Shown: piece by piece, positions 1-64,000 of the stretch
Layout: each line of letters begins with the position of its first letter
Position numbering within the stretch: position 1 is the stretch's first letter
Made by a program: the position numbers and the translations under genes
Notes under the pieces: model-generated
What the model was told of the DNA's origin: nothing
The model's database searches: none
Seen by the model: only the letters and a program-made list of their open reading frames with translations
Origin: an uncultured Bacteroidota bacterium
Lineage (GTDB): Bacteria; Bacteroidota; Bacteroidia; Chitinophagales; Chitinophagaceae
Assembly (NCBI GenBank): GCA_963779325.1
Contig: CAVZXS010000011.1
Coordinates: forward strand, 400,858 to 464,857
Reading direction: 5' to 3'
Length of the DNA stretch: 64,000 bases

Positions 1-85
1 GCCGTTAACCACCTTCGAAACTTCAATCAGGCTTCGATATGCATACCTTGAAAAATTTTTAGAAAATACTTTTTTCCGCAGCAGC

Positions 86-673
86 TTGGGCAGCCCCTAT
101 CCCGTTGCCGATTTATTTATTACCAAAGGAACATCCGGTGTTTTAAAAAGCAGTTATAATTATACAAAAATTTCGGCCAGCGTAGCTGATTATATAAAAA
201 TTCCGCCATTGGGCAGTATTGATTTTATGATTTATGGCGGCCGTACATTCGGTACGCTTCCCTATGTACTGTTAGATATACACCCGGGGAATGAATTGTA
301 TTATTATAACAAGTATGCTTTTAATACCATGAACCGATGGGAATATATAAGCGATAAATATGCGGGCATTAATGTTGAACATAATATCGGCAACGGAATT
401 TTTAAAATATTCCCGAAATTAAAACTGCGGCAATTTTGGAATGTAAAAACTTTATGGGGCAGCCTCAGCGAAGCAAACAAGGCATTGAATTTTAAAAATG
501 GCAATACATTTCAAACCCTCGACGGAAAAACATTTATGGAAGTGGGTACAGGCATCAGCAATATACTTCGCGTATTAAGGTTAGATTTTGTGTGGCGTGT
601 ATTTCCCCGTCCGTTGCCTGCGCAAAAAAGCGGCCGCTTTGGTATTTACGGAAGTTTCAGGGTAGGTTTTTAA
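86..673 (+). CDS. hypothetical protein; possibly the C-terminal part of an outer-membrane beta-barrel protein whose start may lie upstream of the window
   Basis: 195-aa ORF beginning close to window edge; aromatic-rich C-terminus ending ...GSFRVGF resembles OM beta-barrel termini; no diagnostic motif recognised. Confidence 0.35.
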   Translation: MGSPYPVADLFITKGTSGVLKSSYNYTKISASVADYIKIPPLGSIDFMIYGGRTFGTLPYVLLDIHPGNELYYYNKYAFNTMNRWEYISDKYAGINVEHNIGNGIFKIFPKLKLRQFWNVKTLWGSLSEANKALNFKNGNTFQTLDGKTFMEVGTGISNILRVLRLDFVWRVFPRPLPAQKSGRFGIYGSFRVGF

Positions 674-805
674 TTTTAAATATCTCCCAAAGTCTTTTAA
701 CCGGGAAGGCGGTAAGACGGAAAGATTTTTAAATCGACAACTCAACACTTATCGTGTTACCGGCTTCTCCGCAGAATAGGCTCTTAGATAATCAGTAAAT
801 AAAAA

Positions 806-829
806 AACCACCCCGAATGCGGAGTGGTT
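806..829. terminator. bidirectional hairpin between convergent genes
   Basis: AACCAC-CCG-aatg-CGG-GTGGTT stem-loop flanked by A-run upstream and A/T-rich downstream, lying between the + gene ending at 673 and the - gene ending at 978. Confidence 0.45.
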
Positions 830-977
830 AAAAATTATAAAATTTTTTTATTCAGCAGGACAAGGTATTATAAAACCATCTTGATTTACTAAGTAGTCCA
901 AAGGACTACGTGGAATTCTTAGATGGTATTATGCCGACGTAGAACCGCTTTGAACTAAGTAGTGTTTATATTCGGCA

Positions 978-3440
978 TTAGTTAGTGTTTCCGATACCGC
1001 CGCCGCCTTGTGTTCTTTTCTTTTCTTCTTCGGCAGCTTCTTTACGTTGACGTGCAGCCTTCACCTGCGCATTACCAAATCTGTAAGTAAGATTCAATCG
1101 TAGTTGACGGCTTTCCCAGTTACCGCTTGCCGTAGTTACCTGGCCTGCAAAACGGCTGGTACCTTTCCAGCGTTGTGTAAAGAAAATATCGGTTACAGAT
1201 GCTTTCAGGTTGCCTTTTCCTTTAAATATTGTTTTTTGCAAACCTCCGTCTACACTGTAGATAGCTTTGCTTTCAAATGTTCCCTGCCAGATAGAAGGTG
1301 ATGCGTAGAAACCGCTCAGTTCTGCCCTCCATCCTTTTTTACCCAGGGTGAAAGAGTTTTGCATAAAGAAAGTATAAGCAAATACATCTAAATTAATTTT
1401 ACGATTGCCGCCGCCAAAATCTGCTACATACTTGGAATAATAGCTGTTTACATTAAAGAAAGCGCCGTACCATTTCCATTGAAAAGGATAGCTGATATTC
1501 AAACTGATGATATCTTGTGTAGCAAGGTTTTGTTTAGAAATAAAGCTTTTAGATTTCTCCGCTGTATCTATCAACTGTGTAAACACATCTGAAACATGAC
1601 TGTAATTTAAAGCGGTAGTCAATTTGTATTTATATGTATTGGTTATTCCAATTGTATTGGTATACTGCGGACGAAGCTGTGTATTTCCTTTTTGGAAAGT
1701 ATATTCATCCAATTTAAATTCAAAAGGATTTAAATCCTGGTATGCCGGCCTGTCTATACGACGGCTGTAAGATATTCCCCATTGATTCGTCGGTTTTTTA
1801 TTAAACGTAATGGCCGCACTCGGAAATAAACCGCCGTAATTTCTCTTAAACGGATCAATATTAATATCCCTGTTTACAGAACCATCGGCATTTAAGGGAT
1901 AAGAATCGCCGGTGGCGGTTGTATGTTCATAACGCAGGCCTGCCTGTATCATAAATCCTTTAAACGGGCGGTTATAATTAATATAGGCTGCGTTAATATT
2001 TTCGCTGTAATCAAATTGGTTACTGCGGCTCAGGTCAAGTAATTTATTATTACCCGTAACATTATAACGCCCAAAATTATTGCCTGTATTTACCAATGAA
2101 GATTTTACACCCAACCCCAACTTACCTTTTTTATAATTCTGTTCGTAATCAGCCTTTATTGTATAAATATCAATATCGGTAGGAGCTATAAAATTGTAAA
2201 TAAATTTATCCAACTCACTTCCGTCAGGTTTAAAATAATAATTAGGTTGAATTTGATTACTTTTTAACCTGAATAAGCCATAGTCCGCATCTACATTCAG
2301 TTCGCGACCCGCAGTATCGGTATAGCGATAGTTAAGATTTAAGTTTACATTATTTCGGTCGTTTTGGGTGGAGTTATCAGCAATAAGTTTCCTGTCGACA
2401 ATACCGGTGGGTATAAAAGAAATAGGCGTAACACTGTAATTCATAAACTCATTATCGGAAATATTACCGTTTACCACTACACCTATAGTATTTTTCTTAT
2501 CAATAGTATAATCAAGCCCGGCTTTAAACCCGTGGTTGGTATTCAGCATCTTCATATTCGATTTTTGATCGAATAATGTATCCAGTTGCTGACGATAGAG
2601 ATTGAACCTGTTATTATTTAATCCGTGATTAAAATTATAGTTGCCAAACACGTTCACATTTTTATTACGGTGGTTCAGCGATAAGCCTGCATTGTACTTG
2701 CCGTATATACCGATATTATATCCTGCATTTACAGAGCCATTGGTACCGAAGTTTTTATTCTTTTTCAACCTGATATTAATTATACCCGCATTACCGGCCG
2801 CATCATATTTAGCCGACGGGTTTGTAATAATTTCGATAGCCTCTATTTGCGAAGACTGCATATTTTTAAGGTAAGCAGCCAAATCGGCGCCGGCAATGGG
2901 TGTTGGTTTACCGTCAATATAAACCTGCACGCCATTTTTACCGGCAAGGCTTATATTTTCATCTTTATCTACCAATACACCGGGTGATTTGCGCAACAGC
3001 TCCAACGCATCATTACCAACCGCATTAATGGTACCTTCTACATTCAGAATAGTTTTATCCGCTTTCACCTCTATCATCGGCTTCCTGGATGTAACGGTGA
3101 CAGCTTTTAAATCGCCTGAAAGTTTGGTCAATTGCAAGTCGGGCAAATTTATATCTCCTGAGCCGGAAAGCTCAAATACCTTTGAATAACCGGATGAGTG
3201 ACCTACATGAGATGCATTAATAAGGTATGAACCCGGTTTGTCTCCGTTAAAAATAAATTGTCCGTCTGCCTTTGTTACCGCCAATTTTACAACCGAAGAA
3301 TCTTTTGCATTTAAAAGAGAAACGGTGGCTTTTTCTACCGCTTTCCCTTGCACATCCTTTACACTGCCCGAAATTTGTTGCGCTTTTGCGGCAAAAACAG
3401 CCAAAACTGAAAAACTCAACAACGTAAAAATCTTTTTCAT
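978..3440 (-). CDS. TonB-dependent-receptor-like outer membrane protein (N-terminal carboxypeptidase-regulatory-like domain plus large beta-barrel)
   Basis: 820 aa, signal peptide MKKIFTLLSFSVLAVFAAKAQ, N-terminal CarbopepD_reg-like segment, long Asn/Tyr/Gly-rich beta-strand-alternating barrel region, C-terminal charged tail. Confidence 0.7.
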   Translation of the reverse strand: MKKIFTLLSFSVLAVFAAKAQQISGSVKDVQGKAVEKATVSLLNAKDSSVVKLAVTKADGQFIFNGDKPGSYLINASHVGHSSGYSKVFELSGSGDINLPDLQLTKLSGDLKAVTVTSRKPMIEVKADKTILNVEGTINAVGNDALELLRKSPGVLVDKDENISLAGKNGVQVYIDGKPTPIAGADLAAYLKNMQSSQIEAIEIITNPSAKYDAAGNAGIINIRLKKNKNFGTNGSVNAGYNIGIYGKYNAGLSLNHRNKNVNVFGNYNFNHGLNNNRFNLYRQQLDTLFDQKSNMKMLNTNHGFKAGLDYTIDKKNTIGVVVNGNISDNEFMNYSVTPISFIPTGIVDRKLIADNSTQNDRNNVNLNLNYRYTDTAGRELNVDADYGLFRLKSNQIQPNYYFKPDGSELDKFIYNFIAPTDIDIYTIKADYEQNYKKGKLGLGVKSSLVNTGNNFGRYNVTGNNKLLDLSRSNQFDYSENINAAYINYNRPFKGFMIQAGLRYEHTTATGDSYPLNADGSVNRDINIDPFKRNYGGLFPSAAITFNKKPTNQWGISYSRRIDRPAYQDLNPFEFKLDEYTFQKGNTQLRPQYTNTIGITNTYKYKLTTALNYSHVSDVFTQLIDTAEKSKSFISKQNLATQDIISLNISYPFQWKWYGAFFNVNSYYSKYVADFGGGNRKINLDVFAYTFFMQNSFTLGKKGWRAELSGFYASPSIWQGTFESKAIYSVDGGLQKTIFKGKGNLKASVTDIFFTQRWKGTSRFAGQVTTASGNWESRQLRLNLTYRFGNAQVKAARQRKEAAEEEKKRTQGGGGIGNTN

Positions 3441-3637
3441 AATAAATCCTTGTTTTTTGGTTAATGTGCCCCAAAACTAACTTGACAATGCCGTGACAAA
3501 ATTGGAAATCCGACAAAAGGCTTAAAAATGGTTATGAATGGTTTAAATCGTTTCGCCAACTGTTTTAAAAAAATAAATTATATCCTGTCTTTTTTTCAAT
3601 CGTTTTACCAATATTTGCAACTCAAACATTTATAAAT

Positions 3638-4015
3638 ATGAATTTTCCTGCGGAACTTAAGTATACAAAAGATCATGAATGGGTTAGATTGGAAGGCGAT
3701 ATAGCCACCGTGGGTATTACCCAATTTGCCCAGGGCGAATTAGGGGATATTGTGTATGTAGAAGTAGAAACGATTGGTAAAGAATTGGAAGCAGGAGAAA
3801 TTTTCGGAACTGTAGAGGCTGTGAAAACGGTTTCTGATTTGTACCTGCCGGTAAAAGGTATCGTACTGGAATTAAATGCTTCTTTAGCAGGAGCACCCGA
3901 ATCTATAAATAATGACCCGTATGGTGCAGGTTGGATGATAAAGATGAAAGTAAGTGACCCTGCCGACGTAGCTGCTTTGATGGATGCTGCTGCTTATGAA
4001 GCATCTGTTGCCTGA
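3638..4015 (+). CDS. gcvH: glycine cleavage system protein H
   Basis: 125 aa; starts [17 protein letters not shown], lipoyl-lysine context [11 protein letters not shown]; classic GcvH length and motifs. Confidence 0.9.
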
Positions 4016-4107
4016 TTTTCTATAAACACTGCTAATTGCTTGTACTGAAGCGGCTGTAACCAAACGGTCGCTTTTTTTAATACATAAACAAATGATTTCT
4101 TATAAAA

Positions 4108-4503
4108 ATGAATGGATGGATGAAAAATTTGAAACCTTCTTTTTTACCGGCCGGTTTATGGCTTATTATTTCCACGGTACTCCTTACTTTGCCCGGCACT
4201 GCTTTTCCAAAAGAGGATTGGCTGAGCAAGATATGGTTTGACAAATGGGTACATATAGGTATGTTTTTTATAATGGTAGTACTTTTTTGTTGGGGTATCC
4301 TCGCAAAGAATCAGTTTCGGCAAAAGCTCAGTCAATATTTTTTATTAGCAGCCTTTATTTGCCTGGTTTACGGTGCAATAATGGAATTTGTTCAGGATAA
4401 TTTTATTCCCAACAGAGGATTTGATACCGGCGATATAATAGCAGATGCGGCGGGATGCTTAGCGGGATGGTTGTTTTCCGTCAAAAGGTTACTAAAAAAA
4501 TAG
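4108..4503 (+). CDS. VanZ-like family membrane protein
   Basis: 131 aa, 4 predicted TM helices, DKWVHIGMFF / AGCLAGW segments typical of VanZ-like proteins. Confidence 0.7.
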   Translation: MNGWMKNLKPSFLPAGLWLIISTVLLTLPGTAFPKEDWLSKIWFDKWVHIGMFFIMVVLFCWGILAKNQFRQKLSQYFLLAAFICLVYGAIMEFVQDNFIPNRGFDTGDIIADAAGCLAGWLFSVKRLLKK

Positions 4504-4524
4504 ACCCCTGTAGAAACAGGGGTC
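4503..4524 (+). terminator. terminator-like hairpin directly after vanZ-like stop (no U-tract)
   Basis: perfect 8-bp stem GACCCCTG-tagaaa-CAGGGGTC starting at the TAG stop. Confidence 0.45.
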
Positions 4525-4910
4525 GCAACCAAAACTAACTGCTTATGAGAAAATCGTGAGCTTTATATTTTTATATATCGCGAATTATTTATTTTATTCT
4601 TCGTTACTATTACAACGCAAATTTACTGCCATTGTTTCAATCTATTGTGTTAACAAATCTCTAAAGCTTAAAGTATTTTTCCTATCGTTCAAATACTATC
4701 TAACCTTAGGACTTTCACTTTACTTCCGTACAACTGCAAAGCTTTAAAAATAAGAGCTTTATTAATAAACGCAGTCCTTACAAAATTGTTGTACCGGAAT
4801 AAAAATTGTCTTTAAAGCTTAACCCTTCTCGTTACTTGCTGACAAATCAATGACGTAAAGAACTGTTACGAAATAGAAGATGCAAGAATGCTGCCAATTT
4901 CACAAAAGAA

Positions 4911-4947
4911 AAAGCCGCTATTAAAAAAATAACGGCTTTTTTTATTT
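4911..4947. terminator. hairpin with flanking A- and T-runs (weak, long loop)
   Basis: AAAGCCG ... CGGCTTT followed by TTTTTTTATTTT; lies just downstream (on the - strand) of the CDS 4972..5619. Confidence 0.4.
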
Positions 4948-4971
4948 TAAGACTTAAATCCCGAAATAATT

Positions 4972-5619
4972 TTAACCTCCTATAAGCCCTTTCAACATAT
5001 CCATTATACCACCACCCGGGCTCTGAACCTGCCGCTGCTGATTTTGCTGTGCGCCGCCCGTTACCTTACTTATTATATCCTGTAAGTTAAAACCCCCACC
5101 GCCGCCATTTCCGCCACCATTGCCGGTAAACTTGCTCAAAATATCTTGAAAATCAAACCCACTGCCACCGCCTGCTTCTGCAGGTTGAGCAGTTTCTACA
5201 TTACCACCTGTAAGAGCACGAATAATACCATTCATGTCAAAAGAATTATCATTAGGATCTTTCGTTTTGCTTATTAAGCCATTTAAAACATTGGGAATAA
5301 GATTGCTTGCAATACCGCTTGCCGCACTGCTGTTTAGCCCAAAATTTTTCATCAGCTTACTCATAAAATGACCGGCCATCATATTTACAATCGGGTTGGA
5401 CATAATGCCGTTGCCTTGTTGGTTATTTTGACCGCCGCCGGAAAATAACTGCATTATATTTTGCAAACCGCCACCGGCCAATACATTTTGTAACCCGCTT
5501 ACTACTGTATTGGTAGCCTCGGCAGTTGCTTCATTATTACGTTCGTTAGGTATAGCAGGATTGTCTATTATTTCTTTTCCGGCATATTGTTTAACTAAGT
5601 TGAAAAGTTGCTCAATCAT
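4972..5619 (-). CDS. Gly/Asn/Gln-rich low-complexity hypothetical protein with internal repeats
   Basis: 215 aa; repeated FDFQDILSKFTGNGGG / FNLQDIISKVTGGAQQ units and runs of G; no enzymatic motif. Confidence 0.5.
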   Translation of the reverse strand: MIEQLFNLVKQYAGKEIIDNPAIPNERNNEATAEATNTVVSGLQNVLAGGGLQNIMQLFSGGGQNNQQGNGIMSNPIVNMMAGHFMSKLMKNFGLNSSAASGIASNLIPNVLNGLISKTKDPNDNSFDMNGIIRALTGGNVETAQPAEAGGGSGFDFQDILSKFTGNGGGNGGGGGFNLQDIISKVTGGAQQNQQRQVQSPGGGIMDMLKGLIGG

Positions 5620-5697
5620 TGTATTTAATATTTAATTGGTGAAAAAATAATTAGAGGGAAAAGGTAGTAAAAAGGTTGTGATGCAAAAAAATAATCT

Positions 5698-6763
5698 TTA
5701 CTGTTGTGTTACCATTTTTTCCGAGTTCTCGGCAAACTGCAGCGCATCTATAAATTCCTGTATGTTTCCGTTCAAAACATCGTCAAGGTTATAAACGGTA
5801 AGCCCGATACGGTGATCGGTAACCCTACCCTGCGGAAAATTATAGGTTCTGATTTTTGCACTTCGGTCGCCTGTACTTACCAAGCTCTTACGCTGACGCG
5901 AAATCTCATCCTCCTGCTTGCGTACCTGCTCTTCGTATAACTTGGTACGCAGCATATTCATAGCTTTCTCGCGGTTGCCAAGCTGGCTTCGCTCCGTTTG
6001 GCAAACTACCACCACACCGGTAGGTATATGGGTTAAAAAAACTTTCGTTTCCACCTTGTTTACATTCTGCCCGCCGGCACCACCGCTCCTGGCCGTTTCC
6101 ATTTTTACATCACTCTCTTTCAATTCAAAATCTACTTCTTCAGCCTCAGGCATTACCGCTACGGTAGCGGCACTTGTGTGCACACGGCCGCTGGCTTCTG
6201 TATCAGGCACCCGTTGTACACGGTGTACACCGCTCTCAAATTTCAAGCGTACCATATACATCATCGCCGGTTACTTCCAATTGTACTTCTTTGTACCCGC
6301 CAACAGTGCCTTCACTTTCGCTGAGTATGGCTGTTTTCCATCCTCTTCTTTCGCAATATTTCAGGTACATTCTCAATAAATTGCCGGCAAATAAACTGGC
6401 TTCATCGCCACCTGTACCTGCACGTATTTCAAGTATAGCATTCTTTTCATCCTGCGGGTCTTTTGGTATCAGCATCTGGCGGATGACAGATTCCATTTTT
6501 TCTTTTTTTAATTCCAGTTCCGGCGCCTCAGCTTTAGCCAAATCTCTCATTTCCTCATCATCGCCGTTCAGCGCTTCTTTATAAAAATCTATATCCTCCA
6601 GAATTTTTCTGTACTCGTTATAAGCAGTCACAATTTTTTCCAGGCTGCGGTACTCTTTGCTGGTAGCTGTAAATTTTTTATTATCGTTTACAATCTCCGG
6701 GTTGGTAAGGGCAACACCCAAATTATCAAATCTTGCTTTTATTGCTTCTAACTTATCTAACAT
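5698..6763 (-). pseudogene. prfA: peptide chain release factor 1 (RF1), reading frame interrupted by a 1-nt indel near 6236-6264
   Basis: N-terminal ORF 6236..6763 (..[25 protein letters not shown]) and C-terminal ORF 5698..6264 ([42 protein letters not shown]) together recreate full RF1 (GGQ motif, [15 protein letters not shown] are RF1-type); junction CTTGAAATTTGAGAGC restores LKFESG if one base is removed. Confidence 0.85.
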
Positions 6764-6947
6764 TGAATCTGTATTTTTATGTCGTCAACTTATTATTTAC
6801 TATCATCGTCCCTTGCGTCGCACACTTGTACACCGGCAATTCTATTCAGCGCAGTCGAATACATTTTTCCGTATTCAATCATCTGCAATCAGAAAGGTCA
6901 ATATGCGCAGTTACCAATCGGACGAAGGGCAGCAAAGTTAACAATCT

Positions 6948-8163
6948 ATGGCATACCGCAAATTTCAGGCAGATCAATTATTTACTGGCTATAAACTATT
7001 GGCCCGAAACAACATATTAATAACCGATGAGGAAGGCATTGTACAGGATATTGTAGCGTCGGAAAGTGCGGGGGATGATATACAGATTTTGGAAGGCATA
7101 CTTAGTCCGGGTTTTATTAATAGCCATTGCCACCTGGAGCTTAGTCATTTAAAAAATATAATACCGCCGCATACAGGCTTGATTGAGTTTTTATGCTCAG
7201 TGGTTACTAAAAGAGAAGCCCCCGCCAAACCTCCCTCTGAGGGGGAGGCTTATGAAGACCCCGAACAATTAAAAATGCGGGCCATTATTGCAGCAGAAAA
7301 AGAAATGTATGATAATGGCATAGTGGCCGTAGGTGATATTGGCAATACAGCCGATACTTCACAATGTTAAAAGCACAAGCAATATCTATTGGCAAAATTT
7401 TGTAGAGGTAATAAGTTTTACCGATGCAAAAGCTGATGAAAATTTTGAAAACTATACCAAAGTTGCCAAAGAAATGGAATCCGCTCTCAGCACATCACGC
7501 ATTACTCATCGTACTTCTTTGGTGCCGCATGCTCCTTATAGTATCAGCCCAAGGACATTTCAAAAAATTAATGCGGCTACAAAAAATAAAATTATTTCCA
7601 TTCATAACCAAGAACACCCTGCAGAGGATGAGTTGTACAAAACCGGCGGCGGCGAATATTTAAAACTCTTTAAAATATTCGGAATGGATAAATCACCTTT
7701 TCCCGTTACCGGCCTGAGCAGCATCAGAAGTTATTTGCCTTATTTCAACAACGGGCAAACAATTTTTCTTATTCATAATACCTACATGCCCGAAGAAGAT
7801 ATTGTATTTGCCAATAACTATGCGGCCGAAAACGGGTTGACACTGATATACTGCTTTTGTATAAATGCAAATTTGTATATAGAAAACAAAGTGCCTGCTG
7901 TAGAAAATTTTATTAAGCACAATTGTCATATTGTATTGGGTACAGACAGTTACAGCAGCAATTGGCAGTTGAGTATCGGTAAAGAAATAAGCTCGATGCA
8001 AAAACATTTTCCGCAATTGGGTTTGGAGAAATATTTGCAATGGGCTACCATTAACGGCGCCAAAGCCCTGCACCGGGATGATCAATTGGGCAGTTTCGAA
8101 AAAGGTAAGAAACCGGGAGTTGTCTTATTAAATAAAAATTTTGACAGTAAAAGAATATTGTAA
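6948..8163 (+). pseudogene. metal-dependent amidohydrolase (chlorohydrolase/deaminase family), split by a frameshift near 7333-7370
   Basis: ORF 6948..7370 carries the N-terminal HxH metal motif (FINSHCHLELSHL) and ORF 7333..8163 the rest of the barrel (..IHNQEHPAEDE.., ..LGTDSYSSN..); 37-nt overlap in different frames. Confidence 0.65.
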
Positions 8164-8169
8164 TCAGTT

Positions 8170-8917
8170 CTAAAAAATTTCTTTAAGTACCGGTAAAGTT
8201 TTCATGGTACCAAAATCCTGTACATGCAGTGCATAATAAGTTTCATACGTATGCAGGAGTTTTCTTCTGAACTCGTGGTTGAGTTTTATATCTTCCAACT
8301 CTTCGGGCCGCATTACTTTTAATAATTCAGCTGTCATTAAAGCAGCAGCAGATTCAATAAAATGCGGATGCAGCGGTTGTTCGTTGGTAAAATTTCCCTC
8401 CTTCAGGTCAAAATATAAATTTTGCGTGCTTATCAGGTTTTCATTCAACGGGTTTGGCGGTATACCAAAAAAATTGGTTAGTTGCAATGCAAAGAACAAA
8501 GGGAAAGTTGGCTGTTACCGTTTCGCTGCTTTCATCAAGGTGTATAAAAGCATCTTCTGTAAAATGAAAGAGTTCTTCATTCGGTTCGGTTTGCTTGAGG
8601 CATTTAGTCAATAATTCAATCATAAATACAGCGACGGCATTTTTTTTTATATCAGAAAATATATGCTGATACAAAAAGCCCCACTTAAATTCTTTAATGC
8701 GTTGCAGTTGTTTTTGTTCACTGTGGTAAACGATCATATCCAGTAATGCACCGGGCTGAAAAAGGTTGGCCTTACCGCTGCCTTTTTTACTGCTTGTTCG
8801 CACACCATTTATCATATACGATTGCGTACCGAATTTTTCAGTAAACAACAATACAATCAAGCTGGTTTCACCGTATTTGGTGGCGCGCAGCACAATACCT
8901 TTCGTTTTGTGTGTCAT
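8170..8917 (-). pseudogene. recO: DNA repair protein RecO, split by a frameshift near 8441-8499
   Basis: N-terminal ORF 8441..8917 (MTHKTKGIVLRATKYGETSLIV..) matches RecO OB-fold N-domain; C-terminal ORF 8170..8499 continues; overlap in different frames at an A/G homopolymer region. Confidence 0.75.
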
Positions 8918-9135
8918 TATCTGTACAAAAATGCGAATAAAATTAAGGCGAACATTGTTTTATTTTATTCCGCTAATCACCCTTTAGGGTAACAGCATTT
9001 TATTATTATCTTTTTATTTTTACTTTCAGATAAACTTTAAAAGTTACAGTCCCGGTAATTTCATTTTTGTGCAAAATAAATTATTTAATCATTAAACTTT
9101 TTACTCCGGTAATCATCTGACTTAAAATTTTTATT

Positions 9136-10074
9136 ATGAAAAAACAAAAATTAATCCTTTGCATTGCCCTATCCGTCTTTGCATTTACAGAAACACAAGC
9201 GCAGCATATTCCCGCACAAGACTCTACCGGTTTGCCCGGCGACAATTTCAGCCTGCAAGGCGCCTTAGGAATGTTTCAAAAAGCCAATTCAGTTGAAGAG
9301 TTTGAAAAATTAATAAACTCAGAAGATAATAGCGTCAACAATCTTGACTTGAACGGCGATGGCGAAATTGATTATATCCGCGTAATTGATAATAAAGAAA
9401 AAGATGCGCATGCCTTTGTATTGCAAGCTGCCATTTCCGGTACGGAAAGCCAGGATATAGCTGTAATAGAAATGGAAAAAACCGGCGATACAACTGCCAT
9501 TTTACAAATTATTGGCGACGAAGATATTTACGGTGAGCAAACAATAATAGAACCCGGCGAAGGTGAAGAAGACGAAATAGAAGAAAGCAATTACCCGCAG
9601 AGCGGCCCGAGCCCGGGTTATACTATGCATTATAAATACAAACCGCGTTTTATAGTAAATGTATGGTTTTGGCCGGCAGCTCGGTTTGTGTATGCACCGG
9701 CTTATGTAGTTTATCGTTCGCCTTGGGGATGGCGTCATCATCCTAATTGGTACAGACCCTGGAGACCTTTTCGTTGGCATGTTTGGCATCCGCTGAGATA
9801 TCGTCATCACCATCATTGTGCCGTAGTGCGTACGCATCGGGTAATTCATGCACACAATGTTTACCGACCTTACAGAACAACTTCAGTTGTTGTAAGAAAC
9901 AGGCATCAAACGACTGTAAATAACTACCGCGTAACGAGAAGTACTAAAAGAACTGTTGTAACAGGCCCAAGAGGAAATAAAGCAGTGGCAACTAAAAAAA
10001 CTACAACCGTTCGAGGTCCGGGCGGCAATGTAAAAGGAAGGAAAACTACTACAACTGTAAGAAAGAAAAGATAA
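9136..10074 (+). CDS. secreted hypothetical protein with His/Arg/Trp/Tyr-rich low-complexity C-terminal half
   Basis: 312 aa, signal peptide MKKQKLILCIALSVFAFTETQA, acidic middle (EGEEDEIEESNYPQ), then WFWPAARFVYAPAYVVYRSPWGWRHHPNWYRPWRPFRWHVWHPLRYRHHHH.. tail. Confidence 0.5.
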   Translation: MKKQKLILCIALSVFAFTETQAQHIPAQDSTGLPGDNFSLQGALGMFQKANSVEEFEKLINSEDNSVNNLDLNGDGEIDYIRVIDNKEKDAHAFVLQAAISGTESQDIAVIEMEKTGDTTAILQIIGDEDIYGEQTIIEPGEGEEDEIEESNYPQSGPSPGYTMHYKYKPRFIVNVWFWPAARFVYAPAYVVYRSPWGWRHHPNWYRPWRPFRWHVWHPLRYRHHHHCAVVRTHRVIHAHNVYRPYRTTSVVVRNRHQTTVNNYRVTRSTKRTVVTGPRGNKAVATKKTTTVRGPGGNVKGRKTTTTVRKKR

Positions 10075-10090
10075 GTAATAGAACAAAAAA

Positions 10091-10127
10091 GAAAGCGCCG
10101 TCAAAATTTGACGGCGCTTTCTTTTTT
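10091..10127 (+). terminator. rho-independent terminator
   Basis: 13-bp stem GAAAGCGCCGTCA-aaatt-TGACGGCGCTTTC followed by TTTTTT. Confidence 0.75.
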
Positions 10128-10134
10128 GTCATTG

Positions 10135-10150
10135 TGCGGAGACTAAGGGA
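10135..10150. repeat. att core (left copy; partial duplicate of tRNA-Ser 3' end)
   Basis: identical to 20510-20525. Confidence 0.7.
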
Positions 10151-10267
10151 CTAAAACCTATGTTATTTTTAGCTAATTACCTTTAGCAAAATGCAGTCGA
10201 AAAATGACTTTAAACAGGGATACTAACAATATGAGTAAATAAGACTAAACGTAATTAGTATAAAAAT

Positions 10268-10289
10268 TGCTCCCCTTTTTGCTCCCCTT
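10268..10289 (+). repeat. 22-bp putative integrase arm-type site (left), TGCTCCCCTTTTTGCTCCCCTT (itself a tandem TGCTCCCCTT x2)
   Basis: identical 22-mer at 20436-20457 in the same orientation, each 50-120 bp inside the element ends. Confidence 0.6.
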
Positions 10290-10331
10290 TTTTTAAATGC
10301 CTTATCTTTACCCCAAGTTAAAAGCATAAAT

Positions 10332-11648
10332 ATGGGTACAATTCGTTTTGAACTCCGCAACGAAAAGACTGATAAAACAGGCAAAGCACCTGTACGAATG
10401 ATTTACCAAGTTAGCGGGCAACGTAAATACTATAATACAGGAAAAAAAGTACCTCCCCAAAGTTGGCACCCGGATAAACAGCAAGCTATTTACCTCGATA
10501 AAAAGACTGCAAAGAAATTACACCCGACAATTCCTTACGATTTACTTTTCACTCACAGCGAAACAGAAACGCTTAATAACGAACTTTCAGACCTGCAAAA
10601 ACAAGTGAAGGAAATTGAACATCGGTTTGAAATGGATAAAATTCCTTACTCCGCTGAAATGGTGATTGATAAACTAAATGACAATAAAAAACCAACTACT
10701 AAGAAAGAAGCTCCAAACAAAATATTATTTGATTTCATTGATAAGTACATTGAAGATCATAAAATGACAAGGGAGGCGGGGAGTTTAACGGTTTACAAAT
10801 CGTTGAAAAATCATTTACAGGATTACCAGCAGGCCACAAAAAAGAAAATAGCTTTTGATAAAATAGATTATTCTTTTTTTCAATCTTTCCAAAACTTCCT
10901 GATTGAAAAAAAGGGCTTAAACAATACCACCGTAGCTAAGCAACTAAGCACCGTTAAAACATTTCTTAACTATGCTAAAACACAGGGTATTGCCGTTACC
11001 GATAAGTATAAAGACTTTAAAATAAAGCGGGAAACATTGGAAGTAATTGCCTTAACCAATGAAGAATTTGAAGCCTTGTATTATCTCGACCTCTCGGCAA
11101 ACAAAAGACTTGCACAGGTACGGGACGTTTTTTGTTTTGCCTGTTCTACCGGGTTAAGGTATTCAGACCTCAATCAACTGAAACGGGAACACATAAAGCA
11201 TGATGAAATAAGGATAACGGTAAAGAAAACAAAAGAGCCTCTAAGCGTTCCCCTAACTCCGTATTCAAAAACCATATTAGCAAGATACGAAGCCATGCAC
11301 CGGCCCTTGCCTGTAATTAGCAACCAACGGTTAAATGATTATGTAAAAGAATTATGCAGCATGGCGGGTATTTCCGATCAGGTGGAAATAGTACGTTTCA
11401 GAGGTACGAAACGGGAAGCCATTACCTATAAAAAATATGAACTGATAGGAGTACATACCGGCCGTAAAACATTTGCCACACTATCGCTGGAAAGAGGAAT
11501 GAGTGCGGAGGAAGTAATGACAATCACGGGCCACAGGGATTACCAAAGTTTTAAACGGTATGTGAAGGTAACAGAGCAACGTAAAAAAATCGTAATGCTG
11601 AAAGCCTGGGGCGGCGAACTAAGTTCAATAAAGTTAAAAGCAATATAA
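10332..11648 (+). CDS. tyrosine site-specific recombinase/integrase with N-terminal arm-type DNA-binding domain (Bacteroidetes integrase family)
   Basis: 438 aa; N-terminus MGTIRFELRNEKTDKTGKAPVRMIYQVSGQRKYYNTGKKV typical of Bacteroides-type integrase arm-binding domain; C-terminal catalytic HTGRKTFAT...GHRDYQSFKRYVKV (R-H-R-Y). Confidence 0.9.
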   Translation: MGTIRFELRNEKTDKTGKAPVRMIYQVSGQRKYYNTGKKVPPQSWHPDKQQAIYLDKKTAKKLHPTIPYDLLFTHSETETLNNELSDLQKQVKEIEHRFEMDKIPYSAEMVIDKLNDNKKPTTKKEAPNKILFDFIDKYIEDHKMTREAGSLTVYKSLKNHLQDYQQATKKKIAFDKIDYSFFQSFQNFLIEKKGLNNTTVAKQLSTVKTFLNYAKTQGIAVTDKYKDFKIKRETLEVIALTNEEFEALYYLDLSANKRLAQVRDVFCFACSTGLRYSDLNQLKREHIKHDEIRITVKKTKEPLSVPLTPYSKTILARYEAMHRPLPVISNQRLNDYVKELCSMAGISDQVEIVRFRGTKREAITYKKYELIGVHTGRKTFATLSLERGMSAEEVMTITGHRDYQSFKRYVKVTEQRKKIVMLKAWGGELSSIKLKAI

Positions 11649-11656
11649 TTATCAGT

Positions 11657-12217
11657 ATGCAGATCATTAAAAGTATTCAAAACAGGATTTATGAAATAAG
11701 AGGCGAAAGGGTAATGCTTGACAGGGATTTGGCCGCACTTTATGAAACCGAAACAAAATCTTTGAATCTTGCTGTAAAACGTAATGCAAAGCGTTTCCCT
11801 CCCGATTTTATGTTTCAGCTTACCAAAACTGAATTTGAGGCTTTGAGGTTGCAAATTGAAACCTTAGAAAAATCAGACAATCCTTTGAGGTTGCAAAATG
11901 AAACCTCAAAAGGCAGGGGTGGCACAAGGTATTTACCCTATGCCTTTACCGAACAGGGCGTTGCCATGTTAAGCGGTGTATTAAACAGCGACAACGCCAT
12001 AAACATGAATATTGCTATTATGCGAGCTTTTGTAGAAGTAAGGAAGGTACTGATAAAACAAAATGATTTGAAAGAACAGTTGAAAGAGATAAAAGAAAGA
12101 TTGGGGGAACATGATGTACAACTGAATCAAATTTACGATGCAATGGAAAACCTGTTGGACGAAAAAGCAGCGGAGAGAAAGTGGGATGAAAGAGAAAGAA
12201 TAGGGTTTAAGAAATAG
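11657..12217 (+). CDS. ORF6N-domain protein (KilA-N-related DNA-binding/antirepressor-like)
   Basis: 186 aa; IRGERVMLDRDLAALYETETKSLNLAVKRNAKRFPPDFMFQL matches ORF6N domain; coiled-coil C-terminus. Confidence 0.7.
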   Translation: MQIIKSIQNRIYEIRGERVMLDRDLAALYETETKSLNLAVKRNAKRFPPDFMFQLTKTEFEALRLQIETLEKSDNPLRLQNETSKGRGGTRYLPYAFTEQGVAMLSGVLNSDNAINMNIAIMRAFVEVRKVLIKQNDLKEQLKEIKERLGEHDVQLNQIYDAMENLLDEKAAERKWDERERIGFKK

Positions 12218-12249
12218 ATTAAAATTTTAATATAAAGTGTAAAAGACTA

Positions 12250-14934
12250 ATGGAAAATAATCTTAAAAAAGAAACAATTGATTCATTCAATTTAGATATT
12301 TTTTTTCAGTTACATGGTACGTCGAAATACGCAAAGAGTGATAGCGACTTTCAGGTAATATTTGAAAGAGAAATGAAGGAGTTAAACGACGTAGGGTTAG
12401 CGATTACCAATAGAAGTAAAATTTTTCAAATCAAAGAAATAATTGCTGATGTAGAGAAATATATTAAGCGATATAATGAAGTTCGAACTTATAAAGCTGT
12501 TAGAAACAGGGGCTTACTTGAAGCTGCTCATGAGTTTATCAGTTGGTTGAAAATAAAAAAGGAAAGTCTAAGAGAACAGGGTAAGGAGGCAAATCACAGC
12601 AACAAAAAAAAGTCCTCGCTAAAAGAAAAATTATCTGAATCATTGACACAAAATAAATCTTCTGATATGATGGTTGATTGCGAGAAATGTAACAAGTTGT
12701 TTATAACGGAAATAAAGGATTTATGTAGCAATTGCAGCATACACAGACAAGTAAGTGATGTTAGGGAAAATATGATATTAAAGTTTGAAACACTCAGCAG
12801 TACAAATAATAAGAGTGCATTAATTGATTACCTTAAAGAGAAAATAGATAAAGGGAATAAAATTATAATAGATACTATAGACGGGGACTCACTACACGCA
12901 GACGATAATTACAGAAAAAATAGAGTTGCAATAATACTTAGCTGGAAAGATTGCGTGAAATATTATAGCGAACAATTGGATTTGCTGAATGATGCAGCCA
13001 CAAAAAATAATAATGAAGACCCTATTTTCTCAGGCTTAGAGCCTCCCCGATATTATTATGCAATTGATAACGGAAATTTTCGAATTACCAACAACGCTAC
13101 CCCGGAACAAATAAATAGTCTTGTTAAGAAAATTCAAGCTACAAACACAATGAAGTTTTGTAATGAACTAAAAAGTAAAACTGCTGATGAAATACCGGCA
13201 TACTTAGATTTTCATTTACGATGTTTTAAACGTAATGGGGGCAACCCTTCTGAGTGGCTTATCTATACAAAAAAGCAAATGCCCGGCGGTTTTTCGCATC
13301 AACAACAGGATGCTTTTTTGTTGTGGTTTGAAAACAACCGGTTAAATAACGAAACTAAAACCGGAAATGATATGCCCGAAGATAATCTAAACCATAATTC
13401 ACGGCAATACAAAGAAGCATTTGAAAAATATAATACTGCCTGCAATGAGCTAAGAAAAAAGTACAGGGTAGAATATATTATTACAAAGGAAGATTTGGAA
13501 GATATCCCCAACGCAAAAGAAGGTGATAAAACAACTACAAATCCACCTATCCCAAATAATACTAAAGAAGCATTTGAATTATTTAAAAACTACTATGGCG
13601 CTATACAACTTGAAGTGAATAAATTACACTTTTGCCAAAAATACCTCGCATGGAATGAACCTGCTATCAAAGCAGAAATAAAAATTATTGAAGACTGGAT
13701 AAACAAGGCGGAACAAATAAAGTATTCAGATTGTGCTATTAACCCGCAAGGCAATATTGAAAACTCTCATAGTCAGGAACATGAATATTTAAGATTAAAG
13801 AATGGGTTTTATGAAAGCTATTTAATGACGTGGGAGCAACACCAATATACATCAACTGCTTCAACTGTTTGCGGTAGGTATTTTTTATTTTATGAGTATC
13901 TTAAAGAATTAGTAAAAGGTGAAATTTGTAAGGTTCCCTCAATAATAGAAGCTATAAGGAATAATCCCAAAATCTGTGATGAAATACTATGGTCATATTA
14001 TAATATGGTAGATCAACCTAAAGAAAGACCTAAAAATTATGTAGGGCCACTTTGGAGGCACAATGCACCTTATCAGGTAAATATTTATGGAGCTTACCCA
14101 CTAATGAGCCAGTGGGAGATTTTGGAAATGCACATGGCTAATGTCGATGATAAAAGCGGGTATTACAAAGAATACAAAAAGGAGAAAGTTTTTGAATCGT
14201 TAAAGGATTATGCCAAAGGTTTTCGATTTGGCTTTGATAATTTTTTTGTTGATATAGCAAAAGAGAAATTAACTTCTGAATTGACCCGGGAAGAAAAAGT
14301 TTTTGCGATTATTGATTATTTGACAAATCCCTTTAACAGATCTGGCTTTTCCATATCACGCGGAGTAGGTGATGTTTTTTCAGGTTGGTATGATGACGGG
14401 GTAAACGGAGGGAAATACTATTGTGCGTGGTATTTTATAATGAGTAACCACCGACTTTTTGAGCCTCATTTTAAAGAAAAAAATAAACTCCCAGAAAAAG
14501 ATGAGAGCGGAGATTTTATAGAAGCTAATTTCGAAGAAGCAGCCGATGCAACTCGTGATTTGATTACTAAACATCTTCATTGCCTTTCAGGTAAATGGAG
14601 AGGTGTGCAAATAATGACTAATGATGAGTACGAAAGACTTATTAAATACGCTCTATACACCTTTAAAAATACAAAACTACCTTTGAAAATAGAGGCAATA
14701 AAAAAAGGCCAAAGCAAAACTCCAGAGTTATTTTACAGGCAAACAATATATCTGTTTTGGAAGATTGAACTAAAGGGAAATAAAGAGCATAGGCAGGATT
14801 TGTGGATTGATTTTTATAAAAAGATTTTCGCTCCATTTTGTAAGAATATTAAGAGTGAATGGAGTAAAAATTTTTCTAAATCTTACAAAAGCTATCCGGC
14901 GGATAAAAATAATATAGATTACACTAAAGCATAA
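12250..14934 (+). CDS. large hypothetical protein (894 aa), cargo of the integrative element; no recognisable catalytic motif
   Basis: intact 2.7-kb ORF, Lys/Glu/Asn-rich, one CxxC..CxxC cluster (CEKCNKLFITEIKDLCSNCS), several aromatic-rich blocks (GWYDDGVNGGKYYCAWYF). Confidence 0.6.
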   Translation: MENNLKKETIDSFNLDIFFQLHGTSKYAKSDSDFQVIFEREMKELNDVGLAITNRSKIFQIKEIIADVEKYIKRYNEVRTYKAVRNRGLLEAAHEFISWLKIKKESLREQGKEANHSNKKKSSLKEKLSESLTQNKSSDMMVDCEKCNKLFITEIKDLCSNCSIHRQVSDVRENMILKFETLSSTNNKSALIDYLKEKIDKGNKIIIDTIDGDSLHADDNYRKNRVAIILSWKDCVKYYSEQLDLLNDAATKNNNEDPIFSGLEPPRYYYAIDNGNFRITNNATPEQINSLVKKIQATNTMKFCNELKSKTADEIPAYLDFHLRCFKRNGGNPSEWLIYTKKQMPGGFSHQQQDAFLLWFENNRLNNETKTGNDMPEDNLNHNSRQYKEAFEKYNTACNELRKKYRVEYIITKEDLEDIPNAKEGDKTTTNPPIPNNTKEAFELFKNYYGAIQLEVNKLHFCQKYLAWNEPAIKAEIKIIEDWINKAEQIKYSDCAINPQGNIENSHSQEHEYLRLKNGFYESYLMTWEQHQYTSTASTVCGRYFLFYEYLKELVKGEICKVPSIIEAIRNNPKICDEILWSYYNMVDQPKERPKNYVGPLWRHNAPYQVNIYGAYPLMSQWEILEMHMANVDDKSGYYKEYKKEKVFESLKDYAKGFRFGFDNFFVDIAKEKLTSELTREEKVFAIIDYLTNPFNRSGFSISRGVGDVFSGWYDDGVNGGKYYCAWYFIMSNHRLFEPHFKEKNKLPEKDESGDFIEANFEEAADATRDLITKHLHCLSGKWRGVQIMTNDEYERLIKYALYTFKNTKLPLKIEAIKKGQSKTPELFYRQTIYLFWKIELKGNKEHRQDLWIDFYKKIFAPFCKNIKSEWSKNFSKSYKSYPADKNNIDYTKA

Positions 14935-15025
14935 AAACCAATCTCAATAAGGGTTTCGCTAACCCTACATTCCCGCTCTTTTTCCCGCTCATCCCTACTT
15001 CTAAGTTGCGTTCAAATTAATAAAA

Positions 15026-15316
15026 ATGACGCAACAAATCACAACCACACTTTCAGAGGGCGAATTAACTGCGCTAATTGAAAATGCTGTAAACAAAGTC
15101 GTACAGCAAATACCCGACAATCAAAAAATCAAAAGCACTCCTATCTCAAGACGGGAATTAATGAATCGGTTAAACATAAGTGAGCCGACAGTGATACGTC
15201 TCGAAAAAAAAGGTAAAATTCCATGTATGCACATCGGCTCGGCCGTAAGGTATGATTGGGAAGCAGTTATTGAAGCATTGGAAAGTAAAAAGAAAAGTGG
15301 AGGGTCTCAAAAATGA
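15026..15316 (+). CDS. excisionase-like helix-turn-helix DNA-binding protein
   Basis: 96 aa; ISRRELMNRLNISEPTVIRLEKKGKIPCMHIGSAVRYDWEAV resembles the Xis/MerR-like HTH_17 domain common in Bacteroidetes mobile elements. Confidence 0.6.
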   Translation: MTQQITTTLSEGELTALIENAVNKVVQQIPDNQKIKSTPISRRELMNRLNISEPTVIRLEKKGKIPCMHIGSAVRYDWEAVIEALESKKKSGGSQK

Positions 15317-15606
15317 AACACTCCACTAAAAAATCTTTGACTCAGCAAAGCAAAGATAAAAAATATAAAACAGAATTGAGGATAGTTTTTGATGCTTTTT
15401 TTAAGCAGCCAATGACTATGAAAGAACTGTCAGTAAAGTATAACGTTGATAGAGCCTCCATTTGTTGGTATTGCAGGGAGTTTCGGCTAAACAATCAAAT
15501 TGCAATAGTAAAAAAAGTGTATTGCAGCATTACAAAACATCTTGCCAACCGATACACTACCAACCCTGCATTGTTTCCTGTTTCATCACAATTAAAAATG
15601 TTTTGA
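15313..15606 (+). CDS. hypothetical small protein (translationally coupled to upstream gene, ATGA overlap)
   Basis: 97 aa; possible HTH (MTMKELSVKYNVDRASICWY). Confidence 0.4.
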   Translation: MKHSTKKSLTQQSKDKKYKTELRIVFDAFFKQPMTMKELSVKYNVDRASICWYCREFRLNNQIAIVKKVYCSITKHLANRYTTNPALFPVSSQLKMF

Positions 15607-15609
15607 TGT

Positions 15610-16779
15610 ATGGAACAAATAAAACCTCAATTCGATTTTGATAAATTCGGAATCGGCAGTATCCCGCCGTCCGAAACGCTGGAGCATGTCAACGGGTTTA
15701 TCAATAACACTATTAGCGATGCTGCGAATCAAAATAATTTGAATCCGCTCAAAGAATTTGAAAGACTGCGCATAACGGATACTACACCGATAAAGCCGCC
15801 TGTACCTGTTATTACTATCAATGGCGAAACTATAAGCACGGAAGGAAACCTGACTACCATAAGCGGTGCCAGTAAAAGCGGCAAAAGTGCGTTTAGCAGC
15901 ATACTCATTGCGGGGGCAATAAGCAATGACGGTGTTATTGACGGATTAGACAGTGTAGAAGTTCAACCCAATACAAACTGTAAAGCCGTATTACATTTTG
16001 ATACCGAACAGGCCCGGCATAAACATCAATACAATGTCAAGTCTATTCTTAAAAGGGCGGGTATGGAAAAATGCCATGAATACTTTCTGTCTTACAATAT
16101 TCGGGAATTGGATATAAGCGATTACGCAACTATCACCAATGACATTTGCCACGCAGCCGAAGAACAGTTTGGCGGTATCCACTTGGTTGTAATTGACGGT
16201 ATTGCTGATTACATAAGCGATGTAAACGACCCTATACAATCCAACGCTATTGTAAAGTTTTTTGAAGAGTTGGCAATTAAGCACCAAACGCCGATAATTA
16301 TTATTGTACATACCAACCCCGGCAGTGATAAAGAGAGAGGTCATTTGGGCAGTCAGTGCCAGCGCAAAAGCGAAAGTGTAATAATGGTAAAGACAGAGGG
16401 AGACATTTCATTTATTGAGCCTAAGTTTTTGCGGATGGCCGGCAAGGGCAGCATACCGCTCATTCAATTTATGTACGATAAAAATAAAGGTTACCATGTC
16501 GGGTGCGGAATAAGAACAGATGACAATGCAAAGAAAGATGCAGAACGTATTGCAGCAATTGAAAAAATATGCGGTAAAGTTTTTGGCGGACAAAAAGCAC
16601 ATGCTTACAGCGATGCGATTGCCGCCATAATGCGGGAGACGGATAAAAAAGAAAGAACAGCAAAGGATATGTTTACCGAAATGAAAGCGCATGAAATGAT
16701 AATACAGGGAGGTGATAAAAATTGGCGACTAAGCACCGGGCAAAGCGAAGAAACAGAGGAAGACAACTTGGTGCAGTAG
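15610..16779 (+). CDS. RecA-superfamily ATPase, RepA/DnaB-like (AAA_25-type) replication protein
   Basis: 389 aa; Walker A SGASKSGKS, Walker B IHLVVIDGIADY, RecA-fold core; typical of plasmid/phage replicative ATPases. Confidence 0.6.
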   Translation: MEQIKPQFDFDKFGIGSIPPSETLEHVNGFINNTISDAANQNNLNPLKEFERLRITDTTPIKPPVPVITINGETISTEGNLTTISGASKSGKSAFSSILIAGAISNDGVIDGLDSVEVQPNTNCKAVLHFDTEQARHKHQYNVKSILKRAGMEKCHEYFLSYNIRELDISDYATITNDICHAAEEQFGGIHLVVIDGIADYISDVNDPIQSNAIVKFFEELAIKHQTPIIIIVHTNPGSDKERGHLGSQCQRKSESVIMVKTEGDISFIEPKFLRMAGKGSIPLIQFMYDKNKGYHVGCGIRTDDNAKKDAERIAAIEKICGKVFGGQKAHAYSDAIAAIMRETDKKERTAKDMFTEMKAHEMIIQGGDKNWRLSTGQSEETEEDNLVQ

Positions 16780-16865
16780 TGTTGCACCGGTTCAATTGCA
16801 CTGCCCTGCACCGGTGCAGTGGTGCAATAGGGTATAGGGAATTGCACCGACTGCACCGCCCGTAA
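16780..16865. repeat. iteron-like cluster of TGCACCG repeats with embedded perfect palindrome CTGCACCGGTGCAG (candidate origin/operator)
   Basis: TTGCACCGG, TTGCACTGC, CTGCACCGGTGCAG, GTGCAAT, TTGCACCGA, CTGCACCGCC within 86 bp immediately downstream of the RepA-like gene. Confidence 0.5.
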
Positions 16866-16877
16866 TACCCTTTTACA

Positions 16878-17096
16878 ATGAAACAGCATTACATAACAGA
16901 CATTTCAAAAAAAATGGAAGAACAAAAACAAGCCCAAAAGCAGTTTAATGAAATAGTGAGCGAAGTTTTGAACAGTGACACGAACCCTGTTTATAAAAGT
17001 GTGGTTGGTGTAGTTTTTTCGCTTATTGAGGACAGGCGTTTGATTAGCCTTGACACACTACTAAAAGAAAACTATCCGGAATATTATTATGAATAA
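16878..17096 (+). CDS. hypothetical small protein
   Basis: 72-aa ORF between iteron cluster and hicB; no motif. Confidence 0.3.
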   Translation: MKQHYITDISKKMEEQKQAQKQFNEIVSEVLNSDTNPVYKSVVGVVFSLIEDRRLISLDTLLKENYPEYYYE

Positions 17097-17109
17097 GCAC
17101 AGCTGCATA

Positions 17110-17487
17110 TTACAGAATAAACCGGATAGCTGCCAACTCTTTACCTACTTGCTGCACACCCTTCAAAATACGCAGCGTTTGGACAGGCGAAGGTTTTTTA
17201 TTACCGTTGATGTATTGCGCCAAAAGACTTTGGTTAATGCCTATACGTTCAGAAAGAGCTTTAGCATTAATTACTTTGTAAAACGCAAAGAACTGCGGCA
17301 AGTCCAAACTTATTTTCAAATCACTTTCATCAACGACTTTTCCTTGCTTCTCAAAGTGAAGATTAAGGGCTTCCAGCATGTTGGCTTTAAGTTCTTCCAA
17401 AGAATCGCCAACAGTATAAACAGGATATTTTTCAGCATAGGCCGAATAACCTGTTTTAGTTCTTTCAACAATCATTTCAATTTTCAT
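17110..17487 (-). CDS. hicB: type II antitoxin HicB (RNase-H-like N-domain plus C-terminal HTH)
   Basis: 125 aa; MKIEMIVERTKTGYSAYAEKYPVYTVGDSLEELKANMLEALNLHFE matches HicB/UPF0150 fold, C-terminal ALSERIGINQSLLAQYINGNKKPS HTH. Confidence 0.8.
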   Translation of the reverse strand: MKIEMIVERTKTGYSAYAEKYPVYTVGDSLEELKANMLEALNLHFEKQGKVVDESDLKISLDLPQFFAFYKVINAKALSERIGINQSLLAQYINGNKKPSPVQTLRILKGVQQVGKELAAIRFIL

Positions 17488-17499
17488 AACTCACTATTT

Positions 17500-17685
17500 T
17501 TATTTTATACCTGCATCTTTTTTTATTTTCTTTTCCAATCCTTTACCCACTTCATGGCTGCCATGATACGGGCAAACAATTTGGCCCTTTTTAACAGGGT
17601 GTTGCATAATCATGTGGCTGCCCGTTTGCCTTACAACAAACCAACCGTCTTTTTTAAGCAGTCTTACCAGTTCGCCGGATTTCAT
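17500..17685 (-). CDS. hicA: type II toxin HicA (mRNA interferase)
   Basis: 61 aa; MKSGELVRLLKKDGWFVVRQTGSHMIMQHPVKKGQIVCPYHGSHEVGKGLEKKIKKDAGI is a near-textbook HicA (YcfA-like) sequence; directly upstream of hicB. Confidence 0.85.
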   Translation of the reverse strand: MKSGELVRLLKKDGWFVVRQTGSHMIMQHPVKKGQIVCPYHGSHEVGKGLEKKIKKDAGIK

Positions 17686-17713
17686 TTTTCAAAGGTAATA
17701 AATTTATTACTTT

Positions 17714-19084
17714 ATGCAAACACATAATCTAAAGCCATTGCCCAAACTTGAATTAGATAAAAAACGATTTCGGGTGAAAAGTTGCCCCTGTGGCAGAAGC
17801 AATAAGGACGGCAAATTTGTTCCCTATACAGGTTATGAAAATAAAGGCTATTGCCATTCATGCGGTGAAACATTTTTACCCGAACTAATAAAGAGTGAGC
17901 AATGGAATACCTCCCCTCCAAAAGCATACAGCAATCGGAGAACTATTGCGCCGAACCAAAAACAGGTTTCCTTTATTCCGGTCGAGGTATTTAAAGACAG
18001 CTTGAAAAATCATGAGACAAACCATTTTGTAAAATACTTAATTGAACTTTTTGGGATTGAGGTTACAAATGAATTGATAAGTAAATATTTTATCGGTACA
18101 TCAAATCATTGGCCCGGGGCAACCGTCTTTTGGCAAATTGATATTATCGGTAAAATAAGAACAGGCAAGATAATGCTGTACAATACTGATACGGGTAAAA
18201 GAGTAAAAGAGCCTTTCAATCATATTCAATGGGTACATAAATTGATTGACTACCCTGAGTTTGAATTAAAGCAATGTTTTTTTGGCAGTCACTTGTTACA
18301 TAATAAAACTAAACCCGTCGCAATAGTTGAAAGTGAAAAGACCGCAATCATAGCAAGTGTTTATTTGCCGCAGTTTATTTGGTTGTCCGTTGGCGGTGTT
18401 GACGGCTTGAACACCGAAAAATGCAGTGTACTAAAAGGGCGAAATGTTACACTCTTCCCGGACCTTAACCGCTTTGAAAATTGGAGTACTAAGGCAAAGG
18501 AGTTGTTAGTAAATGTTAGTGTTTCAGATTTGTTGGAACGCAAAGCAACCGAAGCAGAAAGAAAACAGGGGCTTGACCTTGCCGACTATTTGATAAAGTT
18601 CGATTACAAAGATTTTGCACTTGCCGAAACCCTCACGCAACATAATTTCAAAAATTTTCAAAAACTTTCAACATTAGAGCCGGCACCAACAGAAACCTTC
18701 CTAAAACCTCTAAATGAACTGTTAACTTATGTTAACATTGAAGGGTCTTTACCTCTACATCCGGCAATTGAAAAAACTACCGTAAAACGACGTGAAAACG
18801 CCGATAAAACCTCGGTAAAACCACCGCACAATCCAATTATAAAAGAATCACCAAAGCCCGAAAATTGGGAACAGGATATTACTGAGCTCGAAAATTATTT
18901 TGAAAGCATTGCAATCCCGCCCGGTCCCTTAATGCTGAACCAATGCGGTATAATAATAAATATTCCCTTATTCATTGAAAGCCATATTGCCACCTTGAAA
19001 GCAAATAACGGTAAGCTGACATTTGCACCGTTTTTAAGCAGGTTACAAACTTTAAAAACGATACTTCAAAATGAAAAACACTAA
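17714..19084 (+). CDS. putative DNA primase (N-terminal Zn-binding motif plus Toprim-like domain)
   Basis: 456 aa; CPCGRSNKDGKFVPYTGYENKGYCHSCGETF zinc ribbon; VESEKTAIIASVYLP ... FPDLNRFENW resembles Toprim E / DxD motifs. Confidence 0.55.
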   Translation: MQTHNLKPLPKLELDKKRFRVKSCPCGRSNKDGKFVPYTGYENKGYCHSCGETFLPELIKSEQWNTSPPKAYSNRRTIAPNQKQVSFIPVEVFKDSLKNHETNHFVKYLIELFGIEVTNELISKYFIGTSNHWPGATVFWQIDIIGKIRTGKIMLYNTDTGKRVKEPFNHIQWVHKLIDYPEFELKQCFFGSHLLHNKTKPVAIVESEKTAIIASVYLPQFIWLSVGGVDGLNTEKCSVLKGRNVTLFPDLNRFENWSTKAKELLVNVSVSDLLERKATEAERKQGLDLADYLIKFDYKDFALAETLTQHNFKNFQKLSTLEPAPTETFLKPLNELLTYVNIEGSLPLHPAIEKTTVKRRENADKTSVKPPHNPIIKESPKPENWEQDITELENYFESIAIPPGPLMLNQCGIIINIPLFIESHIATLKANNGKLTFAPFLSRLQTLKTILQNEKH

Positions 19085-19520
19085 AGCCATGCAAAAAAAG
19101 TTGAAAAAAGTTGATGAAAGTAAAAGGCTGAAATTAGTTGCGAAACTGCAAACTACATTTAACGGTAAACTTGAAGCCTTAAATATTGCTTATAAAAACA
19201 AAGACGGGTCTGCGGTTGATAAAGCAAACATAGAGTTATTTGAATTTATGGATAAGAATATACCCGAAGACAACCCCTCTCATATTCAAATGAAAAACCA
19301 TACGTGGCAGCGCAATCATTTGAAGATATTGGCAAGCATTTCAACCTCGACACAGGAAAAAAATCGTATGCCAACCAACACGGAAATATCCAATGATGCC
19401 GGGCTAAGTGAGGAAACGGTTTATAAACACCTGCGGGAATTTAAAGACCATGATCTTTACAAACATGAGGCTGATAAATACCGACTAATGATACATAGGG
19501 TACTTACAACAGTTTTTTAA
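19071..19520 (+). CDS. hypothetical protein
   Basis: 149 aa, Lys-rich; next ORF 19522..19734 starts 2 nt later in another frame (could be one gene with a frameshift). Confidence 0.35.
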   Translation: MKNTKAMQKKLKKVDESKRLKLVAKLQTTFNGKLEALNIAYKNKDGSAVDKANIELFEFMDKNIPEDNPSHIQMKNHTWQRNHLKILASISTSTQEKNRMPTNTEISNDAGLSEETVYKHLREFKDHDLYKHEADKYRLMIHRVLTTVF

Positions 19521-19521
19521 T

Positions 19522-19734
19522 TTGGGTGTACAAGGTGATATACGGGCTTGTAAAGTTTATTTGGATTACTTCATCGCTAACTCACCGGCAGCACCTGTGG
19601 AGCAAACTAATTACATACAAATAAACAATCTCAAAATAACACCTGATGAACTGGAAAAACTACCGCCTGCAACCCTGCAAAAAATAGAAACTTTAATTAA
19701 GATGCCGGTTAAAAAAACTTTGGACAGAAAGTAA
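19522..19734 (+). CDS. hypothetical small protein (or C-terminal continuation of 19071..19520)
   Basis: 70-aa ORF with non-ATG start. Confidence 0.25.
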   Translation: MGVQGDIRACKVYLDYFIANSPAAPVEQTNYIQINNLKITPDELEKLPPATLQKIETLIKMPVKKTLDRK

Positions 19735-19822
19735 GATAAATAATCCTTTTCCCGATTTCCTTTTCAATTACTATTTTTGATTAATATCCGAATAAAGTAT
19801 TAATCTATCAAAATTTTATAAA

Positions 19823-20341
19823 ATGAAAATTAAATTCATACTGTTTTCCCTACTTGCCCTGACACTTACCGGTTGTGCGCCAAAAGCATATCCTTTAAAA
19901 GGAACTTACACAAATGGTAACTATGAACAGCTTTCTGATAAAACAAAAGATCAGGTTTGGGATAACATTATTGATTTCTTTGCTAAGAATGGAATTGGTA
20001 TTAAAATAATTGATCGCAGCAGCGGATTAATTATTTCAGGGGAAACGACTTTAACGTGGAGTTATGAAAATAGTAAAGGTGAACTTTTAAATAAAGATGC
20101 GTGGGTGGCTATTTATAAAATCTATGATCCCGGTTCTCGTATTGTTTACAAACCTTATTTAGTTACCGGAGAGTGGAATATTAGAATAAAAGAGCAAAGT
20201 GGAAAAACTCTAATAAACATTAATTTGGTAAATCCAAGTTATACGCTAAGTCAGACTTCAGCAAGCAAATCAATATTTCAAAAAGGGTATTTGCAATCTA
20301 CGGGTAACTTTGAGAAATGGGTTTACGGCAATATAAAATAA
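19823..20341 (+). CDS. hypothetical lipoprotein
   Basis: 172 aa; signal peptide with lipobox LTLTGC. Confidence 0.5.
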   Translation: MKIKFILFSLLALTLTGCAPKAYPLKGTYTNGNYEQLSDKTKDQVWDNIIDFFAKNGIGIKIIDRSSGLIISGETTLTWSYENSKGELLNKDAWVAIYKIYDPGSRIVYKPYLVTGEWNIRIKEQSGKTLININLVNPSYTLSQTSASKSIFQKGYLQSTGNFEKWVYGNIK

Positions 20342-20435
20342 AAAGGGCAGGATAGAAATCCCGCCCGATAAGTTAAAAGCCATTGATATGGCCAGACAAA
20401 AATAAGATAAAAACGGCCTCAAAACAGAGGTAAAC

Positions 20436-20457
20436 TGCTCCCCTTTTTGCTCCCCTT
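20436..20457 (+). repeat. 22-bp putative integrase arm-type site (right copy)
   Basis: identical to 10268-10289. Confidence 0.6.
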
Positions 20458-20511
20458 CCATAAAATTAAAATGCAAATAATTGTAAATTAATTATTTGCG
20501 AAAATAAGTTG

Positions 20512-20598
20512 CGGAGACTAAGGGATTCGAACCCTTGATACAGTTTCCCGTATACACACTTTCCAGGCGTGCTCCTTCAACCACTCGGACAAGTCTCC
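20512..20598 (-). tRNA. tRNA-Ser (anticodon GGA), class II with long variable arm
   Basis: reverse complement reads GGAGACTTGTCCGAGTGGTTGAAGGAGCACGCCTGGAAAGTGTG...GGGTTCGAATCCCTTAGTCTCCG; anticodon loop CT-GGA-AA; its 3' end is the att core of the adjacent integrative element. Confidence 0.85.
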
Positions 20599-20633
20599 AA
20601 AAAAATCGGGTGGCAAAAATACAGTTTCATTGC

Positions 20634-21395
20634 TCAGGTTCCGAATAAAGTTTCAGCATTCTTTGTCGTAATAGAATCAACCTCTGCCAAAGACAAGTTT
20701 TTTATTTCGGTAATCTTTTCAGCTATCAGTTTCAAATAGCTGCATTCATTTCTTTTTCCCCTGTAAGGAACCGGCGCCAGGTAAGGCGCATCTGTTTCCA
20801 AAAGAATATGCTTTATAGCAATATTATTAAGTACTGTGTCCAACCCTGATTTTTTGAAGGTAACCACCCCGCCTATTCCGAGATAAAAACCAAGATCAAT
20901 AATCTTATTCGCCTGTTCGGCGCTGCCTCCAAAACAATGAAATACGCCTTTCAGTTTTCCATTTTGCTTTTTGCTCACTGCTTCAATACATTCATCTATC
21001 GAGTCCCGGGAATGAATAACAATTGGTATATCAAACTCCAATGCCCAATCCATTTGCATGTTAAAGACTTCAAATTGTTGCTCTTTAAAACTCAGGTCCC
21101 AATAAAAATCAAGTCCTATTTCACCAATAGCTATAAACTTCCTCTTTTCCAGGTATTGCCTCGCTATTTTCAGTTCTTCCTCAAAGCCTTCTTTTACCGA
21201 ACAGGGATGAAGCCCCATCATAGCAATGCATTGGCCCGGAAATCCTTCCTCTAATTGCAGCATGGAACTATGCGTTTCACTGTCGATAGCCGGTAATAAA
21301 AATTTGCTCACTCCTGCATTTTTCCCGCGCAGTATCATTTCGGCCCTGTCGGCATCAAACTCTTTGAGGTAAATATGGCAATGCGTATCAATCAT
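20634..21395 (-). CDS. tatD: TatD-family metal-dependent hydrolase/DNase
   Basis: 253 aa; [17 protein letters not shown] start and conserved His/Asp/Glu pattern of TatD. Confidence 0.85.
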
Positions 21396-21460
21396 CAGGG
21401 TATTATTTGAAACAAAACTGCCGAAAAATTTTAGCTTTACGTTAAACTTGTACTAATAAA

Positions 21461-22435
21461 ATGAATCTACCTTGCGTTATTAAATTGTACACAAAGCCCC
21501 TTTTTATGAAATTCGTAAAAACCCCTGCCCGATTACTGACTGCATTTCTGCTTATTACCCTTGCCTTTTTTACAGCTTGTAACAAAGATGAGAGTGCTTC
21601 ATTAACGGCACAAGAAGAAGAGCTGGCCTCTGTAGCCATCAGCGAAGCAGATGCTGAAGCAGATGTAGTATTTGACAATGTATTTGATGATGTAATGGGA
21701 GTGAGTGATGACGTGGGTTTACAGGGAACAGGGATATATGGTAAAATAGCTATCGTTAATCAAAATGCCCGTATTGACAGCATCAGCCCCACGCTGAGAT
21801 GTGCTTCACTTACAATAACCAAACCCAATCCACCCGCCCCTTTTCCGGTAAGAATTGTTGTTGATTTCGGCACGGGCTGTAAAGGCCCCGACGGTCGTAC
21901 ACGTTCCGGAAAAATAATTTCTGAATATACAGGACGTCTTATTACCCCGGGTGCAACGGCTACTACTACCTTTAAAGACTATAAAATTGACAGTATCTCC
22001 ATTGACGGTACCCACAAAATAAGCAATACAGGCAGCAGCAATACAGAGCGTAAGTTTAAAGTGGAGGTTAGCAATGCCAAACTCACTAAGCCCACCGGCA
22101 ATTTCGCCGAATGGAACAGTACTAAAATCATTACTCAAACCGAGGGGCTAAATACTCCCTTTATTGCAAAGGATGATATTTTCCGTATAGAAGGTAGTGC
22201 CGGCGGTCGTGTACGAAGAAATAATTTGATTGTGGCATGGAGGTCTGAGATCACGGATCCCCTTGTAAAAAGATTCAATTGCCGCTGGATTGTAAAGGGA
22301 AAAGTACGTATGATACGGTCAAACAGCAACGCAAATTCGCCGTGGACGGCATTATTAGATTTCGGCAACGGAGACTGCAATAACCGGGCTTTAATCACAA
22401 TTAATGGCATAATTCACGAAATTACTTTGCCATAA
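21461..22435 (+). CDS. hypothetical lipoprotein (paralog of 38280..39122)
   Basis: 324 aa; signal/lipobox FFTAC; shares VVDFGTGC...RSGKI and C-terminal FGNGDCNNRALITINGI..ITLP with the 38280 protein. Confidence 0.5.
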   Translation: MNLPCVIKLYTKPLFMKFVKTPARLLTAFLLITLAFFTACNKDESASLTAQEEELASVAISEADAEADVVFDNVFDDVMGVSDDVGLQGTGIYGKIAIVNQNARIDSISPTLRCASLTITKPNPPAPFPVRIVVDFGTGCKGPDGRTRSGKIISEYTGRLITPGATATTTFKDYKIDSISIDGTHKISNTGSSNTERKFKVEVSNAKLTKPTGNFAEWNSTKIITQTEGLNTPFIAKDDIFRIEGSAGGRVRRNNLIVAWRSEITDPLVKRFNCRWIVKGKVRMIRSNSNANSPWTALLDFGNGDCNNRALITINGIIHEITLP

Positions 22436-22562
22436 TAAAAAAAATATTATACCTTTAAATCAGTTTTCATAGGGTACGGATTAAAAACGGGCCAGGGTTT
22501 CTACCCCGGCCCTAACTTTTTTACTGATTTTCAATCATTTAGAATTCATTCCGCTTTTATAC

Positions 22563-23279
22563 TTACTCAATAAACTTAAACCGGTAGCCTTCTTTTTTTA
22601 AGTGAACCAGTACTTTCGGAAGCACATATTGCAATTTTTCAAAAGATTTTGTACTGTCGTGCAGCACAATTATAGAACCCGGCCCGGCATTAAAAATTAC
22701 GTTCTCAAGACATTTTTTATTGTTAATTTTTTCATCAAAATCCGCACTTAATACATCCCACATAATCACTTTAGCTTTCTTACCTTTCATTACGGCTTGC
22801 AAATTTTCTGCTTGAAATCTTGTGATTCTGCCATACGGCGGTCTGAATAAATCAGAGTCAATATGCCTTGCCGCTTCGGCTATATCTCGCATATATTTTT
22901 CATTAGAAACCTTCCATCCGTTCAGGTGATTATGGGTATGATTGCCTACACGATGACCTTCATTAATTATTCTTTTGTATAACTCCGGATGCGCCGCTGC
23001 ATTTTTACCAATACAAAAAAATGTAGCTAACGCTTCATATTTCTTTAATTCATTTAAAACAAAAGGAGTGGCTTCAGGATGCGGCCCGTCATCAAAAGTG
23101 AGATAAACAATTTTTTCAGCTGTTGGTATACTCCATATATAAGAAGGATAAATTTTCTTTATCCACCCGGGCGTTTTTACAAAATACATTGTATTCATGT
23201 ACAGCAAAGATACTGATGATGTACTTTCGCAGTAAAATTCTTCCTGCTTCAGCTGTTGCCGTTGCAACAGCAATTCCAC
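22563..23279 (-). CDS. polysaccharide deacetylase (NodB-homology domain)
   Basis: YLTFDDGPHPEATPFVLNELKKYEALATFF and downstream His motifs typical of CE4 deacetylases; true start probably an internal Met. Confidence 0.8.
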   Translation of the reverse strand: MELLLQRQQLKQEEFYCESTSSVSLLYMNTMYFVKTPGWIKKIYPSYIWSIPTAEKIVYLTFDDGPHPEATPFVLNELKKYEALATFFCIGKNAAAHPELYKRIINEGHRVGNHTHNHLNGWKVSNEKYMRDIAEAARHIDSDLFRPPYGRITRFQAENLQAVMKGKKAKVIMWDVLSADFDEKINNKKCLENVIFNAGPGSIIVLHDSTKSFEKLQYVLPKVLVHLKKEGYRFKFIE

Positions 23280-23338
23280 TTTATAAAATCGCCTGCAAAA
23301 AAATCTTATAGCACTAAAAAAATTATCTTTACAAACTT

Positions 23339-24871
23339 ATGAATAAAGTCAGAGTTCGTTTTGCCCCTTCTCCTACAGGCGGTTTGCACATGGGCGGTGT
23401 AAGAACAGTTTTATACAATTACTTATTTGCCAAAAAACATGGCGGTACGTTTGTATTGCGTATAGAAGATACGGATCAGAGCAGGTTTGTACCCGGCGCC
23501 GAGGAATATATTTTTAATTGTTTGAAATGGGCCGGGCTTGAACCTGACGAAAGCCCTGTACACGGTGGCCCCTATGGACCTTACCGGCAAAGCGAACGTA
23601 AAGAATTGTACAAACAATACGCGGAGCAGCTTATAAAAGACGGCTATGCTTATTACGCATTTGATACGCCGGAAGAGTTGGAAAAAATGCGTACAGATTT
23701 TAAAACTGCCGATAACCCCGCGCCGCAATACGACAAGTCGGTAAGAATGCGCATGCGCAATTCTTTATCGCTAAGCGAAGAGGAAACAAAAAAATTATTA
23801 GCCGCCCGCACAAGACATGTAGTACGGATAAAAATACCGGGCAACGAAACGGTTTCATTTACAGATATGATTCGCGGCGAAGTTCATTTTGATACTGCAT
23901 TGGTGGATGATAAAGTATTGCTGAAAGCCGATGGTATGCCTACTTACCATTTAGCTGTGGTGGTAGATGATTATTTAATGAAGATAACGCATGCCTTTCG
24001 CGGCGAGGAATGGTTGCCGAGTGCGCCGGTACATATTTTATTATGGAAATATTTATTTGGTTTGGATAAGATGCCGCAATGGGCGCATTTACCGTTGATA
24101 TTGGGGCCAAACGGTAAATTGAGTAAAAGAGACGGAGCGAAATACGGTTTCCCTGTTTTTGCTATGAATTGGATTGATAAAAAAGCAAATGACCCTGATA
24201 ATAATGCAGTAACAGAAGGATTTAAAGAAAAAGGATTTTTACCCGAAGCATTTATCAACCTGTTGGCATTATTGGGTTGGAACGACGGCACGGAGAAAGA
24301 AATTTTTACGATGGAGGAATTGATAGAGCATTTTTCGATAGAAAGAGTACACAGCGGCGGCGCCAAGTTTGATTATGAAAAAGCAAAATGGTTCAACCAC
24401 GAATGGTTGAAGAAATTACCTGTTGAAAATTGGATGGTACAGGTAAAAGAAATATTTGCAGCAAAAGGCATTGTAATTACCGACGATAATTATTTTAAAA
24501 AAGTATTGGAACTAATTAAAGAACGCTGTCACTTGCTGCCCGATTTTTATGAACAAGGTTCTTTTTTCTTTAAAACTCCCGAAAGCTTTGATACAGCCGC
24601 GGTCAAACCAAAATGGAGTGATGATAAGAAATTATTTTTTGAAGACTTTATAAATAGGTTCCCGGCAATCAGGAATTGGGAATCTGCCGGCATTGAAACC
24701 GAGTTTAAAAATTTGGCCGCAGAAAAAAATATTAAACCCGGCGATTTATTATTCGCCCTCCGCATTATGCTGGTAGGCGGAAAGTTCGGTCCGCCGGTTT
24801 TTGATATTGCCGCTTTAATAGGTAAGGAAGAAACTGTAAAACGGATAAAGTTATTTTTGTCGGTTATATAG
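23339..24871 (+). CDS. gltX: glutamate--tRNA ligase
   Basis: 510 aa; RFAPSPTGGLHMGG (HIGH-class motif) and GKLSKRDG (KMSKS-class motif). Confidence 0.9.
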   Translation: MNKVRVRFAPSPTGGLHMGGVRTVLYNYLFAKKHGGTFVLRIEDTDQSRFVPGAEEYIFNCLKWAGLEPDESPVHGGPYGPYRQSERKELYKQYAEQLIKDGYAYYAFDTPEELEKMRTDFKTADNPAPQYDKSVRMRMRNSLSLSEEETKKLLAARTRHVVRIKIPGNETVSFTDMIRGEVHFDTALVDDKVLLKADGMPTYHLAVVVDDYLMKITHAFRGEEWLPSAPVHILLWKYLFGLDKMPQWAHLPLILGPNGKLSKRDGAKYGFPVFAMNWIDKKANDPDNNAVTEGFKEKGFLPEAFINLLALLGWNDGTEKEIFTMEELIEHFSIERVHSGGAKFDYEKAKWFNHEWLKKLPVENWMVQVKEIFAAKGIVITDDNYFKKVLELIKERCHLLPDFYEQGSFFFKTPESFDTAAVKPKWSDDKKLFFEDFINRFPAIRNWESAGIETEFKNLAAEKNIKPGDLLFALRIMLVGGKFGPPVFDIAALIGKEETVKRIKLFLSVI

Positions 24872-24999
24872 GATGTTATTGTAACTCCATAGCGTTGTTC
24901 TTTAGTAAAAAAGTCAAAAAAATTAAGGGGTAATAAAAGCTCACTTAAGAGCATTATGCAATCCTGAAAGTTTCTGCATCCATAAACAAATAACTGTTT

Positions 25000-27900
25000 A
25001 TGAGAAAAAATCTACTCCCCCTATTCATTCTCCTTTTTTATACCAAATTAATAAATGCGCAAGCTAAAGATGATCCGATAGAACTTAAAAATTTATCGGT
25101 AAGCATTAAAGCGGACTTGTTTACAGCCATTACAACACTCAACATGGAATTTTATAATCCCAATGCAAAAGTGCTGGATGGTGAGTATAATTTTTCATTA
25201 AAAGACGGGCAAGTGATTACAGGCTTTGCATTGGACATTAACGGCTTCATGCGTGAAGGCGTAATCGTAGATAAACAAAAAGGCAGAGTAGCGTATGAAA
25301 ATATAATCCGGCGGCGTGTTGACCCGGGTTTATTGGAAATGACTGCAGGCAATAATTATCGCGTAAGAGTTTATCCAATGCCTTCCAAAGGAGCCAGGAA
25401 AATAAAAATAATAATTACCGAACTTCTTTCTATAAAAGAAAATGCATTGCAATACAATTTGCCGTTGGATTTTTCATATCCCGTCAGGCAGGTTAAAGTT
25501 GATATTGCGGCTGAAACCGATGATATTTTGCCCTTAACAAATGATGGTCTTTTGAAAAAATCAGTTTTTTCAAAAAGTAATTCACAGTTTATTCTTCAGT
25601 ATGACGAAAAAAATACTGAAATAAAAAAGCCCGTATCCTTTCGTATTCCGCTTGATTCGAAGAGGAAAATTTTATGTAAACAAACAACGGATAGTGTAAC
25701 CCGATTTGCAATTCATTTAAAACCTGAAATGGAAAATTCAAAAGCGGCTTCTTTTTCATCGGCAACTGTTTTTTGGGATATATCATCCTCTGCCGCTCAA
25801 ACGGGATATCAAAAAGGATATTCAATTTCTTGAAAACATAATTGAGGAAAAAGAACTTGGTGATCTTACCGTTGTCACATTTAGTAATGCGGTTCATGAG
25901 GTAAAAGATTTCAAGGGCAAATCGATTGTTAATGCAGTACGCAGGTTTCTGTCTTCACAAATAACAGATGGCGGCACACAGCTGGGCTCAATTGATTGCA
26001 GCAGGTTTGATTCAGATGTTTATTTTTTGTTTAGCGACGGCTTGAGCAATTTCGGGAGCGATAAAATAAATACAACACAAAAACCTGTTTATTGTATTTC
26101 ATCCTCCGCAACAACAAATCAAACTTTACTCAAAAGAATTGCTGAACAAACAGGCGGGCGATACATAGACCTTTACTCAACTGAAATAAAAAAAGCAATA
26201 AATGAATTCAACAGTTTACAAAAAATATTGCTTTATGTTCAGTCAGCCAATAAAATGATTGCTGCAAATCTATCAATGCCGATAGCGTTTGATGATTGGG
26301 TAACATTTTCAGGAGAAATAAATGCAAAAACAGATACACTAATATTCGCTTTTGGCGATAACGGGCAAGTGCTAAAAACCGAAACGGTTTATCTTAATGG
26401 GATTGAAACATGTGTATCTGAATCGCCCGGCACCATAAATATTTTGCAACAGTATGAAAAAATATTAAAAGACAATGATGAAACCGTTTTACTGCCTTTT
26501 GCCAAAAAGAATAAATTGGTATCGACGGTTTCGTCTTTCATTGTATTGGATAACTTAGAAGATTATATCCAGTATGGAATAGAACCGCCATCCGATTTGG
26601 CTGATGAATATAATAAGCGGTTGTATGTAGTAAAACAAAAAGAAGAGCAACAGAAAATAGACGAAACCAATGCGGTAATTAATAACCTGAGGAAAACAGT
26701 TGCTTTATATAATGACCGTATTACCTGGTGGGATAAAAATGAACCGCTAATCAGCTTACAGGAAGTTGAAAAAAAGAATGAAGAGCGGTTGTCGATTAAT
26801 AACAATTCGAACGCTGATCAAAATGAAATATCAGAAAAGTCCAATAACAACGACAATGCTGATGTTTTTAAACTAAGCACTAATTCATTAAACGAAGTAG
26901 TTGTGGTTGGTTACGGAACTCAACAAAGAAGAGATATAACGGGATCCGTAGCTACTATTCGTTCTTCCGAATTTGCAAATTCAGGTACACTGAGTGTACA
27001 ACAGGCATTACAAGGGAAAGTAGCAGGGCTGATGGTTGTACAAAATAACGGATCACCCGGAATTGCTCCCAAAATTTTTATTCGCGGAGTCGGAACATTA
27101 GGTGCCAATAGAGAACCGCTTTATATATTGGATGGCATGCCTGTTGACGGAGATTTTATCGCTACTATTAATGTAAACGATATTGAAAGCTGTAAGCGTG
27201 TATAAAGATATACAGGCAAGTGCATTATTTGGCAGTCGTGCAAGTAACGGAGCTATTGTAATTACAACAAAAAGGGGTTTCAGAAACAGCAATCAATACT
27301 TACAGGGTGTAGCCAAGTATAAAGATTTGGATGATGTAGAATATGTTACAGAGTTGAAGGAAGTCGATAAAACAATGATTTATAAAAATTACCTGGGGAT
27401 GAAAGACAGCTTAGGTAAAGAACCTGCTTTTTATTTTGATGTAGCCCAGTTACTGTTTGAATCAGGTGATAAAGAAAAGGCGTTTCGGGTTTTAACAAAC
27501 CTGGCAGAGCTTGATAATGAAAGCCATCAATTGCTCCGTGCCATGGGTTATGTACTGGAAAGTTGGAAGATGGATGATGAAGCGGTTTCAGTTTATAAAA
27601 AAGTCTTACTGATAAAAGAAGAAGAGCCGCAATCATACAGGGATATTGCATTGGCATATGAAAGAAAAGGAGATCATCAGCAGGCAGTTGATATTTTATA
27701 CACCTGTCTTACAAAAAATTGGTATCAATATGAAGCAAGGTACAGGGGCTTAAAATCATTATTGCTGAATGAAATGAATGCAATCATATTGCAACAAGGT
27801 AAAATATTGGATCTTTCAAAGATTAACGGAGGCGTTATTAAACCGTTACCTGTTGATCTGCGTATTGTTATTGACTGGAATAAAGATGAAACGGATATTG

Positions 27901-28214
27901 ACTTGCACATAATTGAACCGGGTGGTCAAGAGTGTTCTTATCAAAATCATAATACTAAGAACGGAGGTCGGCTGTCAGAAGATTTTACCCAAGGCTATGG
28001 TCCCGAAGAATACCAAATAAAAGAAGCTAAAAAAGGCAAGTATGCAATACGGGTAAAATATTATGGAGACAGGTACCAAAAGCAGCAGGTACCATCTTTT
28101 ATTAAACTGACGATTTATAAGAATTTCGGAAGACCTGATCAATCTGTAAAAATTGAAAACTTAATTATGGACTATCAAACGGGGATGGTTGAAATAGGAG
28201 AAGTTAAGTTCTAA
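25000..28214 (+). pseudogene. large multidomain protein (VIT domain, vWA domain, TonB-plug-like segment, TPR region, C-terminal DUF2135-like domain) broken into three ORFs by two frameshifts
   Basis: ORF1 25000..25833 (VIT-like; ...VFWDISSSAAQ then shifts), ORF2 26027..27205 reads back without stops to ~25800 in the +1 frame, ORF3 27183..28214 continues in another frame (IVITTKRG plug-like motif, TPR-like helices, DLHIIEPGGQECSYQNH...YYGD DUF2135-like). Confidence 0.6.
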
Positions 28215-28308
28215 AAAATATTTTCTAAAAAATTCTTTGCAAAAAGTTGGCAGTATCAAAAAAATAAATTCATCTTTGCACCGCAAAACAAAATTTAAAA
28301 AACAAAAC

Positions 28309-28401
28309 ATGTTACACATACAGCTACATATTGAGTCGGTGAATTGGTTTAGTCCTAAGGGTGACTATACAGTTTGCGGGGCATGTTATGCTGATGAATA
28401 A
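28309..28401 (+). CDS. candidate small peptide ORF (30 aa) MLHIQLHIESVNWFSPKGDYTVCGACYADE, followed by a strong terminator
   Basis: ATG at 28309, stop 28399-28401; below the ORF-track size cutoff; terminator at 28429-28456. Confidence 0.3.
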   Translation: MLHIQLHIESVNWFSPKGDYTVCGACYADE

Positions 28402-28428
28402 GTTAAACCGAATTCGATATAACACAGG

Positions 28429-28456
28429 CCCCGTAAGTGATTGCGGGGTTTTTTTT
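28429..28456 (+). terminator. rho-independent terminator
   Basis: CCCCG-taagtgatt-gCGGGG followed by TTTTTTTT. Confidence 0.65.
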
Positions 28457-28596
28457 GGCCCCGCCTAAATCCTCCCCAAAGGGGAGGACTTGAGAAAAAC
28501 TTAAAACTGTGCATTGTTTTGTGTAAAACAAACAGAATTGAATCTATAATAACATAAAAAATAAAAGTGCTGAAACAATTTAAACATAAACGATTT

Positions 28597-28725
28597 ATGA
28601 AACTGAATGATTCGTTATCATCGACAGGATGCTATTGGTATGTGCCGGCGGGCAGAAGTATTGAACCCATAGGCAATGAGAATGATAATAAACATATACG
28701 ACCGAGTTGTGCCCAAACACAGTAA
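28597..28725 (+). CDS. candidate small peptide/leader ORF (42 aa) MKLNDSLSSTGCYWYVPAGRSIEPIGNENDNKHIRPSCAQTQ
   Basis: ATG 28597, TAA 28723-28725; its 3' end overlaps the upstream arm of an antiterminator-like stem. Confidence 0.3.
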   Translation: MKLNDSLSSTGCYWYVPAGRSIEPIGNENDNKHIRPSCAQTQ

Positions 28726-28746
28726 ACTGTGTTTGAATAATAAGAA

Positions 28747-28775
28747 CCCGGTCGTATAAAACGACCGGGTTTTTT
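28747..28775 (+). terminator. rho-independent terminator with competing upstream pairing (attenuator-like)
   Basis: CCCGGTCGT-ataaa-ACGACCGGG plus TTTTTT; the CGGTCGTATA segment can alternatively pair with TATACGACCG at 28695-28704. Confidence 0.6.
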
Positions 28776-28875
28776 GTACCCCTAACCCCTAAAGGGGGAT
28801 AAAAAGCTCAGCAGGTCGTACATGAATTAAATAATTGGAAAATCCTTTTTGGGGAAGGGCTAAGGAAGGTAAGTG

Positions 28876-29013
28876 ATGAAATTTTTATTAGCAGTATTGG
28901 CTATTCATTTTATAATTGAATTGATCAACAATAAAAGAAAATCGGGGGAAGAGAATATAGAGAATGAGATGAATGAAAAAATTATTCATCCGTCGGAATA
29001 CAGCATAAGATAA
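28876..29013 (+). CDS. candidate small membrane protein (45 aa) MKFLLAVLAIHFIIELINNKRKSGEENIENEMNEKIIHPSEYSIR
   Basis: hydrophobic N-terminal helix then charged tail; terminator hairpin 29041-29073 follows. Confidence 0.35.
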   Translation: MKFLLAVLAIHFIIELINNKRKSGEENIENEMNEKIIHPSEYSIR

Positions 29014-29040
29014 AAGTATTAGATGCAGAAAGGAGGAATA

Positions 29041-29073
29041 AGTGCTCCCCGTGAGATGCAGCGGGGACACTTT
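29041..29073 (+). terminator. terminator hairpin GTGCTCCCCG..CGGGGACAC plus TTTT
   Basis: imperfect 9-bp stem with U-tract. Confidence 0.5.
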
Positions 29074-29210
29074 TAAAAGCCCCTATCCTCCAAAGGGGAT
29101 GATGAAAGTGAATACGGTTTGGTGTATGGTAACATATTCTTCTCCCTTTCTTTCTGAAAGGAAAATAGCAGGAGAAAGTTTTCGGTTCAAATCCGGAAGC
29201 CGTACAATGG

Positions 29211-29281
29211 TGGCTTATAGTTCAACGGAAGAATGCTGTGCTACGAACGCAGTGATATAAGTTCGAGTCTTATTAAGCCAA
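29211..29281 (+). tRNA. tRNA-Arg (ACG), AT-rich divergent
   Basis: clean cloverleaf: acceptor TGGCTTA/TAAGCCA, D arm GTTC-AACGGAA-GAAT, anticodon arm CTGTG-CTACGAA-CGCAG, T arm ATAAG-TTCGAGT-CTTAT. Confidence 0.6.
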
Positions 29282-29326
29282 CAAAAGTTGATGACCTGTA
29301 GCTTAAGTTTTTCAGTCATCACAAAA

Positions 29327-29401
29327 TGGTTCGTAGCTCAATTGGATTAGAGCTTCCGGTTTTTACCCGGAAGGTTGTGAGTTCGAATCTCACCGGGCCA
29401 A
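29327..29401 (+). tRNA. tRNA-Lys (TTT), divergent (two G-U pairs in acceptor)
   Basis: acceptor TGGTTCG/CGGGCCA, D arm GCTC-AATTGGATTA-GAGC, anticodon arm TCCGG-TTTTTAC-CCGGA, T arm GTGAG-TTCGAAT-CTCAC. Confidence 0.55.
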
Positions 29402-29405
29402 CAAA

Positions 29406-29483
29406 GGGAATATAGTTCAACGGCAGAATCCCGCACATGCGGGATTAAGCCATCAGATGAATGTTCGAATCATTCTGTTCCCG
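29406..29483 (+). tRNA. tRNA-like pseudogene (acceptor, D and T arms intact; anticodon arm replaced by a 6-bp/4-nt-loop hairpin)
   Basis: GGGAATA...TGTTCCC acceptor, GTTC-AACGGCA-GAAT D arm, GAATG-TTCGAAT-CATTC T arm, but central TCCCGC-ACAT-GCGGGA cannot form a 7-nt anticodon loop. Confidence 0.35.
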
Positions 29484-29487
29484 CAAT

Positions 29488-29574
29488 TGTGAGTTCGACA
29501 AAGATGGAGAGTTGTAGCAGACTGTAAATCTGTTGTTCAAAATACTGAGATGGTTCGAATCCATCCGCTCACAC
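29488..29574 (+). tRNA. tRNA-Tyr (GTA), class II, slightly non-canonical spacing
   Basis: anticodon arm GCAGA-CTGTAAA-TCTGT matches the bacterial tRNA-Tyr anticodon arm; long variable region; T arm GATGG-TTCGAAT-CCATC; acceptor TGTGAGT/GCTCACA. Confidence 0.45.
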
Positions 29575-29577
29575 AAT

Positions 29578-29661
29578 GGAGAGAGTCCGGTTGGTCGAGG
29601 AAGCTGTCTTGAAAACAGACCGGGTGTAATAGCCCCAAGAGTTCGAATCTCTTTCTCTCCG
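29578..29661 (+). tRNA. tRNA-Ser (TGA), class II
   Basis: acceptor GGAGAGA/TCTCTCC, anticodon loop CTTGAAA, T arm AAGAG-TTCGAAT-CTCTT (same T arm as E. coli tRNA-Ser UGA), long variable arm. Confidence 0.6.
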
Positions 29662-29816
29662 CCGGTGAAAACATCCCCTCCACGGAGGGGCGAGTTGAGG
29701 AAAACATATTGCTATAGGAGACCGGGGTGGGTTGCTGAATAGCCATATGCAGCACAAGTGTGCGACGCAAGGGACGATGACCGGAGTTACTACAGCCGGT
29801 AACAAAAAAATAGTTT

Positions 29817-29901
29817 GGAGAGTTGACAGAGTGGTAATGTAATGGCCTGCTAAGCCATACATCGTTTATTCGGTGCAAAGGTTCGAATCCTTTACTCTCC
29901 G
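29817..29901 (+). tRNA. tRNA-Ser (GCT), class II
   Basis: acceptor GGAGAGT/ACTCTCC, anticodon arm ATGGC-CTGCTAA-GCCAT, T arm AAAGG-TTCGAAT-CCTTT, long variable arm. Confidence 0.65.
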
Positions 29902-29962
29902 CTTTAATCAACAAAGCTTTAGCGAAGTTGATAAATTGTTTGACAATGGGTGAATTCGATAG

Positions 29963-29982
29963 CCTGCCTGCCGGCAGGCAGG
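29963..29982. repeat. perfect 20-bp palindrome CCTGCCTGCCGGCAGGCAGG
   Basis: near-identical 21-bp copy at 30269-30289. Confidence 0.7.
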
Positions 29983-30015
29983 TGAGGAAATAGTAATCAA
30001 TCAATACTCATTTCA

Positions 30016-30087
30016 AACAACCGGACGAATAGCTCCAATGGCAGAGCAGCGGTTTGAAGCACCGTGGTTATAAGTTCGAGTCTTATT
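30016..30087 (+). tRNA. tRNA-Phe (GAA)
   Basis: canonical 72-nt cloverleaf: acceptor GGACGAA/TTCGTCC, D arm GCTC-CAATGGCA-GAGC, anticodon arm GCGGT-TTGAAGC-ACCGT, T arm ATAAG-TTCGAGT-CTTAT (identical T arm to the tRNA-Arg at 29211). Confidence 0.65.
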
Positions 30088-30253
30088 TCGTCCGCGTAGA
30101 AAAGTACAATAAGAAAAAAGATGAATAAAGAACAAATGTCGAATGGAGCGTCGCCAATGTCGCTATATCAGGGAACAGAAGTTGGAAAACAAAATACTCC
30201 TTCGCTAAAGCTACGGAGTACAAGAAAAATTTAAATACCCTGCGGGGAAAACA

Positions 30254-30766
30254 ATGGAACAGGAACAACCTGCCTGCCGGACAGGCAGGCAACAATGGAG
30301 AAAATTAAACGGGCAACGGATTCAGCAACCAATTGAAGACGAAGTAAAAGAAGTATTGATGCGTGAAAAAGAAATGGGACATGAATTAAAAGTATGCATC
30401 GGTACCGATAGCCAGGTAAAAGGTCGTGTAACAGAGTTCGCAACCGTTATCGTTTTCATTCGTAAAGGAAAAGGCGGTTTTATGTATATACACAATGAAA
30501 CTACCAAACAGAAAATGACCATTAAACAACGGATGTTGATTGAAGTAGCAAAAAGTATTGATGCGGCTTACCCGTTGTGTAATATTTTCAGCCGGTACAG
30601 TGTGGATATGGAAGTGCATGCCGACATCAATACCAACCAAAACTTTAAAAGTAATGATGCCTTGAAAGAAGCAATGGGCTATATTATGGGTATGGGATTC
30701 GTTTTTAAAGCCAAGCCGGATGCTTTTGCAAGTTCAAGTTGTGCTAATAAAGTGGTAAACCCCTAA
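30254..30766 (+). CDS. hypothetical protein (possibly DUF458/YkuK-like RNase-H-fold protein); true start may be the internal Met at 30359
   Basis: 170-aa ORF; VCIGTDSQVKGRVTEFATVIVFIRKGKGGFMYIHNETT core; ORF N-terminus is encoded by the palindromic repeat, suggesting a later start. Confidence 0.4.
   Translation: MEQEQPACRTGRQQWRKLNGQRIQQPIEDEVKEVLMREKEMGHELKVCIGTDSQVKGRVTEFATVIVFIRKGKGGFMYIHNETTKQKMTIKQRMLIEVAKSIDAAYPLCNIFSRYSVDMEVHADINTNQNFKSNDALKEAMGYIMGMGFVFKAKPDAFASSSCANKVVNP
30269..30289. repeat. 21-bp near-perfect palindrome CCTGCCTGCCGGACAGGCAGG (second copy)
   Basis: see 29963-29982; lies at the 5' end of ORF 30254..30766. Confidence 0.7.
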
Positions 30767-30984
30767 ATCCCTTAAAGGGGACATCGGGCCGTTGATAACT
30801 GAATGAATCTTAAAATAATCATAAGCCTTTTAAGCCTCCCCTTTGGGGCAGGTTTAGAGGGGCTACAAAAAGCTTGCCTAACGGCAAGATGGTCATTAGT
30901 ATGTTGCCGGCAAACCGGATGAGTGTTTTTAAAACACCATAGTACAGACGTAGTAACTATCTGTATGCTGTTGCATCAATATGC

Positions 30985-31170
30985 AGTGTCCACCATACTC
31001 TGTGGGTCAAGGGTTCGATTCCCTTTCACTTTTACTAGTGGTAGCTCAGTTGGTTAGAGCAACAGAAAGCAGCGCCGGTTCGACTCCGGCTCCGACACAA
31101 CTCGGATAGTTCAGTGGTAGAACACTACGTTTAGGACGTGGAAGTCGGAAGCTATCGCCACTTCCTTAAA
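30985..31170 (+). other. cluster of tRNA-derived fragments / pseudo-tRNAs
   Basis: T-arm remnant AAGGG-TTCGATT-CCCTT (31007-31025) with no matching acceptor; D-arm-plus-T-arm unit TAGCTCAGTTGGTTAGAGC...GCCGG-TTCGACT-CCGGC (31041-31090) lacking an anticodon arm; D-arm unit TAGTTCAGTGGTAGAAC (31108-31124) with non-canonical 3' part. Confidence 0.35.
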
Positions 31171-31451
31171 AAGGCGACTAACTAAAAGCAGGTGTTGCTT
31201 TCCCGATGAATTGTAAATGCCGGGGTGAAAACCGGAGTTAACAAAACATCAATTTGATTAACACCAGAAAAATGCAATGCCGTTATACTACAGGTTGCAC
31301 TTAAACAATGTTGAATTACTGACAACAAGTTCAGTAAAAAATATAGTTTAACTGTTTCTTTAAAAATAACTAAAGGTATTTTCCGTGAGAATGAAATGGA
31401 AAGCAGCGCCTGCTTTATTAAAACAAACTTGAAAATTTAAAATAGAAGACA

Positions 31452-32549
31452 ATGAAAAAAGTAAAAGTAAATGCCTATCAAATTGCGTTGGTATTTAAAA
31501 ACGGTGTATATCGGCGTATGTTGAAAGAAGGTACCTATTGGTTGTGGAACGAAAATGTGTACATCTACGATGTAACCAAATCTTTTATTGCACCGATAGA
31601 GTTGAATATTTTATTGCAGGATGCCGAATTAGCCAATGCATTACAGGTAATTGATGTAAGCGATAACGAAATTGTATTGCAGTACCGGGAAGGTTTGTTA
31701 ACACAAGTATTGACTGCCGGTCGTTATACTTTTTGGAAAAGCGTAATTAACTACGAGTTTGTTAAAGCAGACATCAGCAAAATAGACATTACTGAAAACA
31801 TCAGCCGTGCCGTATTGCAAAACAAATTAGTAGCGCCGTATGTACATACTTACAATGTAGAGAATTATGAGAAAGCCGTATTATTTATTGACGGTAAGTA
31901 TGCACAAATATTGCAGGCCGGCGTATATTACTGGTGGAAAAACAATATTACCATTGCAGTAGGCAAAGCAGATACCCGTATGCAGCAAATAGAAATCAAT
32001 GGCCAGGAAATTTTGACCAAAGACAAAGCTGCGTTGCGTATCAATGGTTATGCTCAATACAAAGTTGCGGATATAGAAAAAGCTTTGTTGCAAAACAAAG
32101 ACTATGAACGCCAGTTGTATGTAGCTTTCCAGTTGGCATTGCGGGAGTACATCGGTGGCCTGGCATTTGATGAATTGTTGGAGAAAAAAGAAACCATTGT
32201 ACCATTTATTTTAGAAGCGGTAAAAACTGCTGCTGAAAATTTGGGTGTAGAAGTAAGCGGTTTCGGTATCCGTGACATTATTTTGCCGGGCGATGTAAAA
32301 GACATCATGAACAAAGTATTGGTGGCGGAAAAAAATGCGCAGGCCAACAGCATTATGCGGCGTGAAGAAACTGCAAGCACCCGTAGCTTGTTAAACACTG
32401 CCAAATTGATGGAGGATAATACCATGTTGTGGAAATTGAAAGAGATGGAATACGTAGAGAAGATTGCCGATAAAATCAGCAATATCAGCGTAAGCGGTAA
32501 TGGCGCATTGATTGAACAGTTGAAACAGATATTTGTAGCGCAGAAATAA
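31452..32549 (+). CDS. SPFH/band-7 (stomatin/prohibitin-like) domain protein with N-terminal triple-repeat extension
   Basis: 365 aa; C-terminal half has SPFH-domain pattern (..ALREYIGGLAFDELLEKKETI..GVEVSGFGIRDIILPGDVKDIMNKVLVAEKNAQANSIM..); N-terminal ~180 aa contain three ~55-aa repeats (VLQYREGLLTQVLTAGRYTFWK / VLFIDGKYAQILQAGVYYWWK / ALVFKNGVYRRMLKEGTYWLW). Confidence 0.75.
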   Translation: MKKVKVNAYQIALVFKNGVYRRMLKEGTYWLWNENVYIYDVTKSFIAPIELNILLQDAELANALQVIDVSDNEIVLQYREGLLTQVLTAGRYTFWKSVINYEFVKADISKIDITENISRAVLQNKLVAPYVHTYNVENYEKAVLFIDGKYAQILQAGVYYWWKNNITIAVGKADTRMQQIEINGQEILTKDKAALRINGYAQYKVADIEKALLQNKDYERQLYVAFQLALREYIGGLAFDELLEKKETIVPFILEAVKTAAENLGVEVSGFGIRDIILPGDVKDIMNKVLVAEKNAQANSIMRREETASTRSLLNTAKLMEDNTMLWKLKEMEYVEKIADKISNISVSGNGALIEQLKQIFVAQK

Positions 32550-32554
32550 CCTAA

Positions 32555-32587
32555 CATCCGGTATCATATCGGTGCCGGATGTTTTTT
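32555..32587 (+). terminator. rho-independent terminator
   Basis: CATCCGG-tatcatatcggtg-CCGGATG followed by TTTTTT. Confidence 0.65.
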
Positions 32588-33064
32588 CCTTATCCGCTGA
32601 AGCTTTAGAATTTATATTTAGCTTCAATGTGTCGCTGACTTTGAAGTATAACTGTCTCCAAAGTCTTAAATTATATAGGCGTATCGAATAGTTGGGTGAG
32701 GTTTTATAATAAGATTTACTAAATAATGGAAAAATTTAGAATAATGAATTATGGAGAGTTTAAAAGATTTTTGTACTGAAATTTCTATATTATTAGACAA
32801 CTCAGAATATGCAGAAGTTAAAAACAGGTTAGAAATAAAACTTGATCAACTTAATAAAGATGAGGGCAGTTATCCATACATCTTGGCTGAAATCGCAGGG
32901 TTTTATATTGGTATCGGCTAAGAAATTTTGGATAAAGATTGTACAGATAAAGGACTTAAAATTCTCCTTACTGAAGAACAATATTTAGGGGTTTTCTGAG
33001 TGAACAGAGTATAAATTACTGCTTAGGCAATGGTATTCACGCTTTATACAAAATCCAAACAGAT

Positions 33065-33442
33065 ATGGCAACATTGCCAACCCTTGAAATGATTAAGCTT
33101 AATATATCTGAAGACAAAAATTATTATTTTAAAGCATTTAAAAAAATCGACTTTTCGAATATCAAGCATCTTGATTTGCAAATCCTGACTAACCTTGGGA
33201 ATAATTTGAGCCAGTCCGGAAGAGTAGCAGACGCCATAAAATCATATACTATTGTATTAAGGGTTAACAATAAATTTCCACAAGCCTTAATAGGTTTAGC
33301 AGAAGATTTAGATTTTTGGACAAAAATTTCATTTCCCCCAAAAAGTATTTCTTTGTATTCAAATATTTACTCATTATATAAAACAGGTCTGTCAATTGGT
33401 GCAATTCAAGTAATCAAAGAATACACTATGAAAAAAAATTAA
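33065..33442 (+). CDS. hypothetical protein (low-GC orphan)
   Basis: 125-aa ORF, no motif. Confidence 0.35.
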   Translation: MATLPTLEMIKLNISEDKNYYFKAFKKIDFSNIKHLDLQILTNLGNNLSQSGRVADAIKSYTIVLRVNNKFPQALIGLAEDLDFWTKISFPPKSISLYSNIYSLYKTGLSIGAIQVIKEYTMKKN

Positions 33443-33566
33443 AAATTTACGAAGGATTGTTATCGAAAACGAATTTGATTTTTCTTCCCTTGACAAAGAA
33501 CTTAGGCTTAACGAGGAAGAGTATACCAACCATACACCCTTCAGAAAATTTTGTATTGACAATTTT

Positions 33567-34322
33567 TTGTCTTTAAATGAACATTCTCTGTATTGCAAAT
33601 GTTCTGCTGCTTCAAATGATGACCTAAGCATTGTTCATTCTGGAATACAGGTCTTTGGTGAAAAGGTTGGTAAAATGGAGCTTCTATTAAATAGATTAAA
33701 GTCAGAATTTCACTTGGCAAGAAAACTACACTTTGAGAGTTTCAGTAAAACCGTCGATAAAGAGGAAATATTTTTTAGCGAGCTAATGGACAAAGAAATG
33801 ATAGGAGAAGAAGTAGAAAAATTGAGAATAGCTTTTAGAATGTGCTTTGGCATATTTGACAAAATAGCGCATGGAATTTGTTACTTTTTTGAATTGCCGA
33901 AAAAAAAGAATGAAAATATCTATTTTGAAATTTTGGGATAATGGCAAATGTCCGAAAGGTGGAAGAAATTAAAAGATTTACAAAATCCGCATTTAGTGGC
34001 TTTATATAGCATTGCAAATGATTTTAATAACCGTCAAGGTGAGTTTAATTTCTACAAAGTATGGAGAAACAAATTTGAGCATAATAACTTAATATTAGTC
34101 GATAAAACTGACGAATTGGATTTACTTAAACTTTTTGATGATGAAGAATTTATAAGTAAGGTTTCGTTTTCTTTTTTCAAAGAACAAGCATTACATCTGT
34201 TGCAGATTTGTTGTTCTGCCATATATAGTTATACTTATTTGGTACGAACTGAAAGTATGCAGAGTAATAATGACGTGAATTATATTCCGTTTAGTATTAA
34301 ACCTAAAACTAAATCAATCTAA
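33567..34322 (+). pseudogene. hypothetical protein split by a single in-frame TAA (33939-33941); ORFs 33567..33941 and 33948..34322 share one reading frame
   Basis: both ORFs are in frame 0 and separated only by TAA-TGG-CAA before the next ATG. Confidence 0.35.
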
Positions 34323-34419
34323 AAAATAAACCACAGAGTCAGAGAGACACCGAGCAACACAGAGAAGTGAGATGGCCTAATATCTACGGACACAAAATTC
34401 CAATAAATTTACAAAATTT

Positions 34420-34719
34420 ATGGAACACAAACCCATCAGAAAGAAGCAACGTAAGTACGATGCGGATTTCAAAAAAGAAGTATTAAAGATGATCGAATCC
34501 GGACGTCCTGTACCGGAAGTAGCTCAGTCCTTAGGCATTGGCAGCAACCTGATTTATTACTGGAAAAAGCAGTTACTTAAGCCTGATGTAAAAAACAGGG
34601 TTGATACAGCCGTGGTGTATGACGAGGAGAAATCCTTGCTGCAGAAACGGATAAAGGAGTTAGAAACAGAGCGGGATATTTTAAAAAAAGCCTTGGGCAT
34701 TTTCAGCCGTCCGATATAA
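34420..34719 (+). CDS. IS3-family transposase OrfA (HTH)
   Basis: 99 aa; KKQRKYDADFKKEVLKMIESGRPVPEVAQSLGIGSNLIYYWKKQ HTH; leucine-zipper-like C-terminus. Confidence 0.85.
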   Translation: MEHKPIRKKQRKYDADFKKEVLKMIESGRPVPEVAQSLGIGSNLIYYWKKQLLKPDVKNRVDTAVVYDEEKSLLQKRIKELETERDILKKALGIFSRPI

Positions 34720-34724
34720 CAGCG

Positions 34725-35714
34725 TTGTATCAATTTGTCAGTACTAATCAACCTGAGTATGCTGTACAGCTGCAGTGCCGTGTGTTGGGCTGCAGCCGCA
34801 GTGGATATTACAGTTGGTGTTCGGGAAAAATACATCAGCCAAATGAAAAAATAAAAAAAATGGAACAACAGGTGATAAAAATATTTCAGGAACATCGCCG
34901 CCGCTATGGTGCCCGGCGTATAGCCAAAACGCTTCAATGCGCAGGTGAAAAGGTTAGCCGTTATAAAGCAGCAAGGATATTAAACAAGTTCGGAGTAAAA
35001 GCCATACAGCCCCGCAGCTTTGTTCCTAAAACAACGGACAGTCGCCACGCATATAAAATCAGTCCTCTGTTATTATTGGACAAGCCTAAGCCCGGCAAAC
35101 CTAATGAAGTATGGGTGGGTGATATTACTTACCTCCCGTTGTCGGGCGGCCAATGGTGTTATATGGCCGTATGGATGGATTTGTTTTCCCGGAAAATTAT
35201 TGGCTGGCACATTGATGATAACATGCAGGAGGCATTGATAACAACAGCATTTAAAAAAGCAGTAAGTACCAGAAGTATTGAACAGGGATTGATTGTTCAT
35301 TCCGACAGAGGAGGTCAATATGCAGGCAATGCGTTTAGAAAAATGATAGCAGCCAATAATATGCTGCAAAGCATGAGCCGCGCAGACAACCCCTATGATA
35401 ATGCCGCTATGGAATCTTACTTCAGCCGCTATAAGGCGGAGCTGTTGCAATATGGAATATTTGATAACCTGCAAGATGCCCGGACAGAAACATTCGAGTA
35501 TATAGAAATGTACTACAACACCAAACGGATACATTCATCGCTGGACTATAATAATCCCATGCAATACGAACAAATTTATGAACAAAACAATAACTTTATG
35601 CCGGACAAACAAACGGCGATGCTTTATAATGAAGAATCGTCTTTTATTGAAAGGGGCATCGAGCCCCTTTCAATAAAGCACAAACAAACAGGCTCAGCAT
35701 TACCCAAAGAATAG
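34725..35714 (+). CDS. IS3-family transposase OrfB (DDE integrase core), expressed as OrfAB fusion by -1 ribosomal frameshift
   Basis: rve-type core VWVGDITYLPLSGGQWCYMAVWMDLFSRKIIGW...HSDRGGQYAGNAF...; reading the -1 frame from the A7G motif joins OrfA to this frame without stops. Confidence 0.85.
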   Translation: MYQFVSTNQPEYAVQLQCRVLGCSRSGYYSWCSGKIHQPNEKIKKMEQQVIKIFQEHRRRYGARRIAKTLQCAGEKVSRYKAARILNKFGVKAIQPRSFVPKTTDSRHAYKISPLLLLDKPKPGKPNEVWVGDITYLPLSGGQWCYMAVWMDLFSRKIIGWHIDDNMQEALITTAFKKAVSTRSIEQGLIVHSDRGGQYAGNAFRKMIAANNMLQSMSRADNPYDNAAMESYFSRYKAELLQYGIFDNLQDARTETFEYIEMYYNTKRIHSSLDYNNPMQYEQIYEQNNNFMPDKQTAMLYNEESSFIERGIEPLSIKHKQTGSALPKE

Positions 35715-36665
35715 CTCTTTATTTTTTAACCTTGCAATTTACTGTCCGTGTAAATCAAGCCACCTCAAAGATCACCGTGTAACTCAGTGCCCTTGTGTCA
35801 CCGTGGTTCAAAACCATCCTTCGGAAAAGCTGCGGAGGATAAAAAAAATAAAAATGAGTAAATTAAAAACACAATGAAAGAATCAATATTTACAGCGTAT
35901 TCGGCAATTATTTGTCATCATCCGTTAATTCAAGATAAGCAAGCACCAACTCATTAAGCCGTTTATTCTTTTTATGAACAAGTAAATAGCTGTATATAAA
36001 CATACCACCGGCGTTAAATTGCTTGTTACCTTACAATTATGTGTTGAGGGATGGTCGTAGTAGTCAAACCAGCTTAAAAATTTTCTTGACCGCGCGGTTT
36101 CCTGCCATCGGAATTGTCGCAGACATATACAACGGCATTCGATTTTGATAAAAGGAAGTCACCAACAATTGTAATGACAGTATCAGCAATTTTTTATCAG
36201 TGCCTTTGCGAACAGTTTGCCTTTTTGACTATAAGTTCAGATTGAAAGAAAAGAAGTATGGTGCTATTTCAGGTCGTGATGCTAAAATATTCGGCATATG
36301 CAAATGAAATAACATTGATATTCATCACCTGCATTGGTTGTAAAAACAAAGGTAAGGTCGTCGATATTTGGATAAAGAGTATAGGCGTGCAAAATGAGGC
36401 CATGTGATTTTTCTAAGTTGTTTTAAGGAAGTTCCATGTTGCATGGCGTCCCGATAATTTTTTGATCGGCCAGCATTTTTTGAACCATTTCTAATTTGGT
36501 CATAGGTTTAACCTTTGGCCTGCGTTTGGAACGCACACTCTTTTTGGGTTTAACAATTGCTGAGGCCATGACAAATGATTTATTGCAATTTACAAAAATT
36601 TAAACAAAAAATGAGCAAATTAAAATCAATGCCGAAATAAAATCGGCATCAAAAATTTATAAATT

Positions 36666-36851
36666 ATGAAATTGAAATTAACAGGAAAACAAATCCGTGC
36701 CATTGGTTACGCAGAAGGGCCGGTGGTAAGTGTGGCCATGCATACCATGAGTACACACTTTAAACACAGTACCGAAGAAGAAGCATTGCAAATATTAAAA
36801 GATGTATTGGCAGCGCCGGAAAATTATTTGGCAGATGAAGTGATTATCTAA
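36666..36851 (+). CDS. hypothetical small protein upstream of rtcB
   Basis: 61-aa ORF. Confidence 0.3.
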   Translation: MKLKLTGKQIRAIGYAEGPVVSVAMHTMSTHFKHSTEEEALQILKDVLAAPENYLADEVII

Positions 36852-36868
36852 AATTGCAGAGAAATTAA

Positions 36869-38114
36869 TTGATAGTTGAAAGAAGAAAGGTAACTGGAAA
36901 TTCCATTAAGGAAAAAGGCGTGGAGTACAATGTTTTTGGTGCCAAGCATATTGAAGAGGGTGCTTTGCTGCAAATGCAAATAGCTGCTAAATTACCCGTG
37001 GCTGTTGCCGGTGCATTGATGCCGGATGCACACCAGGGCTACGGCTTACCGATAGGCGGTGTATTGGCAACAGATAATGCCGTTATTCCGTATGCGGTGG
37101 GTGTGGATATTGGTTGCAGAATGTGTCTAAGCATTTTTGCCATCAATCCCGATGAGTTGAAAAAGAGAGAAGCTAATTTTCAACGGGAGTTAGTGGCCAA
37201 TACATTGTTTGGTGCAGGAAGAGAATTCAGTACCGAACACTGAACATGAAGTACTGGACAGAAAAGAATTTACTGAAATAAATTTCTTGCAACCATTGCA
37301 GCATAAAGCATTAAAGCAATTGGGCAGCAGCGGCAGCGGTAATCACTTTGTAGAGTTTGGTAAAGTAGAAATTACGGACGAGAACAACCCGATGGGATTA
37401 CCGGTTGGTAATTATGTTGGTTTGTTAAGTCATAGCGGCAGCCGCGGTTTGGGCGCCACCATTGCCAATCACTATACACAAATTGCCATGCAAAAAACAC
37501 CGTTGCCGAAAGAAGCCAAGCATTTAGCATGGCTTGGGTTGGATACTGAAGAAGGAATGGAATACTGGCTGGCCATGAATTTGGCGGGTGATTATGCTTC
37601 TGCCTGTCACCATACCATACATGCAAAAATTGCAAAAGCCATTGGTGAAAAACCGTTAGCCATGGTTGAGAACCATCACAACTTTGCATGGAAAGAAATG
37701 TATGAAGGAAAAGAAGTGATTGTACACCGTAAAGGTGCTACACCTGCGGGTAAAAATGTATTGGGAATAATTCCGGGCAGTATGACGGCACCGGGCTTTA
37801 TAGTAAAAGGTAAAGGTGAATTGACTTCTTTAAATTCTGCAAGCCATGGCGCCGGGAGAAAAATGAGTCGCAGCAAAGCATTAGTCAATATTACCCATGA
37901 TGCATTGAAAAAAGAATTGAAGGAGCATGGTGTGAAATTAATAGGCGGCGGATTGGATGAAGCGCCGTTTGCTTACAAAGACATTCATGAAGTAATGCAA
38001 TGCCAAACAACGTTGGTAGATGTACTGGGGAAATTTTACCCGGTTATTGTACAAATGGATGGTAATGATCCAAGAAAACACAGGAAGAGAAGGGATGAAG
38101 TAGCAGGTGAATAG
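36869..38114 (+). pseudogene. rtcB: RNA-splicing ligase RtcB, split by a frameshift near 37209-37243
   Basis: N-terminal ORF has MPDAHQGYGLPIGGV..AVGVDIGCRM; C-terminal ORF has GSGNHFVEFG, LLSHSGSRGLG, HHNFAW, HRKGAT, IIPGSMTAPGFIVKG, SASHGAGRKMSR - all hallmark RtcB motifs. Confidence 0.85.
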
Positions 38115-38279
38115 TCATTAATTTAAAAAATTATAATTGAGCAGTCACTCCTGTTGTCATTCGGCAACAGGAGTTTTTTTTCGTGCTTTTACTTAGTAAA
38201 AATAGTATTGGAAAATTTTTTAACCGTTTAAACGTTTATGAAAACGTAATGTCTGAATTACTCTAAAAATCTAAACTTT

Positions 38280-39122
38280 ATGAAATTAACTTCAATCTTT
38301 ACTTTTCTTTCCGTTTCTGCAATTACTGTTTTAGTGTCTTGTAAAAAAGATGTGTCATCAGTTATTGCCGATGTGGAAACCACCTTTCAATTGAGCGAAA
38401 ATCAGGCGACTTCCGAAGCGTTACAGGATGATGCCAATGCCATTTTCTTTGAGGCCGCTACCGATAAAGGTTTGTTGGGAGCCCGTACTTCAGAGACGGT
38501 TCAAACAACCAATACACTGAGCTGCGCTGCGGTAACCGTAACACCGGCTGTCGGGTTTCCTAAAACTATTGTTGTTGACTTTGGTGCAGGTTGTGCATCT
38601 GCAGACGGTATCAACCGCAGCGGAAAAATCAATATTGTGTTATCTGATTCTGTGCGTAAAACCGGCAGTAATGCGGTAATTACTTTTACCAATTATTTTT
38701 CGGCAGGCTTCAAAGTAGAAGGCACCATTACATGGACCAATACATCTACACCTAATGCAATAAGCTGGACAAGACAGATTGCCAACGGTAAGATTACAGG
38801 ACCCAATGCCTATTACTGGCTGCATACAGGAACAAAGTCTATTACGCAAACAGCAGGCGCTTCTACCCCGTTGAATATATTGGATGATGTATTCTCTGTT
38901 ACGGGAAATCATACCGTAACCAATCCTTCAGGTAAAAGCAGAACAGCTACTATTACTGAAGCATTGGAAAAGAAAACTGTTTGTCATAATATAACCAAAG
39001 GAAAAATAAAAATAGAAGGCCCGGCGCACTTTGCTATACTTGATTATGGCGACGGCACTTGCGACAGGCAGGCTACCATTTCAATTGACGGCAGAACGCC
39101 GAGAACTATTTTACTTCCATAA
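38280..39122 (+). CDS. hypothetical lipoprotein (paralog of 21461..22435)
   Basis: 280 aa; lipobox LVSC; shared motifs with 21461 protein. Confidence 0.5.
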   Translation: MKLTSIFTFLSVSAITVLVSCKKDVSSVIADVETTFQLSENQATSEALQDDANAIFFEAATDKGLLGARTSETVQTTNTLSCAAVTVTPAVGFPKTIVVDFGAGCASADGINRSGKINIVLSDSVRKTGSNAVITFTNYFSAGFKVEGTITWTNTSTPNAISWTRQIANGKITGPNAYYWLHTGTKSITQTAGASTPLNILDDVFSVTGNHTVTNPSGKSRTATITEALEKKTVCHNITKGKIKIEGPAHFAILDYGDGTCDRQATISIDGRTPRTILLP

Positions 39123-39253
39123 AAAGATTATACCCTGATTAATAAAGCCGTGAAGAAAATTCTTCGCGGCTTTTATTTTTAAAATAAAAAGCCCCGGGGC
39201 GCCACCACCCCGGGAACTTTTGTATTTAAAATGGAGTACGTATTTTTTTAAAA

Positions 39254-39532
39254 TTAAGCCCTCGCCTGCCGCAATACATTTTTCGTATGTATATCATTTA
39301 ATATACCGTTGACGACTTTAATCTCTTTGCACAAAAAAATTATTTCCTTCGTGTTTTCACCAATACTCAGGCAGTTCAATAATTCTTTCAGCATGGAAAG
39401 CCGGTCGTCATAATATACTTCCATTGTTTCAATGGAGTCGGCCAGGATATGCGTTTGTAAAGTTTTCGGCGGGGACTTTTTAGAATTTTCAATTACAACT
39501 TTTTTCAGTTGCTGCAGTCGCTGCTGTTTCAT
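39254..39532 (-). CDS. hypothetical protein
   Basis: 92-aa ORF, no motif. Confidence 0.35.
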   Translation of the reverse strand: MKQQRLQQLKKVVIENSKKSPPKTLQTHILADSIETMEVYYDDRLSMLKELLNCLSIGENTKEIIFLCKEIKVVNGILNDIHTKNVLRQARA

Positions 39533-39696
39533 AATTAAAAAAATTACAGGTTAACAAAATAAGGTTTAATGCCTGCCCGACTGACGTCGTTCAGGCGGGG
39601 TCAATGGTCAACTATTTTAAGAACTTCTTTTAACAACCCAAAGTTGGGAGCTTAGAGCTTCCGTAACAAGAGCAGCCGTACTGATTTTTAAACGTA

Positions 39697-40278
39697 GTGC
39701 TGCCTTTAAAAAAACGTAGTTCTACTTATGGCAGTCCATGCGGGGTTGTATACTTTTACTGTAAATCGTTAATCTTAAAATTTATTATTATGAGAATGCA
39801 ACCAACAATTTGTAAAATTTCCTTCCTGCTTGTTTTATCAGTAATCGTTTTATCCTCCTGCGATAATGAAAACGGCACAGGTGTTAATATTCCCAACCCT
39901 AAAGACACATCGGCCCTGGGCAGGATCAATCATTTTATCCCGCAGGATGAAATAGAAAGATTTAAAAAAGATTATATGGTAGTTCGTGACAGCCTGGCCC
40001 GTTCCAACCCCGATTTTTTTATTCCCCTTACAGAAGCATTTAATAAACAAGCTCTGCTTGATTTATTGAAAGACCCTAAAAACGTAGGCCTGAAAATTTA
40101 TTACGGTGTAAAAACAGGTAAGAGAAAAGAACTCCGCATGATCATTGTGGGCGTAGATGAACAAGGCAATGATTTATACCTAATCGGAGGCGAAAAATCT
40201 GCAGTGGCAGCCCAAGTAACAGGTGGCGGCGGTAAAGGTGGTTTAGAATACGGCCAATGTCCTCCCTGCGAAGAATAA
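39697..40278 (+). CDS. hypothetical lipoprotein (likely start at Met 39790, MRMQPTICKISFLLVLSVIVLSSC)
   Basis: signal peptide with lipobox LSSC; C-terminus GQCPPCEE. Confidence 0.45.
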   Translation: MLPLKKRSSTYGSPCGVVYFYCKSLILKFIIMRMQPTICKISFLLVLSVIVLSSCDNENGTGVNIPNPKDTSALGRINHFIPQDEIERFKKDYMVVRDSLARSNPDFFIPLTEAFNKQALLDLLKDPKNVGLKIYYGVKTGKRKELRMIIVGVDEQGNDLYLIGGEKSAVAAQVTGGGGKGGLEYGQCPPCEE

Positions 40279-40327
40279 TCTGTTAGTGACAGGTTTTATA
40301 TATTGAAAGAACTGTAACAGAGAAAAC

Positions 40328-41002
40328 ATGAACGATACCATTCGCTTTATTCTAAGCCTTAGTATATTACCCGCGACAGTTATAGGGGCGGTAAAATTCC
40401 GTAAGATGGATCCGTCTTACCGCCTCTTTATATATTATATATTTTTTGTTCTGGGCTTTGAGGTATTTGTGTATTCCCTGATGCGCCTTGCCGAACAACA
40501 GGCGGCGTTTAGTACCCTGGGAGTTTCTTATAATATATACGCTATTGCAGAATTCAGTTTTCTTACATGGGTATTCCATAAATGGGGCTTATTCAATAAC
40601 AATCAAAAAGTTTTTCTTTCCATCATAGTTGTTTTCCTGTTATCGTGGTTTCTCTCCACTTTACTTATTAAGGGATTTTATAAAAGGAATCACTATTTTG
40701 CCATCGCCTATTCATTTGCATTGATTTTTTTCAGCATTTCGGCATTCAACAAGCTGGTGGTGCAGGAACGCAAATCCATGTTGAGAAATCCTAAATTTTG
40801 GATTTGCCTCGGCATTGTTATTTTCTTCAGTTATTTTGCTATAAGCAGTTCTGTAAAAATTCTGATATTTCGAAATGATGACAATAAAGAATTTTTTGAT
40901 AAACTTCAAGATATAAATGTTTACGCAAATCTCTTAGCAAATCTGCTGTATGCTGCAGCTATATTATGGATACCCAACAAAAAGAATTTTATAACTCGTT
41001 GA
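40328..41002 (+). CDS. polytopic membrane protein (6 predicted TM helices), possibly the sensor domain of the downstream histidine kinase
   Basis: 224 aa hydrophobic; overlaps start of 40966..41712 by 37 nt in another frame. Confidence 0.45.
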   Translation: MNDTIRFILSLSILPATVIGAVKFRKMDPSYRLFIYYIFFVLGFEVFVYSLMRLAEQQAAFSTLGVSYNIYAIAEFSFLTWVFHKWGLFNNNQKVFLSIIVVFLLSWFLSTLLIKGFYKRNHYFAIAYSFALIFFSISAFNKLVVQERKSMLRNPKFWICLGIVIFFSYFAISSSVKILIFRNDDNKEFFDKLQDINVYANLLANLLYAAAILWIPNKKNFITR

Positions 41003-41712
41003 TGATTGTTGTAGTGGTGGTGGGTATCATATTACTCTTCTTCATCATTACCATCATTCGTTACCAGCGAAAAACAATGCGCTGGAACAAGGAGAAAATA
41101 CGTGCCGAAATAGATACATTGGAAAATGAACGCCGCCGCATTGCCGCCGATTTGCACGATGAACTGGGGCCTTTGCTTTCAGCAGTTAAATTGCAAATTA
41201 ATAACTTAGATACCAACAATGCGGATGATAAAATTATTATTGATAAATCCAGTCACTACATTGATAATATTATTGGTAAGCTGCGGGAAATTTCCAACAA
41301 CCTGATGCCCAATACGCTTTTACGCAAAGGGTTAAAAAAAGCGATGGAAGAGTTTTTGGAAAGCAGCAGCCGGTTGTATAAGATGGAAATAAAATTTACC
41401 TGCGATGACAACCTGCAGCTTGATCAGCAACAGGAAATAAATATTTACCGCATTCTGCAGGAGATATTTCACAATACAATAAAACATGCAGAAGCCACTT
41501 GCCTCATTATACGGATGACGGCGGAAAACAACCGGCTGATAATAGTAACGGCCGATAACGGGCAGGGCTTTGATTATTCTACAAAATCGAGAGAAGTTTC
41601 GGGCCTCGGGCTTCGTAACTTGCAGAGCAGGGCCGAGGTACTGGGCGGAGAAGTGGCCTGCTCCTCCGAACCCGGCAAAGGAACTATGTATACTTTCGAA
41701 ATTCCTGTTTAA
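40966..41712 (+). CDS. sensor histidine kinase (HisKA_3/NarL-type partner)
   Basis: one TM then H-box IAADLHDELGP, N/G-box region NTIKHAEAT..DNGQGFD, GLGLRNLQSRAEVLGG. Confidence 0.75.
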   Translation: MDTQQKEFYNSLMIVVVVVGIILLFFIITIIRYQRKTMRWNKEKIRAEIDTLENERRRIAADLHDELGPLLSAVKLQINNLDTNNADDKIIIDKSSHYIDNIIGKLREISNNLMPNTLLRKGLKKAMEEFLESSSRLYKMEIKFTCDDNLQLDQQQEINIYRILQEIFHNTIKHAEATCLIIRMTAENNRLIIVTADNGQGFDYSTKSREVSGLGLRNLQSRAEVLGGEVACSSEPGKGTMYTFEIPV

Positions 41713-41735
41713 TTTTTTTGTAGTTTAGCTTTAGT

Positions 41736-42407
41736 ATGACTAACACCCCTATCATTAAAATAATTGTAGCAGACGATCATGAAATTTTTCGTGACGGCCT
41801 TCGAATGATGCTGCTTAAGCAAGCCGATATAGAATTGGTAGCCGAAGCTGAGGACGGAAAGGAACTGATAGAGAAAATAAAAGTCTTTTTACCCGACGTA
41901 GTTATTACCGATATAAAAATGCCCCGCATGGACGGCATAGCGGCTACCCGCCACATTACAGAGCATTATCCATCCATCGGTATCATTGCACTTACCATGT
42001 TTGATGAGGATGACCTGATTGTAGACATGATGGAAGCCGGCGCCAAAGGTTATTTATTAAAAAACGCCGATAAAAATGAAATGGTGAATGCCATTAAGTC
42101 CGTGTATACACAGGAACCCTACTATTGCAAACACACTTCGCAGCGCTTGGCGCAAATGGTTGCTAAAAGCAAGTTTAATCCTTACAAGCAATCAGCAAAG
42201 CCTGAGTTTAACGAAAGAGAAGTGGAAATAATTTGTTTTATCTGCGACGGTTTGACAAATAAAGAGATAGCAGCAAAAATATTTTTGAGTGTGAGAACGG
42301 TAGAAGGTCTCCGTATGAAAATATTGGAAAAAATGAACGTAAAGAACACAGCGGGTATTATTATTTATGCCATAAAGAATAATCTGTATACCGCCGCAAA
42401 AATCTGA
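41736..42407 (+). CDS. LuxR/NarL-family two-component response regulator
   Basis: REC domain (IIVADDHEIFRDGL..DIKMPRMDG) plus C-terminal LuxR HTH (LTNKEIAAKIFLSVRTVEGL). Confidence 0.85.
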   Translation: MTNTPIIKIIVADDHEIFRDGLRMMLLKQADIELVAEAEDGKELIEKIKVFLPDVVITDIKMPRMDGIAATRHITEHYPSIGIIALTMFDEDDLIVDMMEAGAKGYLLKNADKNEMVNAIKSVYTQEPYYCKHTSQRLAQMVAKSKFNPYKQSAKPEFNEREVEIICFICDGLTNKEIAAKIFLSVRTVEGLRMKILEKMNVKNTAGIIIYAIKNNLYTAAKI

Positions 42408-42441
42408 GAGTTGCCGTATCTTTGCCCGCTATATACAGCAT

Positions 42442-43437
42442 ATGACACCTGATCAGCTTACGTATCTCATTTTCGGAATTTTATTAGTACTCGCACTTGT
42501 CTTCGACTTAGGCCTGCTAAGCAAGAAAAATCAAACCATTACTATTAAACAGGCCCTGTATCAAACTTTTTTTTGGGTAACGCTTGCGTTGGGGTTTTTT
42601 GTTTTTATGTGGATTGAAAACGGGCAGAAAGCGGCGTTGGAATATATAAGCGCCTACCTGATGGAGTGGAGCCTCAGCATTGATAATATTTTTGTATTCA
42701 TTCTTATCTTCTCCGCATTTTCGGTAAAAGAAAAATATTATGGCCGTGTACTACTGATCGGCATTTTAATGGCCATTGTTTTTCGTATTATTTTTATTAC
42801 CGTAGGCGTAGCCTTAGTCGATCGTTTCAGTTTCATATTGTATATTTTCGGCGCATTTCTTTTATACACGGGTTATAAAATGTTTACCGCTACCGAAGAT
42901 GAAGAATTTAAACCGCAGGAAAGCAAGATATATAAGTTCATAAAAAAATTTGTTCCGCTGGTTCCGCACGACGGTGACGGACGCTATCGCATTATTGAAA
43001 ACGGCAAACCGGCTTACACTACATTATTCGCGGTCATCATTATGCTGGCGGCTATTGATTTGGTATTTGCATTAGATTCTATTCCCGCCGTACTGGGCAT
43101 AGTAGACAACTCGGAGGAGCATAAAAATATTGCCCGACTGGTGATTTACACTTCTAATATTTTCGCCGTATTGGGATTGCGTTCATTATTTTTCCTGCTT
43201 CGCGGCGCTGTAAGTAAGTTCGATTATTTACAACAGGGCATCGCCATCGTATTAATTTTTATTGGTTTAAAAATGCTGGGCGAACATTGGATTAATGAAT
43301 GGGTAGATAAAACCACCCAGGTATTTATTTCGCTGGGCGTAATATTAGTTTGTATTTCGGGCTCTATATTTTATTCCATTTTTGCAGAGAAGAAAGGAGA
43401 ACCCGCCGATGTGGTGGATGATTCTTTACGCAAGTAA
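42442..43437 (+). CDS. TerC-family integral membrane protein
   Basis: 331 aa; paired SIDN-type motifs (EWSLSIDNIFVF / LDSIPAVLGI) and multi-TM topology. Confidence 0.75.
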   Translation: MTPDQLTYLIFGILLVLALVFDLGLLSKKNQTITIKQALYQTFFWVTLALGFFVFMWIENGQKAALEYISAYLMEWSLSIDNIFVFILIFSAFSVKEKYYGRVLLIGILMAIVFRIIFITVGVALVDRFSFILYIFGAFLLYTGYKMFTATEDEEFKPQESKIYKFIKKFVPLVPHDGDGRYRIIENGKPAYTTLFAVIIMLAAIDLVFALDSIPAVLGIVDNSEEHKNIARLVIYTSNIFAVLGLRSLFFLLRGAVSKFDYLQQGIAIVLIFIGLKMLGEHWINEWVDKTTQVFISLGVILVCISGSIFYSIFAEKKGEPADVVDDSLRK

Positions 43438-43495
43438 AATATTGTTTACCGGTTTCGTAACAAGCATTAAACTTTTCAGGAAATTAATTTATTAA

Positions 43496-45991
43496 ATGAT
43501 AACGGACTCCCGGCCGTACATGATTTATACAATTGAACATATAGCAACCGTAACCGGCGGCGACGCCCGCCTGATAAATACTGAAAGCGTAATAGAACAT
43601 TTATTACTTGACAGCCGTAAAGTATATTCACCCGCAACTTCTTTATTCATCGCTATTAAAGGCCCCCGCCGGGACGGACATTTATTTATAAAAGATTTGT
43701 ACCGGCTGGGTGTAAGAAATTTTATTGTAAGCGAAGTAATCCCACCGGAAGATTTCGCCGACGCCAATTTTATTACAGTACACGACACGTTGGCGGCATT
43801 ACAACAAATAACCTTGCATCATCGCAGGCGGTTTTCGCTACCCGTTATCGGTATTACGGGCAGCAACGGAAAAACAATTGTAAAAGAATGGCTCTATCAA
43901 TTACTGCACGACGATTATATAATTGTACGCAGTCCTAAAAGTTATAACTCACAAATAGGTGTGCCGCTGAGTGTGTGGCAAATAAACGAGCGTCATACAT
44001 TGGGCATTTTCGAAGCGGGTATTTCGCAACCGGGAGAAATGGAAAAACTTCAATCAATCATTTTACCGACTATCGGCGTACTCACAAATATAGGTGAAGC
44101 GCATAGTGAAGGATTTTCTTCGCTGAGCGAAAAACTAAATGAGAAACTGAAACTCTTTACCGCCTCCGATATTATTATTGCCTGCAATGATAATGAAGAA
44201 ATAAACAGAGGCTTGGCTGCCACGGAAAGAAAATTATTTACTTGGGGTAAAAGTAAAAAAGCCGATATAGAAATCACATCTGTTTTAAAGCAATTACATC
44301 ATACGGACATAAATCTGCTGTTTAGATCACAGCCCTTGCATTTTACCATTCCCTTTACCGATGATGCGTCTATCGAAAATGCACTGACCTGCTGCGCCGT
44401 ATTACTTTATTTAAATGTGTCGTTTGAAAATATTGCGACGGGAATGAGCCTGCTGCAGCCCGTAAATATGCGGCTGGAACTGAAAAAAGGAATCAATAAT
44501 TGCGCCGTTATTAACGACAGTTACAGCGCCGATTTAAGTTCGCTGGATATAGCGCTCAATTTTTTACACAACCAAAGTGCCGGAACCAAAAAAACAGTTA
44601 TACTTTCTGATTTTTTGCAAAGCGGCCTGGCCGAAGATGAATTATACAAACAAATTGCCGCTGCATTACAACAACATGGAGTACATACAATAATCGGCAT
44701 CGGAGAAAAAATATCGAACCGGCTTCCCGTCGCTTTATCTTCCGCAGCCATACAGCAAGATTATTTTACCAATACAGAATCTTTTATTCAGCACTATCGT
44801 TTTTCGCAGTTGAAAGATGAGACGATACTGATAAAAGGCGCCAGGATTTTTGAGTTCGAAAAAATTGTTCGCCTGCTGGAACAGAAAGCTCACCAAACAG
44901 TATTGGAAATTAATTTAACCGCTATAGCGCATAACCTGAATCAGTACAGGCAATTGCTGAAACCCGGCACCAAAATAATGGCTATGGTAAAAGCTTTTGC
45001 TTACGGAAGCGGCGGCGCCGAAATAGCCGGTGTAATGCAATACCACAAAGCAGATTACCTGGGTGTAGCCTACGCCGATGAAGGTGTTGAATTACGAAAA
45101 GCGGGCATTACTTTACCGATAATGGTGATGAATCCCGAAGTAAATACATTTGATGTAATAACCGATCATAATCTTGAACCGGAAATTTATTCTTTTGAAT
45201 TACTAAAAGAGTTTGACAACTATTTACAACGGGAGGCGGTTACCGAATACCCTGTACACATAGAAATTGAAACCGGGATGAATCGTCTCGGTTTTAACCC
45301 TGATGAAATTAACCGGCTGATTACTTTTTTAAAAGGCACTTCTTCATTTAAAGTACAATCTGTTTTTACACACTTAGCCGCCGGCGAAGACGCCGCGCAG
45401 GACGAATTTACACTGCAACAAGCCGACAAGTTTAAATCGGCTGCGGAGCAATTAAAAAATTCGTTGGGGTATAGTTTTATGAGTCATATTTCAAACTCGG
45501 CGGCTATACTTCGTCATCCGCAATTGCAAATGGACATGGTGCGCTTGGGCATTGGTTTATACGGCATAGATGCAGGCAATACAGGAAAACTTAATTTGCA
45601 AACCGTGGCTACGCTTAAATCCACCATTGCGCAATTAAAAAAATTAAAAGCCGGCGATACGGTTAGTTACAACAGGAAAGGCGTAATAGCCAACGACACA
45701 TTGATTGCTACAGTACGCATAGGTTATGCCGATGGTTTCAGCAGGCGGTTGGGGAACGGTGTCGGAAAAATTTTTGTAAAGAACAAGCAGGTACCCGTTG
45801 CAGGTACGGTATGTATGGATATGGTAATGATTGACGTAACGAATATTGCCGGTGTAAAAGAAGGGGATGATGTAATCATCTTTGGAAAAGAATTACCGGT
45901 ACAGCAGGTAGCTGCATGGGCGGGTACTATACCTTATGAAATAATGACCGGCATTTCGCAAAGAGTTAAAAGAGTTTATTACGAGGAATAA
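43496..45991 (+). CDS. bifunctional UDP-N-acetylmuramoyl-tripeptide--D-alanyl-D-alanine ligase (MurF) / alanine racemase fusion
   Basis: N-terminal Mur ligase GITGSNGKT P-loop; C-terminal racemase PLP-lysine motif AMVKAFAYGSG and ..YGID.. Confidence 0.85.
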   Translation: MITDSRPYMIYTIEHIATVTGGDARLINTESVIEHLLLDSRKVYSPATSLFIAIKGPRRDGHLFIKDLYRLGVRNFIVSEVIPPEDFADANFITVHDTLAALQQITLHHRRRFSLPVIGITGSNGKTIVKEWLYQLLHDDYIIVRSPKSYNSQIGVPLSVWQINERHTLGIFEAGISQPGEMEKLQSIILPTIGVLTNIGEAHSEGFSSLSEKLNEKLKLFTASDIIIACNDNEEINRGLAATERKLFTWGKSKKADIEITSVLKQLHHTDINLLFRSQPLHFTIPFTDDASIENALTCCAVLLYLNVSFENIATGMSLLQPVNMRLELKKGINNCAVINDSYSADLSSLDIALNFLHNQSAGTKKTVILSDFLQSGLAEDELYKQIAAALQQHGVHTIIGIGEKISNRLPVALSSAAIQQDYFTNTESFIQHYRFSQLKDETILIKGARIFEFEKIVRLLEQKAHQTVLEINLTAIAHNLNQYRQLLKPGTKIMAMVKAFAYGSGGAEIAGVMQYHKADYLGVAYADEGVELRKAGITLPIMVMNPEVNTFDVITDHNLEPEIYSFELLKEFDNYLQREAVTEYPVHIEIETGMNRLGFNPDEINRLITFLKGTSSFKVQSVFTHLAAGEDAAQDEFTLQQADKFKSAAEQLKNSLGYSFMSHISNSAAILRHPQLQMDMVRLGIGLYGIDAGNTGKLNLQTVATLKSTIAQLKKLKAGDTVSYNRKGVIANDTLIATVRIGYADGFSRRLGNGVGKIFVKNKQVPVAGTVCMDMVMIDVTNIAGVKEGDDVIIFGKELPVQQVAAWAGTIPYEIMTGISQRVKRVYYEE

Positions 45992-46021
45992 AAATCGATG
46001 TATACTGCCGGATGTTTCTTC

Positions 46022-47839
46022 TCAGTCAAAATCTTTAAATACTTCCAGCAGGTATTTCTTTCCTCCGTTCAATACTTGTATATAGTAGCTTCCTTCGGCC
46101 AGCATATTAAGGCCTGTTATCGAAAGAGTATCGTCCCGTTTTTTATCGGCGTATACCAAATTTATTATTCGTTGGGCCCGGTAGTCGTAAAGGTTCACAT
46201 TAATTTCTCCGGGCATATCAATAAGCATCTTAACGGTAATATCAGAGGTAAACACTTCCTTTTCCATTTTAAACCCGGTTAGCCCCGGCGCTATATTTCT
46301 CCTCATTCGGAACAAAGGAGTATGATCGGTATGATTATCCGCTTCAATAATTTTAATACGATAATAGCAGCTTTGCAATGCAGGAGACAAAGTACTGTCC
46401 TTAAATGTGCAATTTCCTTCAATGCATTCCTTTGCCTGTTTTTGTCCCGCCACTTCAAACAAAACGCCGTCGTTGCTTCTTTCTATCGAAAACAGCTTTG
46501 CATTGTTATAGTTTAATGTATTCCAGGAAAGATCGATAGCTTCTCCATTTTCAACCGCGGTAAAATGCTGAATAAGCACGGGTGAAGAACTGAATCTTCG
46601 TACACTGAAATTAGCTACTGAAAAAGTACCGCTAGTACTGGCCATATCAACATAAGTTAGTTTCACGCTGTCCGTAAAGCCTTTAAAAAAAACAGTGATC
46701 GCCATATCAAGGGAAGAAGGTATCAGGTAATCATTGCCCGCATCGGTAAACCCGTCACTGTATATTTCATTAGTTTCATCATTGAATTCATAAAAATGAT
46801 TGTCCGTTATATTAGAAACGGAAAAAGAAACCGGCATTCCTTTACGAAAGCCTTCAATTTTTACTTTGTCGCCGCCGTCAATATCAATTAATTGAAAACT
46901 TAAATTCTCCACTACTGAATCTGTTTTCACAGTAAGTACAATCGGGTTGCCGGGTCCCACTTCCACATCATCATGACCAAGTCGCAAACCTGTAATGGAA
47001 GCTTCGTGCAAATTATTAATACCAATCATTTGCGGAACAGTACCCGAAACCCTGAATGCCATTTCCCTGCTGCCGATTTTCATTTTTCTTATAATATCAG
47101 TAACATTGGCAAACCCATTAGCACCGTAATAGGTATTAAAATCTATGTAATCCCTCAGCTCGGAAGAAGAAGGCAGAGGTTTCACAATTCGAACCACGTA
47201 ATCTTCTACCTCACCGGTTTTTACTTCACCGTCGGGGAATTCCAAATCCTGCTCATAATCTTTTTTACAGGTGCGTATCCTGGCATAGGTCAGTTTCGAG
47301 TTAAGTTTAAAAGGCAAAATCCAGTTCAATGAAACGTTACTGCCGCCGCTGTACGAGGCAGCAGCTTTTTCAGTACTCTCAAATTTTCCATTTCCGTTAA
47401 AGTCAATCCAACCTCTTACGGGGTCACCTTCTTCGGCATCTTTTACGGGAATATTTATGGTGTACTTATCGTTTTCGGCCAATATTTCAGGAAGAAATAC
47501 AGTTAATGAAGAATCAGCTTCAGGGCCGGCGGTAGCCATGGTATTTTTAAATGCATCTTCGTCACTACCCCACGAAGCATTATCGGCGGTAGCAAATATT
47601 CTTTCGTCAATATAAGCTGTATCCGTTCCGTCATTGTTGCCTCTTTTAGAACCGAAATAGGGACCCTGTTCAGGTTTATAATGAATCGCGGCGCCGTACG
47701 ATTCAGGGGCATCGCCCTTATCGGAAGTACGGTTAAGAATGTTTCGTTGGTATAAATCGACCCCCAAGCCGGCTAAAGCCAGTGCGATTAAGCCGAAAAA
47801 AATATGTTTGCTCAAGGGATGATCAGATTTGGTTTGCAA
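46022..47839 (-). CDS. secreted protein with GEVED-like motif and T9SS C-terminal sorting domain
   Basis: 605 aa; signal peptide; KTGEVEDYVVRIV motif; C-terminal ~80 aa (..NVNLYDYRAQRIINLVYADKK..GSYYIQVLNGGKKYLLEVFK) fits the Por secretion tail pattern. Confidence 0.5.
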   Translation of the reverse strand: MQTKSDHPLSKHIFFGLIALALAGLGVDLYQRNILNRTSDKGDAPESYGAAIHYKPEQGPYFGSKRGNNDGTDTAYIDERIFATADNASWGSDEDAFKNTMATAGPEADSSLTVFLPEILAENDKYTINIPVKDAEEGDPVRGWIDFNGNGKFESTEKAAASYSGGSNVSLNWILPFKLNSKLTYARIRTCKKDYEQDLEFPDGEVKTGEVEDYVVRIVKPLPSSSELRDYIDFNTYYGANGFANVTDIIRKMKIGSREMAFRVSGTVPQMIGINNLHEASITGLRLGHDDVEVGPGNPIVLTVKTDSVVENLSFQLIDIDGGDKVKIEGFRKGMPVSFSVSNITDNHFYEFNDETNEIYSDGFTDAGNDYLIPSSLDMAITVFFKGFTDSVKLTYVDMASTSGTFSVANFSVRRFSSSPVLIQHFTAVENGEAIDLSWNTLNYNNAKLFSIERSNDGVLFEVAGQKQAKECIEGNCTFKDSTLSPALQSCYYRIKIIEADNHTDHTPLFRMRRNIAPGLTGFKMEKEVFTSDITVKMLIDMPGEINVNLYDYRAQRIINLVYADKKRDDTLSITGLNMLAEGSYYIQVLNGGKKYLLEVFKDFD

Positions 47840-48111
47840 TAATGTTTAAAAAACGATTTTACCGGTATTTTAGTGTGTTTAGTCTTAATATAACTACCCC
47901 CTTCGAAATAGCAGGGAAATTTATTGAAAAAAGGCAATAAATACAGGCTATTTTGTGTTTTATTCAGTGCTGTAAAAGCCGGTTTTAAAAAAGGTGGCCT
48001 GAATAGTTTAGCCGCATACTTTTTATCGGTATTTTGAGCCATATTTATTTACGGATTTATTTCATAATCGCGAAATTTATCCTTTAAATCCAAACTATTC
48101 TGAACTCAGTA

Positions 48112-50241
48112 ATGCAAATAGAAAAACCGGCAAGGTCGTTATGGCCGTCATTGCGCCAGGCAAAGACTGACAGAACAAGTAAGTCTGCATCTGAAAATCA
48201 GCAATTGTTTTTCAACTTCAACGCTATACGGCTTACCTGCATAATCTGCTTCGCCATCTCTTCGTTTTCAAATTACCAAGCCGATTTAACCTACAGCTTT
48301 TACATTACCGCTTCCTGTTGCCTGCTGTTCATCGCAAGTATTTATTTCATTAGTGCAAAAAGGCTAAATTTACTCAGGTACTTTTTTGTCGTTGTATTTA
48401 ATATTGCCATTCTGTGGCTCAGTTACGCCGAAGGGCTTGCATCCGGCGATTATCTTTATTTATTCGCCTTATTGCTCATTTGTATTTTTATATGTGATCT
48501 GAAGAATTCCATTTCACTCATTGCATGTTATTCACTTACTCTTATTACATTAGTATTATTGTTTATACTGGCGCCTGTACACAGCAGCGTACAGCGCATG
48601 AACGAACAATTGGAACAAACCACCTTCTTCGTCAATATTTTTTCTTCATCCATCGTAGTTTGCATAATATCTTACTGGTTGCTGCGGCAAAATTATTTAA
48701 ATGCAAAAGGATTGGCCGAAAAACAGCATTTCCTGGATGCCGTATACAATACATCGTTGGATGCCGTTTTTATAGCGGATATTAATACCAATCAAATTAC
48801 CAATTGTAATTTACAAAGTCTCAAGTTGTTTGATGTAACGAGTGACGGGCAGCTCAAGAATCAACCGCTTACTATTCTTTTCAAAAACTTAGAAGAATCG
48901 GGTGCGGCGGCGCAGGCCTTGCAGGATCCGGGTCGTTCCTGGCAAGGCGATTTAATTTGCCTTACTTCCGCCGGCACAGAGTTTCCCGGTTACGTCAGTA
49001 TCGTTCCGTTGATTTATAATGAAATGGTTTTTAAAAAAATAAATATTCTTGATATTTCCGATATTAAAAAAGTAGAAGCCGAATTAGTAATTGCAAAAGA
49101 AAAAGCCGAGTCGGCTATGAATGCAAAATCCAAGTTCTTATCAAATATGAGCCATGAGTTGCGAACACCGCTCAACGGCATTATCGGAACCGCTAATTTA
49201 TTGATGGATGAAGCAAGCATGCCCGAACAAAAAGAACATTTCGGTTTGTTGAAATACTCATCAGAACACATGCTCAGCCTCATAAACGATGTACTTGATT
49301 TCAGTAAGATTGAAGCGGGCAAAATGGATTTAGAAAAAATTCCTTTTAACTTAAAGGAGCTTTTTGGAAAAATGCACAGTTTGTTTGCGGCGCAGTTTGC
49401 TGCAAAGGGAATTGAACTGGAGTTTAATGCCGATGACAAACTCAATCGTTATTTCATGGGCGATGAAACAAGACTGAGCCAGGTACTCAGCAACCTGATC
49501 GCCAATGCATTAAAATTTACCGAAAGAGGAAAAGTAACCGTAACGGCGCATATGCTCAGGTCTACCAGTAAAACAGCTATGATTTCTTTTTCTGTAAAAG
49601 ATACCGGTATTGGTATTACGGAGCAACAGCAAAAAATTATTTTTTACAGCTTTACACAAGGTGATACCACCACCACCAGGAAATTTGGCGGTACGGGCCT
49701 TGGGCTTTCCATCAGCAAGCACATTATAGAGTTGTACAACGGCGAGCTGAAAGTAGAAAGTAAAAAAGGGCTGGGCAGCAATTTCTTTTTTACACTGCAG
49801 CTTGACCTGCAAATGGAGAACAAGAGCTTTGTGAATGAAAGAGTGCTGAACACGTTAATCAGTTTAAAAGATATAAGAGTATTGATTGCGGAAGACAACA
49901 CGATTAATATGCTGATAGCAAAACGCTTTTTGCATAAATGGGAAATAACAACGGAAGAAGCGGTAAACGGTATTGAAGCATTGGAAAAATTCGCCGCCTG
50001 TCATTTTGATGTATTATTAATAGATCTTGAAATGCCCGAGATGGACGGCTACAAAACCATCGCCGAAATCAGGAAGAAAAATCAATCAATTCCGGTCATT
50101 GCTTTTACCGCCGCCGTGTATGACAATATGCAGGCTGATTTAATAAGTCATGGTTTTACAGATTATATTCAAAAGCCTTTCCGGCCCGAGGACCTGCACA
50201 AAAAATTATCAATGTATGCAAAAGTGAAACAGCCTTTATAA
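48112..50241 (+). CDS. hybrid sensor histidine kinase/response regulator
   Basis: N-terminal TM region, HisKA H-box MSHELRTPLNGI, HATPase (GTGLGLSISKHI), C-terminal REC (LIDLEMPEMDG). Confidence 0.8.
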   Translation: MQIEKPARSLWPSLRQAKTDRTSKSASENQQLFFNFNAIRLTCIICFAISSFSNYQADLTYSFYITASCCLLFIASIYFISAKRLNLLRYFFVVVFNIAILWLSYAEGLASGDYLYLFALLLICIFICDLKNSISLIACYSLTLITLVLLFILAPVHSSVQRMNEQLEQTTFFVNIFSSSIVVCIISYWLLRQNYLNAKGLAEKQHFLDAVYNTSLDAVFIADINTNQITNCNLQSLKLFDVTSDGQLKNQPLTILFKNLEESGAAAQALQDPGRSWQGDLICLTSAGTEFPGYVSIVPLIYNEMVFKKINILDISDIKKVEAELVIAKEKAESAMNAKSKFLSNMSHELRTPLNGIIGTANLLMDEASMPEQKEHFGLLKYSSEHMLSLINDVLDFSKIEAGKMDLEKIPFNLKELFGKMHSLFAAQFAAKGIELEFNADDKLNRYFMGDETRLSQVLSNLIANALKFTERGKVTVTAHMLRSTSKTAMISFSVKDTGIGITEQQQKIIFYSFTQGDTTTTRKFGGTGLGLSISKHIIELYNGELKVESKKGLGSNFFFTLQLDLQMENKSFVNERVLNTLISLKDIRVLIAEDNTINMLIAKRFLHKWEITTEEAVNGIEALEKFAACHFDVLLIDLEMPEMDGYKTIAEIRKKNQSIPVIAFTAAVYDNMQADLISHGFTDYIQKPFRPEDLHKKLSMYAKVKQPL

Positions 50242-50512
50242 TATTCGTTTTCATTCGCCTCTTTCTCCTTAAAAGTCATTTGGTTTATTTTTAGCGGAAA
50301 AACCGGCTTACAAGCATTTAAAATACAGGTTTCCCGCGGTCCGATATTTATGAACCATTTGACATACTGACTAACAACCTTCCCTTATATTTGCAACTTG
50401 TTCAATACTTCCCGTGTAAATGATAACTGCGAATAACTAATTTTATTCACGCGGCGTACGAAACAATTGAAGGCGTCCCAAAGGGAGGTTAAAAGCAGAT
50501 AAATAAAAAATT

Positions 50513-51217
50513 ATGATGAAACGTAAGCATATTGTTTTATTAATATTATTGATTTTAATTTTTGACCAGGCATTAAAAATTTGGGTAAAAACAAGTTTTA
50601 CCTGGCAGCAGCAGCAGCCTGTTGCAGGCAATTGGTTCCGTTTATTTTTTATAGAAAATGCGGGCATGGCCTGGGGCTGGAAGCTGGGAAATGAATGGGG
50701 CAAAGTAGCATTAACTTTATTCAGGTTGGCCGCGGTAATTTTTGGCGTATGGTATATAGGTAAAATAATAAAGCAGCGTTATCATAAAGGATTTATTATT
50801 TGCGCCGCACTTATTTTTGCCGGCGCCCTTGGCAATTTAATAGACAGTATGTTCTACGGTCTTATTTTTGATAAAGGTATGTTGTATGATGCCGCGGTAA
50901 AAGATCATGTGGGTTACTCAGGCATTGCTAATTTTTCTGCAAAAGGCTATACGGGTTTCCTGCACGGCAATGTAGTGGACATGTTATACTTTCCCCTTAT
51001 TGAGGATAAGCAATGGCCCGGCTGGGTTCCGTTTATCGGCGGCGACAGGTTTACTTTTTTCTCTCCTATTTTTAATATCGCCGATGCTTCTATTTCCGCA
51101 GGCGTTATTACATTGTTACTTTTCCAAAAGCGTTTTTTTAAAAAAATGCACGGTCACGATGAGCCGGCAACCGTTGTTACCAACACTGAAGTAAATGACA
51201 ATGCGCAGGTGTCTTAA
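50513..51217 (+). CDS. lspA: lipoprotein signal peptidase (signal peptidase II)
   Basis: 234 aa; FFIENAGMAWGW, NVVDMLYFPL and FNIAD blocks match SPase II conserved regions. Confidence 0.8.
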   Translation: MMKRKHIVLLILLILIFDQALKIWVKTSFTWQQQQPVAGNWFRLFFIENAGMAWGWKLGNEWGKVALTLFRLAAVIFGVWYIGKIIKQRYHKGFIICAALIFAGALGNLIDSMFYGLIFDKGMLYDAAVKDHVGYSGIANFSAKGYTGFLHGNVVDMLYFPLIEDKQWPGWVPFIGGDRFTFFSPIFNIADASISAGVITLLLFQKRFFKKMHGHDEPATVVTNTEVNDNAQVS

Positions 51218-51273
51218 AAAGATAAAGGCCGTTATGTAAACGACCTTTATTATAATCCGAATAACAAAGAGAA

Positions 51274-53610
51274 CTATTTTTTCTTTAGTAAGGTTTTCGT
51301 TATTGTTTCGCCATTTACCGATACTTTTAAAATATAAATACCCGCGGATAATGAAGCGGTTTCTGTAACGGTTAAACTGTTCATCCCCTGCGAAAGTGTA
51401 TAATTTATTTTTTTGAGCAAATTACCCGACGAACCTATAAGAACTGCTTCCGCCTTAGCTGTTTTATTATAATTTATTTCAAAATTTATATTACCGGTAA
51501 ACGGATTGATCACCGTACCAAATGCAAATTCATTAGTTCCGGGAGTAAGTACAACAATACGGCTGTAAATAAATTTATTTTGATTATTTTTTATCTTAAT
51601 ACGGTAGTACACTTTCCCGTTAACAGCTTCAGGATCGGTAAAATTGTATACGTTTAAATCATTACCCGGGTTATTATACCCTGCAATACTTCCTGCCGCA
51701 GCATAGTTAATACCGTTATCACTTCTTTCAATATCAAAATAAACCTCTTCGTCTTCCGTGCCGGTACTCCAGGTAAGTTTTGCGCTGCTATTATTTAATT
51801 TACCGGTAAAAGAAATAAGATTAACAGCCAGCGGCGGCGGGCAATCGAGAAAATTAATTGAGATTGTATTAGTAGGATCTGTAAACCTGCAATTTATATT
51901 TGACAAGTTGGGTGTAGTACTTGCTACCACCATTCTGTATTTATCGGTGCTGTTGGCAGGCGCAGTCCATGCAAGGGGAATTGTATAGGCTGCAACGTAT
52001 TGATAAGCTGTTCCGTTCCATACCGGGGTAGCAGGACCCTGGTTGCCGGTTATATCATTCCAGATCGTACCTCCGTCAGTGCTTCGTTGCCATTTGTAAT
52101 AAACATAGTTATTAAAAAAAGATCGTACTGTGTCATAAATTGTTACCGGGTTATTTTTACAATAATCCGGAACAGCAGCCGGCGAATACTTCATGTTGGG
52201 CGAGCAAGATGCAACCGTAATATCATCCAACGCCCAGTCATTGCCTCCGCCGCCGGGTGCGTTATTAAAAAATTTCATGGTAAAACTTGTTTGCGCATTA
52301 CCTGTTCTGAAAACCAATCCTTTTTTCACCCATTGCCGGGTATAATTTAAATTGCCGGTTGTATAATAATCTACATTATCCAATGCGATAGCAAGGTTAG
52401 GTTTTACCCCCGATGAATCTGCAAACCCCGGCGCACCCGGTGTAGTGGGTATATAGCCGGCGGTATTTGCACCCGTACCGTTCGAATCGGTTCCGCACTC
52501 GGAACAAATATTCCTCATCCAAAAAGAAATTTCGTAATACGTATTGGGGCATAAATTAGAAATGGTATGCTGAAACGCGGAGTCAATTCGGTATGCTGCA
52601 TTTATTACGAGCATATAACCGCCGGTTTTACCGCCGGTTGTATCTGTAGCAGGGTTTCCCAGCGCAGGCGATGCAGCACCGGTATGATCGCCAATAATAT
52701 CCCATACAGTAAAAACGCGGTGACTTGGTGCGGAAGCATCGGGTATGGCCCAGGTATTTAATGTTGTATAATTTGTACGTGCCGAGGTATTATTGGCAAT
52801 ACCATAAGTATAATCATTTGGCGCACTTTGTGTAAATATTTGATACAGATATCCCGCCGGTACATTGGCTGATGCTACCCTGTTGCGTGTATTACCGCTG
52901 CCAAAAGTTCCGTTAAACTCTGCACCCAATGCATTAACGCCGGTAGCATTGGTACAGAAACCTATATTTTGATATAGTGCAACAACACGGGAAGGAAATC
53001 GAAAAGTAACAGGTGCTGCTAATGAGGTGCTTAATTTATAAGTCATGGTACCAAAACCCATATTAATAAAAGTGCCGGTAGCAGCCGTTACTTGTACTCT
53101 ATAGGAGGCCACCTGTATAGTGGAACCGCCAAAAGTCGGTTTGTGCCCGGCACCATTTCTTATCCTTCCTCTTCGGTACACTGTTGCCGGTATATCTGTT
53201 TGCAGATAGCCCATATTAATTCGCAATGCTGTAACAGATGGAGATACGACTGTTATCCACCCTTCATCGTTGGGTGTAGTTGGCGCCGTAAATCTTGCGT
53301 CGCTGAATTGCTTGTAAATTTTACCCTCGTTGGTAAGTACCCTGAGTGTACCTGCTATATACGATGTGCCGGCAGGTATGGTATCAAAAAAAGCACAGCT
53401 GTCATAAATTAATGAACGAACAACAAAGGAGGCTCTTATCTCCAGTATATCGCCTGCATCAACCGTACCACCGGCGGGCTTGGAAACGTTGATATAGCTT
53501 TTACCGAAATCAGGTTGTGCATCGGCATGCAAAAAGCTAAAGAAAAAAAACAAATAAAAAAATGGTTTTACATAAGTCGATTTAAATAGTACAAGTGTTT
53601 TCATACGCAC
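51274..53610 (-). CDS. large secreted protein with T9SS C-terminal domain (tandem paralog of 53876..57127)
   Basis: 778 aa; signal peptide; shared blocks (LEIRASFVVRS..DSCAFFDTIPAGT, RGRIRNG, GGGGNDWALDDITV, YVYYKWQRS); C-terminal Por_Secre_tail-like FAFGTVINPFTGNINFEI..GIYILKVSVNGETITKTLLKKK. Confidence 0.65.
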   Translation of the reverse strand: MRMKTLVLFKSTYVKPFFYLFFFFSFLHADAQPDFGKSYINVSKPAGGTVDAGDILEIRASFVVRSLIYDSCAFFDTIPAGTSYIAGTLRVLTNEGKIYKQFSDARFTAPTTPNDEGWITVVSPSVTALRINMGYLQTDIPATVYRRGRIRNGAGHKPTFGGSTIQVASYRVQVTAATGTFINMGFGTMTYKLSTSLAAPVTFRFPSRVVALYQNIGFCTNATGVNALGAEFNGTFGSGNTRNRVASANVPAGYLYQIFTQSAPNDYTYGIANNTSARTNYTTLNTWAIPDASAPSHRVFTVWDIIGDHTGAASPALGNPATDTTGGKTGGYMLVINAAYRIDSAFQHTISNLCPNTYYEISFWMRNICSECGTDSNGTGANTAGYIPTTPGAPGFADSSGVKPNLAIALDNVDYYTTGNLNYTRQWVKKGLVFRTGNAQTSFTMKFFNNAPGGGGNDWALDDITVASCSPNMKYSPAAVPDYCKNNPVTIYDTVRSFFNNYVYYKWQRSTDGGTIWNDITGNQGPATPVWNGTAYQYVAAYTIPLAWTAPANSTDKYRMVVASTTPNLSNINCRFTDPTNTISINFLDCPPPLAVNLISFTGKLNNSSAKLTWSTGTEDEEVYFDIERSDNGINYAAAGSIAGYNNPGNDLNVYNFTDPEAVNGKVYYRIKIKNNQNKFIYSRIVVLTPGTNEFAFGTVINPFTGNINFEINYNKTAKAEAVLIGSSGNLLKKINYTLSQGMNSLTVTETASLSAGIYILKVSVNGETITKTLLKKK

Positions 53611-53875
53611 GGACTTTTAGGGTATATAGGTGTAGCAACGGTTATATAAAATTAGGAGTAAGCAAATCCTTTAACAATAGACGTATCACTGCATTTTTCG
53701 CAGTTAATACTTTTTGGCAAAATCGTAATTCCCCTGCTGATTTTTTTGCGGCATGACAGGGTTTTCCATGTTTGCCCCGCTGAAGAAGTCAATAGGAGGG
53801 GCATAAAAAAAACACCCTGTTTAAAGCAGGATGTTTTTTAGTTGATTTTTCTAAAACAGAAAGGCAGCGGAAAAA

Positions 53876-56800
53876 TTATTTTTTCATCACCCGTTTAGTA
53901 ATGATCGATCCGTTGTTATGTAAACGCAGGGTATATATACCTTTTGACAGAACTTCTGCGTCAGTAATACTTAAACTGTTGGCACCCGCGGCCAAATAGA
54001 ACGATTTTCTTTTTACAACTCTTCCGTTTTGATCAATAAGTTCGGCTTCAACATTCGCATTCTTGGGTACAAATACTTCAAATAACAATTCATTACTGAA
54101 AGGATTGATTACGGTACCGAAACTGAAGTCTTTCGCATCTTTATTAAGCTGTACAATGCGTGAAATTTTTCTTTTGTTATCGTTGCTTACCATTACAATC
54201 CGGTAATGTGCTTTCCCGTCTACTTTCACAGGGTCCGTAAATGAATATTGGTTTGTTTCCGATACGCTATTGCTGTAGCTGTTAACCGTACCGATGGTTG
54301 TATAGTTAATTCCGTCAGCGCTTCTTTGCACTTCAAAACGAAACGAAACATCTTCTTTAGAAGTGGTCCAGAATAAATTGGCCAGACCATCCGCCAGTTT
54401 GCCATTAAACGAAAGTAACGTTACATTGAGAGGCCAGGGGCATTCTATATAATTAATCGTAATATTATTCACTACATCCGTTGAACTGCAATTGGCATTT
54501 GAAAGATTAGCTGCTGTAGTACTTACTACCAACCTGTATCTATCCAATGCGTTTGCGGCTCCTGTCCAAAACCAAGGAACAGTATAAGTAGCTACATACT
54601 GATAAATGCTGCCGTTAAAGGTTGGAACAACCGGGCCGATATTTCCCGTAACAGCCGTCCAGGGTCCAACACCGTTTACACTCCGTTCCCATTTATAATA
54701 TACATAGTTGGGATAAACCGATCTTACTGTATCTGTAATAAAAACAGGATTGTTTATGCACCAATCGGGTGTAACTGCCGGAGAGTAACTCATATTAGGC
54801 AAACAATTAGACACCTGTATATCATCCAAAGCCCAGTCATTGCCGCCGCCACCCGGAGCATTATTGGTAATAGCCAATTGAATACTTGTTTGTGAAGGGC
54901 CTGTAACAAAAGTAAACCCTCTTTTAACCCACTCGCCGCTGAAACCCCGATACGTCATATTGCCCGTGGTATAATGGTTTACATTATCAACAGAAAAACT
55001 CAGGTTGGGATAAACACCTGAAGAATCGTTAGGTGCAGTAGGAATGTATCCGACAGGCACAGTTACACCCGAAGCTCCCGCACCTGTAGAATCACCGGCG
55101 CAACGTTTGCAAATATTTCTTACCCAGCATGATATTTCATAATAAGTGCTCGGGCAAAGATTTGATATATTGTATTTAAACGCTGTATCAATATTATACG
55201 AAGCATTTACAAGCAACATATATCCGCCTGTAGCGCCGCCTGTAGTATCAGCAGCAGGATTTCCGGCTATGGGGTCAGCTGCACCTGTATGATCACCAAT
55301 TATATCAAACACACCAAAAACGCGGTGATAATCTAAGGGACCTGCGCCATCGGGGTCAGCCTCGGGTTTGGGCCATGTATTTATGGTGGAATACGTAGCC
55401 GGCGTTGAATTTCTGCTGGTATTATTCGGGATACTGTAAAAAAAGTCGCCCGGATCGCCGCCGTTCATTGTTGTATAAGTATAACCGGGCGGCACATTGG
55501 GCGATGGAATTCTGTTTTTAAAATTCCCGGAACCAAATGTACCGTCAAAATCTCCTGTAAGTGTGTTATCCAAAATATTTAGACCTGTAGCATTGGAACA
55601 CAAACCGTAGTCTGTATAAACGATAACGTTATTATTGTTAAATGTATTTGTAATAATCGTTGCAGGAGTTGAATAATTAGCATACGTAAAGGTACCTCCT
55701 CCCAAACTGATGATATTACCAACTGTTTGCGTTACCGTAACCCTGTACGAGGCGAGCATAATACTGGAGCCGCCGCCTACAACCGGTCGATGGCTATTCC
55801 TGATTCGGCCCCTGCGGAAAGCTGTAGCCGGGTTATCACCCGGGTTATATCCCATATTTATTCTTATAGCCGAACCTGCTATTTGACCTTCATCATCTCC
55901 GGCAGCATCAGTAAATGATTTATACACTTTTCCTTCATTGGTTAAGATAGCTAGTGAGCCGGGTACATAAGTAGTACCTGCCGGTATGTTATCAAAAAAT
56001 GCGCAACTATCCAAAATACTTGTAGGTCGCAGCACCACCGATGCTCTTATTTCCAAAACATTCCCGGTTTCTACAGTACCGCCGATAGCATTCTTTGTAA
56101 TATTCTGAAAACTTTTTCCGAAGAATACTACAGGTGCGGTGGTGGCAGGATTCTGAACACAAATAGTAAAGCCCCCATTAGCATTAAGCGATATACTGTT
56201 ATTACTGTAAACACGTATATAATAGGTATTACCAACCGTTAAGCCATTTGGATAAAGCACAAGATTCCCCGTACCATAGTTGCCTTGTGTACATTGAATA
56301 GAAGTAAGACCAAAACAGGAGCCTGAAAAAATTTGTGCCCTTACCGGACCGCCAATACCGGAATTATTTAAAGCGATGGCACTACCGATACCGCTTATAG
56401 TAACCGTTTGCGTATTGTATTGCGCTACAAAACTATACCATACATCATCATCAGCAGTACCTGCACAAGGAGCTGCAGCCAATAAAGAATTTGTTGCTCC
56501 TACTAATGTACCGGTTGCCTGACTTGCCGGCGCAGTAGTGGTACAGGTGGTGTTAGGTGTTAGTGCAACGGTTGTAAGACAATTATCATTCGCCGGCGAA
56601 TTTACTTTAGTAACACAAATAGTAAACTGTCCCTGGCCGGTTCCGTTGGCGTTACTGTGAACACGTATGTAATAAGTATTCCCGTTAATTAAATTGGCGA
56701 GTGTAGCTGTTTCAGCAGTACCGGCACCAGTAGATGCATTTTGACAAACAACAGATGTAAATGTACCCGTACAAGTATTATCGCTGCTGGAAAAAACCTG

Positions 56801-57127
56801 AAATACAGGATTATTAAGTGAAGTGCCGCCGGAAGGTGTCACAGTTACAGTATGCGATCCGCCATTTGCAACAAACCTGTACCAAACATCGTCATCGGCT
56901 GTACCTGAACAGCCTGCCAGCGATTGTGTGGCAGCTACTGTAGTTCCTGTAAATTGGCTGATAAAGTTGGTACAACCGGTTCCTGTTGTAGTGGGAGTTA
57001 TCAATACAGAACCTCCGCAATTATCATTTGCAGGTTGTGCAAAAACTATTTGGGGTATAACAAAAGATAGTAAAAATGTAAGTACAAAGAAATTAATCCC
57101 GTCTTTAATACGTAAGAGTTTTTTCAT
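53876..57127 (-). CDS. large secreted protein with N-terminal PPC-like repeats, conserved unknown core and T9SS C-terminal domain
   Basis: 1083 aa; repeated ..DDDVWYRF..NTYYIRV.. PPC-like modules; core blocks shared with 51274 protein; C-terminal FSFGTVINPFSNELLFEVF..GIYTLRLHNNGSIITKRVMKK. Confidence 0.65.
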   Translation of the reverse strand: MKKLLRIKDGINFFVLTFLLSFVIPQIVFAQPANDNCGGSVLITPTTTGTGCTNFISQFTGTTVAATQSLAGCSGTADDDVWYRFVANGGSHTVTVTPSGGTSLNNPVFQVFSSSDNTCTGTFTSVVCQNASTGAGTAETATLANLINGNTYYIRVHSNANGTGQGQFTICVTKVNSPANDNCLTTVALTPNTTCTTTAPASQATGTLVGATNSLLAAAPCAGTADDDVWYSFVAQYNTQTVTISGIGSAIALNNSGIGGPVRAQIFSGSCFGLTSIQCTQGNYGTGNLVLYPNGLTVGNTYYIRVYSNNSISLNANGGFTICVQNPATTAPVVFFGKSFQNITKNAIGGTVETGNVLEIRASVVLRPTSILDSCAFFDNIPAGTTYVPGSLAILTNEGKVYKSFTDAAGDDEGQIAGSAIRINMGYNPGDNPATAFRRGRIRNSHRPVVGGGSSIMLASYRVTVTQTVGNIISLGGGTFTYANYSTPATIITNTFNNNNVIVYTDYGLCSNATGLNILDNTLTGDFDGTFGSGNFKNRIPSPNVPPGYTYTTMNGGDPGDFFYSIPNNTSRNSTPATYSTINTWPKPEADPDGAGPLDYHRVFGVFDIIGDHTGAADPIAGNPAADTTGGATGGYMLLVNASYNIDTAFKYNISNLCPSTYYEISCWVRNICKRCAGDSTGAGASGVTVPVGYIPTAPNDSSGVYPNLSFSVDNVNHYTTGNMTYRGFSGEWVKRGFTFVTGPSQTSIQLAITNNAPGGGGNDWALDDIQVSNCLPNMSYSPAVTPDWCINNPVFITDTVRSVYPNYVYYKWERSVNGVGPWTAVTGNIGPVVPTFNGSIYQYVATYTVPWFWTGAANALDRYRLVVSTTAANLSNANCSSTDVVNNITINYIECPWPLNVTLLSFNGKLADGLANLFWTTSKEDVSFRFEVQRSADGINYTTIGTVNSYSNSVSETNQYSFTDPVKVDGKAHYRIVMVSNDNKRKISRIVQLNKDAKDFSFGTVINPFSNELLFEVFVPKNANVEAELIDQNGRVVKRKSFYLAAGANSLSITDAEVLSKGIYTLRLHNNGSIITKRVMKK

Positions 57128-57310
57128 GGAATGGACGATTTGGCTTTTCTAATTGGATAAATGATCTTGCGAAAATACAGTGCATCTGTTTTTTTTACAA
57201 TAGTATAACTGCTAAACTTAAATGCGAACTCTACGTATAATAATTAAGTATTAATACCATTGATACAAAAACAACCCTGCCTTACTTTCGTTGCCAAAAT
57301 CCACTATTAA

Positions 57311-60300
57311 ATGAAAAAGCTACTATCCTGCTTACCCATTCTGTTTATATCCAACTATTTATTTGCGCAGGCAGGTAATAACACCTGCGCCACAGCTTTA
57401 AATCTTAATACTTTATCCGGCAATTATACAGCTACCCGGGGTGATTTATATCTGGCTAATGCTACTGCTGCCCCAACCGGTACTGCCTGTACGGGTACAA
57501 GGTATGATGTGTGGTATAAGTTTACACTCCCTGCAGGTTCCACCAGTGTAATCATTACCGTAGTACTCGATTTACCTAATACGGGAACAGGCAGTCTTAC
57601 AAATACCAATACATTTATTGAACTTTTCAATACCGCTAACTGTACACTTACTTCAACCTCTACCGGTGGTTGTAACAATGTATCGCAGTCAAGAAAATAT
57701 ACGGGCTTAACAGGCGGCGGAACTTATACATTCCGGGTTAATACTACACAAAATCCAAATGTACTTGCCCAGCCATACTACGGATTTAATCTCTTTGTAG
57801 TTCCTAACAATGATAATTGTAATAATCTCGCTACTGTTTTGCCCGCCGGCGGTACAGTGGACGGCAATCTTCTTGCGGCAACTAATTCCGGCGTTGCAGT
57901 GGCACCTTGTACCGGTAATCCCGATGATGACATCTGGTATAGCTTTAATGCATTATATAATTATGCTACTATTACATTAGGTAATATTGGCAGTGATTTG
58001 GCTGCATCAGGTGCAAGGATGCAATTGTTCTCAGGAACTGGAGCTTGCGGAAGTCTTGCTTCTCTTGCCTGCAGTGGTACCGGTGATGTTATTAATGCAA
58101 CAGGTCTTACTGTCGGCAATACTTACTATGTAAGGGTGTATTCGGCCGGTACAGGACAAGCGGGTACCAACTGGGGTTTCCGTATTTCATTAACACCTTC
58201 GGCCAAAGTACAATTACAAGGTAGCCGTATGAGGGAAGTATTTCATCAGCAAATAATATCAGCACCGCAGGTGTTGGCCGATCCATGGGAGGTTACTTAT
58301 GGTCCTGATAATAATTTGTGGTTGACCGAATCGAAAGGCTATAGGGTTTATATAGTAAACCCCACAACAGGTGTACGGGATACTATATTAAACATTTCAC
58401 AAGGTGCTACTTTTTTACCGGCAGGAGATCAAACCTTCAATGCACAATTCAATATTAACACTAATGGTGCGCAGGGCGGCCTCGCAGGTCTGGCTATTCA
58501 CCCCGAATTCATAACTAATCCTCTCAAGAAGTTTGTGTACATATCTTATATATACAGTTATGATTCCGCTTCTGTATTTAATGCACAATGCAAATTTTTT
58601 AAGAACAGGTTGGTAAGGTTCACTTATAATACAGGTACTAACCGTTTAGAATCACCGGTATCACTTTGCGATACACTGCCGGGTGGTAATGACCATAACT
58701 CGCAACGAATGATAATTGCTCCGGTTGGCGGGACAGATTATTTATTTTATGCTTCAGGCGATATGGGTGCAGGTCAATTAAATTGTGCGGCAAGAGCAAT
58801 GAAAGCTCAACAGCTTAACTCTTACGAGGGTAAAATTTTAAGGTTTAATCTTGAACCTGATGGCGATGCAGGTTTAAATGCCTGGATACCCAGTGCGGGT
58901 GCAAATGCTAATCCGTTTAATGCAACCTTGGGAGTGCAAAGCGCTGTTTGGGTAAATGGTATACGTAACAACCAGGGATTTGCATATGATCCTGTATTAG
59001 ATAAATTGTACGGATCATCTCACGGCCCATACAGCGATGATGAAATAAACATTATAGAGCAGGCAAGAAACTACGGGCATCCATTAGTAATTGGATTTGC
59101 CGCAGATAATAACTATGCCAATGCATCAGCAGGTACTCCGAAAAATACACCCGCTTCCACTTGCCCCATTATTGGCAGCGAGATTACCAATGCTTCAAAC
59201 ATTGGAGCAAGTTATAAAGATCCACTGTTCTCAGCTTATCCCAACAGCCCTTCGTATCCGAATATCTATACCAATATATGGAATGCAACAACAACACCAA
59301 ACAATGGTAACTGGCCATCCGAAGGATGGTCCGGTCTTGATTTATATACGAACACTGTTATTCCCGGTTGGAAAAAATCATTAGTCAATGCTTCATTAAA
59401 ATGGGGCAGGTTGGTACGAATGAGATTAGGGACTGCCGGCACTACAACATTGCCTAATAACACTGTTAATGATACGATCAGTTATTTTGGAAGTATAAAC
59501 CGTTTCCGTGATCTGGTTTTTGCACCTAATGGAAAGGATGTTTATGTAATTATGGACAGGTCTACTTCTACCTCAGGTCCCAGTTCATTATTCCCCGTTG
59601 TACCTTCTTGCCAGGGCTGCCTGCAGAAATACACGTTTCTAGGTTATAACGATGACGGAACAGGCAAAAGCACCATACCTGCTTCTATTGATGTTACAAC
59701 TGACGCCACGAATTTTGTGTGCAATGCCGGTACAAGTGTAACCATTGATAATACCAATAATAATCTTTGGGTACCTATTACGGGGCCCGATGGCAATATA
59801 TTGGCAGAGATAAAAGCCAACGGCAATAACCTGGGGCTTATTACATCCTCTTTTTATCAAAATGCGGGAGCAATAAGAGTACGTAATTCCAACCGTTACC
59901 TCGATCGCAATATCACCATTACACCTGCAGTACAGCCTTCTTCTGCTGTAAATATCAGATTGTACCTGACAGCGGCCGAATACAATGCACTGGATGCAGA
60001 CCCGCTGAGTGGTGTAAGCGCTATTGGTGATTTAAAAATTTTAAAAAATAATGATGCTTGTGCGGCAGCTGTTGCTTCCAATACAACATTGATTAATCCA
60101 ACATTTACTCTGGCGCACGGCGCCGGTGGTTATATGTTGCAGGGCAATACAAGTACCTTTTCTTCTTTCTATATCGGCAGCAGTAATATTACCTTGCCTT
60201 TACAGTTAATCTATTTCACCGGTACATTAAAAAACAATGCAACCTTGCTGAACTGGGAAACAGAGAACGAAAAAAATGTTTCATCTTTTAATGTTGAAAG

Positions 60301-60751
60301 AGGCATTGACGGACGCAACTTCAGCAGCATCGGAACGGTGGCTGCCATTGGTAATACGACAACCAAATCGCAATACGCAAATACTGATTACGATGTAACC
60401 AAACAATCTTCGCCCGTAGTATATTACCGGTTGCGGATGGTGGATAGAGATGGAGCGTTTACCTACTCGCAGATTGTAGCCATTTCACTGGCTGATATCA
60501 CAGGCAGAGTATCCGTATTCCCCAATCCTGCTTCGCAAAAAGTTACCGTAAGCATTAATGCGCCGGCTAACGGAAAAGTAATTTGGAAGTTGACGGATAA
60601 CACCGGCCGTATCGTAATGCAAAACACTGATCTGTTGAGACAGGGTAATAACAATCTTCAGATAGACGTGAACAGGCTGCCGGGCGGCTTGTACTACCTC
60701 ACTGTAGCAGGCGCGGGAATAGATCAGAAAGTAAAACTGCAAAAGTTATAA
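57311..60751 (+). CDS. large secreted protein: PPC-like repeats, PQQ/sGDH-like beta-propeller segment, T9SS C-terminal domain
   Basis: 1146 aa; signal peptide; ..PDDDIWYSF..NTYYVRVYS..; GSSHGPYSDDEINIIEQARNYGHPL resembles soluble glucose/sorbosone dehydrogenase signature; C-terminal VSVFPNPASQKVTVSI..GLYYLTVAGAGIDQKVKLQKL. Confidence 0.6.
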   Translation: MKKLLSCLPILFISNYLFAQAGNNTCATALNLNTLSGNYTATRGDLYLANATAAPTGTACTGTRYDVWYKFTLPAGSTSVIITVVLDLPNTGTGSLTNTNTFIELFNTANCTLTSTSTGGCNNVSQSRKYTGLTGGGTYTFRVNTTQNPNVLAQPYYGFNLFVVPNNDNCNNLATVLPAGGTVDGNLLAATNSGVAVAPCTGNPDDDIWYSFNALYNYATITLGNIGSDLAASGARMQLFSGTGACGSLASLACSGTGDVINATGLTVGNTYYVRVYSAGTGQAGTNWGFRISLTPSAKVQLQGSRMREVFHQQIISAPQVLADPWEVTYGPDNNLWLTESKGYRVYIVNPTTGVRDTILNISQGATFLPAGDQTFNAQFNINTNGAQGGLAGLAIHPEFITNPLKKFVYISYIYSYDSASVFNAQCKFFKNRLVRFTYNTGTNRLESPVSLCDTLPGGNDHNSQRMIIAPVGGTDYLFYASGDMGAGQLNCAARAMKAQQLNSYEGKILRFNLEPDGDAGLNAWIPSAGANANPFNATLGVQSAVWVNGIRNNQGFAYDPVLDKLYGSSHGPYSDDEINIIEQARNYGHPLVIGFAADNNYANASAGTPKNTPASTCPIIGSEITNASNIGASYKDPLFSAYPNSPSYPNIYTNIWNATTTPNNGNWPSEGWSGLDLYTNTVIPGWKKSLVNASLKWGRLVRMRLGTAGTTTLPNNTVNDTISYFGSINRFRDLVFAPNGKDVYVIMDRSTSTSGPSSLFPVVPSCQGCLQKYTFLGYNDDGTGKSTIPASIDVTTDATNFVCNAGTSVTIDNTNNNLWVPITGPDGNILAEIKANGNNLGLITSSFYQNAGAIRVRNSNRYLDRNITITPAVQPSSAVNIRLYLTAAEYNALDADPLSGVSAIGDLKILKNNDACAAAVASNTTLINPTFTLAHGAGGYMLQGNTSTFSSFYIGSSNITLPLQLIYFTGTLKNNATLLNWETENEKNVSSFNVERGIDGRNFSSIGTVAAIGNTTTKSQYANTDYDVTKQSSPVVYYRLRMVDRDGAFTYSQIVAISLADITGRVSVFPNPASQKVTVSINAPANGKVIWKLTDNTGRIVMQNTDLLRQGNNNLQIDVNRLPGGLYYLTVAGAGIDQKVKLQKL

Positions 60752-60781
60752 GAGTAGTATTTTAAATAATTATTTTAAAAC

Positions 60782-60816
60782 AAAAACCCTCTTCGTAATT
60801 CGAGAGGGTTTTTTGT
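60782..60816 (+). terminator. rho-independent terminator
   Basis: AAAACCCTCT-tcgtaattcg-AGAGGGTTTT then TTGTTTTTTTT. Confidence 0.7.
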
Positions 60817-61375
60817 TTTTTTTATATAATATTAAAGTACAAACATGTTTTACAAAACGAAACACATGCAGAATCGTTTTGCCTACCCTATGTTTCGTGT
60901 CTCACCATGACTAACACAAGGGACTGACTGTATTGAAATAATATCGCCCGTGAAAACCTTTTCCACATCACATCCACCCGACATGCAGAAGCACATCGAA
61001 GAGTATATTATAAAAGCAGGGCGTAGCAGATGCTTCTACCGCCGGTGGCGGTATCAGCATGACAGCGGGACGAGAGTGACAAGTAGGTGGCAGTTCTATG
61101 AATGAAGAGTAGCCCTAAAAGAAAAGCATTCCTGTAATGAAGCTGCGTCACGAATAAAAAAACTCGTCCTGCCGTCATGCTGCCTGCCCTGTGGGAATGA
61201 GCGCAGCGAAATGAAGAGTCTGTTACACATGACTTGCGTACCCGATGCCTCCCGCATGACAAAGCAGAAAGAGCCTGATAAAAAGATAATACCCTGAAAT
61301 AAGAAAACATCATGCAAAAAGGAAAACTTCATAGCAATGAAATATTTCTTCAGGGGGAAGTGTACAAAAAAAATT

Positions 61376-61402
61376 GTCCCGCGAATCAGGCGGGACGTTT
61401 TT
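61376..61402. terminator. bidirectional terminator hairpin GTCCCGC-gaatcag-GCGGGAC with A-run upstream and T-run downstream
   Basis: serves the - strand small ORF ending at 61426 and any + strand transcript from the 60.8-61.4 kb region. Confidence 0.55.
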
Positions 61403-61425
61403 GGTTTATAATAAATGAGAAACTA

Positions 61426-61683
61426 CTACTCGTAATTATTGTACCACCCGGTATCGAAAGACTGTACGTGGTCGGGGTTTGTTTTCCTTACTACAGGTTC
61501 ATTATTTTCTTCCTCACGATACGGATCGGCCATGGGCATTACAAAAAGGCGGTTGTTAAACCTTTTTTTATCCGTCGCTTTACTGCTAATATGTAAGTAA
61601 GAAGATTGTTCCGCCTCGGGTAATTTCAATGCTTTGAGCGGGTAAGCTGAAAAATATAAAGAAGATTGCGCACTGCTTTTCAT
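61426..61683 (-). CDS. hypothetical small protein
   Basis: 85-aa ORF followed (on its strand) by the 61376-61402 terminator. Confidence 0.3.
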   Translation of the reverse strand: MKSSAQSSLYFSAYPLKALKLPEAEQSSYLHISSKATDKKRFNNRLFVMPMADPYREEENNEPVVRKTNPDHVQSFDTGWYNNYE

Positions 61684-61827
61684 GAGTAAAGGATTTAGAC
61701 GATTTTTATTTTTATTCTGAACGTTAAATTACCACGATAAATTATACCGGCAAACCATTTTTTAACAAAATTAAAAAAGAAGAAGGCGGGCTTCATCTTT
61801 TACGTAGGAAATTTACGATGCCGGGTA

Positions 61828-63228
61828 TTAATCAATCTTCCCTACCATATTAGCCGGCACCACCCATTCATCAAATTCTTTAGGTGTTACATAACCCAAC
61901 TTCACCGCCATGGCTTTCAGCGTAGTTCCTTCTTTATGCGCTTTCTGCGCTATTTCCGCGGCTTTATAATAACCAATCTTAGTATTCAAAGCCGTTACCA
62001 GCATCAATGAATTGTCAACATGCTTTTTAATATTGGCTTTAATAGGCTCAATACCCGCGGCACATTTATCATTAAATGAAACACAACCGTCGCCAATGAG
62101 CCTGGCGCTGTGTAAAAAATTATAAATCATTACGGGTTTAAAAACATTTAATTCAAAATGGCCGTTGCTGCCGCCGATACTTATGGTAACATCATTACCC
62201 ATTACCTGCGCGGCAATCATAGTCAATGCTTCACATTGCGTTGGGTTTACTTTGCCCGGCATGATGGATGAACCCGGTTCATTATCCGGAATAAATATTT
62301 CACCGATACCGCTTCTCGGTCCGCTACTGAGCAACCGGATGTCATTAGCGATTTTCATAAGACTTACCGCTACTGTTTTTAATGCGCCGTGCGATTCTAC
62401 TATTGCATCATGCGCTGCCAATGCTTCAAATTTATTTTTTGCCGTTACAAAAGGCAACTTGGTGAGTTTGGCAATATGCTTTGCCACATTTACAGAATAA
62501 CCGGGCGGTGTATTGATACCGGTACCTACAGCCGTACCGCCCAATGCCAACTCCGATAAATGCGCCAATGTATTTTTAACAGCTCTCAATCCGTGATCCA
62601 ATTGCGAAACATAGCCGCTGAATTCCTGTCCCAACGTAAGCGGGGTAGCATCCATACAATGTGTACGCCCGATCTTGACTACCTTTTTAAATGCTTTTGC
62701 TTTTTTATCTAATGTATTGCGCAGTTTTTCAATACCCGGAATAGTTGTCTCCATTAAAATTTTATACGCGGCAATATGCATGGCCGTAGGAAATGTATCA
62801 TTACTGGACTGCGACTTATTTACATCATCATTGGGATGCAGGTATTTTTCTTTGTCACTTAATTTACCCCCGTTTAATACATGTCCGCGATAAGCAATCA
62901 CTTCATTCACATTCATATTGCTTTGCGTACCGCTGCCGGTTTGCCACACAACCAGCGGAAAATAATCATCCAATTTTCCGTCCAAAATTTCTTTAGCCGC
63001 CCTGCCGATTAAATCCGCTTTCTTTTTTGTCAATATGCCTGCTTCCAGATTTGTAATAGCGGCCGCATGTTTTAAATAAGCGAATGCTCTTATAATTTCT
63101 TTCGGCATACGGTTAATATCCTGCGCTATTTTAAAATTATCGATGCTGCGCTGCGTTTGCGCACCGTAGTAGGCTTTTGAAGGCACTTTCACTTCGCCCA
63201 TGGTATCTTTTTCTATTCTGAATTCCAT
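61828..63228 (-). CDS. fumC: class II fumarate hydratase
   Basis: 466 aa; [26 protein letters not shown] (fumarase GAQTQRS signature rather than aspartase), [16 protein letters not shown] lyase signature. Confidence 0.85.
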
Positions 63229-63339
63229 ATATTTTTTTTAATAGCATAAAGGTAGGGCAAGAATTTTTTTTTAAAAGAAAAAGAAAACTGCTTTTTCCGT
63301 ATATTTAGAGAAATGCCGCAGCCGGTTTTAAAAGCGATT

Positions 63340-64000
63340 ATGATTAAATTACTTTCCCTTGTTATATTTTTTGTTCCCTTTTTTTCTGCGGCGCAGCAAG
63401 CATTACCAAAACCTTCCGCCGCGCAACTTTCATGGCACCAACAGGAGTTTTACCTTTTCATTCATTTTGGCCCCAATACATTTACCGATAAAGAATGGGG
63501 CGAAGGAACGGAACATGAAGAAATATTTAATCCGTCCGATTTAGATTGCGATCAATGGTGCCGTATTGCAAAGCAGGCCGGCGCCAAAGGCGTTATTATA
63601 ACAGCCAAACACCATGACGGTTTTTGTCTTTGGCCAAGTAATTTTTCCAAACATACCGTACGTGAAAGTAAATGGAAGAACGGTGAAGGTGATGTATTAA
63701 AAGAATTATCCGAAGCATGTAAACGAAACGGATTAAAGTTTGGTGTGTACATTTCGCCATGGGACAGAAACCACCCTGACTACGGAACGGAGCAATACAA
63801 TGATGTATTTGTAAGTATGATGACTGAACTGTTTATCAACTACGGTCCCATTTGGGAACTGTGGTGGGATGGCGCTAACGGTGAAGGACCGAATGGCAAA
63901 AAACAAGTGTATGATTGGGATAGGTTTAAAAAAACAGTAACTGCTCTTTCACCAAATACGGTTGTGTTTAGTGATGTGGGGCCGCATATACGATGGGTGG
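63340..64000 (+). CDS. alpha-L-fucosidase (GH29), 5' portion; continues past window end
   Basis: signal peptide MIKLLSLVIFFVPFFSAAQ then WHQQEFYLFIHFGPNTF..ITAKHHDGFCLWPS..FGVYISPWD GH29 blocks; open to the end of the window (not in ORF track because no stop). Confidence 0.7.
   Translation, partial: MIKLLSLVIFFVPFFSAAQQALPKPSAAQLSWHQQEFYLFIHFGPNTFTDKEWGEGTEHEEIFNPSDLDCDQWCRIAKQAGAKGVIITAKHHDGFCLWPSNFSKHTVRESKWKNGEGDVLKELSEACKRNGLKFGVYISPWDRNHPDYGTEQYNDVFVSMMTELFINYGPIWELWWDGANGEGPNGKKQVYDWDRFKKTVTALSPNTVVFSDVGPHIRWV

Follow-up and report, generated by a model that had tools for sequence, protein, structure and literature searches.

A probable helper-dependent integrative mini-replicon at a tRNA-Ser gene of an uncultured Bacteroidota bacterium

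The window analysed here, a 64-kb stretch of DNA from an uncultured Bacteroidota bacterium, contains a mobile element that forms a 10,375-bp unit bounded by exact copies of the 16-mer TGCGGAGACTAAGGGA. The window has just two exact copies of the 16-mer, one at 10135-10150 and one at 20510-20525, as the preliminary description had reported; no third match was found there with up to 2 mismatches allowed, and since shuffled sequences give an expectation of 0.01 matches, the repeat does not reflect chance. The right copy (attR core, plus strand) coincides with the 3' end of an intact tRNA-Ser(GGA) gene, also as claimed. This gene, the integration target, was identified by ARAGORN and by Rfam (tRNA, 54.4 bits) at 20511-20598 on the minus strand, a strand that the earlier account had left unstated. 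The left copy (attL core, plus strand) duplicates the tRNA 3' end, and similarity to the tRNA runs beyond the core to about position 10165 (31 nt at 81%). Tandem arm-type 12-mers, previously unlisted, lie inside both element ends: two copies of TGCTCCCCTTTT on the left (10268-10291, plus strand; repeat scan, period 12, 100%) and two TGCTCCCCTT(TT/CC) repeats on the right (20436-20459, plus strand; repeat comparison). The TGCTCCCCTTTT motif is also present in three related loci (L201, L199 and L187), and these 12-mers are candidate binding sites for the arm-binding domain of the integrase.

A terminator scan placed one hairpin at each end of the element. The chromosomal hairpin just outside attL (10083-10129, minus strand; 20-bp stem, then a T-run on the minus strand) also terminates the upstream 312-aa gene. 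In empty-site relatives a hairpin likewise lies directly 3' of the tRNA, and the one outside attL is probably the original tRNA-Ser terminator from before the insertion. The second hairpin (20345-20366, minus strand) is borne by the element, points at the tRNA and is kept in L201 and L199; it probably stops read-through from tRNA-Ser when the element is integrated.

Profile searches of the ORFs upheld the earlier gene calls. The first gene (10332-11648, plus strand) encodes a 438-aa tyrosine integrase and starts 181 bp from the left core, in keeping with the 180 bp or so first given; matches to Pfam Arm-DNA-bind_5, Phage_int_SAM_5 and Phage_integrase, together with phrog_1 integrase (3e-34), agree with its description as a Bacteroidetes-type enzyme with an N-terminal arm-binding domain. 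It is followed on the plus strand by a gene for an ORF6N (KilA-N-like) protein (11657-12217; Pfam ORF6N, 3.7e-35; PHROG anti-repressor, 8.5e-30), which also matches the phage-defence candidate PDC-S05 in PADLOC (1.2e-56), and by an 894-aa gene (12250-14934) in a variable slot after the integrase. The latter deserves the name of orphan that it had been given: no Pfam, PHROG, NCBIfam or PADLOC family was matched, its family numbers only 3 proteins among 5.8 billion, and its GC content is lower (0.315-0.346). Next on the plus strand come family core gene F3, encoding an HTH_17 (excisionase/AlpA-class) DNA-binding protein (15026-15316; Pfam HTH_17, 1.8e-6; PHROG excisionase families), and a conserved 97-aa protein of family F5 (15313-15606), which tblastn and clustering found between the HTH_17 and ATPase genes at the same position in 25 loci. 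The HTH_17 gene keeps its position in all relatives; its product, previously called Xis-like and matching NCBIfam 'excise' below threshold, is a candidate recombination directionality factor or activator.

Three further genes lie between the replication genes. A lineage-specific 72-aa ORF (16878-17096, plus strand) is also found in L167, L199 and L201, as is a hicAB pair on the minus strand. HicA, a 61-aa toxin (17500-17685), matches Pfam HicA_toxin at 1.2e-20, and the putative HicB antitoxin of 125 aa (17110-17487) takes its name solely from its position directly downstream of hicA and a C-terminal Xre-type HTH below the Pfam cut-off. Near the right end, a 172-aa lipoprotein with a signal peptide and the lipobox LTGC (19823-20341, plus strand) is variable cargo, missing from L199 and L201. 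The ORF6N/PDC-S05 protein, the 894-aa orphan and the lipoprotein would all be cargo, possibly serving defence or exclusion.

The replication module begins with an AAA_25 (RepA/DnaB-like) ATPase gene (15610-16779, plus strand; Pfam AAA_25, 1.5e-8; weak PHROG matches to DnaB-like and primase/helicase families). The protein, whose assignment matches the earlier one, has 27% identity to the helicase part of a Flavobacterium phage primase/helicase and may be a replication initiator or helicase. The iteron cluster reported after this gene is real: in a motif scan, 5 of the 15 TGCACCG copies in the window fell within 16783-16858, one pair of them palindromic, and the motif is enriched in the element. 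We infer that this cluster is the replication origin. In 13 of the 13 elements examined, the ATPase-primase spacer contains a repeat motif at this position, its sequence differing from one element to the next, and the ATPase module itself is exchanged among AAA_25, D5_N/DUF5906 and DUF3987 types across relatives. The last gene of the module (17714-19084, plus strand) encodes the Zn-finger/Toprim primase of the earlier account, here a DUF6371 protein (Pfam, 1.7e-65) with a C-terminal DUF6965 domain (6.9e-21). Its homologues share invariant Cys/His and acidic residues, which we read as Zn-ribbon and Toprim motifs, and in Foldseek the top matches of the protein model, all weak, were the DnaG RPD, the T7 gp4 primase domain and Twinkle. 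The primase has 31.5% identity to a crAss-like phage primase/helicase and is a homologue of a primase-like protein encoded by Tn4555 and NBU-type elements. The name NBU is short for 'non-replicating Bacteroides unit', and since NBU elements carry a homologous ATPase-primase pair, such genes are no proof of autonomous replication.

The gene that follows the primase (19071-19734, plus strand) encodes an HTH protein of family F8, normally 218-239 aa long. In the window copy it is split into two ORFs (149 aa and 70 aa) by a +1 frame change at a T6 run (19512-19517); because nearby housekeeping genes (RF, amidohydrolase, RecO) and others are likewise frameshifted relative to intact orthologues, the split is most likely an assembly error. 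TerS-like signals in F8 are weak (phrog_24579, at best 2.9e-6 in relatives; BFVD top match, 6e-4), its PDB fold matches are to generic HTH proteins, and a search of 50,697 phage genomes gave no match. Three relatives do encode clear small terminases, namely L031 (Terminase_2/phrog_51 TerS), L059 (a homologue of that of L031) and L029 (phrog_309 TerS). Searches of the element's 13 ORFs against Pfam, PHROGs and NCBIfam returned no capsid, large terminase, portal, lysis, relaxase or conjugation family, which bears out the earlier statement that capsid, terminase, relaxase and conjugation genes are missing, F8 being weakly TerS-like and no terminase clear. We also found no clear interference gene, no cI- or Stl-like master repressor and no recognisable oriT in the element, and no conjugative genes among the examined ORFs of the 64-kb window. 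A Mob-like ORF was present in 0 of 66 loci with a DUF6965-bearing primase; in the sister group with shorter primases, Mob lies directly downstream of the primase in 19 of 81 loci. By homology and gene order, the place of the NBU/Tn4555 relaxase gene after the primase is taken here by small HTH proteins.

Occupancy of the site and joining of the element's ends had been proposed as checks in the preliminary description. An empty site was found in L200, which is collinear with window positions 3088-10080 and 20510-24870, has about 131 bp between the end of the 312-aa gene and the tRNA-Ser gene, and resumes its alignment exactly at 20510; L200 belongs to a different species (about 85-90% DNA identity), and its tRNA-Ser differs within the core. 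In L201 the locus is filled by a variant element that shares the core and the arm sites. Comparison of these loci strongly supports the view that close relatives differ here, with the element, a variant of it or neither at the site. Two contigs, L167 (99.99% identical) and L199, show that there are molecules in which the right end is joined to the left end; neither contains the tRNA. Both come from one error-prone long-read-style assembly, probably that of the window, part of the core is missing in each (8 bp and 23 bp), and the integrase gene is damaged in both; L199 in addition has an IS in the primase gene and many IS insertions and frameshifts. The expected end-to-end joins were seen, but given the core deletions, the damaged integrases and the single error-prone assembly they are not clean attP products. 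Circular molecules, concatemers or tandem arrays would all give such junctions, and so could locked derivatives.

The element belongs to a large set of relatives, all Bacteroidota wherever they are named. Homologues of the primase number more than 5,600, and 560 genome stretches, at most one genome per species, encode relatives. The core order is integrase, slot gene, HTH_17, p97, ATPase, primase and small protein, and minimal relatives measure 6-7.5 kb. In seven relatives, tRNA 3'-end repeats of 15-48 bp surround 6.6-12.3 kb of DNA whose far end carries the integrase gene; seven relative contigs of 4.7-8.8 kb have assembler-type terminal overlaps, as circles do, and two of these (L025 and L029) are without an integrase. 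IMG/VR contains relatives, but membership in viral databases does not discriminate: cousins that carry a relaxase have likewise been filed as 'Bacteriophage sp.'. The DUF6965-bearing elements constitute a large and apparently undescribed Bacteroidota family. Strong support for the earlier proposal, that of an integrated mobile element carrying a replication module, comes from the empty site, the variant occupant, the junction contigs, the tRNA-derived att repeats of relatives and the conserved iteron position.

Based upon these data, we favour the view, to which we assign a probability of about 0.72, that the element is a mobile integrative mini-replicon and a helper-dependent 'hitcher'. The repeats and loci described above strongly support recombination by the integrase at the 16-bp core, an exact copy of the tRNA-Ser(GGA) 3' end, a step that would restore the tRNA and leave attL and attR. 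As read from its sequence, the element would excise, possibly with the HTH_17 protein serving as directionality factor or activator, and the circle would start its replication at the TGCACCG iterons that immediately follow the AAA_25 initiator/helicase gene, with binding of Rep to these iterons. The Zn-ribbon/Toprim primase would prime replication, its DUF6965 tail may link it to the helicase, and hicAB may stabilise the element. As no transfer genes are encoded, spread needs a helper or a passive route.

To our knowledge, phage satellites have barely been described in Bacteroidota. That the element may ride in the particles of a helper phage, as a satellite, is possible at somewhat less than even odds. 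Features of satellites visible in it are the integrase at one end, the att repeats, a primase and an initiator/helicase with an adjacent predicted origin, and the lack of structural and lysis genes; the weak TerS signals of F8, the sole packaging hint in the element itself, and the small terminases of three relatives are hints in the same direction. The PICI-like layout first proposed therefore stands as regards size and gene arrangement, but no clear packaging or interference gene was found, and the closest characterised relatives are NBU/Tn4555. Alternatively, the element could be an integrative mobilizable element (IME) with only an oriT (iOriT), borrowing a relaxase and a mating pore from another IME or from a Bacteroidota conjugative element in the same cell; its primase would then make the complementary strand in the recipient, as proposed for plasmid primases. 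The nearest characterised backbone relatives are indeed NBU/Tn4555-type IMEs moved by CTnDOT-like ICEs, reviews hold many integrase islands without a conjugation gene to be probably oriT-only IMEs, and several intergenic regions here could house an oriT. This route is a serious rival to phage packaging, although we consider it unlikely, since a relaxase missing family-wide and kept at a fixed position in the sister group suggests that a module was replaced, not lost sporadically, small terminases occupy that region in three relatives, and neither an oriT in the element nor conjugative genes among the ORFs examined in the window were recognised.

Dispensing with a dedicated helper altogether, an integrative plasmid could alternate between chromosome and episome, be kept by hicAB and spread passively through transformation, vesicles or generalised transduction. 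Circular relatives of 4.7-8.8 kb, among them L025 and L029, which must persist extrachromosomally for want of an integrase, agree with such a plasmid, as does the conserved Rep-iteron-primase module, and the destroyed integrase and deleted core of the junction contigs would suit derivatives locked as plasmids. However, occurrence in hundreds of species and at many tRNA targets implies efficient horizontal transfer, and the conserved post-primase genes F6, F8 and F13 have no obvious role in plasmid maintenance, so we regard passive spread as improbable. It is very improbable that the locus holds a decayed, immobile remnant of an NBU/Tn4555-like element or prophage with a fossil repeat. The split F8 gene and the IS insertions and frameshifts that fill L199 might suggest decay, but the split is most likely the assembly error discussed above, no other core gene is truncated, the att core shows no mismatch, the arm sites have stayed intact, occupancy of the site differs from one close relative to the next, and there are contigs with joined ends.

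Most genomic islands encode an integrase but nothing recognisable for transfer, and their means of movement has long been a question (PMC5704250, PMC11389934). The mini-replicon favoured here belongs to a very large family, is clearly mobile and has a replicon defined at the sequence level. Because it differs from a conjugatively mobilised sister group by a single module, the question of the helper becomes directly testable. A broader idea, which we consider doubtful, is that DUF6965-bearing elements are phylum-wide Bacteroidota phage satellites that share the NBU/Tn4555 backbone, with the post-primase slot setting the helper. If so, a relaxase in the slot would lead to conjugative hitch-hiking, a true TerS or a TerS-like or HTH protein such as F8 or F6 would lead to phage packaging, and one backbone would have switched between both main vehicles of horizontal transfer. 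The family may carry defence cargo, and its integrase with att site and its compact Rep-iteron-primase replicon are potential host-range tools for environmental Bacteroidota.

Several known systems resemble the element. The Riemerella anatipestifer 10K genomic island spans 10 kb beside tRNA-Arg, with direct repeats, an IntN1-like integrase and experimentally shown excision to a circle, and no primase or helicase was reported for it (PMC6764341); by description, it is alike in its Bacteroidota host, tRNA-adjacent site and direct repeats. Marine VEIMEs/PICMIs (<5 to 17 kb), integrated in Flavobacteria among others, encode an integrase, an excisionase/AlpA and a primase/helicase, in some cases together with a small terminase, and are free of capsid genes (PMC9618062). 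Their gene content is similar by description, and relatives of our element go down to 6-7.5 kb, but VEIMEs are defined by their physical recovery from virions as concatemers. PICIs of the Gram-negative int/alpA/pri-rep/ori type share the size of about 10 kb, the integrase at one end, the att repeats, an AlpA-class HTH gene upstream of the replication module, an iteron origin beside the initiator gene, the lack of structural and lysis genes and defence-like cargo. Their order, however, is pri, rep, ori rather than rep, ori, pri; the primase and ATPase are not homologous to SaPI Pri/Rep; and no Stl-like repressor and no clear terS, ppi, cpm or rpp were found in the element. Tn4555 and NBU1/NBU2 show the same succession of a tyrosine integrase, an HTH_17-type excision protein, an AAA-type ATPase and a DUF6371 primase-like gene; they are about 10 kb long and excise as circles, and in the circular Tn4555 record CP103138.1 the order is AAA ATPase, DUF6371, mobilization protein, cfxA. 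NBU1 targets the 3' end of a tRNA-Leu gene. Primase identity to this group is only 32-40%, and its members have no C-terminal DUF6965 domain but encode a Mob_Pre or MobA relaxase immediately 3' of the primase, where the element has none; NBUs are moreover described as non-replicating, whereas the element's family includes integrase-less circles. Judged by these shared genes and their order, the backbone is a sister lineage of the Bacteroides mobilizable transposons NBU/Tn4555, and the closest characterised relatives of the element are these conjugatively mobilised transposons rather than phage satellites.

The tRNA-Ser(GGA) gene that harbours the element (20511-20598, minus strand, called by ARAGORN) is an intact tRNA by its Rfam score, and its 3' end forms the right-hand copy of the 16-mer TGCGGAGACTAAGGGA. 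Within the 64 kb of the window, this 16-mer has two exact copies (10135-10150 and 20510-20525), and a search allowing up to two mismatches returned no further copy, with 0.01 matches expected from shuffled sequences. Thus, the exact repeat flanking the element, with its right copy at the tRNA 3' end, is as the preliminary description had it; a chance repeat is ruled out by the low expectation together with the same tRNA-derived repeats in relatives. The two attachment sites are alike beyond the core (31 nt at 81%), as expected if the element brings a tRNA-like attP. A strong hairpin terminator (10083-10129) adjoins attL on the left; its T-run is on the minus strand, and a terminator of this kind is expected after the tRNA in the state before insertion. 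A second terminator, carried by the element itself, faces the tRNA (20345-20366). Tandem 12-mers (TGCTCCCCTTTT) occur twice at 118 bp inside attL and twice at about 50 bp inside attR, in one orientation throughout. Because the integrase has an Arm-DNA-bind_5 domain, these repeats are good candidates for arm-type sites. The chromosomal flanks are ordinary, encoding RecO, a 312-aa protein, TatD and GltX.

The empty tRNA-Ser site that was looked for in related genomes was found by way of these flanking genes. An exact look-up of the 312-aa left-flank protein gave no record, and a DNA pattern for the empty site had 0 matches in JGI metagenomes; the informative JGI contigs, L200 and L201, were reached later via GltX relatives at least 90% identical to the GltX of the window. 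In L200 (87.6 kb), two blocks are collinear with the window, one with 3088-10080 (89.6%) and one with 20510-24870 (84.7%), and they lie only about 131 bp apart. The order in L200 is the 312-aa gene, hairpins, tRNA-Ser(GGA) and TatD, and on the right the breakpoint coincides exactly with base 1 of the core. L200 is an empty site, in a related species whose tRNA differs within the core. In L201 the same site is filled by a variant element, 87% identical, that shares the core and both arm repeats without a difference; the variant has an intact post-primase gene (218 aa) and no lipoprotein gene. A more distant relative with the same arm motif occupies the same tRNA in a short contig from another metagenome (L187).

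A look-up of TatD gave only contigs of about 1 kb that end inside the tRNA. Four short Logan contigs with an identical TatD (L001-L004) all stop 63-72 nt past the TatD stop codon, inside the tRNA-Ser gene, as would be expected of short-read assemblies if the junction at this tRNA varied between strains. Among 31 metagenome contigs sharing the 3' half of tRNA-Ser(GGA) (L168-L198), the tRNA-TatD pairing is kept in 13, and several have element-like right ends ('...AATAAGT', '...AATAATAGT') ahead of the core, which suggests that this tRNA is a recurrent integration site.

Two further contigs, both from ENA assembly ERZ25039524, are without the tRNA, and in each the right end of the element runs straight into its left end. 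L167 (10,315 bp) is 99.99% identical to the window element and L199 (12,848 bp) about 92% identical. At the right-to-left junction, the core lacks 8 bp in L167, between two GACTAA repeats (L167:9619-9640), and 23 bp in L199 (L199:10750-10770). In L167, moreover, 200 bp that code for the integrase N-terminus are replaced by 175 bp of about 70% GC (L167:9832-10007), which could stem from a chimeric read, from junk consensus or from a genuine exchange of sequence. In L199, the integrase gene and the primase gene both contain IS elements. The core deletion and the GC-rich replacement rule out L167 as a clean attP, and we therefore used it solely as evidence of the right-to-left junction. Although these junctions are not clean, the two contigs show that circular or tandem forms of the element exist. 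They could be imperfectly assembled junction molecules or, given the partial core loss together with damaged integrase genes, derivatives locked outside the chromosome. An IS3-type IS in the window (34368-35767; HTH_21 and rve transposase, ORF 34725-35714) is 75.7% identical to the IS in the L199 primase gene; it adjoins a HEPN_LA2681 fragment (33948-34322), which it may have disrupted.

All genes of the element lie on the plus strand except hicAB. The integrase (Arm-DNA-bind_5, Phage_int_SAM_5 and Phage_integrase; 10332-11648) is followed by an ORF6N protein (11657-12217), an 894-aa protein with no family match and three relatives among 5.8 billion proteins (12250-14934), an HTH_17 protein (15026-15316), a conserved 97-aa protein (15313-15606) and an AAA_25 ATPase (15610-16779). 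Five iterons of the motif TGCACCG, which has 15 copies in the whole window, come next (16783-16858), then a 72-aa ORF (16878-17096), hicB and hicA (17110-17685, minus strand; HicA 1.2e-20), the primase, a DUF6371 and DUF6965 protein (17714-19084), a post-primase HTH protein of family F8 (19071-19734) and a lipoprotein (19823-20341). The gene list drawn up from the sequence alone (integrase, ORF6N, HTH, AAA_25 ATPase, iterons, primase, hicAB and the 894-aa orphan) is thus confirmed. Searches of Pfam, PHROGs and NCBIfam detected no capsid, portal, large terminase, lysis, relaxase or T4SS family in the element, in agreement with the earlier statement that it has no capsid, terminase, relaxase or conjugation gene. 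The ORF6N protein matched three PADLOC models of the defence candidate PDC-S05 (up to 1e-56; 1.2e-56 in the gene-by-gene annotation), and the integrase-proximal slot may therefore be a site for defence cargo. The 894-aa orphan could be a partner of this adjacent protein.

Homologues of the primase number more than 5,600. With one genome scanned per species, 560 stretches proved to encode a relative; hosts of the best 80 of these 560 loci include Chitinophagales, Saprospiraceae, Cyclobacteriaceae, Flavobacteriales, Sphingobacteriales and Bacteroidales. The core order of the family is kept: integrase, variable slot gene, HTH_17, 97-aa protein, ATPase, primase and small protein. In seven relatives beside minus-strand tRNA genes, the tRNA 3' end is repeated (15-48 bp) just upstream of the integrase, which delimits units of 6.6-12.3 kb. 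Seven small contigs (4.7-8.8 kb) have assembler-type terminal overlaps and are thus circular, and two others are circularly permuted. A short-repeat cluster occupies the ATPase-primase spacer in 13 of 13 elements examined, with a motif that varies by element (TGCACCG, TGTTACA, GTTTGCAA, GGTTTAAAC or GTTCACA). Such a fixed position with a covarying repeat sequence is the signature of a putative initiator and its origin. The ATPase module is exchangeable within the family (AAA_25 types, D5_N/DUF5906, DUF3987). The structural model of the primase, of modest confidence (pLDDT 62.5), best matches the DnaG RNA-polymerase domain, T7 gp4 primase and Twinkle (best E 2e-3); the primase sequence shares 31.5% identity with a crAss-like phage primase/helicase, and the AAA_25 protein shares about 27% with the helicase portion of a Flavobacterium phage primase/helicase. 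In sequence searches of the PDB, neither the AAA_25 protein nor the profiles of the primase and F8 had a significant match. The family is not described in the marine and gut VLP element papers, and it is large and appears undescribed in the searched literature.

The sole mention of DUF6371 found in the literature is as a component of Tn4555, and the circular record CP103138.1 (excisionase, AAA ATPase, DUF6371, mobilization protein and cfxA) confirmed this. Two faecal 'Bacteriophage sp.' records matching the primase are NBU-like, with an integrase, DUF3987, DUF6371 and then Mob_Pre or a relaxase. Since such relaxase-bearing cousins are filed there too, we did not accept an entry in IMG/VR or under 'Bacteriophage sp.' as a sign of encapsidation. 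Seeded with the three Mob proteins of these records, an iterated search found a Mob-like ORF directly downstream of the primase in 19 of 81 loci whose primase is without the C-terminal domain, and in none of 66 loci whose primase has DUF6965 (median sequence available 10 kb upstream and 7.2 kb downstream). By this clean split, the element is a relaxase-less sister of the NBU/Tn4555 mobilizable transposons, outside that group.

The slot after the primase holds family F6 in about 40 loci (weak DUF5681 match), F13 in 36 (no annotation) and F8, the family of the window, in 11. Clear small terminases (TerS) fill it in three loci: L031 (3568-3936; Terminase_2 2.4e-14, phrog_51 1e-22), L059, which has a homologue of that protein, and L029 (2854-3288; phrog_309 1e-9). 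All three are small circular or permuted relatives of 4.7-6.9 kb with the TerS near the primase. L029, a 4.7-kb circle with primase and TerS, is without an integrase, as is L025. The matches of F8 to PHROG TerS families are weak (best 2.9e-6), its Pfam match to HTH_Tnp_1_2 is below threshold, and its top BFVD match is a DNA-packaging small subunit (6e-4); tblastn against 50,697 phage genomes gave no match. That F8 is a TerS is possible but unproven.

In the window, F8 is split into ORFs of 149 and 70 aa, which align end to end with uninterrupted relatives of 218-239 aa if one T is dropped from GTTTTTTAA. The frame changes at 19512-19520 on GTT TTT TAA. This is formally a prfB-like +1 slippage site: with a stop codon in the A site, tRNA-Phe can shift and pair again on TTT. 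Programmed +1 frameshifting is nevertheless less likely, since the gene is uninterrupted in relatives and adjacent housekeeping genes are frameshifted too. The genes for a peptide-chain release factor, an amidohydrolase and RecO each fall apart into two or three ORFs that differ in frame, with intact orthologues in L200, and a VIT/Plug/TPR gene and probably RtcB are split as well, judged by ORF lengths against L200 and L201 (split genes at 5698-8917, 25000-28214 and 36869-38114). The window assembly seems prone to indel errors, so that any single frameshift in it is to be distrusted, and the F8 split is most likely an assembly artefact, neither decay nor recoding; it is probably a homopolymer error, although L167 has the identical T6 run. 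Elsewhere in the window, a tRNA array (29211-30095 and 31106-31166) comprises Arg, Lys, an odd ARAGORN call with a 2-base anticodon, Tyr, Ser and Phe, has an extra weak Rfam tRNA match and adjoins an RNaseH_like gene; the array is not constant among close relatives, since L200 has 7 tRNAs and L201 has 15.

Site-specific integration into tRNA-Ser(GGA), variable occupancy among relatives, joined-end molecules and a family-wide Rep-iteron-primase module are each shown or strongly supported. The empty site, the joined-end contigs and the relaxase search thus sustain the preliminary reading, by which the element is integrated, can excise, carries a replication module and has no relaxase. In the proposed life cycle, the HTH_17 protein would assist excision, the excised circle would replicate from the iterons, hicAB would stabilise the element, and the ORF6N/PDC-S05 protein, the 894-aa orphan and the lipoprotein would be cargo. 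For transfer between cells, we rank carriage by phage first, at a probability of about 0.4, because the relaxase slot is replaced, relatives have true TerS, the layout is PICI-like and the replication proteins are phage-related. Conjugative mobilization as an oriT-only element, for which the ancestry of the element speaks, ranks second and is doubtful. A plasmid-like life without a dedicated vehicle is unlikely. NBUs are called non-replicating though they have a homologous ATPase-primase pair, so that the pair alone is no proof of a replicon.

Among known systems, a prophage is rejected by the absence of structural, lysis and TerL genes, and an ICE by a length of 10 kb without T4SS genes. Full membership of NBU/Tn4555 is rejected for want of a relaxase: in those transposons a relaxase or mobilization gene follows DUF6371, whereas the element has none. 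The earlier likening to phage-inducible chromosomal islands (PICIs) stands in part. Compared from genes alone, the element has a PICI-like layout but is without the defining packaging features of PICIs as clear genes, F8 matching TerS weakly and a clear TerS being present in three relatives only. The family is a variant among the known helper-dependent integrative elements.

Follow-up and report, generated by a model that had tools for sequence, protein, structure and literature searches.

The window, as we call the whole stretch of 64,000 nucleotides analysed here, contains a 16-bp repeat at 10135 that recurs at the 3' end of a tRNA-Ser(GGA) gene and thereby bounds an element of 10.4 kb. The sequence-only reading had described an intact 894-aa open reading frame lying between an ORF6N gene and the excisionase, and domain searches confirmed both neighbours (PF10543 and HTH_17). 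We refer to the product of this frame as X894, and to the gene and its relatives as the X family. The features of the element are as follows.

10135..10150 (+): attL, 16-bp direct repeat TGCGGAGACTAAGGGA, left end of the element, identical to 20510-20525 at the 3' end of tRNA-Ser(GGA)
10268..10289 (+): tandem motif TGCTCCCC-tttt-TGCTCCCC near attL; the same 22-mer lies near attR
10332..11648 (+): tyrosine integrase, int (Pfam Arm-DNA-bind_5, Phage_int_SAM_5, Phage_integrase)
11657..12217 (+): ORF6N-domain protein, in the position between int and X (PF10543, E=3.7e-35; PADLOC candidate PDC-S05, E=1e-56)
12250..14934 (+): X894, 894-aa modular protein; ATG-started frame, stop codon counted in
14935..15025 (+): X-xis gap, 91 bp, in which a repeat scan found tandem TTCCCGCTC twice (14970-14978, 14982-14990)
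15026..15316 (+): xis, excisionase-type HTH_17 protein (PF12728)
15313..15606 (+): g97, 97-aa protein overlapping the end of xis; kept in related elements
15610..16779 (+): AAA_25 ATPase (PF13481); Tn4555 has an 'AAA family ATPase' at this position
17110..17685 (-): HicB (17110-17487) and HicA (17500-17685), toxin-antitoxin (PF07927 HicA_toxin on the 61-aa product)
17714..19084 (+): DUF6371 + DUF6965 protein, backbone marker common to Tn4555 (PF19898, E=1.7e-65)
20436..20457 (+): second copy of the 22-bp tandem motif, near attR, the same 22-mer as at 10268
20510..20598 (-): attR (20510-20525) in the 3' end of tRNA-Ser(GGA) (20511-20598), matching the 16-bp repeat

The genes run in the order integrase, ORF6N, X894, xis, 97-aa protein, AAA_25, 72-aa protein, HicB/HicA (on the minus strand), DUF6371 + DUF6965, a 149-aa HTH-like protein, a 70-aa protein and a lipoprotein. 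The 125-aa HicB partner gave only a faint HTH_19 match and is named by its position, and the DUF6371 + DUF6965 protein may be primase-like. Just inside both ends of the element lies the 22-bp tandem motif, with five matches in the window against 0.98 expected; the putative role of TGCTCCCC is likely that of an arm-type protein-binding site.

The X894 product is rich in lysine, asparagine and, as had been remarked before, aromatic residues (F+W+Y = 12.7%), with a pI of 8.0. It is soluble, with no transmembrane segment (best 19-residue hydropathy 0.70), and the G+C minimum of the window falls over its gene (0.32-0.35 against ~0.39 for the window). We found no match to X894 in Pfam, PADLOC, NCBIfam, PHROGs or PDB sequences. 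The Pfam result agrees with the earlier observation that nuclease, ATPase and methyltransferase motifs are lacking, and PADLOC-DB v2 gave no family at E≤0.1. The one match in a PDB profile search, to a telomerase domain at 0.003, was put down to chance.

Modules and predicted folds

A word-indexed search of 5.8 billion proteins returned three matches, namely X894 itself, a fragment of the second copy described below and one protein common over aa 390-555, and in such a search the protein is indeed the orphan it had been called. When 1.84 billion cluster representatives were searched exhaustively with HMMER, in contrast, 404 relatives emerged at E≤1e-3, 56 of them at E≤1e-30, and every source annotates such proteins as 'hypothetical'. 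These relatives match separate blocks of the query, not its whole length. None was found in GTDB representative genomes or in IMG/VR, and tblastn of INPHARED phages and PLSDB plasmids gave no match; JGI metagenomes held one locus with a relative. We drew the modules from a local jackhmmer run on 150 relatives listed out of the 404, and the module counts below refer to these.

Module A, aa 1-135, 12250..12654 (+): jackhmmer coverage ~0; P0005 is the sole relative, about 98% identical
Module B, aa 136-255, 12655..13014 (+): predicted Zn-ribbon, CxxC-x11-CxxC, plus helices; ~13 relatives among the matches listed, alone or combined
Module C, aa 256-380, 13015..13389 (+): ~12 relatives among the matches listed, e.g. 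P0134, P0135, P0140, P0035
Module D, aa 381-556, 13390..13917 (+): helical with a beta-hairpin, the commonest module; ~84 of the 150 listed relatives; pLDDT mostly >90
Module E, aa 557-745, 13918..14484 (+): mixed helices and loops, abundant in Gly, Pro and aromatics; ~50 listed relatives; pLDDT mostly >90
Module F, aa 750-894, 14497..14931 (+): tail type T0; ~25-40 listed relatives by jackhmmer

Among the listed relatives the modules occur singly and as D+E, D+F, E+F, C+F, B+F and C+D, and one protein (P0018) carries them in reversed order, D...C. Module F, where present, is always C-terminal. Once B-E were masked the C-terminal tails clustered into ~10 types, with 32 members in the F type (T0). 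Comparison of the tails by hhalign gave probabilities of 26% for F-type against T5, 90% for T2 against T10 and 47% for T4 against T9; kinship between tail types was not demonstrable by this method, and given such weak support we do not claim one common fold for all tails. The modules are drawn from a common pool that recombines between elements; in X894 a predicted Zn-ribbon module and four helical ones follow the N-terminal region. X894 seems to belong to a large, as yet unnamed family of domain-shuffled proteins of Bacteroidota mobile elements.

The cysteine cluster in module B consists of C144, C147, C159 and C162. The pair of CxxC motifs noted previously is therefore present, with a spacing of x11 and not x16. 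C144 is kept in 10 of the 11 sequences that cover its column and the other three cysteines in 14 of 14, and this retention of both CxxC knuckles across relatives suggests that B forms a Zn-ribbon. The same segment (aa 142-167 alone) gave a sub-threshold NCBIfam match to TIGR03826/YvyF, at 17.9 bits against a cut-off of 124. In module E the conserved residues include G717, G721, Y724, W727 and F737, and throughout D-F the conserved positions are Gly, Pro, aromatic or hydrophobic. No catalytic-looking set of residues was seen among them and no enzyme family matched. Only one of 62 long relatives has a Pfam domain of note, P0106, in which D is fused to an Mrr_cat nuclease; the other 61 lack an enzymatic or NTPase domain in Pfam. 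X894 is, from these sequence features, probably non-enzymatic.

Prediction of the full-length protein with AF2 from a 3-sequence alignment gave a pLDDT of 37.7 and was unusable, whereas the model of D-E-F (residues 381-894, 55-row alignment) reached a pLDDT of 93; it is this part, not A-C, that the structure model covers. The alignment required care. A MAFFT alignment of 149 full-length relatives recovered just 41% of the residue pairs aligned by HMMER, and fragment sets built with the full-length or D-E-F query piled B, C and F fragments onto one another. Entering natural D+F proteins as unsplit rows cured the stacking for D-E-F. Fold searches with the confident D-E-F model gave no structural match in PDB or BFVD, and found no HTH, winged-helix or other DNA-binding fold. 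As modelled, D, E and F take confidently predicted folds unmatched among solved or viral structures. The remote homology and fold searches recommended in the sequence-only reading have returned no known family for X894 and no known fold for D-E-F.

A second copy of the gene

A second copy of the element is frameshifted in an ENA contig (L001), and the same gene is intact in NCBI as P0005, with 1005 aa. By blastn the window and L001 are 92% identical as far as 14527, after which L001 has ~400 extra bp; identity is 73% over F, the gap and xis, and returns to 94% from 15617. The two copies of g97 have no DNA similarity between flanks that are 92-94% identical. The X894 gene and its L001 copy are mosaic. 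Module B shows no codon difference in 120 codons. In module A, for which codon figures from L001 are unreliable owing to frameshift errors in that contig, the proteins P0001 and P0005 have three differences in 135 positions. Over ~620 codons dN/dS was 0.38 in C, 0.20 in D, 0.34 in E and 0.19 in F. These values show the gene to be under purifying selection in both copies, as had been supposed. The dS was 0.19-0.35 in C-E and 1.7 in F, and F is accordingly an old allele relative to its paralogue. Such different histories for parts of one gene fit the shuffling of modules across the family.

In the flanks of the element the conserved genes for RecO, an amidohydrolase, RtcB and a release factor are each split into two open reading frames, as had been pointed out, the release factor near aa 175, away from the programmed prfB site. 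The genes of the element, unlike these, are all intact. At least some of the frameshifts in the assemblies of this sample are assembly errors, as the comparison of L001 with the intact P0005 reveals. Since some frameshifts are technical, intactness among broken genes is weak evidence alone, and our case for selection on X894 is made on dN/dS.

Position relative to the excisionase

Tn4555 has the gene order integrase, TnpC, excisionase, AAA ATPase, DUF6371 protein (PMC13183296). Two plasmid loci, from Bacteroides and Butyricimonas (L032 and L034), bear out this order. The order in the window, int-[slot]-xis-AAA ATPase-DUF6371, is the same, which places X in the TnpC slot of a Tn4555-type backbone. 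Neither protein has a Pfam domain. TnpC is a protein of 276 aa, with what its sequence suggests are two N-terminal transmembrane helices, whereas X is soluble, is far longer at 894 aa, and carries the predicted Zn-ribbon and other modules. TnpC has 618 relatives, one of which is named 'tnpC' by a source. BLASTP of X against TnpC found no homology (best E=12), and hhalign of the TnpC C-terminus with the F-type tail and all other tail types gave ≤0.6% with a shallow TnpC profile (members ≥76% identical). On these results we rejected X as a TnpC homologue; judged by sequence comparison, X stands in the place of TnpC and outside its family.

We next to this consider the X-family loci themselves. 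In 9 of the 12 with enough sequence, an HTH_17 gene lies downstream of X in the same direction, at a distance of 72-145 bp (the window, L001, L002, L004, L009, L010, L029, L030 and L031; L003 is the window element in the ENA assembly and was not counted apart), and the excisionase is the constant neighbour of the family. At L007 the HTH_17 gene is convergent to X, and none was found downstream of X at L005/L006 or on the short contig L008. The protein of L005/L006 (P0006, composed of D+E+F) is encoded near dnaA, where no element could be recognised, with HicAB and an AAA_15/AAA_23/SMC_N ATPase next to it. The loci fall on two replication backbones, one with xis, AAA_25 and DUF6371 (the window, L001 and L009) and one with xis and Rep_1 (L004, L029, L030 and L031). 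With their ends unmapped, L029 and L030 may be judged to be four-gene elements, int-X-xis-Rep_1. At L031 int and X are separated by two small open reading frames and a complete type I restriction-modification (R-M) system, with X still adjoining xis; cargo therefore enters between int and X. The same position is held by the ORF6N gene in the window, by another ORF6N gene at L028 and by a RhuM/Bro-N-like gene at L033. The defence-type neighbours of X genes are the R-M system of L031, the HicAB and AAA_15/23 ATPase of L005 and the ORF6N/PDC-S05 gene of the window. Co-occurrence with ORF6N, which it had been suggested to check, does not hold widely: of ~20 elements, only 4 (the window, L001, L028 and L033) have a gene of ORF6N or RhuM/Bro-N-like type in the interval from int to the slot gene.

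To widen the comparison we used the DUF6371 protein, which retrieved 18 related elements from Saprospiraceae, Bacteroidales, Flavobacterium, Chitinophagales, Flectobacillus and Chlorobiaceae. An X-family match was found in none of the 18, and absence from related elements, which had been named as evidence against the cargo idea, holds in that sense. The slot itself is not empty: in each of these elements with both int and xis it is filled by one Pfam-less helical protein of 220-500 aa, and about four of these share tail types with the X family (F type at L014 and L015, T4 at L012, T6 at L013 and T1 at L028). The sequence-only reading had regarded X894 as cargo. The context, with the family directly upstream of xis on two backbones, does not support this, and we consider it quite possible, if short of an even chance, that X894 is linked to the backbone and not freely exchangeable.

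In most related elements the gap between the slot gene and xis contains element-specific tandem direct repeats with a 9-12 bp period. This period is about one helical turn. The TTCCCGCTC repeat of the window is a candidate operator of the xis operon. The block of 73% identity in the paralogue pair had raised the question of whether F co-varies with the excisionase or operator, and the wider comparison gave this no support: L013, L014 and L015 have one xis type yet different tails, and the repeat motifs of F-type elements are unrelated to one another. X894 is probably transcribed together with int while the element is integrated. At L029 the sequence 3' of X can be read as a hairpin resembling a terminator, with a T-run behind it, in agreement with separate transcription units. 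A scan for sigma-70 promoters and terminators gave counts equal to those of shuffled sequence; Bacteroidota promoters depart from that consensus.

Proposed role and alternatives

Our preferred reading, to which we give a probability of roughly 0.4, is that X894 belongs to the backbone of small, Tn4555-like, tRNA-integrating elements as an accessory, gating or assisting the excision-replication operon next to it. X894 would act at or on the xis-replication operon beside it and so set the timing of excision and replication, working by way of the tandem repeats between X and xis, or else of Int or Xis. The exchangeable N-terminal modules would serve as sensors or adaptors for signals from a helper conjugative element, a phage or the state of the host. 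We are led to this by the att-bounded element with its Tn4555 order and TnpC in the slot, by the nine of 12 loci with HTH_17 downstream on two replication backbones, and by the way R-M (L031) and ORF6N (window) take the position between int and X while X stays by xis. It is also favoured by a slot filled, wherever a related element has both int and xis, by a Pfam-less helical protein, about four with X-family tails, and by purifying selection, the lack of catalytic-looking residues and the repeats in the X-xis gap. Several observations weigh against the accessory role. No sequence homology ties X to excision or regulation, TnpC included, and no HTH or other DNA-binding fold was detected in the predicted D-E-F model. 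The slot proteins are extremely diverse, as the genes of cargo hotspots such as those of P2 and P4 also tend to be, the tail types are not demonstrably homologous, P0006 lies outside an element, P0106 is an Mrr_cat fusion, and tail type tracks neither excisionase type nor repeat.

Known systems offer parallels. Optimal excision of Tn4555 needs an additional element-encoded protein, and excision of NBU1 several products beyond Int and RDF; both elements rely on conjugative transposons for mobilisation and on helper regulators for excision (PMC5704250). X894 would work like such an excision helper without being homologous to it. The helper of Tn4555 is presumably TnpC, which Parker and Smith reportedly identified in that role in 2004. 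NBU1, a small tRNA-integrating Bacteroides element with multi-protein excision, we take to have the order int-orf2-orf2x(xis)-orf3-prmN1, with an uncharacterised gene in the slot equivalent to that of X; the likeness is one of gene order. In CTnDOT the gene for the activator RteC immediately precedes the excision operon under its control, and the logic of its position resembles the one we propose. An RteC-like C-terminus for X found no support in Pfam or fold searches: X894 lacks Pfam RteC (PF09357) at E≤0.1 and any winged-helix match in the fold searches, and 62 long relatives and seven slot proteins lack the domain at E≤0.01.

A bolder form of the proposal is that X894 represents an undescribed class of modular switch with novel folds, in which exchangeable sensor modules would read cues from a helper element, a phage or the host and the terminal module would couple them to the excision-replication operon. 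We regard this as rather unlikely. X would then play, in Bacteroidota, the part that Stl-type helper sensors have in phage-inducible islands. The Stl-type master repressors of SaPIs are hypervariable HTH proteins of about 250 aa whose genes adjoin int/xis; they respond to different helper proteins and control excision and replication. The parallel is an analogy only, as X has no detectable HTH and is co-directional, not divergent. An equally new alternative is that the X proteins may be anti-phage sensors hard-wired beside the excisionase, infection triggering the escape of the element.

These readings would bear on how mobile genes spread. Resistance genes, for example cfxA, spread through Bacteroidota on small integrative and mobilizable elements, Tn4555 and the NBUs among them, and apart from Int, Xis and helper regulators little is understood of what controls excision in elements of this type. 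What is new here is a large unannotated family, with 404 detectable relatives, directly upstream of the excisionase on at least two backbones. If X gates excision or senses helpers, it would explain how these elements time their movement and provide natural, exchangeable sensor modules.

That X894 serves defence, exclusion or anti-defence, as the sequence-only reading had proposed, we consider unlikely. The slot would then be a cargo hotspot, X a sensor or effector, and the shuffling of modules the mark of an arms race. The extreme diversity of the family is in keeping with this. Hotspots of P2 phages and P4-like satellites are likewise fixed in position and always filled by highly variable genes; they hold recognisable, mechanistically mixed systems, whereas the X slot holds Pfam-less helical proteins of one style with common modules, and the real R-M cargo of L031 lies outside it, X keeping its place by xis. 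Two relatives also point towards defence: P0106 is fused to the Mrr_cat restriction-endonuclease domain, and P0006, which lies outside an element, has HicAB and an AAA_15/AAA_23/SMC_N ATPase as neighbours. A four-gene element might have X as its only payload. PDC-S05, the candidate family matched by the neighbouring ORF6N protein, has one representative that is reported in a preprint to confer phage resistance (10.1101/2024.09.26.614923). Direct support for X itself is lacking, however, in the searches made: no PADLOC model matches it, no relatives appear in phage or plasmid records or IMG/VR, and the enzymatic and NTPase domains are absent from 61 of the 62 long relatives. Should the X proteins prove to act in defence instead, they would form a new family with new folds, and under either reading the family merits a name and a Pfam entry for each module.

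A further possibility, which we consider improbable, is that X is an adaptor for transfer or hitch-hiking that links the excised element to the coupling protein of a helper or to phage packaging, its modules matching different helpers. The open reading frames and Pfam matches of the window element include no relaxase or mating-pore genes, so the element needs a helper or is non-transmissible, and Tn4555/NBU1-type backbones are mobilised by conjugative transposons (PMC5704250). Within L033, the F-type profile scored best with a protein that bears the annotation 'mobilization protein', but this match is very weak (11.7 bits in a 20-sequence database) and the protein could be assigned to no family. 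In sequence and fold searches X showed no likeness to a relaxase, coupling or packaging protein.

Finally, the idea that X894 is a decaying or spurious reading frame without function, which the lack of annotation in any source and the many split genes around it might suggest, is effectively refuted by selection and folding, given a dN/dS of 0.19-0.38 over ~620 codons, the 404 relatives, a pLDDT of 93 for residues 381-894 and the conserved Zn-ribbon cysteines.

Candidate defence genes and neighbours of the slot gene

An ORF6N gene adjoins that of the 894-aa modular protein X894. Three PDC-S05 candidate-defence models were matched by the ORF6N product in PADLOC (best E=1e-56), and one RhuM-domain PDC-S05 representative has been reported to give ~1000-fold protection against T7 and T5 (preprint, 10.1101/2024.09.26.614923). 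We also observed ORF6N or RhuM/Bro-N-like genes in the interval between int and the slot gene, the gene preceding xis, in L001, which holds a diverged second copy of the window's element, and in two further loci, L028 and L033. It may be the ORF6N gene that serves as the true defence cargo here. The features of the element discussed here are:

11657-12217, ORF6N gene
15313-15606, 97-aa gene that overlaps the 3' end of xis
17110-17685, HicA/HicB pair

A related HicA/HicB pair (L005, 9349-9929) lies immediately upstream of P0006, a relative of X894 containing modules D, E and F, at a chromosomal site without an integrase. The sole enzymatic fusion that we observed in the X-family, the relatives of X894, was P0106 (L007, 674-3319), which combines module D with an Mrr_cat restriction-endonuclease domain at its C-terminus. 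The next gene, an HTH_17 gene, is convergent with it.

Possible exchange and accretion of elements

At the DNA level the 97-aa genes of the two element copies show no similarity, although their flanks are 92-94% identical. Module F, the gap, xis and the 97-aa gene form one divergent block, which may be a specificity cassette. In L001 the diverged copy is followed by an attR-proximal segment, and immediately after that comes an attL/int segment with 99.9% identity to the element in the window. The regions concerned are:

L001 10584-11508
L001 11662-12782

An IS (rve, HTH_Tnp_1) interrupts the int of this attL/int segment. In the element copy, the DUF6371 gene is likewise split, with an rve-domain ORF inside the split. 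This arrangement would fit two related elements having accreted in tandem at a single att site.

Because Chlorobiaceae MAGs carry elements with the same DUF6371 backbone (L022, L023, L024 and L025), this element type would appear to cross the Bacteroidota-Chlorobiota boundary. PTL_trimer-domain proteins were observed near two X-family-bearing elements of the Rep_1 type (L029, 6325-10245; L030, 10365-11537).

Split genes and other features of the flanks

The 10.4-kb element is intact throughout, whereas in its flanks (5698-8917 and 36869-38114) release factor, amidohydrolase, RecO and RtcB genes are each present as two ORFs. The release factor halves carry PCRF and PCRF+RF-1, with the break near aa 175. 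The split genes are either long-read indel errors or true pseudogenes in a degrading genome; if the break in the release factor is genuine, it would be a remarkable finding.

Six tRNA genes are clustered at 29211-30095, and for one of these (29406-29484) ARAGORN left the anticodon undetermined, giving it as 'ca'. Just outside attL, a secreted-looking 312-aa protein (9136-10074) had no convincing family match; its C-terminal half is strikingly rich in His, Arg, Trp and Pro, for example RHHPNWYRPWRPFRWHVWHPLRYRHHHH.

Follow-up and report, generated by a model that had tools for sequence, protein, structure and literature searches.

An inverted half-site array beside an AAA_25 ATPase gene is a probable replication origin of a small integrative element of Bacteroidota

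The window analyzed here, a 64-kb stretch of DNA (64,000 nucleotides) from an uncultured Bacteroidota bacterium, contains a 10.4-kb element that is integrated in tRNA-Ser and whose two ends are marked by a 16-bp direct repeat stemming from the tRNA-Ser(GGA) 3' end. The genes that flank the element (e.g. TatD and GltX) are chromosomal. The following features define the element and its gene content.

10135-10150, plus strand: attL copy of the 16-bp direct repeat, TGCGGAGACTAAGGGA
10332-11648, plus strand: tyrosine integrase with Arm-DNA-bind_5, Phage_int_SAM_5 and Phage_integrase domains
11657-12217, plus strand: ORF6N protein, anti-repressor-like
12250-14934, plus strand: 894-aa orphan, for which the searches returned zero matches at all
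15026-15316, plus strand: HTH_17 excisionase-like protein
15313-15606, plus strand: 97-aa protein
15610-16779, plus strand: AAA_25 protein of 389 aa, putative initiator-helicase
16878-17096, plus strand: orphan 72-aa ORF
17110-17685, minus strand: HicB-like HTH antitoxin (17110-17487) and HicA toxin (17500-17685), between the array described below and the primase gene
17714-19084, plus strand: putative primase, DUF6371 and DUF6965
19071-20341, plus strand: three small ORFs
20510-20525, plus strand: attR copy of this repeat, at the 3' end of the tRNA-Ser(GGA) gene (20511-20598, minus strand)

No relaxase or Mob domain was found in any ORF between 10135 and 20525, and neither capsid, terminase and lysis genes nor a RepC-like gene were found in the element. 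A 212-aa plus-strand ORF at 17089-17727 was considered as a gene and rejected as the antisense shadow of HicAB. The DUF6371 protein encoded at 17714-19084 is classified as a putative primase from its Zn-ribbon, a weak PHROG match and synteny with the bona fide primase domains of other loci, and its orthologues also carry Zn_ribbon_16. Searches for DUF6371 as a demonstrable primase gave no PDB sequence match, and BLASTP revealed no resemblance between this protein and the DnaG-type primase in a Bacteroides NBU-like element (locus L133).

The product of 15610-16779 matches Pfam AAA_25 at 1.5e-8. In an AF2 model of the complete protein (pLDDT 87), the N-terminus is disordered, the AAA_25 ATPase core adopts a RecA fold, and residues 305-374 form a C-terminal domain built of three helices and a beta-hairpin, or wing. 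The best solved fold relatives of the core are DnaB, RadA, RAD51, KaiC and the RSF1010 RepA helicase 1nlf, the match to 1nlf_A having an E-value of 1.2e-9, although RecA-fold similarity is not proof of helicase activity. When modelled alone (pLDDT 85.5), the C-terminal domain yields only generic winged-helix matches (IclR, MarR and DtxR, with E-values of 0.03-0.1), and no initiator-specific relative was found that would place it in a specific family. Helix 348-360 is the predicted recognition helix of this winged helix. Arg349 lies in its first turn and is the residue preceding a conserved T-A-K motif.

16522-16731, plus strand: coding region of the C-terminal winged helix (residues 305-374), from the predicted structure
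16654-16656, plus strand: codon AGA for Arg349, candidate specificity residue for the G of the GCA core

The 98-bp gap after this ORF (16780-16877) is occupied by an array of short repeats, whose sequence from 16770 to 16858 is GGTGCAGtagtgtTGCACCGGTTCAatTGCACTgcccTGCACCGGTGCAgtGGTGCAAtagggtatagggaatTGCACCgacTGCACC. Exact copies of TGCACC begin on the plus strand at 16783, 16807, 16843 and 16852, and exact copies of its reverse complement, GGTGCA, begin at 16770, 16813 and 16821. With the one-mismatch copies GGTTCA at 16789 and TGCACT at 16797, these 89 bp hold seven exact hexamers and two to three one-mismatch copies, arranged as follows.

16770-16858, no strand assigned: whole half-site array of about 9-10 copies of YTGCACC or GGTGCAR, proposed replication origin, with the same layout as in loci L064, L056, L033 and L008
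16770-16775, minus strand: half-site GGTGCA within the final codons of the AAA_25 gene, just ahead of the TAG stop
16782-16795, no strand assigned: degenerate head-to-head dimer site TTGCACC-GGTTCAA, the right half with one mismatch
16796-16803, plus strand: degenerate single half-site TTGCACTG
16806-16819, no strand assigned: perfect 14-bp palindrome CTGCACCGGTGCAG, the head-to-head dimer site CTGCACC-GGTGCAG
16821-16827, minus strand: half-site GGTGCAA, left arm of the core inverted pair
16829-16840, no strand assigned: core spacer AGGGTATAGGGA, whose reverse complement contains CCCTATACC (the conserved CCTATA core), proposed melting and assembly centre
16842-16858, plus strand: two direct half-sites, TTGCACCG and CTGCACCG, with starts 9 bp apart, right arm of the core

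If '<' denotes GGTxxx and '>' its complement, the layout reads [<, over stop] [><] [>] [><] [<] N14 [>] N3 [>]. The original prediction had described at least six TGCACC-type repeats in 86 bp, a perfect 14-bp palindrome, the GC-richest noncoding stretch of the element and a RepA-like gene upstream. Each of these descriptions holds. Six exact hexamers fall within 16780-16865, the palindrome is CTGCACCGGTGCAG, the gap has a G+C content of 54% compared with 12-40% in the other intergenic segments of at least 28 bp, and the upstream protein belongs to AAA_25 with fold matches to DnaB and RSF1010 RepA. The array in fact begins 10 bp before the start originally noted, with a seventh hexamer (16770-16775) inside the upstream gene. 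The average G+C content of the element is 36%, and its GC-richest 86-bp window starts at 16776 (58%); a 13-bp gap at 17097-17109 likewise has 54%.

The repeats are strongly concentrated at this site. TGCACCG occurs 15 times in the 64-kb window, compared with 4.85 ± 2.1 times in shuffled sequences, and five of the 15 copies are inside the array. Of the 33 occurrences of TGCACC or GGTGCA in the 64 kb, seven share one 100-bp window, and every other 100-bp window has at most one. It could be argued that a word this short has clustered by chance in low-complexity sequence, or that it is a host repeat interspersed throughout the genome. The shortness of the word is all that favors such an explanation, and the Poisson probability of seven hexamers in a given 100-bp window is ∼3.5e-14. 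Equivalent arrays also recur at the orthologous position in most of 107 loci, as detailed below, and we give the chance explanation practically no credence. A non-coding cluster of at least three short repeats, more than chance would give, is looked for in an iteron origin, and the array shows one. An adjacent AT-rich DNA-unwinding element is absent, the array being 54-58% G+C. All that is present is a spacer of ∼14 nt with a TATA core, and the A-rich sequence after 16860 coincides in part with an ORF and is of a kind common in Bacteroidota leaders.

Other sequence signals in and near the gap are few. An Rfam scan of 16500-17200 at a permissive E-value gave no match beyond two sub-threshold chance ones. 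A coding explanation of the array region was considered and rejected; the minus-strand ORF 16605-16889 and the 72-aa ORF 16878-17096 are both without family matches, and the latter had zero tblastn matches in related loci.

The AAA_25 protein has 552 homologues, and those with named hosts are almost all from Bacteroidota. We fetched 52 genome, 80 metagenome and 6 viral-contig loci, from which a comparison set of 107 non-redundant loci was drawn, in which the sequence covers the end of the gene and 120 bp or more beyond it. The more than 100 loci of this family come from soil, sludge, freshwater and gut-related lineages. Fusion proteins encoded by Prevotella and Phocaeicola plasmids (L140 and L141) have a different architecture. 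No terminal overlaps indicative of circular or episomal forms were present in any contig of the compared loci.

Downstream of the stop codon, the first 100-170 bp hold a dense array in most of the 107 loci. In about 42 of 47 loci examined, the 225 bp that follow the AAA_25 stop contain 5-12 copies of the most frequent 6-mer, where 0.05-0.4 occurrences are expected from the rest of the locus. Failure of the motif to recur in homologous elements had been named in advance as a result that would refute the original prediction, and the comparison instead supports it strongly. A TGCA-type word is present at the same place and in the same arrangement in 30 of the 107 loci, and most of the others have an equivalent array made of a different word. 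Thus, an array located directly beside the gene of its presumed cognate initiator is conserved in position in most of the set. The words include GGTGCA(A), GGTATA(A), GGTTTA(A), GGTACA(A), GGTCAA(T), GGTTCA(T), GGTGTAA and TATGCAAA, as well as GGGGTAT, GGGGCAA, GGTGACA, GGTATCA and TTGCGGT, and the general form GGT-NN-A(A) fits most of them.

The higher-order layout is conserved along with the position. Five loci (L064, L056, L033, L008 and L073) repeat the layout seen in the window with near-identical spacing, including the '> N3 >' pair of half-sites, and the first repeat overlaps the end of the gene in L008, L009, L018, L035, L041, L056 and L113. Loci with other words retain the head-to-head dimer site xxACC-GGTxx (for example, TATACCGGTATA, TTAAACCGGTTTAA and TGTACCGGTACA) and the inverted pair around a spacer. 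An exact inverted repeat of at least 6 bp flanks a TATA-containing spacer in 96 of 107 loci compared with 14 of 107 in-gene controls, a count that is inflated for GGTATA-type loci because this word itself contains TATA. The length of the TATA-containing spacer has its mode at 14-15 nt, and its consensus is approximately CCTATA(TA)GG.

Gene order around the array is likewise conserved. Wherever examined, the next conserved gene after the array encodes a primase, and these primases are of at least three non-orthologous kinds. A Zn_ribbon_16 and DUF6371 kind is encoded in the window, in L008 and in about 35 loci, whereas L001 has BT4734-like_N and PriCT_2 domains and L133 has a CHC2 zinc finger with Toprim_2 (DnaG-type). 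An integrase gene is located 2-3 kb upstream in most loci. The Telluribacter locus L008 consists of int, one unknown gene, HTH_17, AAA_25, array and primase, and looks like a minimal element.

A rival interpretation is that the array is only a transcriptional operator or promoter for the downstream primase operon, bound by the AAA_25 winged helix or by another regulator and having no role in replication. Palindromic dimer sites like CTGCACCGGTGCAG are typical of operators, the array is directly upstream of the next gene in most loci, and the TATA-containing core is situated 40-75 bp before the downstream start codon. Moreover, the initiators of iteron plasmids commonly autoregulate too. However, 9-12 half-sites in a conserved higher-order layout are far beyond what an operator needs, and the protein proposed to read them is a RecA-fold ATPase resembling DnaB and RepA. 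A scan detected no plus-strand sigma-70 promoter or terminator in the gap, the promoters of Bacteroidetes being outside the coverage of the tool, and inspection of 16780-16877 by eye found no Bacteroidetes TAnnTTTG -7 box. In the window, the orphan ORF and the convergent HicAB cassette intervene between the array and the primase gene, and therefore the array is not the proximal promoter of that gene. For these reasons we regard a purely regulatory array as unlikely, and note that the operator and origin roles are not mutually exclusive.

Evidence for the partner of the array comes from the sequence of the AAA_25 protein itself. We aligned the C-terminal domains and sorted them by repeat word. 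All loci whose word is TGCA-type (GGTGCA, GTGCAA or TATGCAAA) have Arg at residue 349; in all loci with GGTATA, GGTACA, GGTTTA, GGTCAA or GGTTCA, this residue is A, S, T, P, I, N, V or G. Across the set, Arg coincides with a TGCA-type word in 30 loci and with another word in 4, while loci without Arg have a TGCA-type word in no case and another word in 73 (Fisher p = 1.5e-22). One of the four exceptions uses GGTGACA, which still has G at that position. About 17-18 changes of state of either character are needed on a rough NJ tree of the ATPase core. The column of R349 is also the highest in mutual information with the word (1.09 excess bits, z = 14), followed by A338 (0.64 bits) and D353 (0.51 bits), and the elevated columns cluster in residues 338-363.

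The word differs among close relatives. The closest ATPase core, that of L053, is 82% identical and is paired with the word GGTTTA, and its residues 348-350 are VNA rather than the ERT of the window. Only one of the 14 nearest cores shares the word GGTGCA. Since the nearest ATPase cores use other words, specificity appears to shift by a few substitutions and faster than the core diverges. Part of the covariation could be due to co-inheritance, because the C-terminal coding region physically adjoins the array. Nonetheless, the single-column peak and the switch by point substitution argue against pure linkage. Covariation of word and residue is the pattern expected for iterons and their cognate initiator. 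The AAA_25 protein is the putative binding partner of the array, for which the support is strong but indirect.

The same covariation bears on two other possible functions of the array. One is a packaging signal (pac- or cos-like), a terminator or a structural hairpin that has no protein partner in the element. The array region is rich in inverted repeats, has a stable ssDNA fold (z = -3.2) and is followed by a short T-run (CCCTTTT) at 16870-16876, and the size of the element resembles that of phage satellites. Such a signal would leave the covariation at residue 349 unexplained. In addition, neither a plus-strand terminator nor an Rfam match was detected, and the element has no terminase or capsid gene. 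Only six relatives were found among the 2.9 million contigs of IMG/VR, and the exact array is absent there. Taken with the covariation, these observations make a partnerless signal of this type very improbable. The possibility of a helper phage that shares the origin was rejected similarly, as the exact pattern TGCACCGGTGCANNGGTGCAA does not occur in IMG/VR and protein relatives are rare there.

The other function is that of a helicase-loading or accessory site for excision or mobilisation, similar to an oriT, rather than a site of vegetative replication. The int, HTH_17, AAA_25 and primase module is common to the NBU-like and Tn4555-like mobilisable elements, inverted repeats around a short conserved core resemble oriT hairpins, and the region folds as ssDNA (z = -3.2). 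Excision of NBU1 requires a large internal region according to a review of IMEs (PMC5704250), and the reported need of the ORFs between int and mob for this process, with the primase gene included, offers an analogy. In contrast, searches of the element detected neither a relaxase nor a Mob gene, and the Mob genes of the NBU-like L133 are beyond the primase gene and not in the corresponding gap. The array co-varies with the ATPase and not with any relaxase, and the combination of helicase and primase is a replication toolkit. An exclusive role in excision or mobilisation therefore seems to us quite unlikely.

The array, its conserved position and layout, the covariation of word and residue, the predicted winged-helix fold and the synteny of helicase, array and primase genes together lead us to propose that 16770-16858 is the binding array of the cognate AAA_25 protein and most likely the vegetative replication origin of the 10.4-kb element, an assignment that we hold with fair but not high confidence. 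Several points count against it, including the linkage of domain and array and the lack of circular contigs noted above. The array is also the GC-richest part of the element, whereas classical iteron origins have a long AT-rich tract for unwinding. Moreover, the related Bacteroides NBU elements ('non-replicating Bacteroides units') are traditionally regarded as non-replicative.

If the array is an origin, then we infer binding, melting, replication, excision and helicase activity in the following manner. The integrase and the HTH_17 protein presumably would excise the element. The C-terminal winged helix of the AAA_25 protein would bind TGCACC half-sites, with Arg349 at the start of the recognition helix reading the G of the variable GCA core, and the nearly invariant residues K352, W372 and R373 probably reading the constant ACC/GGT part. 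Two head-to-head dimer sites and two plus two inverted half-sites around the 14-nt CCTATA spacer might serve to concentrate subunits at this location. The RecA-fold ATPase could then assemble, probably as opposed rings, melt the TATA core and load as a helicase. The primase of the element (17714-19084) would prime synthesis, and host polymerase would complete theta replication of the circle. Because relatives use different half-site words, co-resident elements would have orthogonal origins.

It is conceivable, though we are inclined to doubt it, that the array and the winged helix make up a simple, evolvable recognition code. Half-sites of the form GGT-NN-A(A), with NN read mainly by residue 349 and additionally by residues 338 and 353, would then specify at least a dozen orthogonal origin specificities in a large family of small self-replicating Bacteroidota elements. 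By extension, the AAA_25-primase modules of the clinically important NBU-like and Tn4555-like elements of Bacteroides would be true replication modules, and their working as such might account for the apparent requirement of those genes in 'excision'.

We found no published description of this origin or family in the searchable literature. If our proposal is correct, the array and the AAA_25 protein are the first defined origin and initiator for a widespread, undescribed family of small Bacteroidota integrative elements. The covariation is an unusually clean specificity rule, and it would represent a directly testable code in which one residue switches the word, for which ERT with GGTGCA and VNA with GGTTTA form a natural pair at 82% core identity. 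Such elements would also offer naturally orthogonal, compact and compatible replicons for Bacteroidota genetics, where shuttle replicons are scarce. In that case, the 'non-replicating' status of NBU/Tn4555-type resistance elements would merit re-examination.

The original prediction had likened the array to the iteron origins that are located 3' of the rep genes of PICIs and plasmids. The position, the recurrence and the covariation with the adjacent helix support the reading of the array as a probable iteron origin, with the caveats that the layout consists mainly of inverted half-sites and that membership in the PICIs is unsupported. In PICIs and SaPIs, the origin is immediately 3' of the initiator gene and is initiator-specific, and its short iterons form two groups on either side of the presumed melting site (PMC6092414). 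Like these islands, the element is small and integrative, with int and xis genes and an iteron array directly 3' of the initiator gene. Its length of 10.4 kb, the position of int at 10332-11648 and the 16-bp att repeat in tRNA-Ser correspond to the PICI plan of ∼10-15 kb, a terminal int gene and a specific att site. However, PICIs have pri-rep followed by ori, whereas the order here is rep, array, (HicAB) and pri, with the primase encoded on its own beyond the array. As a RecA-fold AAA_25 ATPase that ends in a winged helix, the putative initiator does not match the pri-rep initiator described for PICIs. The direct repeats of SaPI and PICI origins, which flank a long AT-rich tract, are replaced by mostly inverted half-sites, a ∼14-nt CCTATA spacer and a GC-rich array, and the host phylum is Bacteroidota. 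Pfam, NCBIfam, PHROGs and PADLOC identified no master repressor, terS, cpm/ppi, AlpA-controlled operon, capsid-remodelling, packaging or interference genes of PICIs in any ORF of the element, and relatives are rare in viromes. Assignment of the element to the PICIs thus cannot be demonstrated. The anti-repressor-like ORF6N protein that it encodes is not diagnostic of this class.

The alpha protein of satellite phage P4 is a helicase whose C-terminal winged helix reads short repeated origin words. It is a fusion of primase and SF3 helicase, and the ori and crr of P4 are distant regions with direct and inverted octamers. The helicase-like protein described here similarly has a C-terminal winged helix encoded beside repeated words. 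The link between P4 alpha and ori is mentioned in the PICI literature cited above (PMC6092414). Unlike P4, the element is without cos, sid, delta and psu genes.

With RSF1010 (IncQ), the element shares the AAA_25 fold of which RSF1010 RepA is the prototype (the 1nlf match), and thus a RepA-type helicase. Like RSF1010, it encodes its own helicase and its own primase, so host-independent initiation is plausible. In RSF1010, the iterons are direct repeats of 20 bp bound by a dedicated protein, RepC, and the RepB' primase uses ssi hairpins. The RepC initiator, the 20-bp direct iterons and ssiA/ssiB are all lacking in our element, in which one polypeptide combines ATPase and DNA-binding domain and most of the 6-7-bp half-sites are inverted.

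The core origins of SV40 (T antigen) and papillomaviruses (E1) are composed of short 5-6-bp words in inverted pairs around a centre, and are acted on by a DNA-binding domain tethered to a head-to-head hexameric helicase. The geometry of the array is reminiscent of these origins, as a working analogy only, since the viral helicases belong to the unrelated SF3 superfamily, have unrelated DNA-binding domains and serve eukaryotic viruses. The ORF904 protein of the archaeal plasmid pRN1 has helicase and winged-helix parts, and an essential origin lies directly downstream of its gene (PMC4234260 and PMC2777425). The proposed origin is in the same position relative to the gene for the replication protein, and this placement, which PICIs also show, counts in favor of an origin. 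ORF904 is, however, a prim-pol joined to an SF3 helicase, and the pRN1 origin is a stem-loop rather than an iteron array.

By gene content, the nearest relatives are the Bacteroides NBU/Tn4555-type elements (PMC13183296 for Tn4555), with which the element shares an IntN1-type integrase, an HTH_17 protein, an AAA_25 ATPase and a primase. Unlike the element in the window, which has neither a MobP relaxase of its own nor an oriT, NBU/Tn4555-type elements are equipped with oriT and relaxase/Mob genes and count as non-replicating. The identity of their AAA_25 proteins to that of the window is only ∼29-30%. In the NBU-like L133, whose ATPase is only 29% identical, AGTCCG/CGGACT inverted repeats surround GTATATA between the ATPase and primase genes. 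A Tn4555-type copy has no array because there is no gap after its ATPase gene, and no description of an origin for NBU1, NBU2 or Tn4555 was found in the searchable papers. What distinguishes our proposal is the pairing of an iteron-type origin with an initiator that joins an AAA_25 ATPase to a winged helix, together with a half-site code that extends across a family, within a class of mechanism that is familiar.

The 10.4-kb island carries features on both sides of the proposed origin, the array of TGCACC/GGTGCA half-sites at 16770-16858 that follows the AAA_25 gene (putative initiator-helicase). Those considered here are as follows.

10135-20525: integrative element of 10.4 kb, inserted at the 3' end of tRNA-Ser(GGA)
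11657-14934: ORF6N protein and an adjoining 894-aa protein
16878-17096: orphan, A-rich ORF of 72 aa, beginning immediately after the array
17110-17685, minus strand: HicA toxin and HicB-like HTH antitoxin, an insertion that separates the array from the primase gene

The att direct repeat of the element is 16 bp long (TGCGGAGACTAAGGGA). Just internal to both ends lies a 22-bp repeat, TGCTCCCCTTTTTGCTCCCCTT, at 10268-10289 and 20436-20457, and these copies may be integrase arm-type sites. Elsewhere in the window, six or seven tRNA genes lie clustered at 29211-30095; one ARAGORN call among them, at 29406-29484, is irregular (“tRNA-???”, with a two-base anticodon). Within the element, the ORF6N protein has a PADLOC match to PDC-S05, a candidate defence family (E = 1e-56), and searches of Pfam, NCBIfam, PHROGs and PADLOC gave no hit for its 894-aa neighbor. 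The two proteins may jointly constitute defence cargo of the island.

An alignment of AAA_25 family proteins reveals that the N-terminal ∼45 residues are hypervariable in both length and sequence, and residues 1-33 of the window protein are predicted to be disordered (pLDDT <50). The C-terminal tail beyond W372-R373 is likewise variable, in part as a consequence of the overlap between the first half-site and the final codons. On the other side of the array, the 72-aa ORF has no family match, and no tblastn match was found among ∼140 related loci. This ORF may not be a gene, and the region could instead be a piece of the origin flank. The 61-aa HicA toxin (Pfam match at 1.2e-20) and its 125-aa antitoxin come next; a plus-strand ORF of 212 aa at 17089-17727 was rejected as an antisense shadow of their genes.

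Among the homologous loci is L133, an NBU-like mobilisable element on Bacteroides finegoldii plasmid NZ_OY725959.1 that encodes int, two HTH proteins, AAA_25, a DnaG-type primase, MobC and a relaxase. The Tn4555-type AAA_25 protein WP_004338330.1 (L133 1420-2700) has an HTH_23 domain at its C-terminal end. Only 4 bp separate its stop codon from the start of the DUF6371 gene, so that an array is lacking there; in this record, the DUF6371 gene appears truncated after ∼55 codons. Positions 6179-6340 of L133, which lie between the genes for the ATPase and the DnaG-type primase of the NBU-like element, contain inverted repeats AGTCCG/CGGACT, plus GGGTGTATATA in duplicate; the origin-like core therefore may extend to clinically relevant Bacteroides elements.

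Follow-up and report, generated by a model that had tools for sequence, protein, structure and literature searches.

A conserved leader with three short reading frames precedes a tRNA array and RNA-repair genes in soil Chitinophagales

The leader, its operon and its relatives

Within the window (the whole 64,000-nucleotide stretch of DNA analysed), three short open reading frames follow one another ahead of a tRNA array and then a YkuK / RNase H-like gene, with which the protein-coding part of the operon begins (Table 1). The arrays of relatives are dense, with between 0 and 16 tRNAs in a conserved order; array size differs among close relatives, some of the tRNAs are low-scoring or odd, and the leader is retained even where the array has no tRNAs at all. 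The YkuK gene comes after the leader or the array in nearly all loci, and further downstream are AAA, SPFH, DinB_2, RlaP and RtcB genes. The operon is probably an accessory tRNA array plus YkuK that continues into the SPFH and RtcB RNA-repair genes.

The same three units, in the same order and with the same adjoining genes, are present in four genome loci and 58 metagenome loci (approximately 60 Chitinophagales loci). An exact 22-mer was used to retrieve these loci, which are closely related and not independent, and their high sequence similarity keeps covariation in the leader helices modest. An apparent absence of the cassette from one relative (L003) was rejected, as it sits 8 kb further on, beyond a 7-kb insertion. 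ORFs of this size alone are at chance level, with 66 ORFs of at least 25 aa overlapping a 5.5-kb stretch here, and it is because of their conservation across loci, and not because of the ORFs themselves, that we judge the three to be more than chance. Terminator-like sites are enriched, with 11 found by a terminator scan of 4 kb where 3.2 are expected. Comparison of the sequences indicates that all three small reading frames are genuine and conserved, and that they belong to a leader of about 750 bases in soil Chitinophagales. Viral contigs scanned for the hairpin gave 0 matches, and there is therefore no sign of a phage origin. Rfam 15 covariance models run against positions 28215-29210 gave nothing at gathering score and only chance-level matches at E-values up to 10, and in eleven related loci Rfam matched tRNAs only.

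A sequence-only reading had described the region as three consecutive ORFs, each followed by its own terminator. All three ORFs and hairpins lie where that reading placed them, but the start and length of ORF2 require correction and the third hairpin falls short of a classic terminator.

Table 1. Features of the leader and the start of its operon (positions in the window).
Feature	Position	Strand	Basis or detail
P1, promoter-like, Bacteroidota type	28246..28278	+	motif invariant in alignment A1
ORF1, 30-aa upstream ORF MLHIQLHIESVNWFSPKGDYTVCGACYADE	28309..28401	+	conservation, dN/dS
Hairpin A within ORF1, UAGUCC...GGUGACUA	28347..28370	+	RNAalifold consensus
Unit 1 putative antiterminator, 5' strand UUUGCGGGGCAUGUUAUGC	28373..28391	+	copy of T1 3' arm; ORF1 codons ~22-28
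Unit 1 putative antiterminator, 3' strand, overlapping T1 5' arm	28418..28436	+	duplex energy, covariation, truncated fold
T1, intrinsic terminator, 11-bp GC-rich stem then eight U	28426..28456	+	terminator scan; hairpin 28426-28451, beginning 24 nt past ORF1 stop
ORF2, 52-aa upstream ORF, LKQFKHKRF...GCYWY...PIGNENDNKHIRP...	28567..28725	+	conservation, indels, dN/dS
Unit 2 putative antiterminator, 5' strand UACGACCGAGUUGUG, Arg-Pro codons	28697..28711	+	copy of T2 3' arm
T2, intrinsic terminator, 11-bp palindromic, GC-rich stem then U run	28745..28775	+	scan, consensus fold; hairpin 28745-28771, 19 nt past ORF2 stop
ORF3 with Shine-Dalgarno AAGGAAGGU (28862-28870) and ATG at 28876	28862..29013	+	conservation, dN/dS, SD strength; ORF 28876-29013
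AGAUGCAG copy, then orphan extended Shine-Dalgarno AGAAAGGAGG	29021..29036	+	sequence conserved
Hairpin H	29040..29074	+	-20.1 kcal/mol, z -2.8; stem-loop 29040-29072
tRNA array, decayed here: Arg-ACG, Lys-UUU, odd tRNA, Tyr, Sec-like element, Ser-GCU, Phe	29211..30095	+
YkuK / RNase H-like gene (PF04308)	30254..30766	+	Pfam E-value 3.7e-36

The promoter-like element P1 has a -33 element (GTTGG here, TTTGG in relatives) followed 21 nt on by the -7 box CATCTTTG. In 26 of 31 loci the leader has a single copy of this motif, always with the 21-nt spacing, and the remainder of the leaders (520-760 nt) is almost free of it. A second promoter was sought between T1 and ORF2 and between T2 and ORF3, and neither interval has a motif at the right spacing. 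The gap from T2 to ORF3 is 33-49 nt in most loci, and that from H to the first tRNA is 7-32 nt in many loci. The spacers are too short to hold further promoters. Together with the single P1 motif, these short gaps argue that the downstream genes are reached by read-through.

This arrangement bears on the alternative that the region contains three independent micro-protein genes with their own promoters and terminators, the peptides acting in trans (for example at the membrane or in stress) and the nearby tRNAs reflecting mere synteny. With no promoter motif besides P1, so short a spacer between T2 and ORF3, and tRNAs so close behind H that the unit must be read through, we consider such genes improbable, notwithstanding that ORF1 and ORF2 are both called as genes in public annotations (ORF1 already by gene callers in L071) and that the motifs FSPKGDY; HKRF, GCYWY and PIGNEND; and HPAEF.LR or NPSEHNVWW are conserved beyond what is seen in classical leader peptides. 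A conserved block between T1 and ORF2 also counts in their favor.

Reading frames, terminators and alternative helices of units 1 and 2

The sequence-only reading had proposed conservation of the reading frames as one of its checks, and the frames are indeed conserved. First, 33 of 34 distinct loci have an uninterrupted ORF1 of 28-32 aa, with a common aligned start codon in an A-rich context that has no Shine-Dalgarno sequence, and 38 of 40 have an uninterrupted ORF2 of 50-60 aa. The 42-aa ORF2 reported originally does exist, starting from the ATG at 28598, but this ATG is not conserved, and the conserved frame begins at 28567 with a codon that is GTG here and mostly ATG in relatives. Second, dN/dS in frame is below the out-of-frame values for each ORF, at 0.49 for ORF1 (versus 1.23 and 0.91 out of frame), 0.58 for ORF2 (versus 0.85 and 0.76) and 0.28 for ORF3. 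Third, indels that are multiples of three make up 10 of 15 within ORF2 but 10 of 39 outside it.

These observations weigh against a further alternative, namely that the region is a structured non-coding leader or a source of small RNAs, switched by a ligand, a protein or a tRNA, in which the ORFs are incidental. Nucleotide conservation does extend to synonymous sites, compensatory changes are present in hairpin A and in a hairpin inside ORF2, the coding signal of ORF2 is weak, and the stretch AACGAATTCGATA between the ORF1 stop and T1 is nearly invariant, all as such a leader would have it. We nonetheless give it a low probability, in view of the constancy of ORF length despite indels, the conserved start codons, the in-frame bias of the indels, and a dN/dS that is lowest in the ORF frame. 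The distance from stop codon to terminator, which is kept at 21-36 nt across loci, and the lack of an Rfam family likewise speak against it.

ORF2-like peptides are present in public data as 102 protein clusters of 39-86 aa, all unnamed, and the three that were looked up are all in the same genomic context. Conservation of the peptides exceeds what a classical leader peptide would require, and several stretches without synonymous change could reflect additional functions at the level of the RNA or of the peptide.

The combination of Cys, Tyr and Trp in short peptides followed by strong terminators had suggested RiPP or bacteriocin precursors, an explanation that is now hardly credible. Pfam searches of the neighboring genes, in the window and in related loci, revealed no modification, protease, export or immunity gene, the peptides have no Pfam or NCBIfam match, and the context is one of tRNAs and RNA repair. 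Moreover, the CxxC motif of ORF1 is missing from a whole lineage (8 loci), in which a change of frame converts it to AGQV while the underlying nucleotides are unchanged. The C-terminus of ORF1 is read in two frames in different lineages with the nucleotides kept, contrary to expectation for independent micro-protein genes, and among the nucleotides that persist where the frame differs are those of the putative antiterminator strand of unit 1.

The consensus hairpin A has 84.5% of its cells paired, and four of its nine pairs change on both sides. T1 is the minimum-energy fold of the full-length transcript, with 89% of cells paired over 34 loci, and a near-terminal segment of ORF1 that copies the T1 3' arm is predicted to pair instead with a strand that overlaps the 5' arm. 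There are several features of this predicted antiterminator. First, the duplex has an energy of -21.3 kcal/mol here and a median of -22.3 kcal/mol, compared with -18.0 for T1. Second, it is at an identical position in all loci and has a z of -3.9 against shuffles, with 28 of 34 loci being matched by no more than 2 of 200 shuffles. Third, compensatory variants are present (UGUAU/AUACA, UGCAU/AUGCA and UGUG/CACA), 81.5% of cells are paired versus 37-48% when the partner is slid, and the covariation score is equalled by 3 of 500 shuffles. Finally, it forms in folds of a transcript truncated before the T1 3' arm. A possible 1:2 pairing in this unit has the start-codon region consistently as partner, with an unexceptional energy (z -1.3).

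Unit 2 is built similarly, with a weaker case for its antiterminator. T2 was reported by the scan on the minus strand only, because it is a two-way palindromic terminator, and its stem base has a compensatory change of A-U to G-C as well as one of GGUCG/CGACC to GGUCA/UGACC. The predicted antiterminator duplex with the T2 5' arm has a median of -16.8 kcal/mol versus -20.3 for T2 and consists of a 7-bp core only; its z is -2.2, it occupies the homologous position in 28 of 33 loci, and 10 of 33 loci are matched by no more than 2 of 200 shuffles. It too is seen in the truncated consensus fold. A 1:2 pairing was sought in unit 2 and no consistent partner was found (z +0.5). That copies within both ORFs match the 3' arms of the terminators behind them is a further argument against independent micro-protein genes.

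ORF3, an orphan Shine-Dalgarno sequence and hairpin H

ORF3 specifies a 45-aa peptide with a conserved hydrophobic N-terminus of approximately 17 residues and a charged tail. Among the 37 loci that have it, two types of C-terminus occur, and its dN/dS indicates clear purifying selection. Its Shine-Dalgarno sequence (SD) is strong in 18 of 30 loci, and none of the 26 long ORFs in the window carries one. Such selection, along with an own strong SD, is what an independent micro-protein gene would have, but ORF3 is replaceable: at other loci its place is taken by a 140-aa protein, a DinB_2 protein, or nothing. Neither Pfam nor NCBIfam has a family for the ORF1, ORF2 or ORF3 peptides or for the 140-aa replacement. 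The suggestion of a small membrane toxin survives in its first part, since the hydrophobic N-terminus and the purifying selection make a membrane peptide plausible, and is unsupported as regards a toxin. On its sequence, ORF3 plausibly encodes a small membrane peptide that is optional: many loci lack it or have something else in its place.

Between ORF3 and H is a second extended SD that lacks an ORF of its own. Its duplex with the core of the 16S rRNA tail has a median of -12.2 kcal/mol and is at or below -7 kcal/mol in 49 of 50 loci. It has no conserved start codon at the usual SD spacing; the GUG and AUG in the loop, both considered as candidates, were rejected because they are 14-19 nt away and their frames are unconserved. 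The adjoining hairpin H has an outer stem AAGUG/CACUU, a bulge, an inner stem UCCCCG/CGGGGA and the loop UGAGAUGCAG, and is followed by UUUU. The outer stem covaries, and the inner stem has a compensatory change in one locus (L068). Only four U follow the stem, the U run is lost in some relatives, and H failed the terminator scan. An antiterminator for H was sought upstream and none was found, complementarity being below that of shuffles (z +1.1). Only units 1 and 2 thus bear out the claim of a terminator behind each ORF, because H lacks a long or conserved U run and fails the scan; H is at most a leaky terminator. As judged by conservation, H and the orphan SD together form a conserved element that borders the tRNA array on its 5' side.

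A model of ribosome-dependent attenuation and comparison with known systems

With somewhat better than even confidence, we propose that the region is the leader of one operon, that units 1 and 2 are serial ribosome-dependent attenuators, and that unit 3 is an optional peptide gene plus H. The ORFs, the helices, their spacing and the gene order are conserved; that ORF1 and ORF2 are translated, that the helices switch, and which signal they sense, we infer. Transcription would begin at P1 alone. In units 1 and 2, the last third of a short translated ORF would contain the 5' strand of an antiterminator, able to pair with the terminator 5' arm 20-30 nt past the stop codon. A ribosome close behind the polymerase would mask this strand during synthesis of the terminator, such that T1 or T2 folds and transcription ends, and a ribosome that is stalled early in the ORF, or not loaded, would leave the antiterminator to form and the polymerase to read through. 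Translation inhibitors, tRNA damage or tRNA shortage could each be the cause. Two successive checkpoints would hold the operon tightly off in healthy cells, and ORF3 would be an optional passenger gene on the read-through transcript. The suggestion of a leader-peptide attenuator made from the sequence alone is supported for units 1 and 2, which have a conserved ORF, a terminator and an antiterminator strand within the ORF behind a single promoter, but not for unit 3, which has no antiterminator and lies outside the scheme.

Folds of transcripts truncated before the terminator 3' arm, with a ribosome footprint masked, are consistent with this switching. With an early ribosome, the upstream strand holds the terminator 5' arm in 30-34 of 34 loci in unit 1 and 32-33 of 33 loci in unit 2, and this hold is lost with the A site at ORF1 codons 19-29 or from ORF2 codon 43 onward. 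A ribosome placed exactly on the ORF1 stop codon leaves the GC core of the antiterminator strand unmasked. Full-length equilibrium folds are mostly terminator whatever footprint is masked, the antiterminator winning in at most 15 of 34 loci in unit 1 and almost never in unit 2. The model therefore depends on kinetics, as the terminator is dominant at equilibrium in the full-length RNA. The ORFs have no regulatory run of codons, the longest run of a single residue being 3-4. A codon-sensor idea was also rejected, the fraction of residues cognate to the array being 0.28 in ORF1 and 0.35 in ORF2 versus a background of 0.28, which is no significant excess, and the leader being retained in loci whose array has no tRNAs.

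A bolder reading, which we consider rather unlikely, is that the leader gauges the condition of the translation machinery in three stages, in which the two upstream-ORF attenuators are followed by an SD-docked 30S subunit that holds H unfolded. A 30S subunit able to use an SD would dock at the orphan SD and stop H from folding, and the polymerase would pass. In Bacteroidia the SD-competent 30S subunit is one without bS21. The spare tRNAs, the YkuK nuclease and RtcB repair would then be on only when translation is damaged, possibly by anticodon nucleases or ribosome-targeting antibiotics.

The regulation of bacterial tRNA genes beyond growth-rate control is poorly known, and the only long tRNA array that has been studied, that of Anabaena, has a repressor protein at its promoter. 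If the attenuation model is true, spare tRNAs and an RtcB repair cluster would here be gated in a second way, in cis, by a leader that senses ribosome traffic directly; such a leader would join accessory tRNA arrays, RNA repair and ribosome-dependent attenuation, and would be a simple translation-stress sensor in Bacteroidota. The expression signals of this phylum are unusual, with no use of SD sequences and distinct promoters, and the strong SDs of the leader could serve as a second natural substrate besides rpsU for ribosomes lacking bS21. The three ORFs and the leader merit annotation as regulatory features rather than dismissal as sub-threshold ORFs.

Literature searches turned up no account of leader ORFs placed before a tRNA array or an RtcB operon, and there are several systems with partial resemblance. 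The SD-blind Bacteroidia have an extended SD at rpsU, and their ribosomes ignore SDs unless they lack bS21 (PMC7797042, PMC9976891). Both SDs of the leader, that of ORF3 and the orphan one before H, match this rare and very strong SD in strength; unlike that of rpsU, the orphan SD lacks a start codon at a usable spacing and abuts the hairpin that heads the tRNA array.

As in the trpL, hisL, pheL and thrL attenuators, there is a leader ORF with a mutually exclusive terminator and antiterminator, the position of the ribosome would decide between them, and unit 1 has a possible 1:2 pairing with its start-codon region. The differences are that there is no regulatory codon run here, the antiterminator strand is inside the ORF rather than after it, the units are in tandem, the peptide sequences are conserved, and the genes are for tRNAs, a nuclease and RNA repair instead of biosynthetic enzymes. 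In bmrB-bmrCD, the mef/msr leader and vmlR, a ribosome stalled in the leader ORF for any cause relieves a terminator, giving a response to translation stress (PMC4191407, PMC4335068). This matches the logic proposed here, although these systems are in Firmicutes, have a single leader ORF, and control resistance proteins.

The rtcBA RNA-repair operon is turned on by RtcR via damaged tRNA (PMC7790460, PMC10159003), and it too is an RtcB-centred repair locus with tRNA-like RNA, one that reacts when the translation machinery is damaged. Beside the cassette, neither RtcR nor a sigma-54 activator nor an Rsr gene is seen, and the sensor that we propose acts in cis and is ribosome-dependent. In Anabaena, translational stress induces rtcB together with a long tRNA array, and the trn operon is controlled at its promoter through the repressor TrcR and direct repeats (PMC8421152, PMC10272220). 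TrcR-type direct repeats are not seen here, where the control elements would be ORF-plus-terminator units within the transcript, and the arrays, of 0-16 genes, are shorter and have a constant position in the chromosome. Nonetheless, as in Anabaena, a tRNA array, here a putatively accessory one, is linked to RtcB and would be expected to be silent until translation is impaired.

Three short ORFs and their hairpins

Three consecutive short ORFs, each with its own terminator, were proposed in the sequence-only reading, and all three ORFs and all three hairpins are present in the window (coordinates are tabulated below). Short ORFs are by themselves uninformative here: as many as 66 with 25 aa or more overlap a 5.5-kb part of the window. 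Relatives were retrieved with the DUF2135 protein from Chitinophagales genomes, four of which (L001, L002, L008 and Flavisolibacter L006) keep the entire intergenic region, with nucleotide identity of about 70% as against 51–74% for the flanking protein. A 22-nt hairpin core is invariant across the window and these four loci; used as an exact-match bait it picked up 58 loci in metagenomes, most of them of soil and rhizosphere origin, and had no match in viral contigs. Because the bait matched exactly, these are close, non-independent relatives. The three units (each an ORF and its hairpin) keep the same order across retrieved loci, and independent searches from YkuK or ORF2-like peptides recover the same arrangement, including a complete 5.5-Mb genome where the leader is followed in turn by 10 tRNAs, YkuK, AAA ATPase, SPFH and RtcB.

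Positions of features in the window
Feature	Position	Remarks
VIT/vWA/Plug/TPR/DUF2135 gene	25000-28214	upstream neighbour; broken into several frames
ORF1	28309-28401	30 aa
ORF1 codons 6-9	28324-28335	TTACATATTGAA
ORF1 codons ~22-28	28373-28391	UUUGCGGGGCAUGUUAUGC; pairs with 28418-28436
ORF1 stop to T1	28407-28420	AACCGAATTCGATA
Terminator T1	28426-28451	then eight T
ORF2	28567-28725	52 aa
ORF2 codons 7-10	28585-28596	CATAAACGATTT
ORF2 Arg-Pro codons	28697-28711	ACGACCG
Terminator T2	28745-28771	then run of T
ORF3	28876-29013	45 aa
Hairpin H	29040-29072	
GC-rich palindromes	28462-28490, 28776-28800, 29076-29100, 30767-30782, 30829-30871	
3' tRNA remnant	near 29180-29205	
tRNA array	29211-30095	leader strand
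Odd tRNA	29406-29484	abnormal anticodon loop
Sec-like element	29577-29661	below Rfam threshold
YkuK gene	30254-30766	leader strand; RNase H-like, PF04308
Non-coding stretch	30865-31440	leader strand; ~570 nt
Weak YrlA (Y RNA-like) matches	31001-31066, 31073-31123	
HEPN_LA2681 gene	33567-34322	leader strand; split, adjacent frames
IS3-type transposase	34725-35714	leader strand
RtcB gene	36869-38114	leader strand; split, adjacent frames

The reading frames are conserved in relatives. ORF1 is intact in 33 of 34 copies (28–32 aa) and ORF2 in 38 of 40 (50–60 aa), and ORF3 (25–46 aa) was found in 37 loci; pooled Nei-Gojobori dN/dS is 0.49 in frame for ORF1 (1.23 and 0.91 in the other frames), 0.58 for ORF2 (0.85 and 0.76) and 0.28 for ORF3 (0.60 and 1.36). 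Indels are multiples of three in 10/15 cases inside ORF2 versus 10/39 outside, and in 4/8 inside ORF1 versus 6/27 outside. Although ORF2 itself stands, the ATG at 28598 proposed as its start is not kept in relatives; the conserved start at 28567 is GTG in the window and ATG in most of them. The starts of ORF1 and ORF2 are A-rich and without a Shine-Dalgarno sequence (SD), as is usual in the phylum, and that of ORF3 has a strong SD. No family in Pfam, NCBIfam or Rfam was matched, ORF1- and ORF2-like genes are already annotated by gene callers as hypothetical proteins, and the 102 ORF2-like clusters are all of 39–86 aa. It is possible, though less probable than the main reading below, that the ORFs are independent micro-protein genes. 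The RiPP precursor reading is unsupported. Three stretches (AACCGAATTCGATA, TTACATATTGAA and CATAAACGATTT) show near-zero change, synonymous sites included, which neither helices nor peptides explain.

Alternative pairing in units 1 and 2

The best reading, which we consider somewhat more likely than not, is that units 1 and 2 act in tandem as ribosome-dependent attenuators and let transcription into an accessory-tRNA/RNA-repair operon as translation falters. In unit 1, a strand within ORF1 duplicates the 3' arm of T1 and pairs with a segment that includes the T1 5' arm. This antiterminator duplex occupies the same position in each of 34 loci, with a median of -22.3 kcal/mol as against -18.0 for the terminator, and is stronger than in dinucleotide shuffles of the ORF (z -3.9; at most 2/200 shuffles match in 28 loci). 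Compensatory variants occur (UGUAU/AUACA, UGCAU/AUGCA, UGUG/CACA), and 81.5% of cells in alignment A2 are paired versus 37–48% with the partner slid; covariation is modest, with 3/500 shuffles reaching the score. In one lineage paired -1/+1 indels shift the ORF1 frame over this strand, turning CGAC into AGQV, yet the nucleotides GCGGGGCA are unchanged, which points to an RNA-level constraint on the putative antiterminator strand. The duplex of unit 2, whose Arg-Pro codons duplicate the T2 3' arm, is weaker (median -16.8 vs -20.3 kcal/mol for the terminator, z -2.2) and lies at the homologous position in 28/33 loci. The antiterminator strand can also pair with the region of the ORF1 start (1:2), at a consistent position but with unexceptional energy.

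The window unit 1 RNA takes the T1 fold at full length and the antiterminator fold if cut before the 3' arm. When a 30-nt ribosome footprint was masked on transcripts cut before the terminator 3' arm, the unit 1 antiterminator held the 5' arm in 30–34 of 34 loci with the A site at codons 1–15, and in 0–7 with the A site at codons 19–27; in unit 2 pairing falls from codon 43 on. A purely RNA-based leader is also possible, though less probable.

Unit 3 and the Shine-Dalgarno hairpin

Unit 3 differs from the other two: it combines a gene for a putative small membrane peptide with a conserved element made up of an SD and a hairpin. While T1 and T2 are predicted terminators as proposed, the third hairpin (H) fails a terminator scan, with four U only past the stem and the U run lost in some relatives, and no alternative upstream partner for it was found (z +1.1). 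Its outer stem covaries (AAGCN/NGCUU variants), its inner stem has a compensatory change in L068, and its loop UGAGAUGCAG is identical between the window and the four genome loci; in L071, a more distant genome, the stem is kept and the loop is another. Directly ahead of H there is always an extended SD, AGAAAGGAGG, whose duplex with the assumed 16S tail core has a median of -12.2 kcal/mol and is at or below -7 in 49/50 loci, a value reached by 0/26 long ORFs in the window; no start codon lies at working distance after it. Bacteroidia ribosomes ignore SDs unless bS21 is lacking (PMC7797042, PMC9976891), which makes the SDs of this leader notable. ORF3 is optional, being replaced between T2 and H by a conserved protein of 140–156 aa (MFFNLF...GFAR..N; L020, L031, L035, L038, L047, L049) without a family match, by a 199-aa DinB_2 protein (L027, L048, L052), or by nothing.

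The proposed transcription unit and known systems

In 26/31 loci a promoter motif of the Bacteroidota type (TTTG, 21 nt, nAnnTTTG) stands 18–39 nt ahead of the ORF1 start, with GTTGG replacing TTTGG in the window; elsewhere within the 520–760 nt leaders it is almost absent. Spacers are short (33–49 nt from T2 to the ORF3 start in most loci, 7–32 nt from H to the first tRNA in many), so ORF3, the tRNAs and YkuK would have to be reached by transcription past T1, T2 and H. T1, T2, H and the stop codon of YkuK are each closely followed by a small GC-rich palindrome (CCCC(T/A)AAAGGGG) in a similar sequence context; most of these palindromes are missing at the same places in relatives, and they look like small inserted repeat elements.

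Arrays hold 0–16 tRNAs in conserved order, most commonly Lys-UUU, Phe, Asn, His, Gln-UUG and Arg-ACG, and where there are none YkuK starts about 80 nt past H. Their varying size, odd members and low scores suggest accessory tRNAs. The window array appears decayed relative to its relatives: it contains the odd tRNA, a Tyr tRNA scoring 31.9 bits, the Sec-like element and the 3' tRNA remnant. Ahead of the SPFH gene, which is on the leader strand and precedes the split HEPN gene, the non-coding stretch, conserved in 15 loci, carries truncated tRNA-like modules with the weak YrlA matches and may be a tRNA-mimic RNA of the RtcB neighbourhood. The split genes reflect either a decaying locus or assembly indel errors. 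Downstream in L068 are AAA, SPFH, DinB_2, two RlaP, exoribonuclease-like and RtcB genes, all on one strand; between its DUF2135 gene and leader, a 7-kb insert (1-6929, contig shared with L003) that encodes a 547-aa protein, an RVT_1 reverse transcriptase and a WGR/HEAT protein on the opposite strand may be a defence-type island.

In the literature that we searched, leader ORFs were not described upstream of tRNA-array/RtcB operons. Translational stress in Anabaena switches on a long tRNA array together with rtcB via a promoter-bound repressor (PMC8421152, PMC10272220), and in enterobacteria rtcBA answers damaged tRNA via RtcR (PMC7790460). Full-length RNAs fold at equilibrium mostly into the terminator form, so any switch must be kinetic, as it is in classical attenuators. 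Units 1 and 2 would work like leader-peptide attenuators but without their regulatory codon runs, which sets them apart from the amino-acid class.
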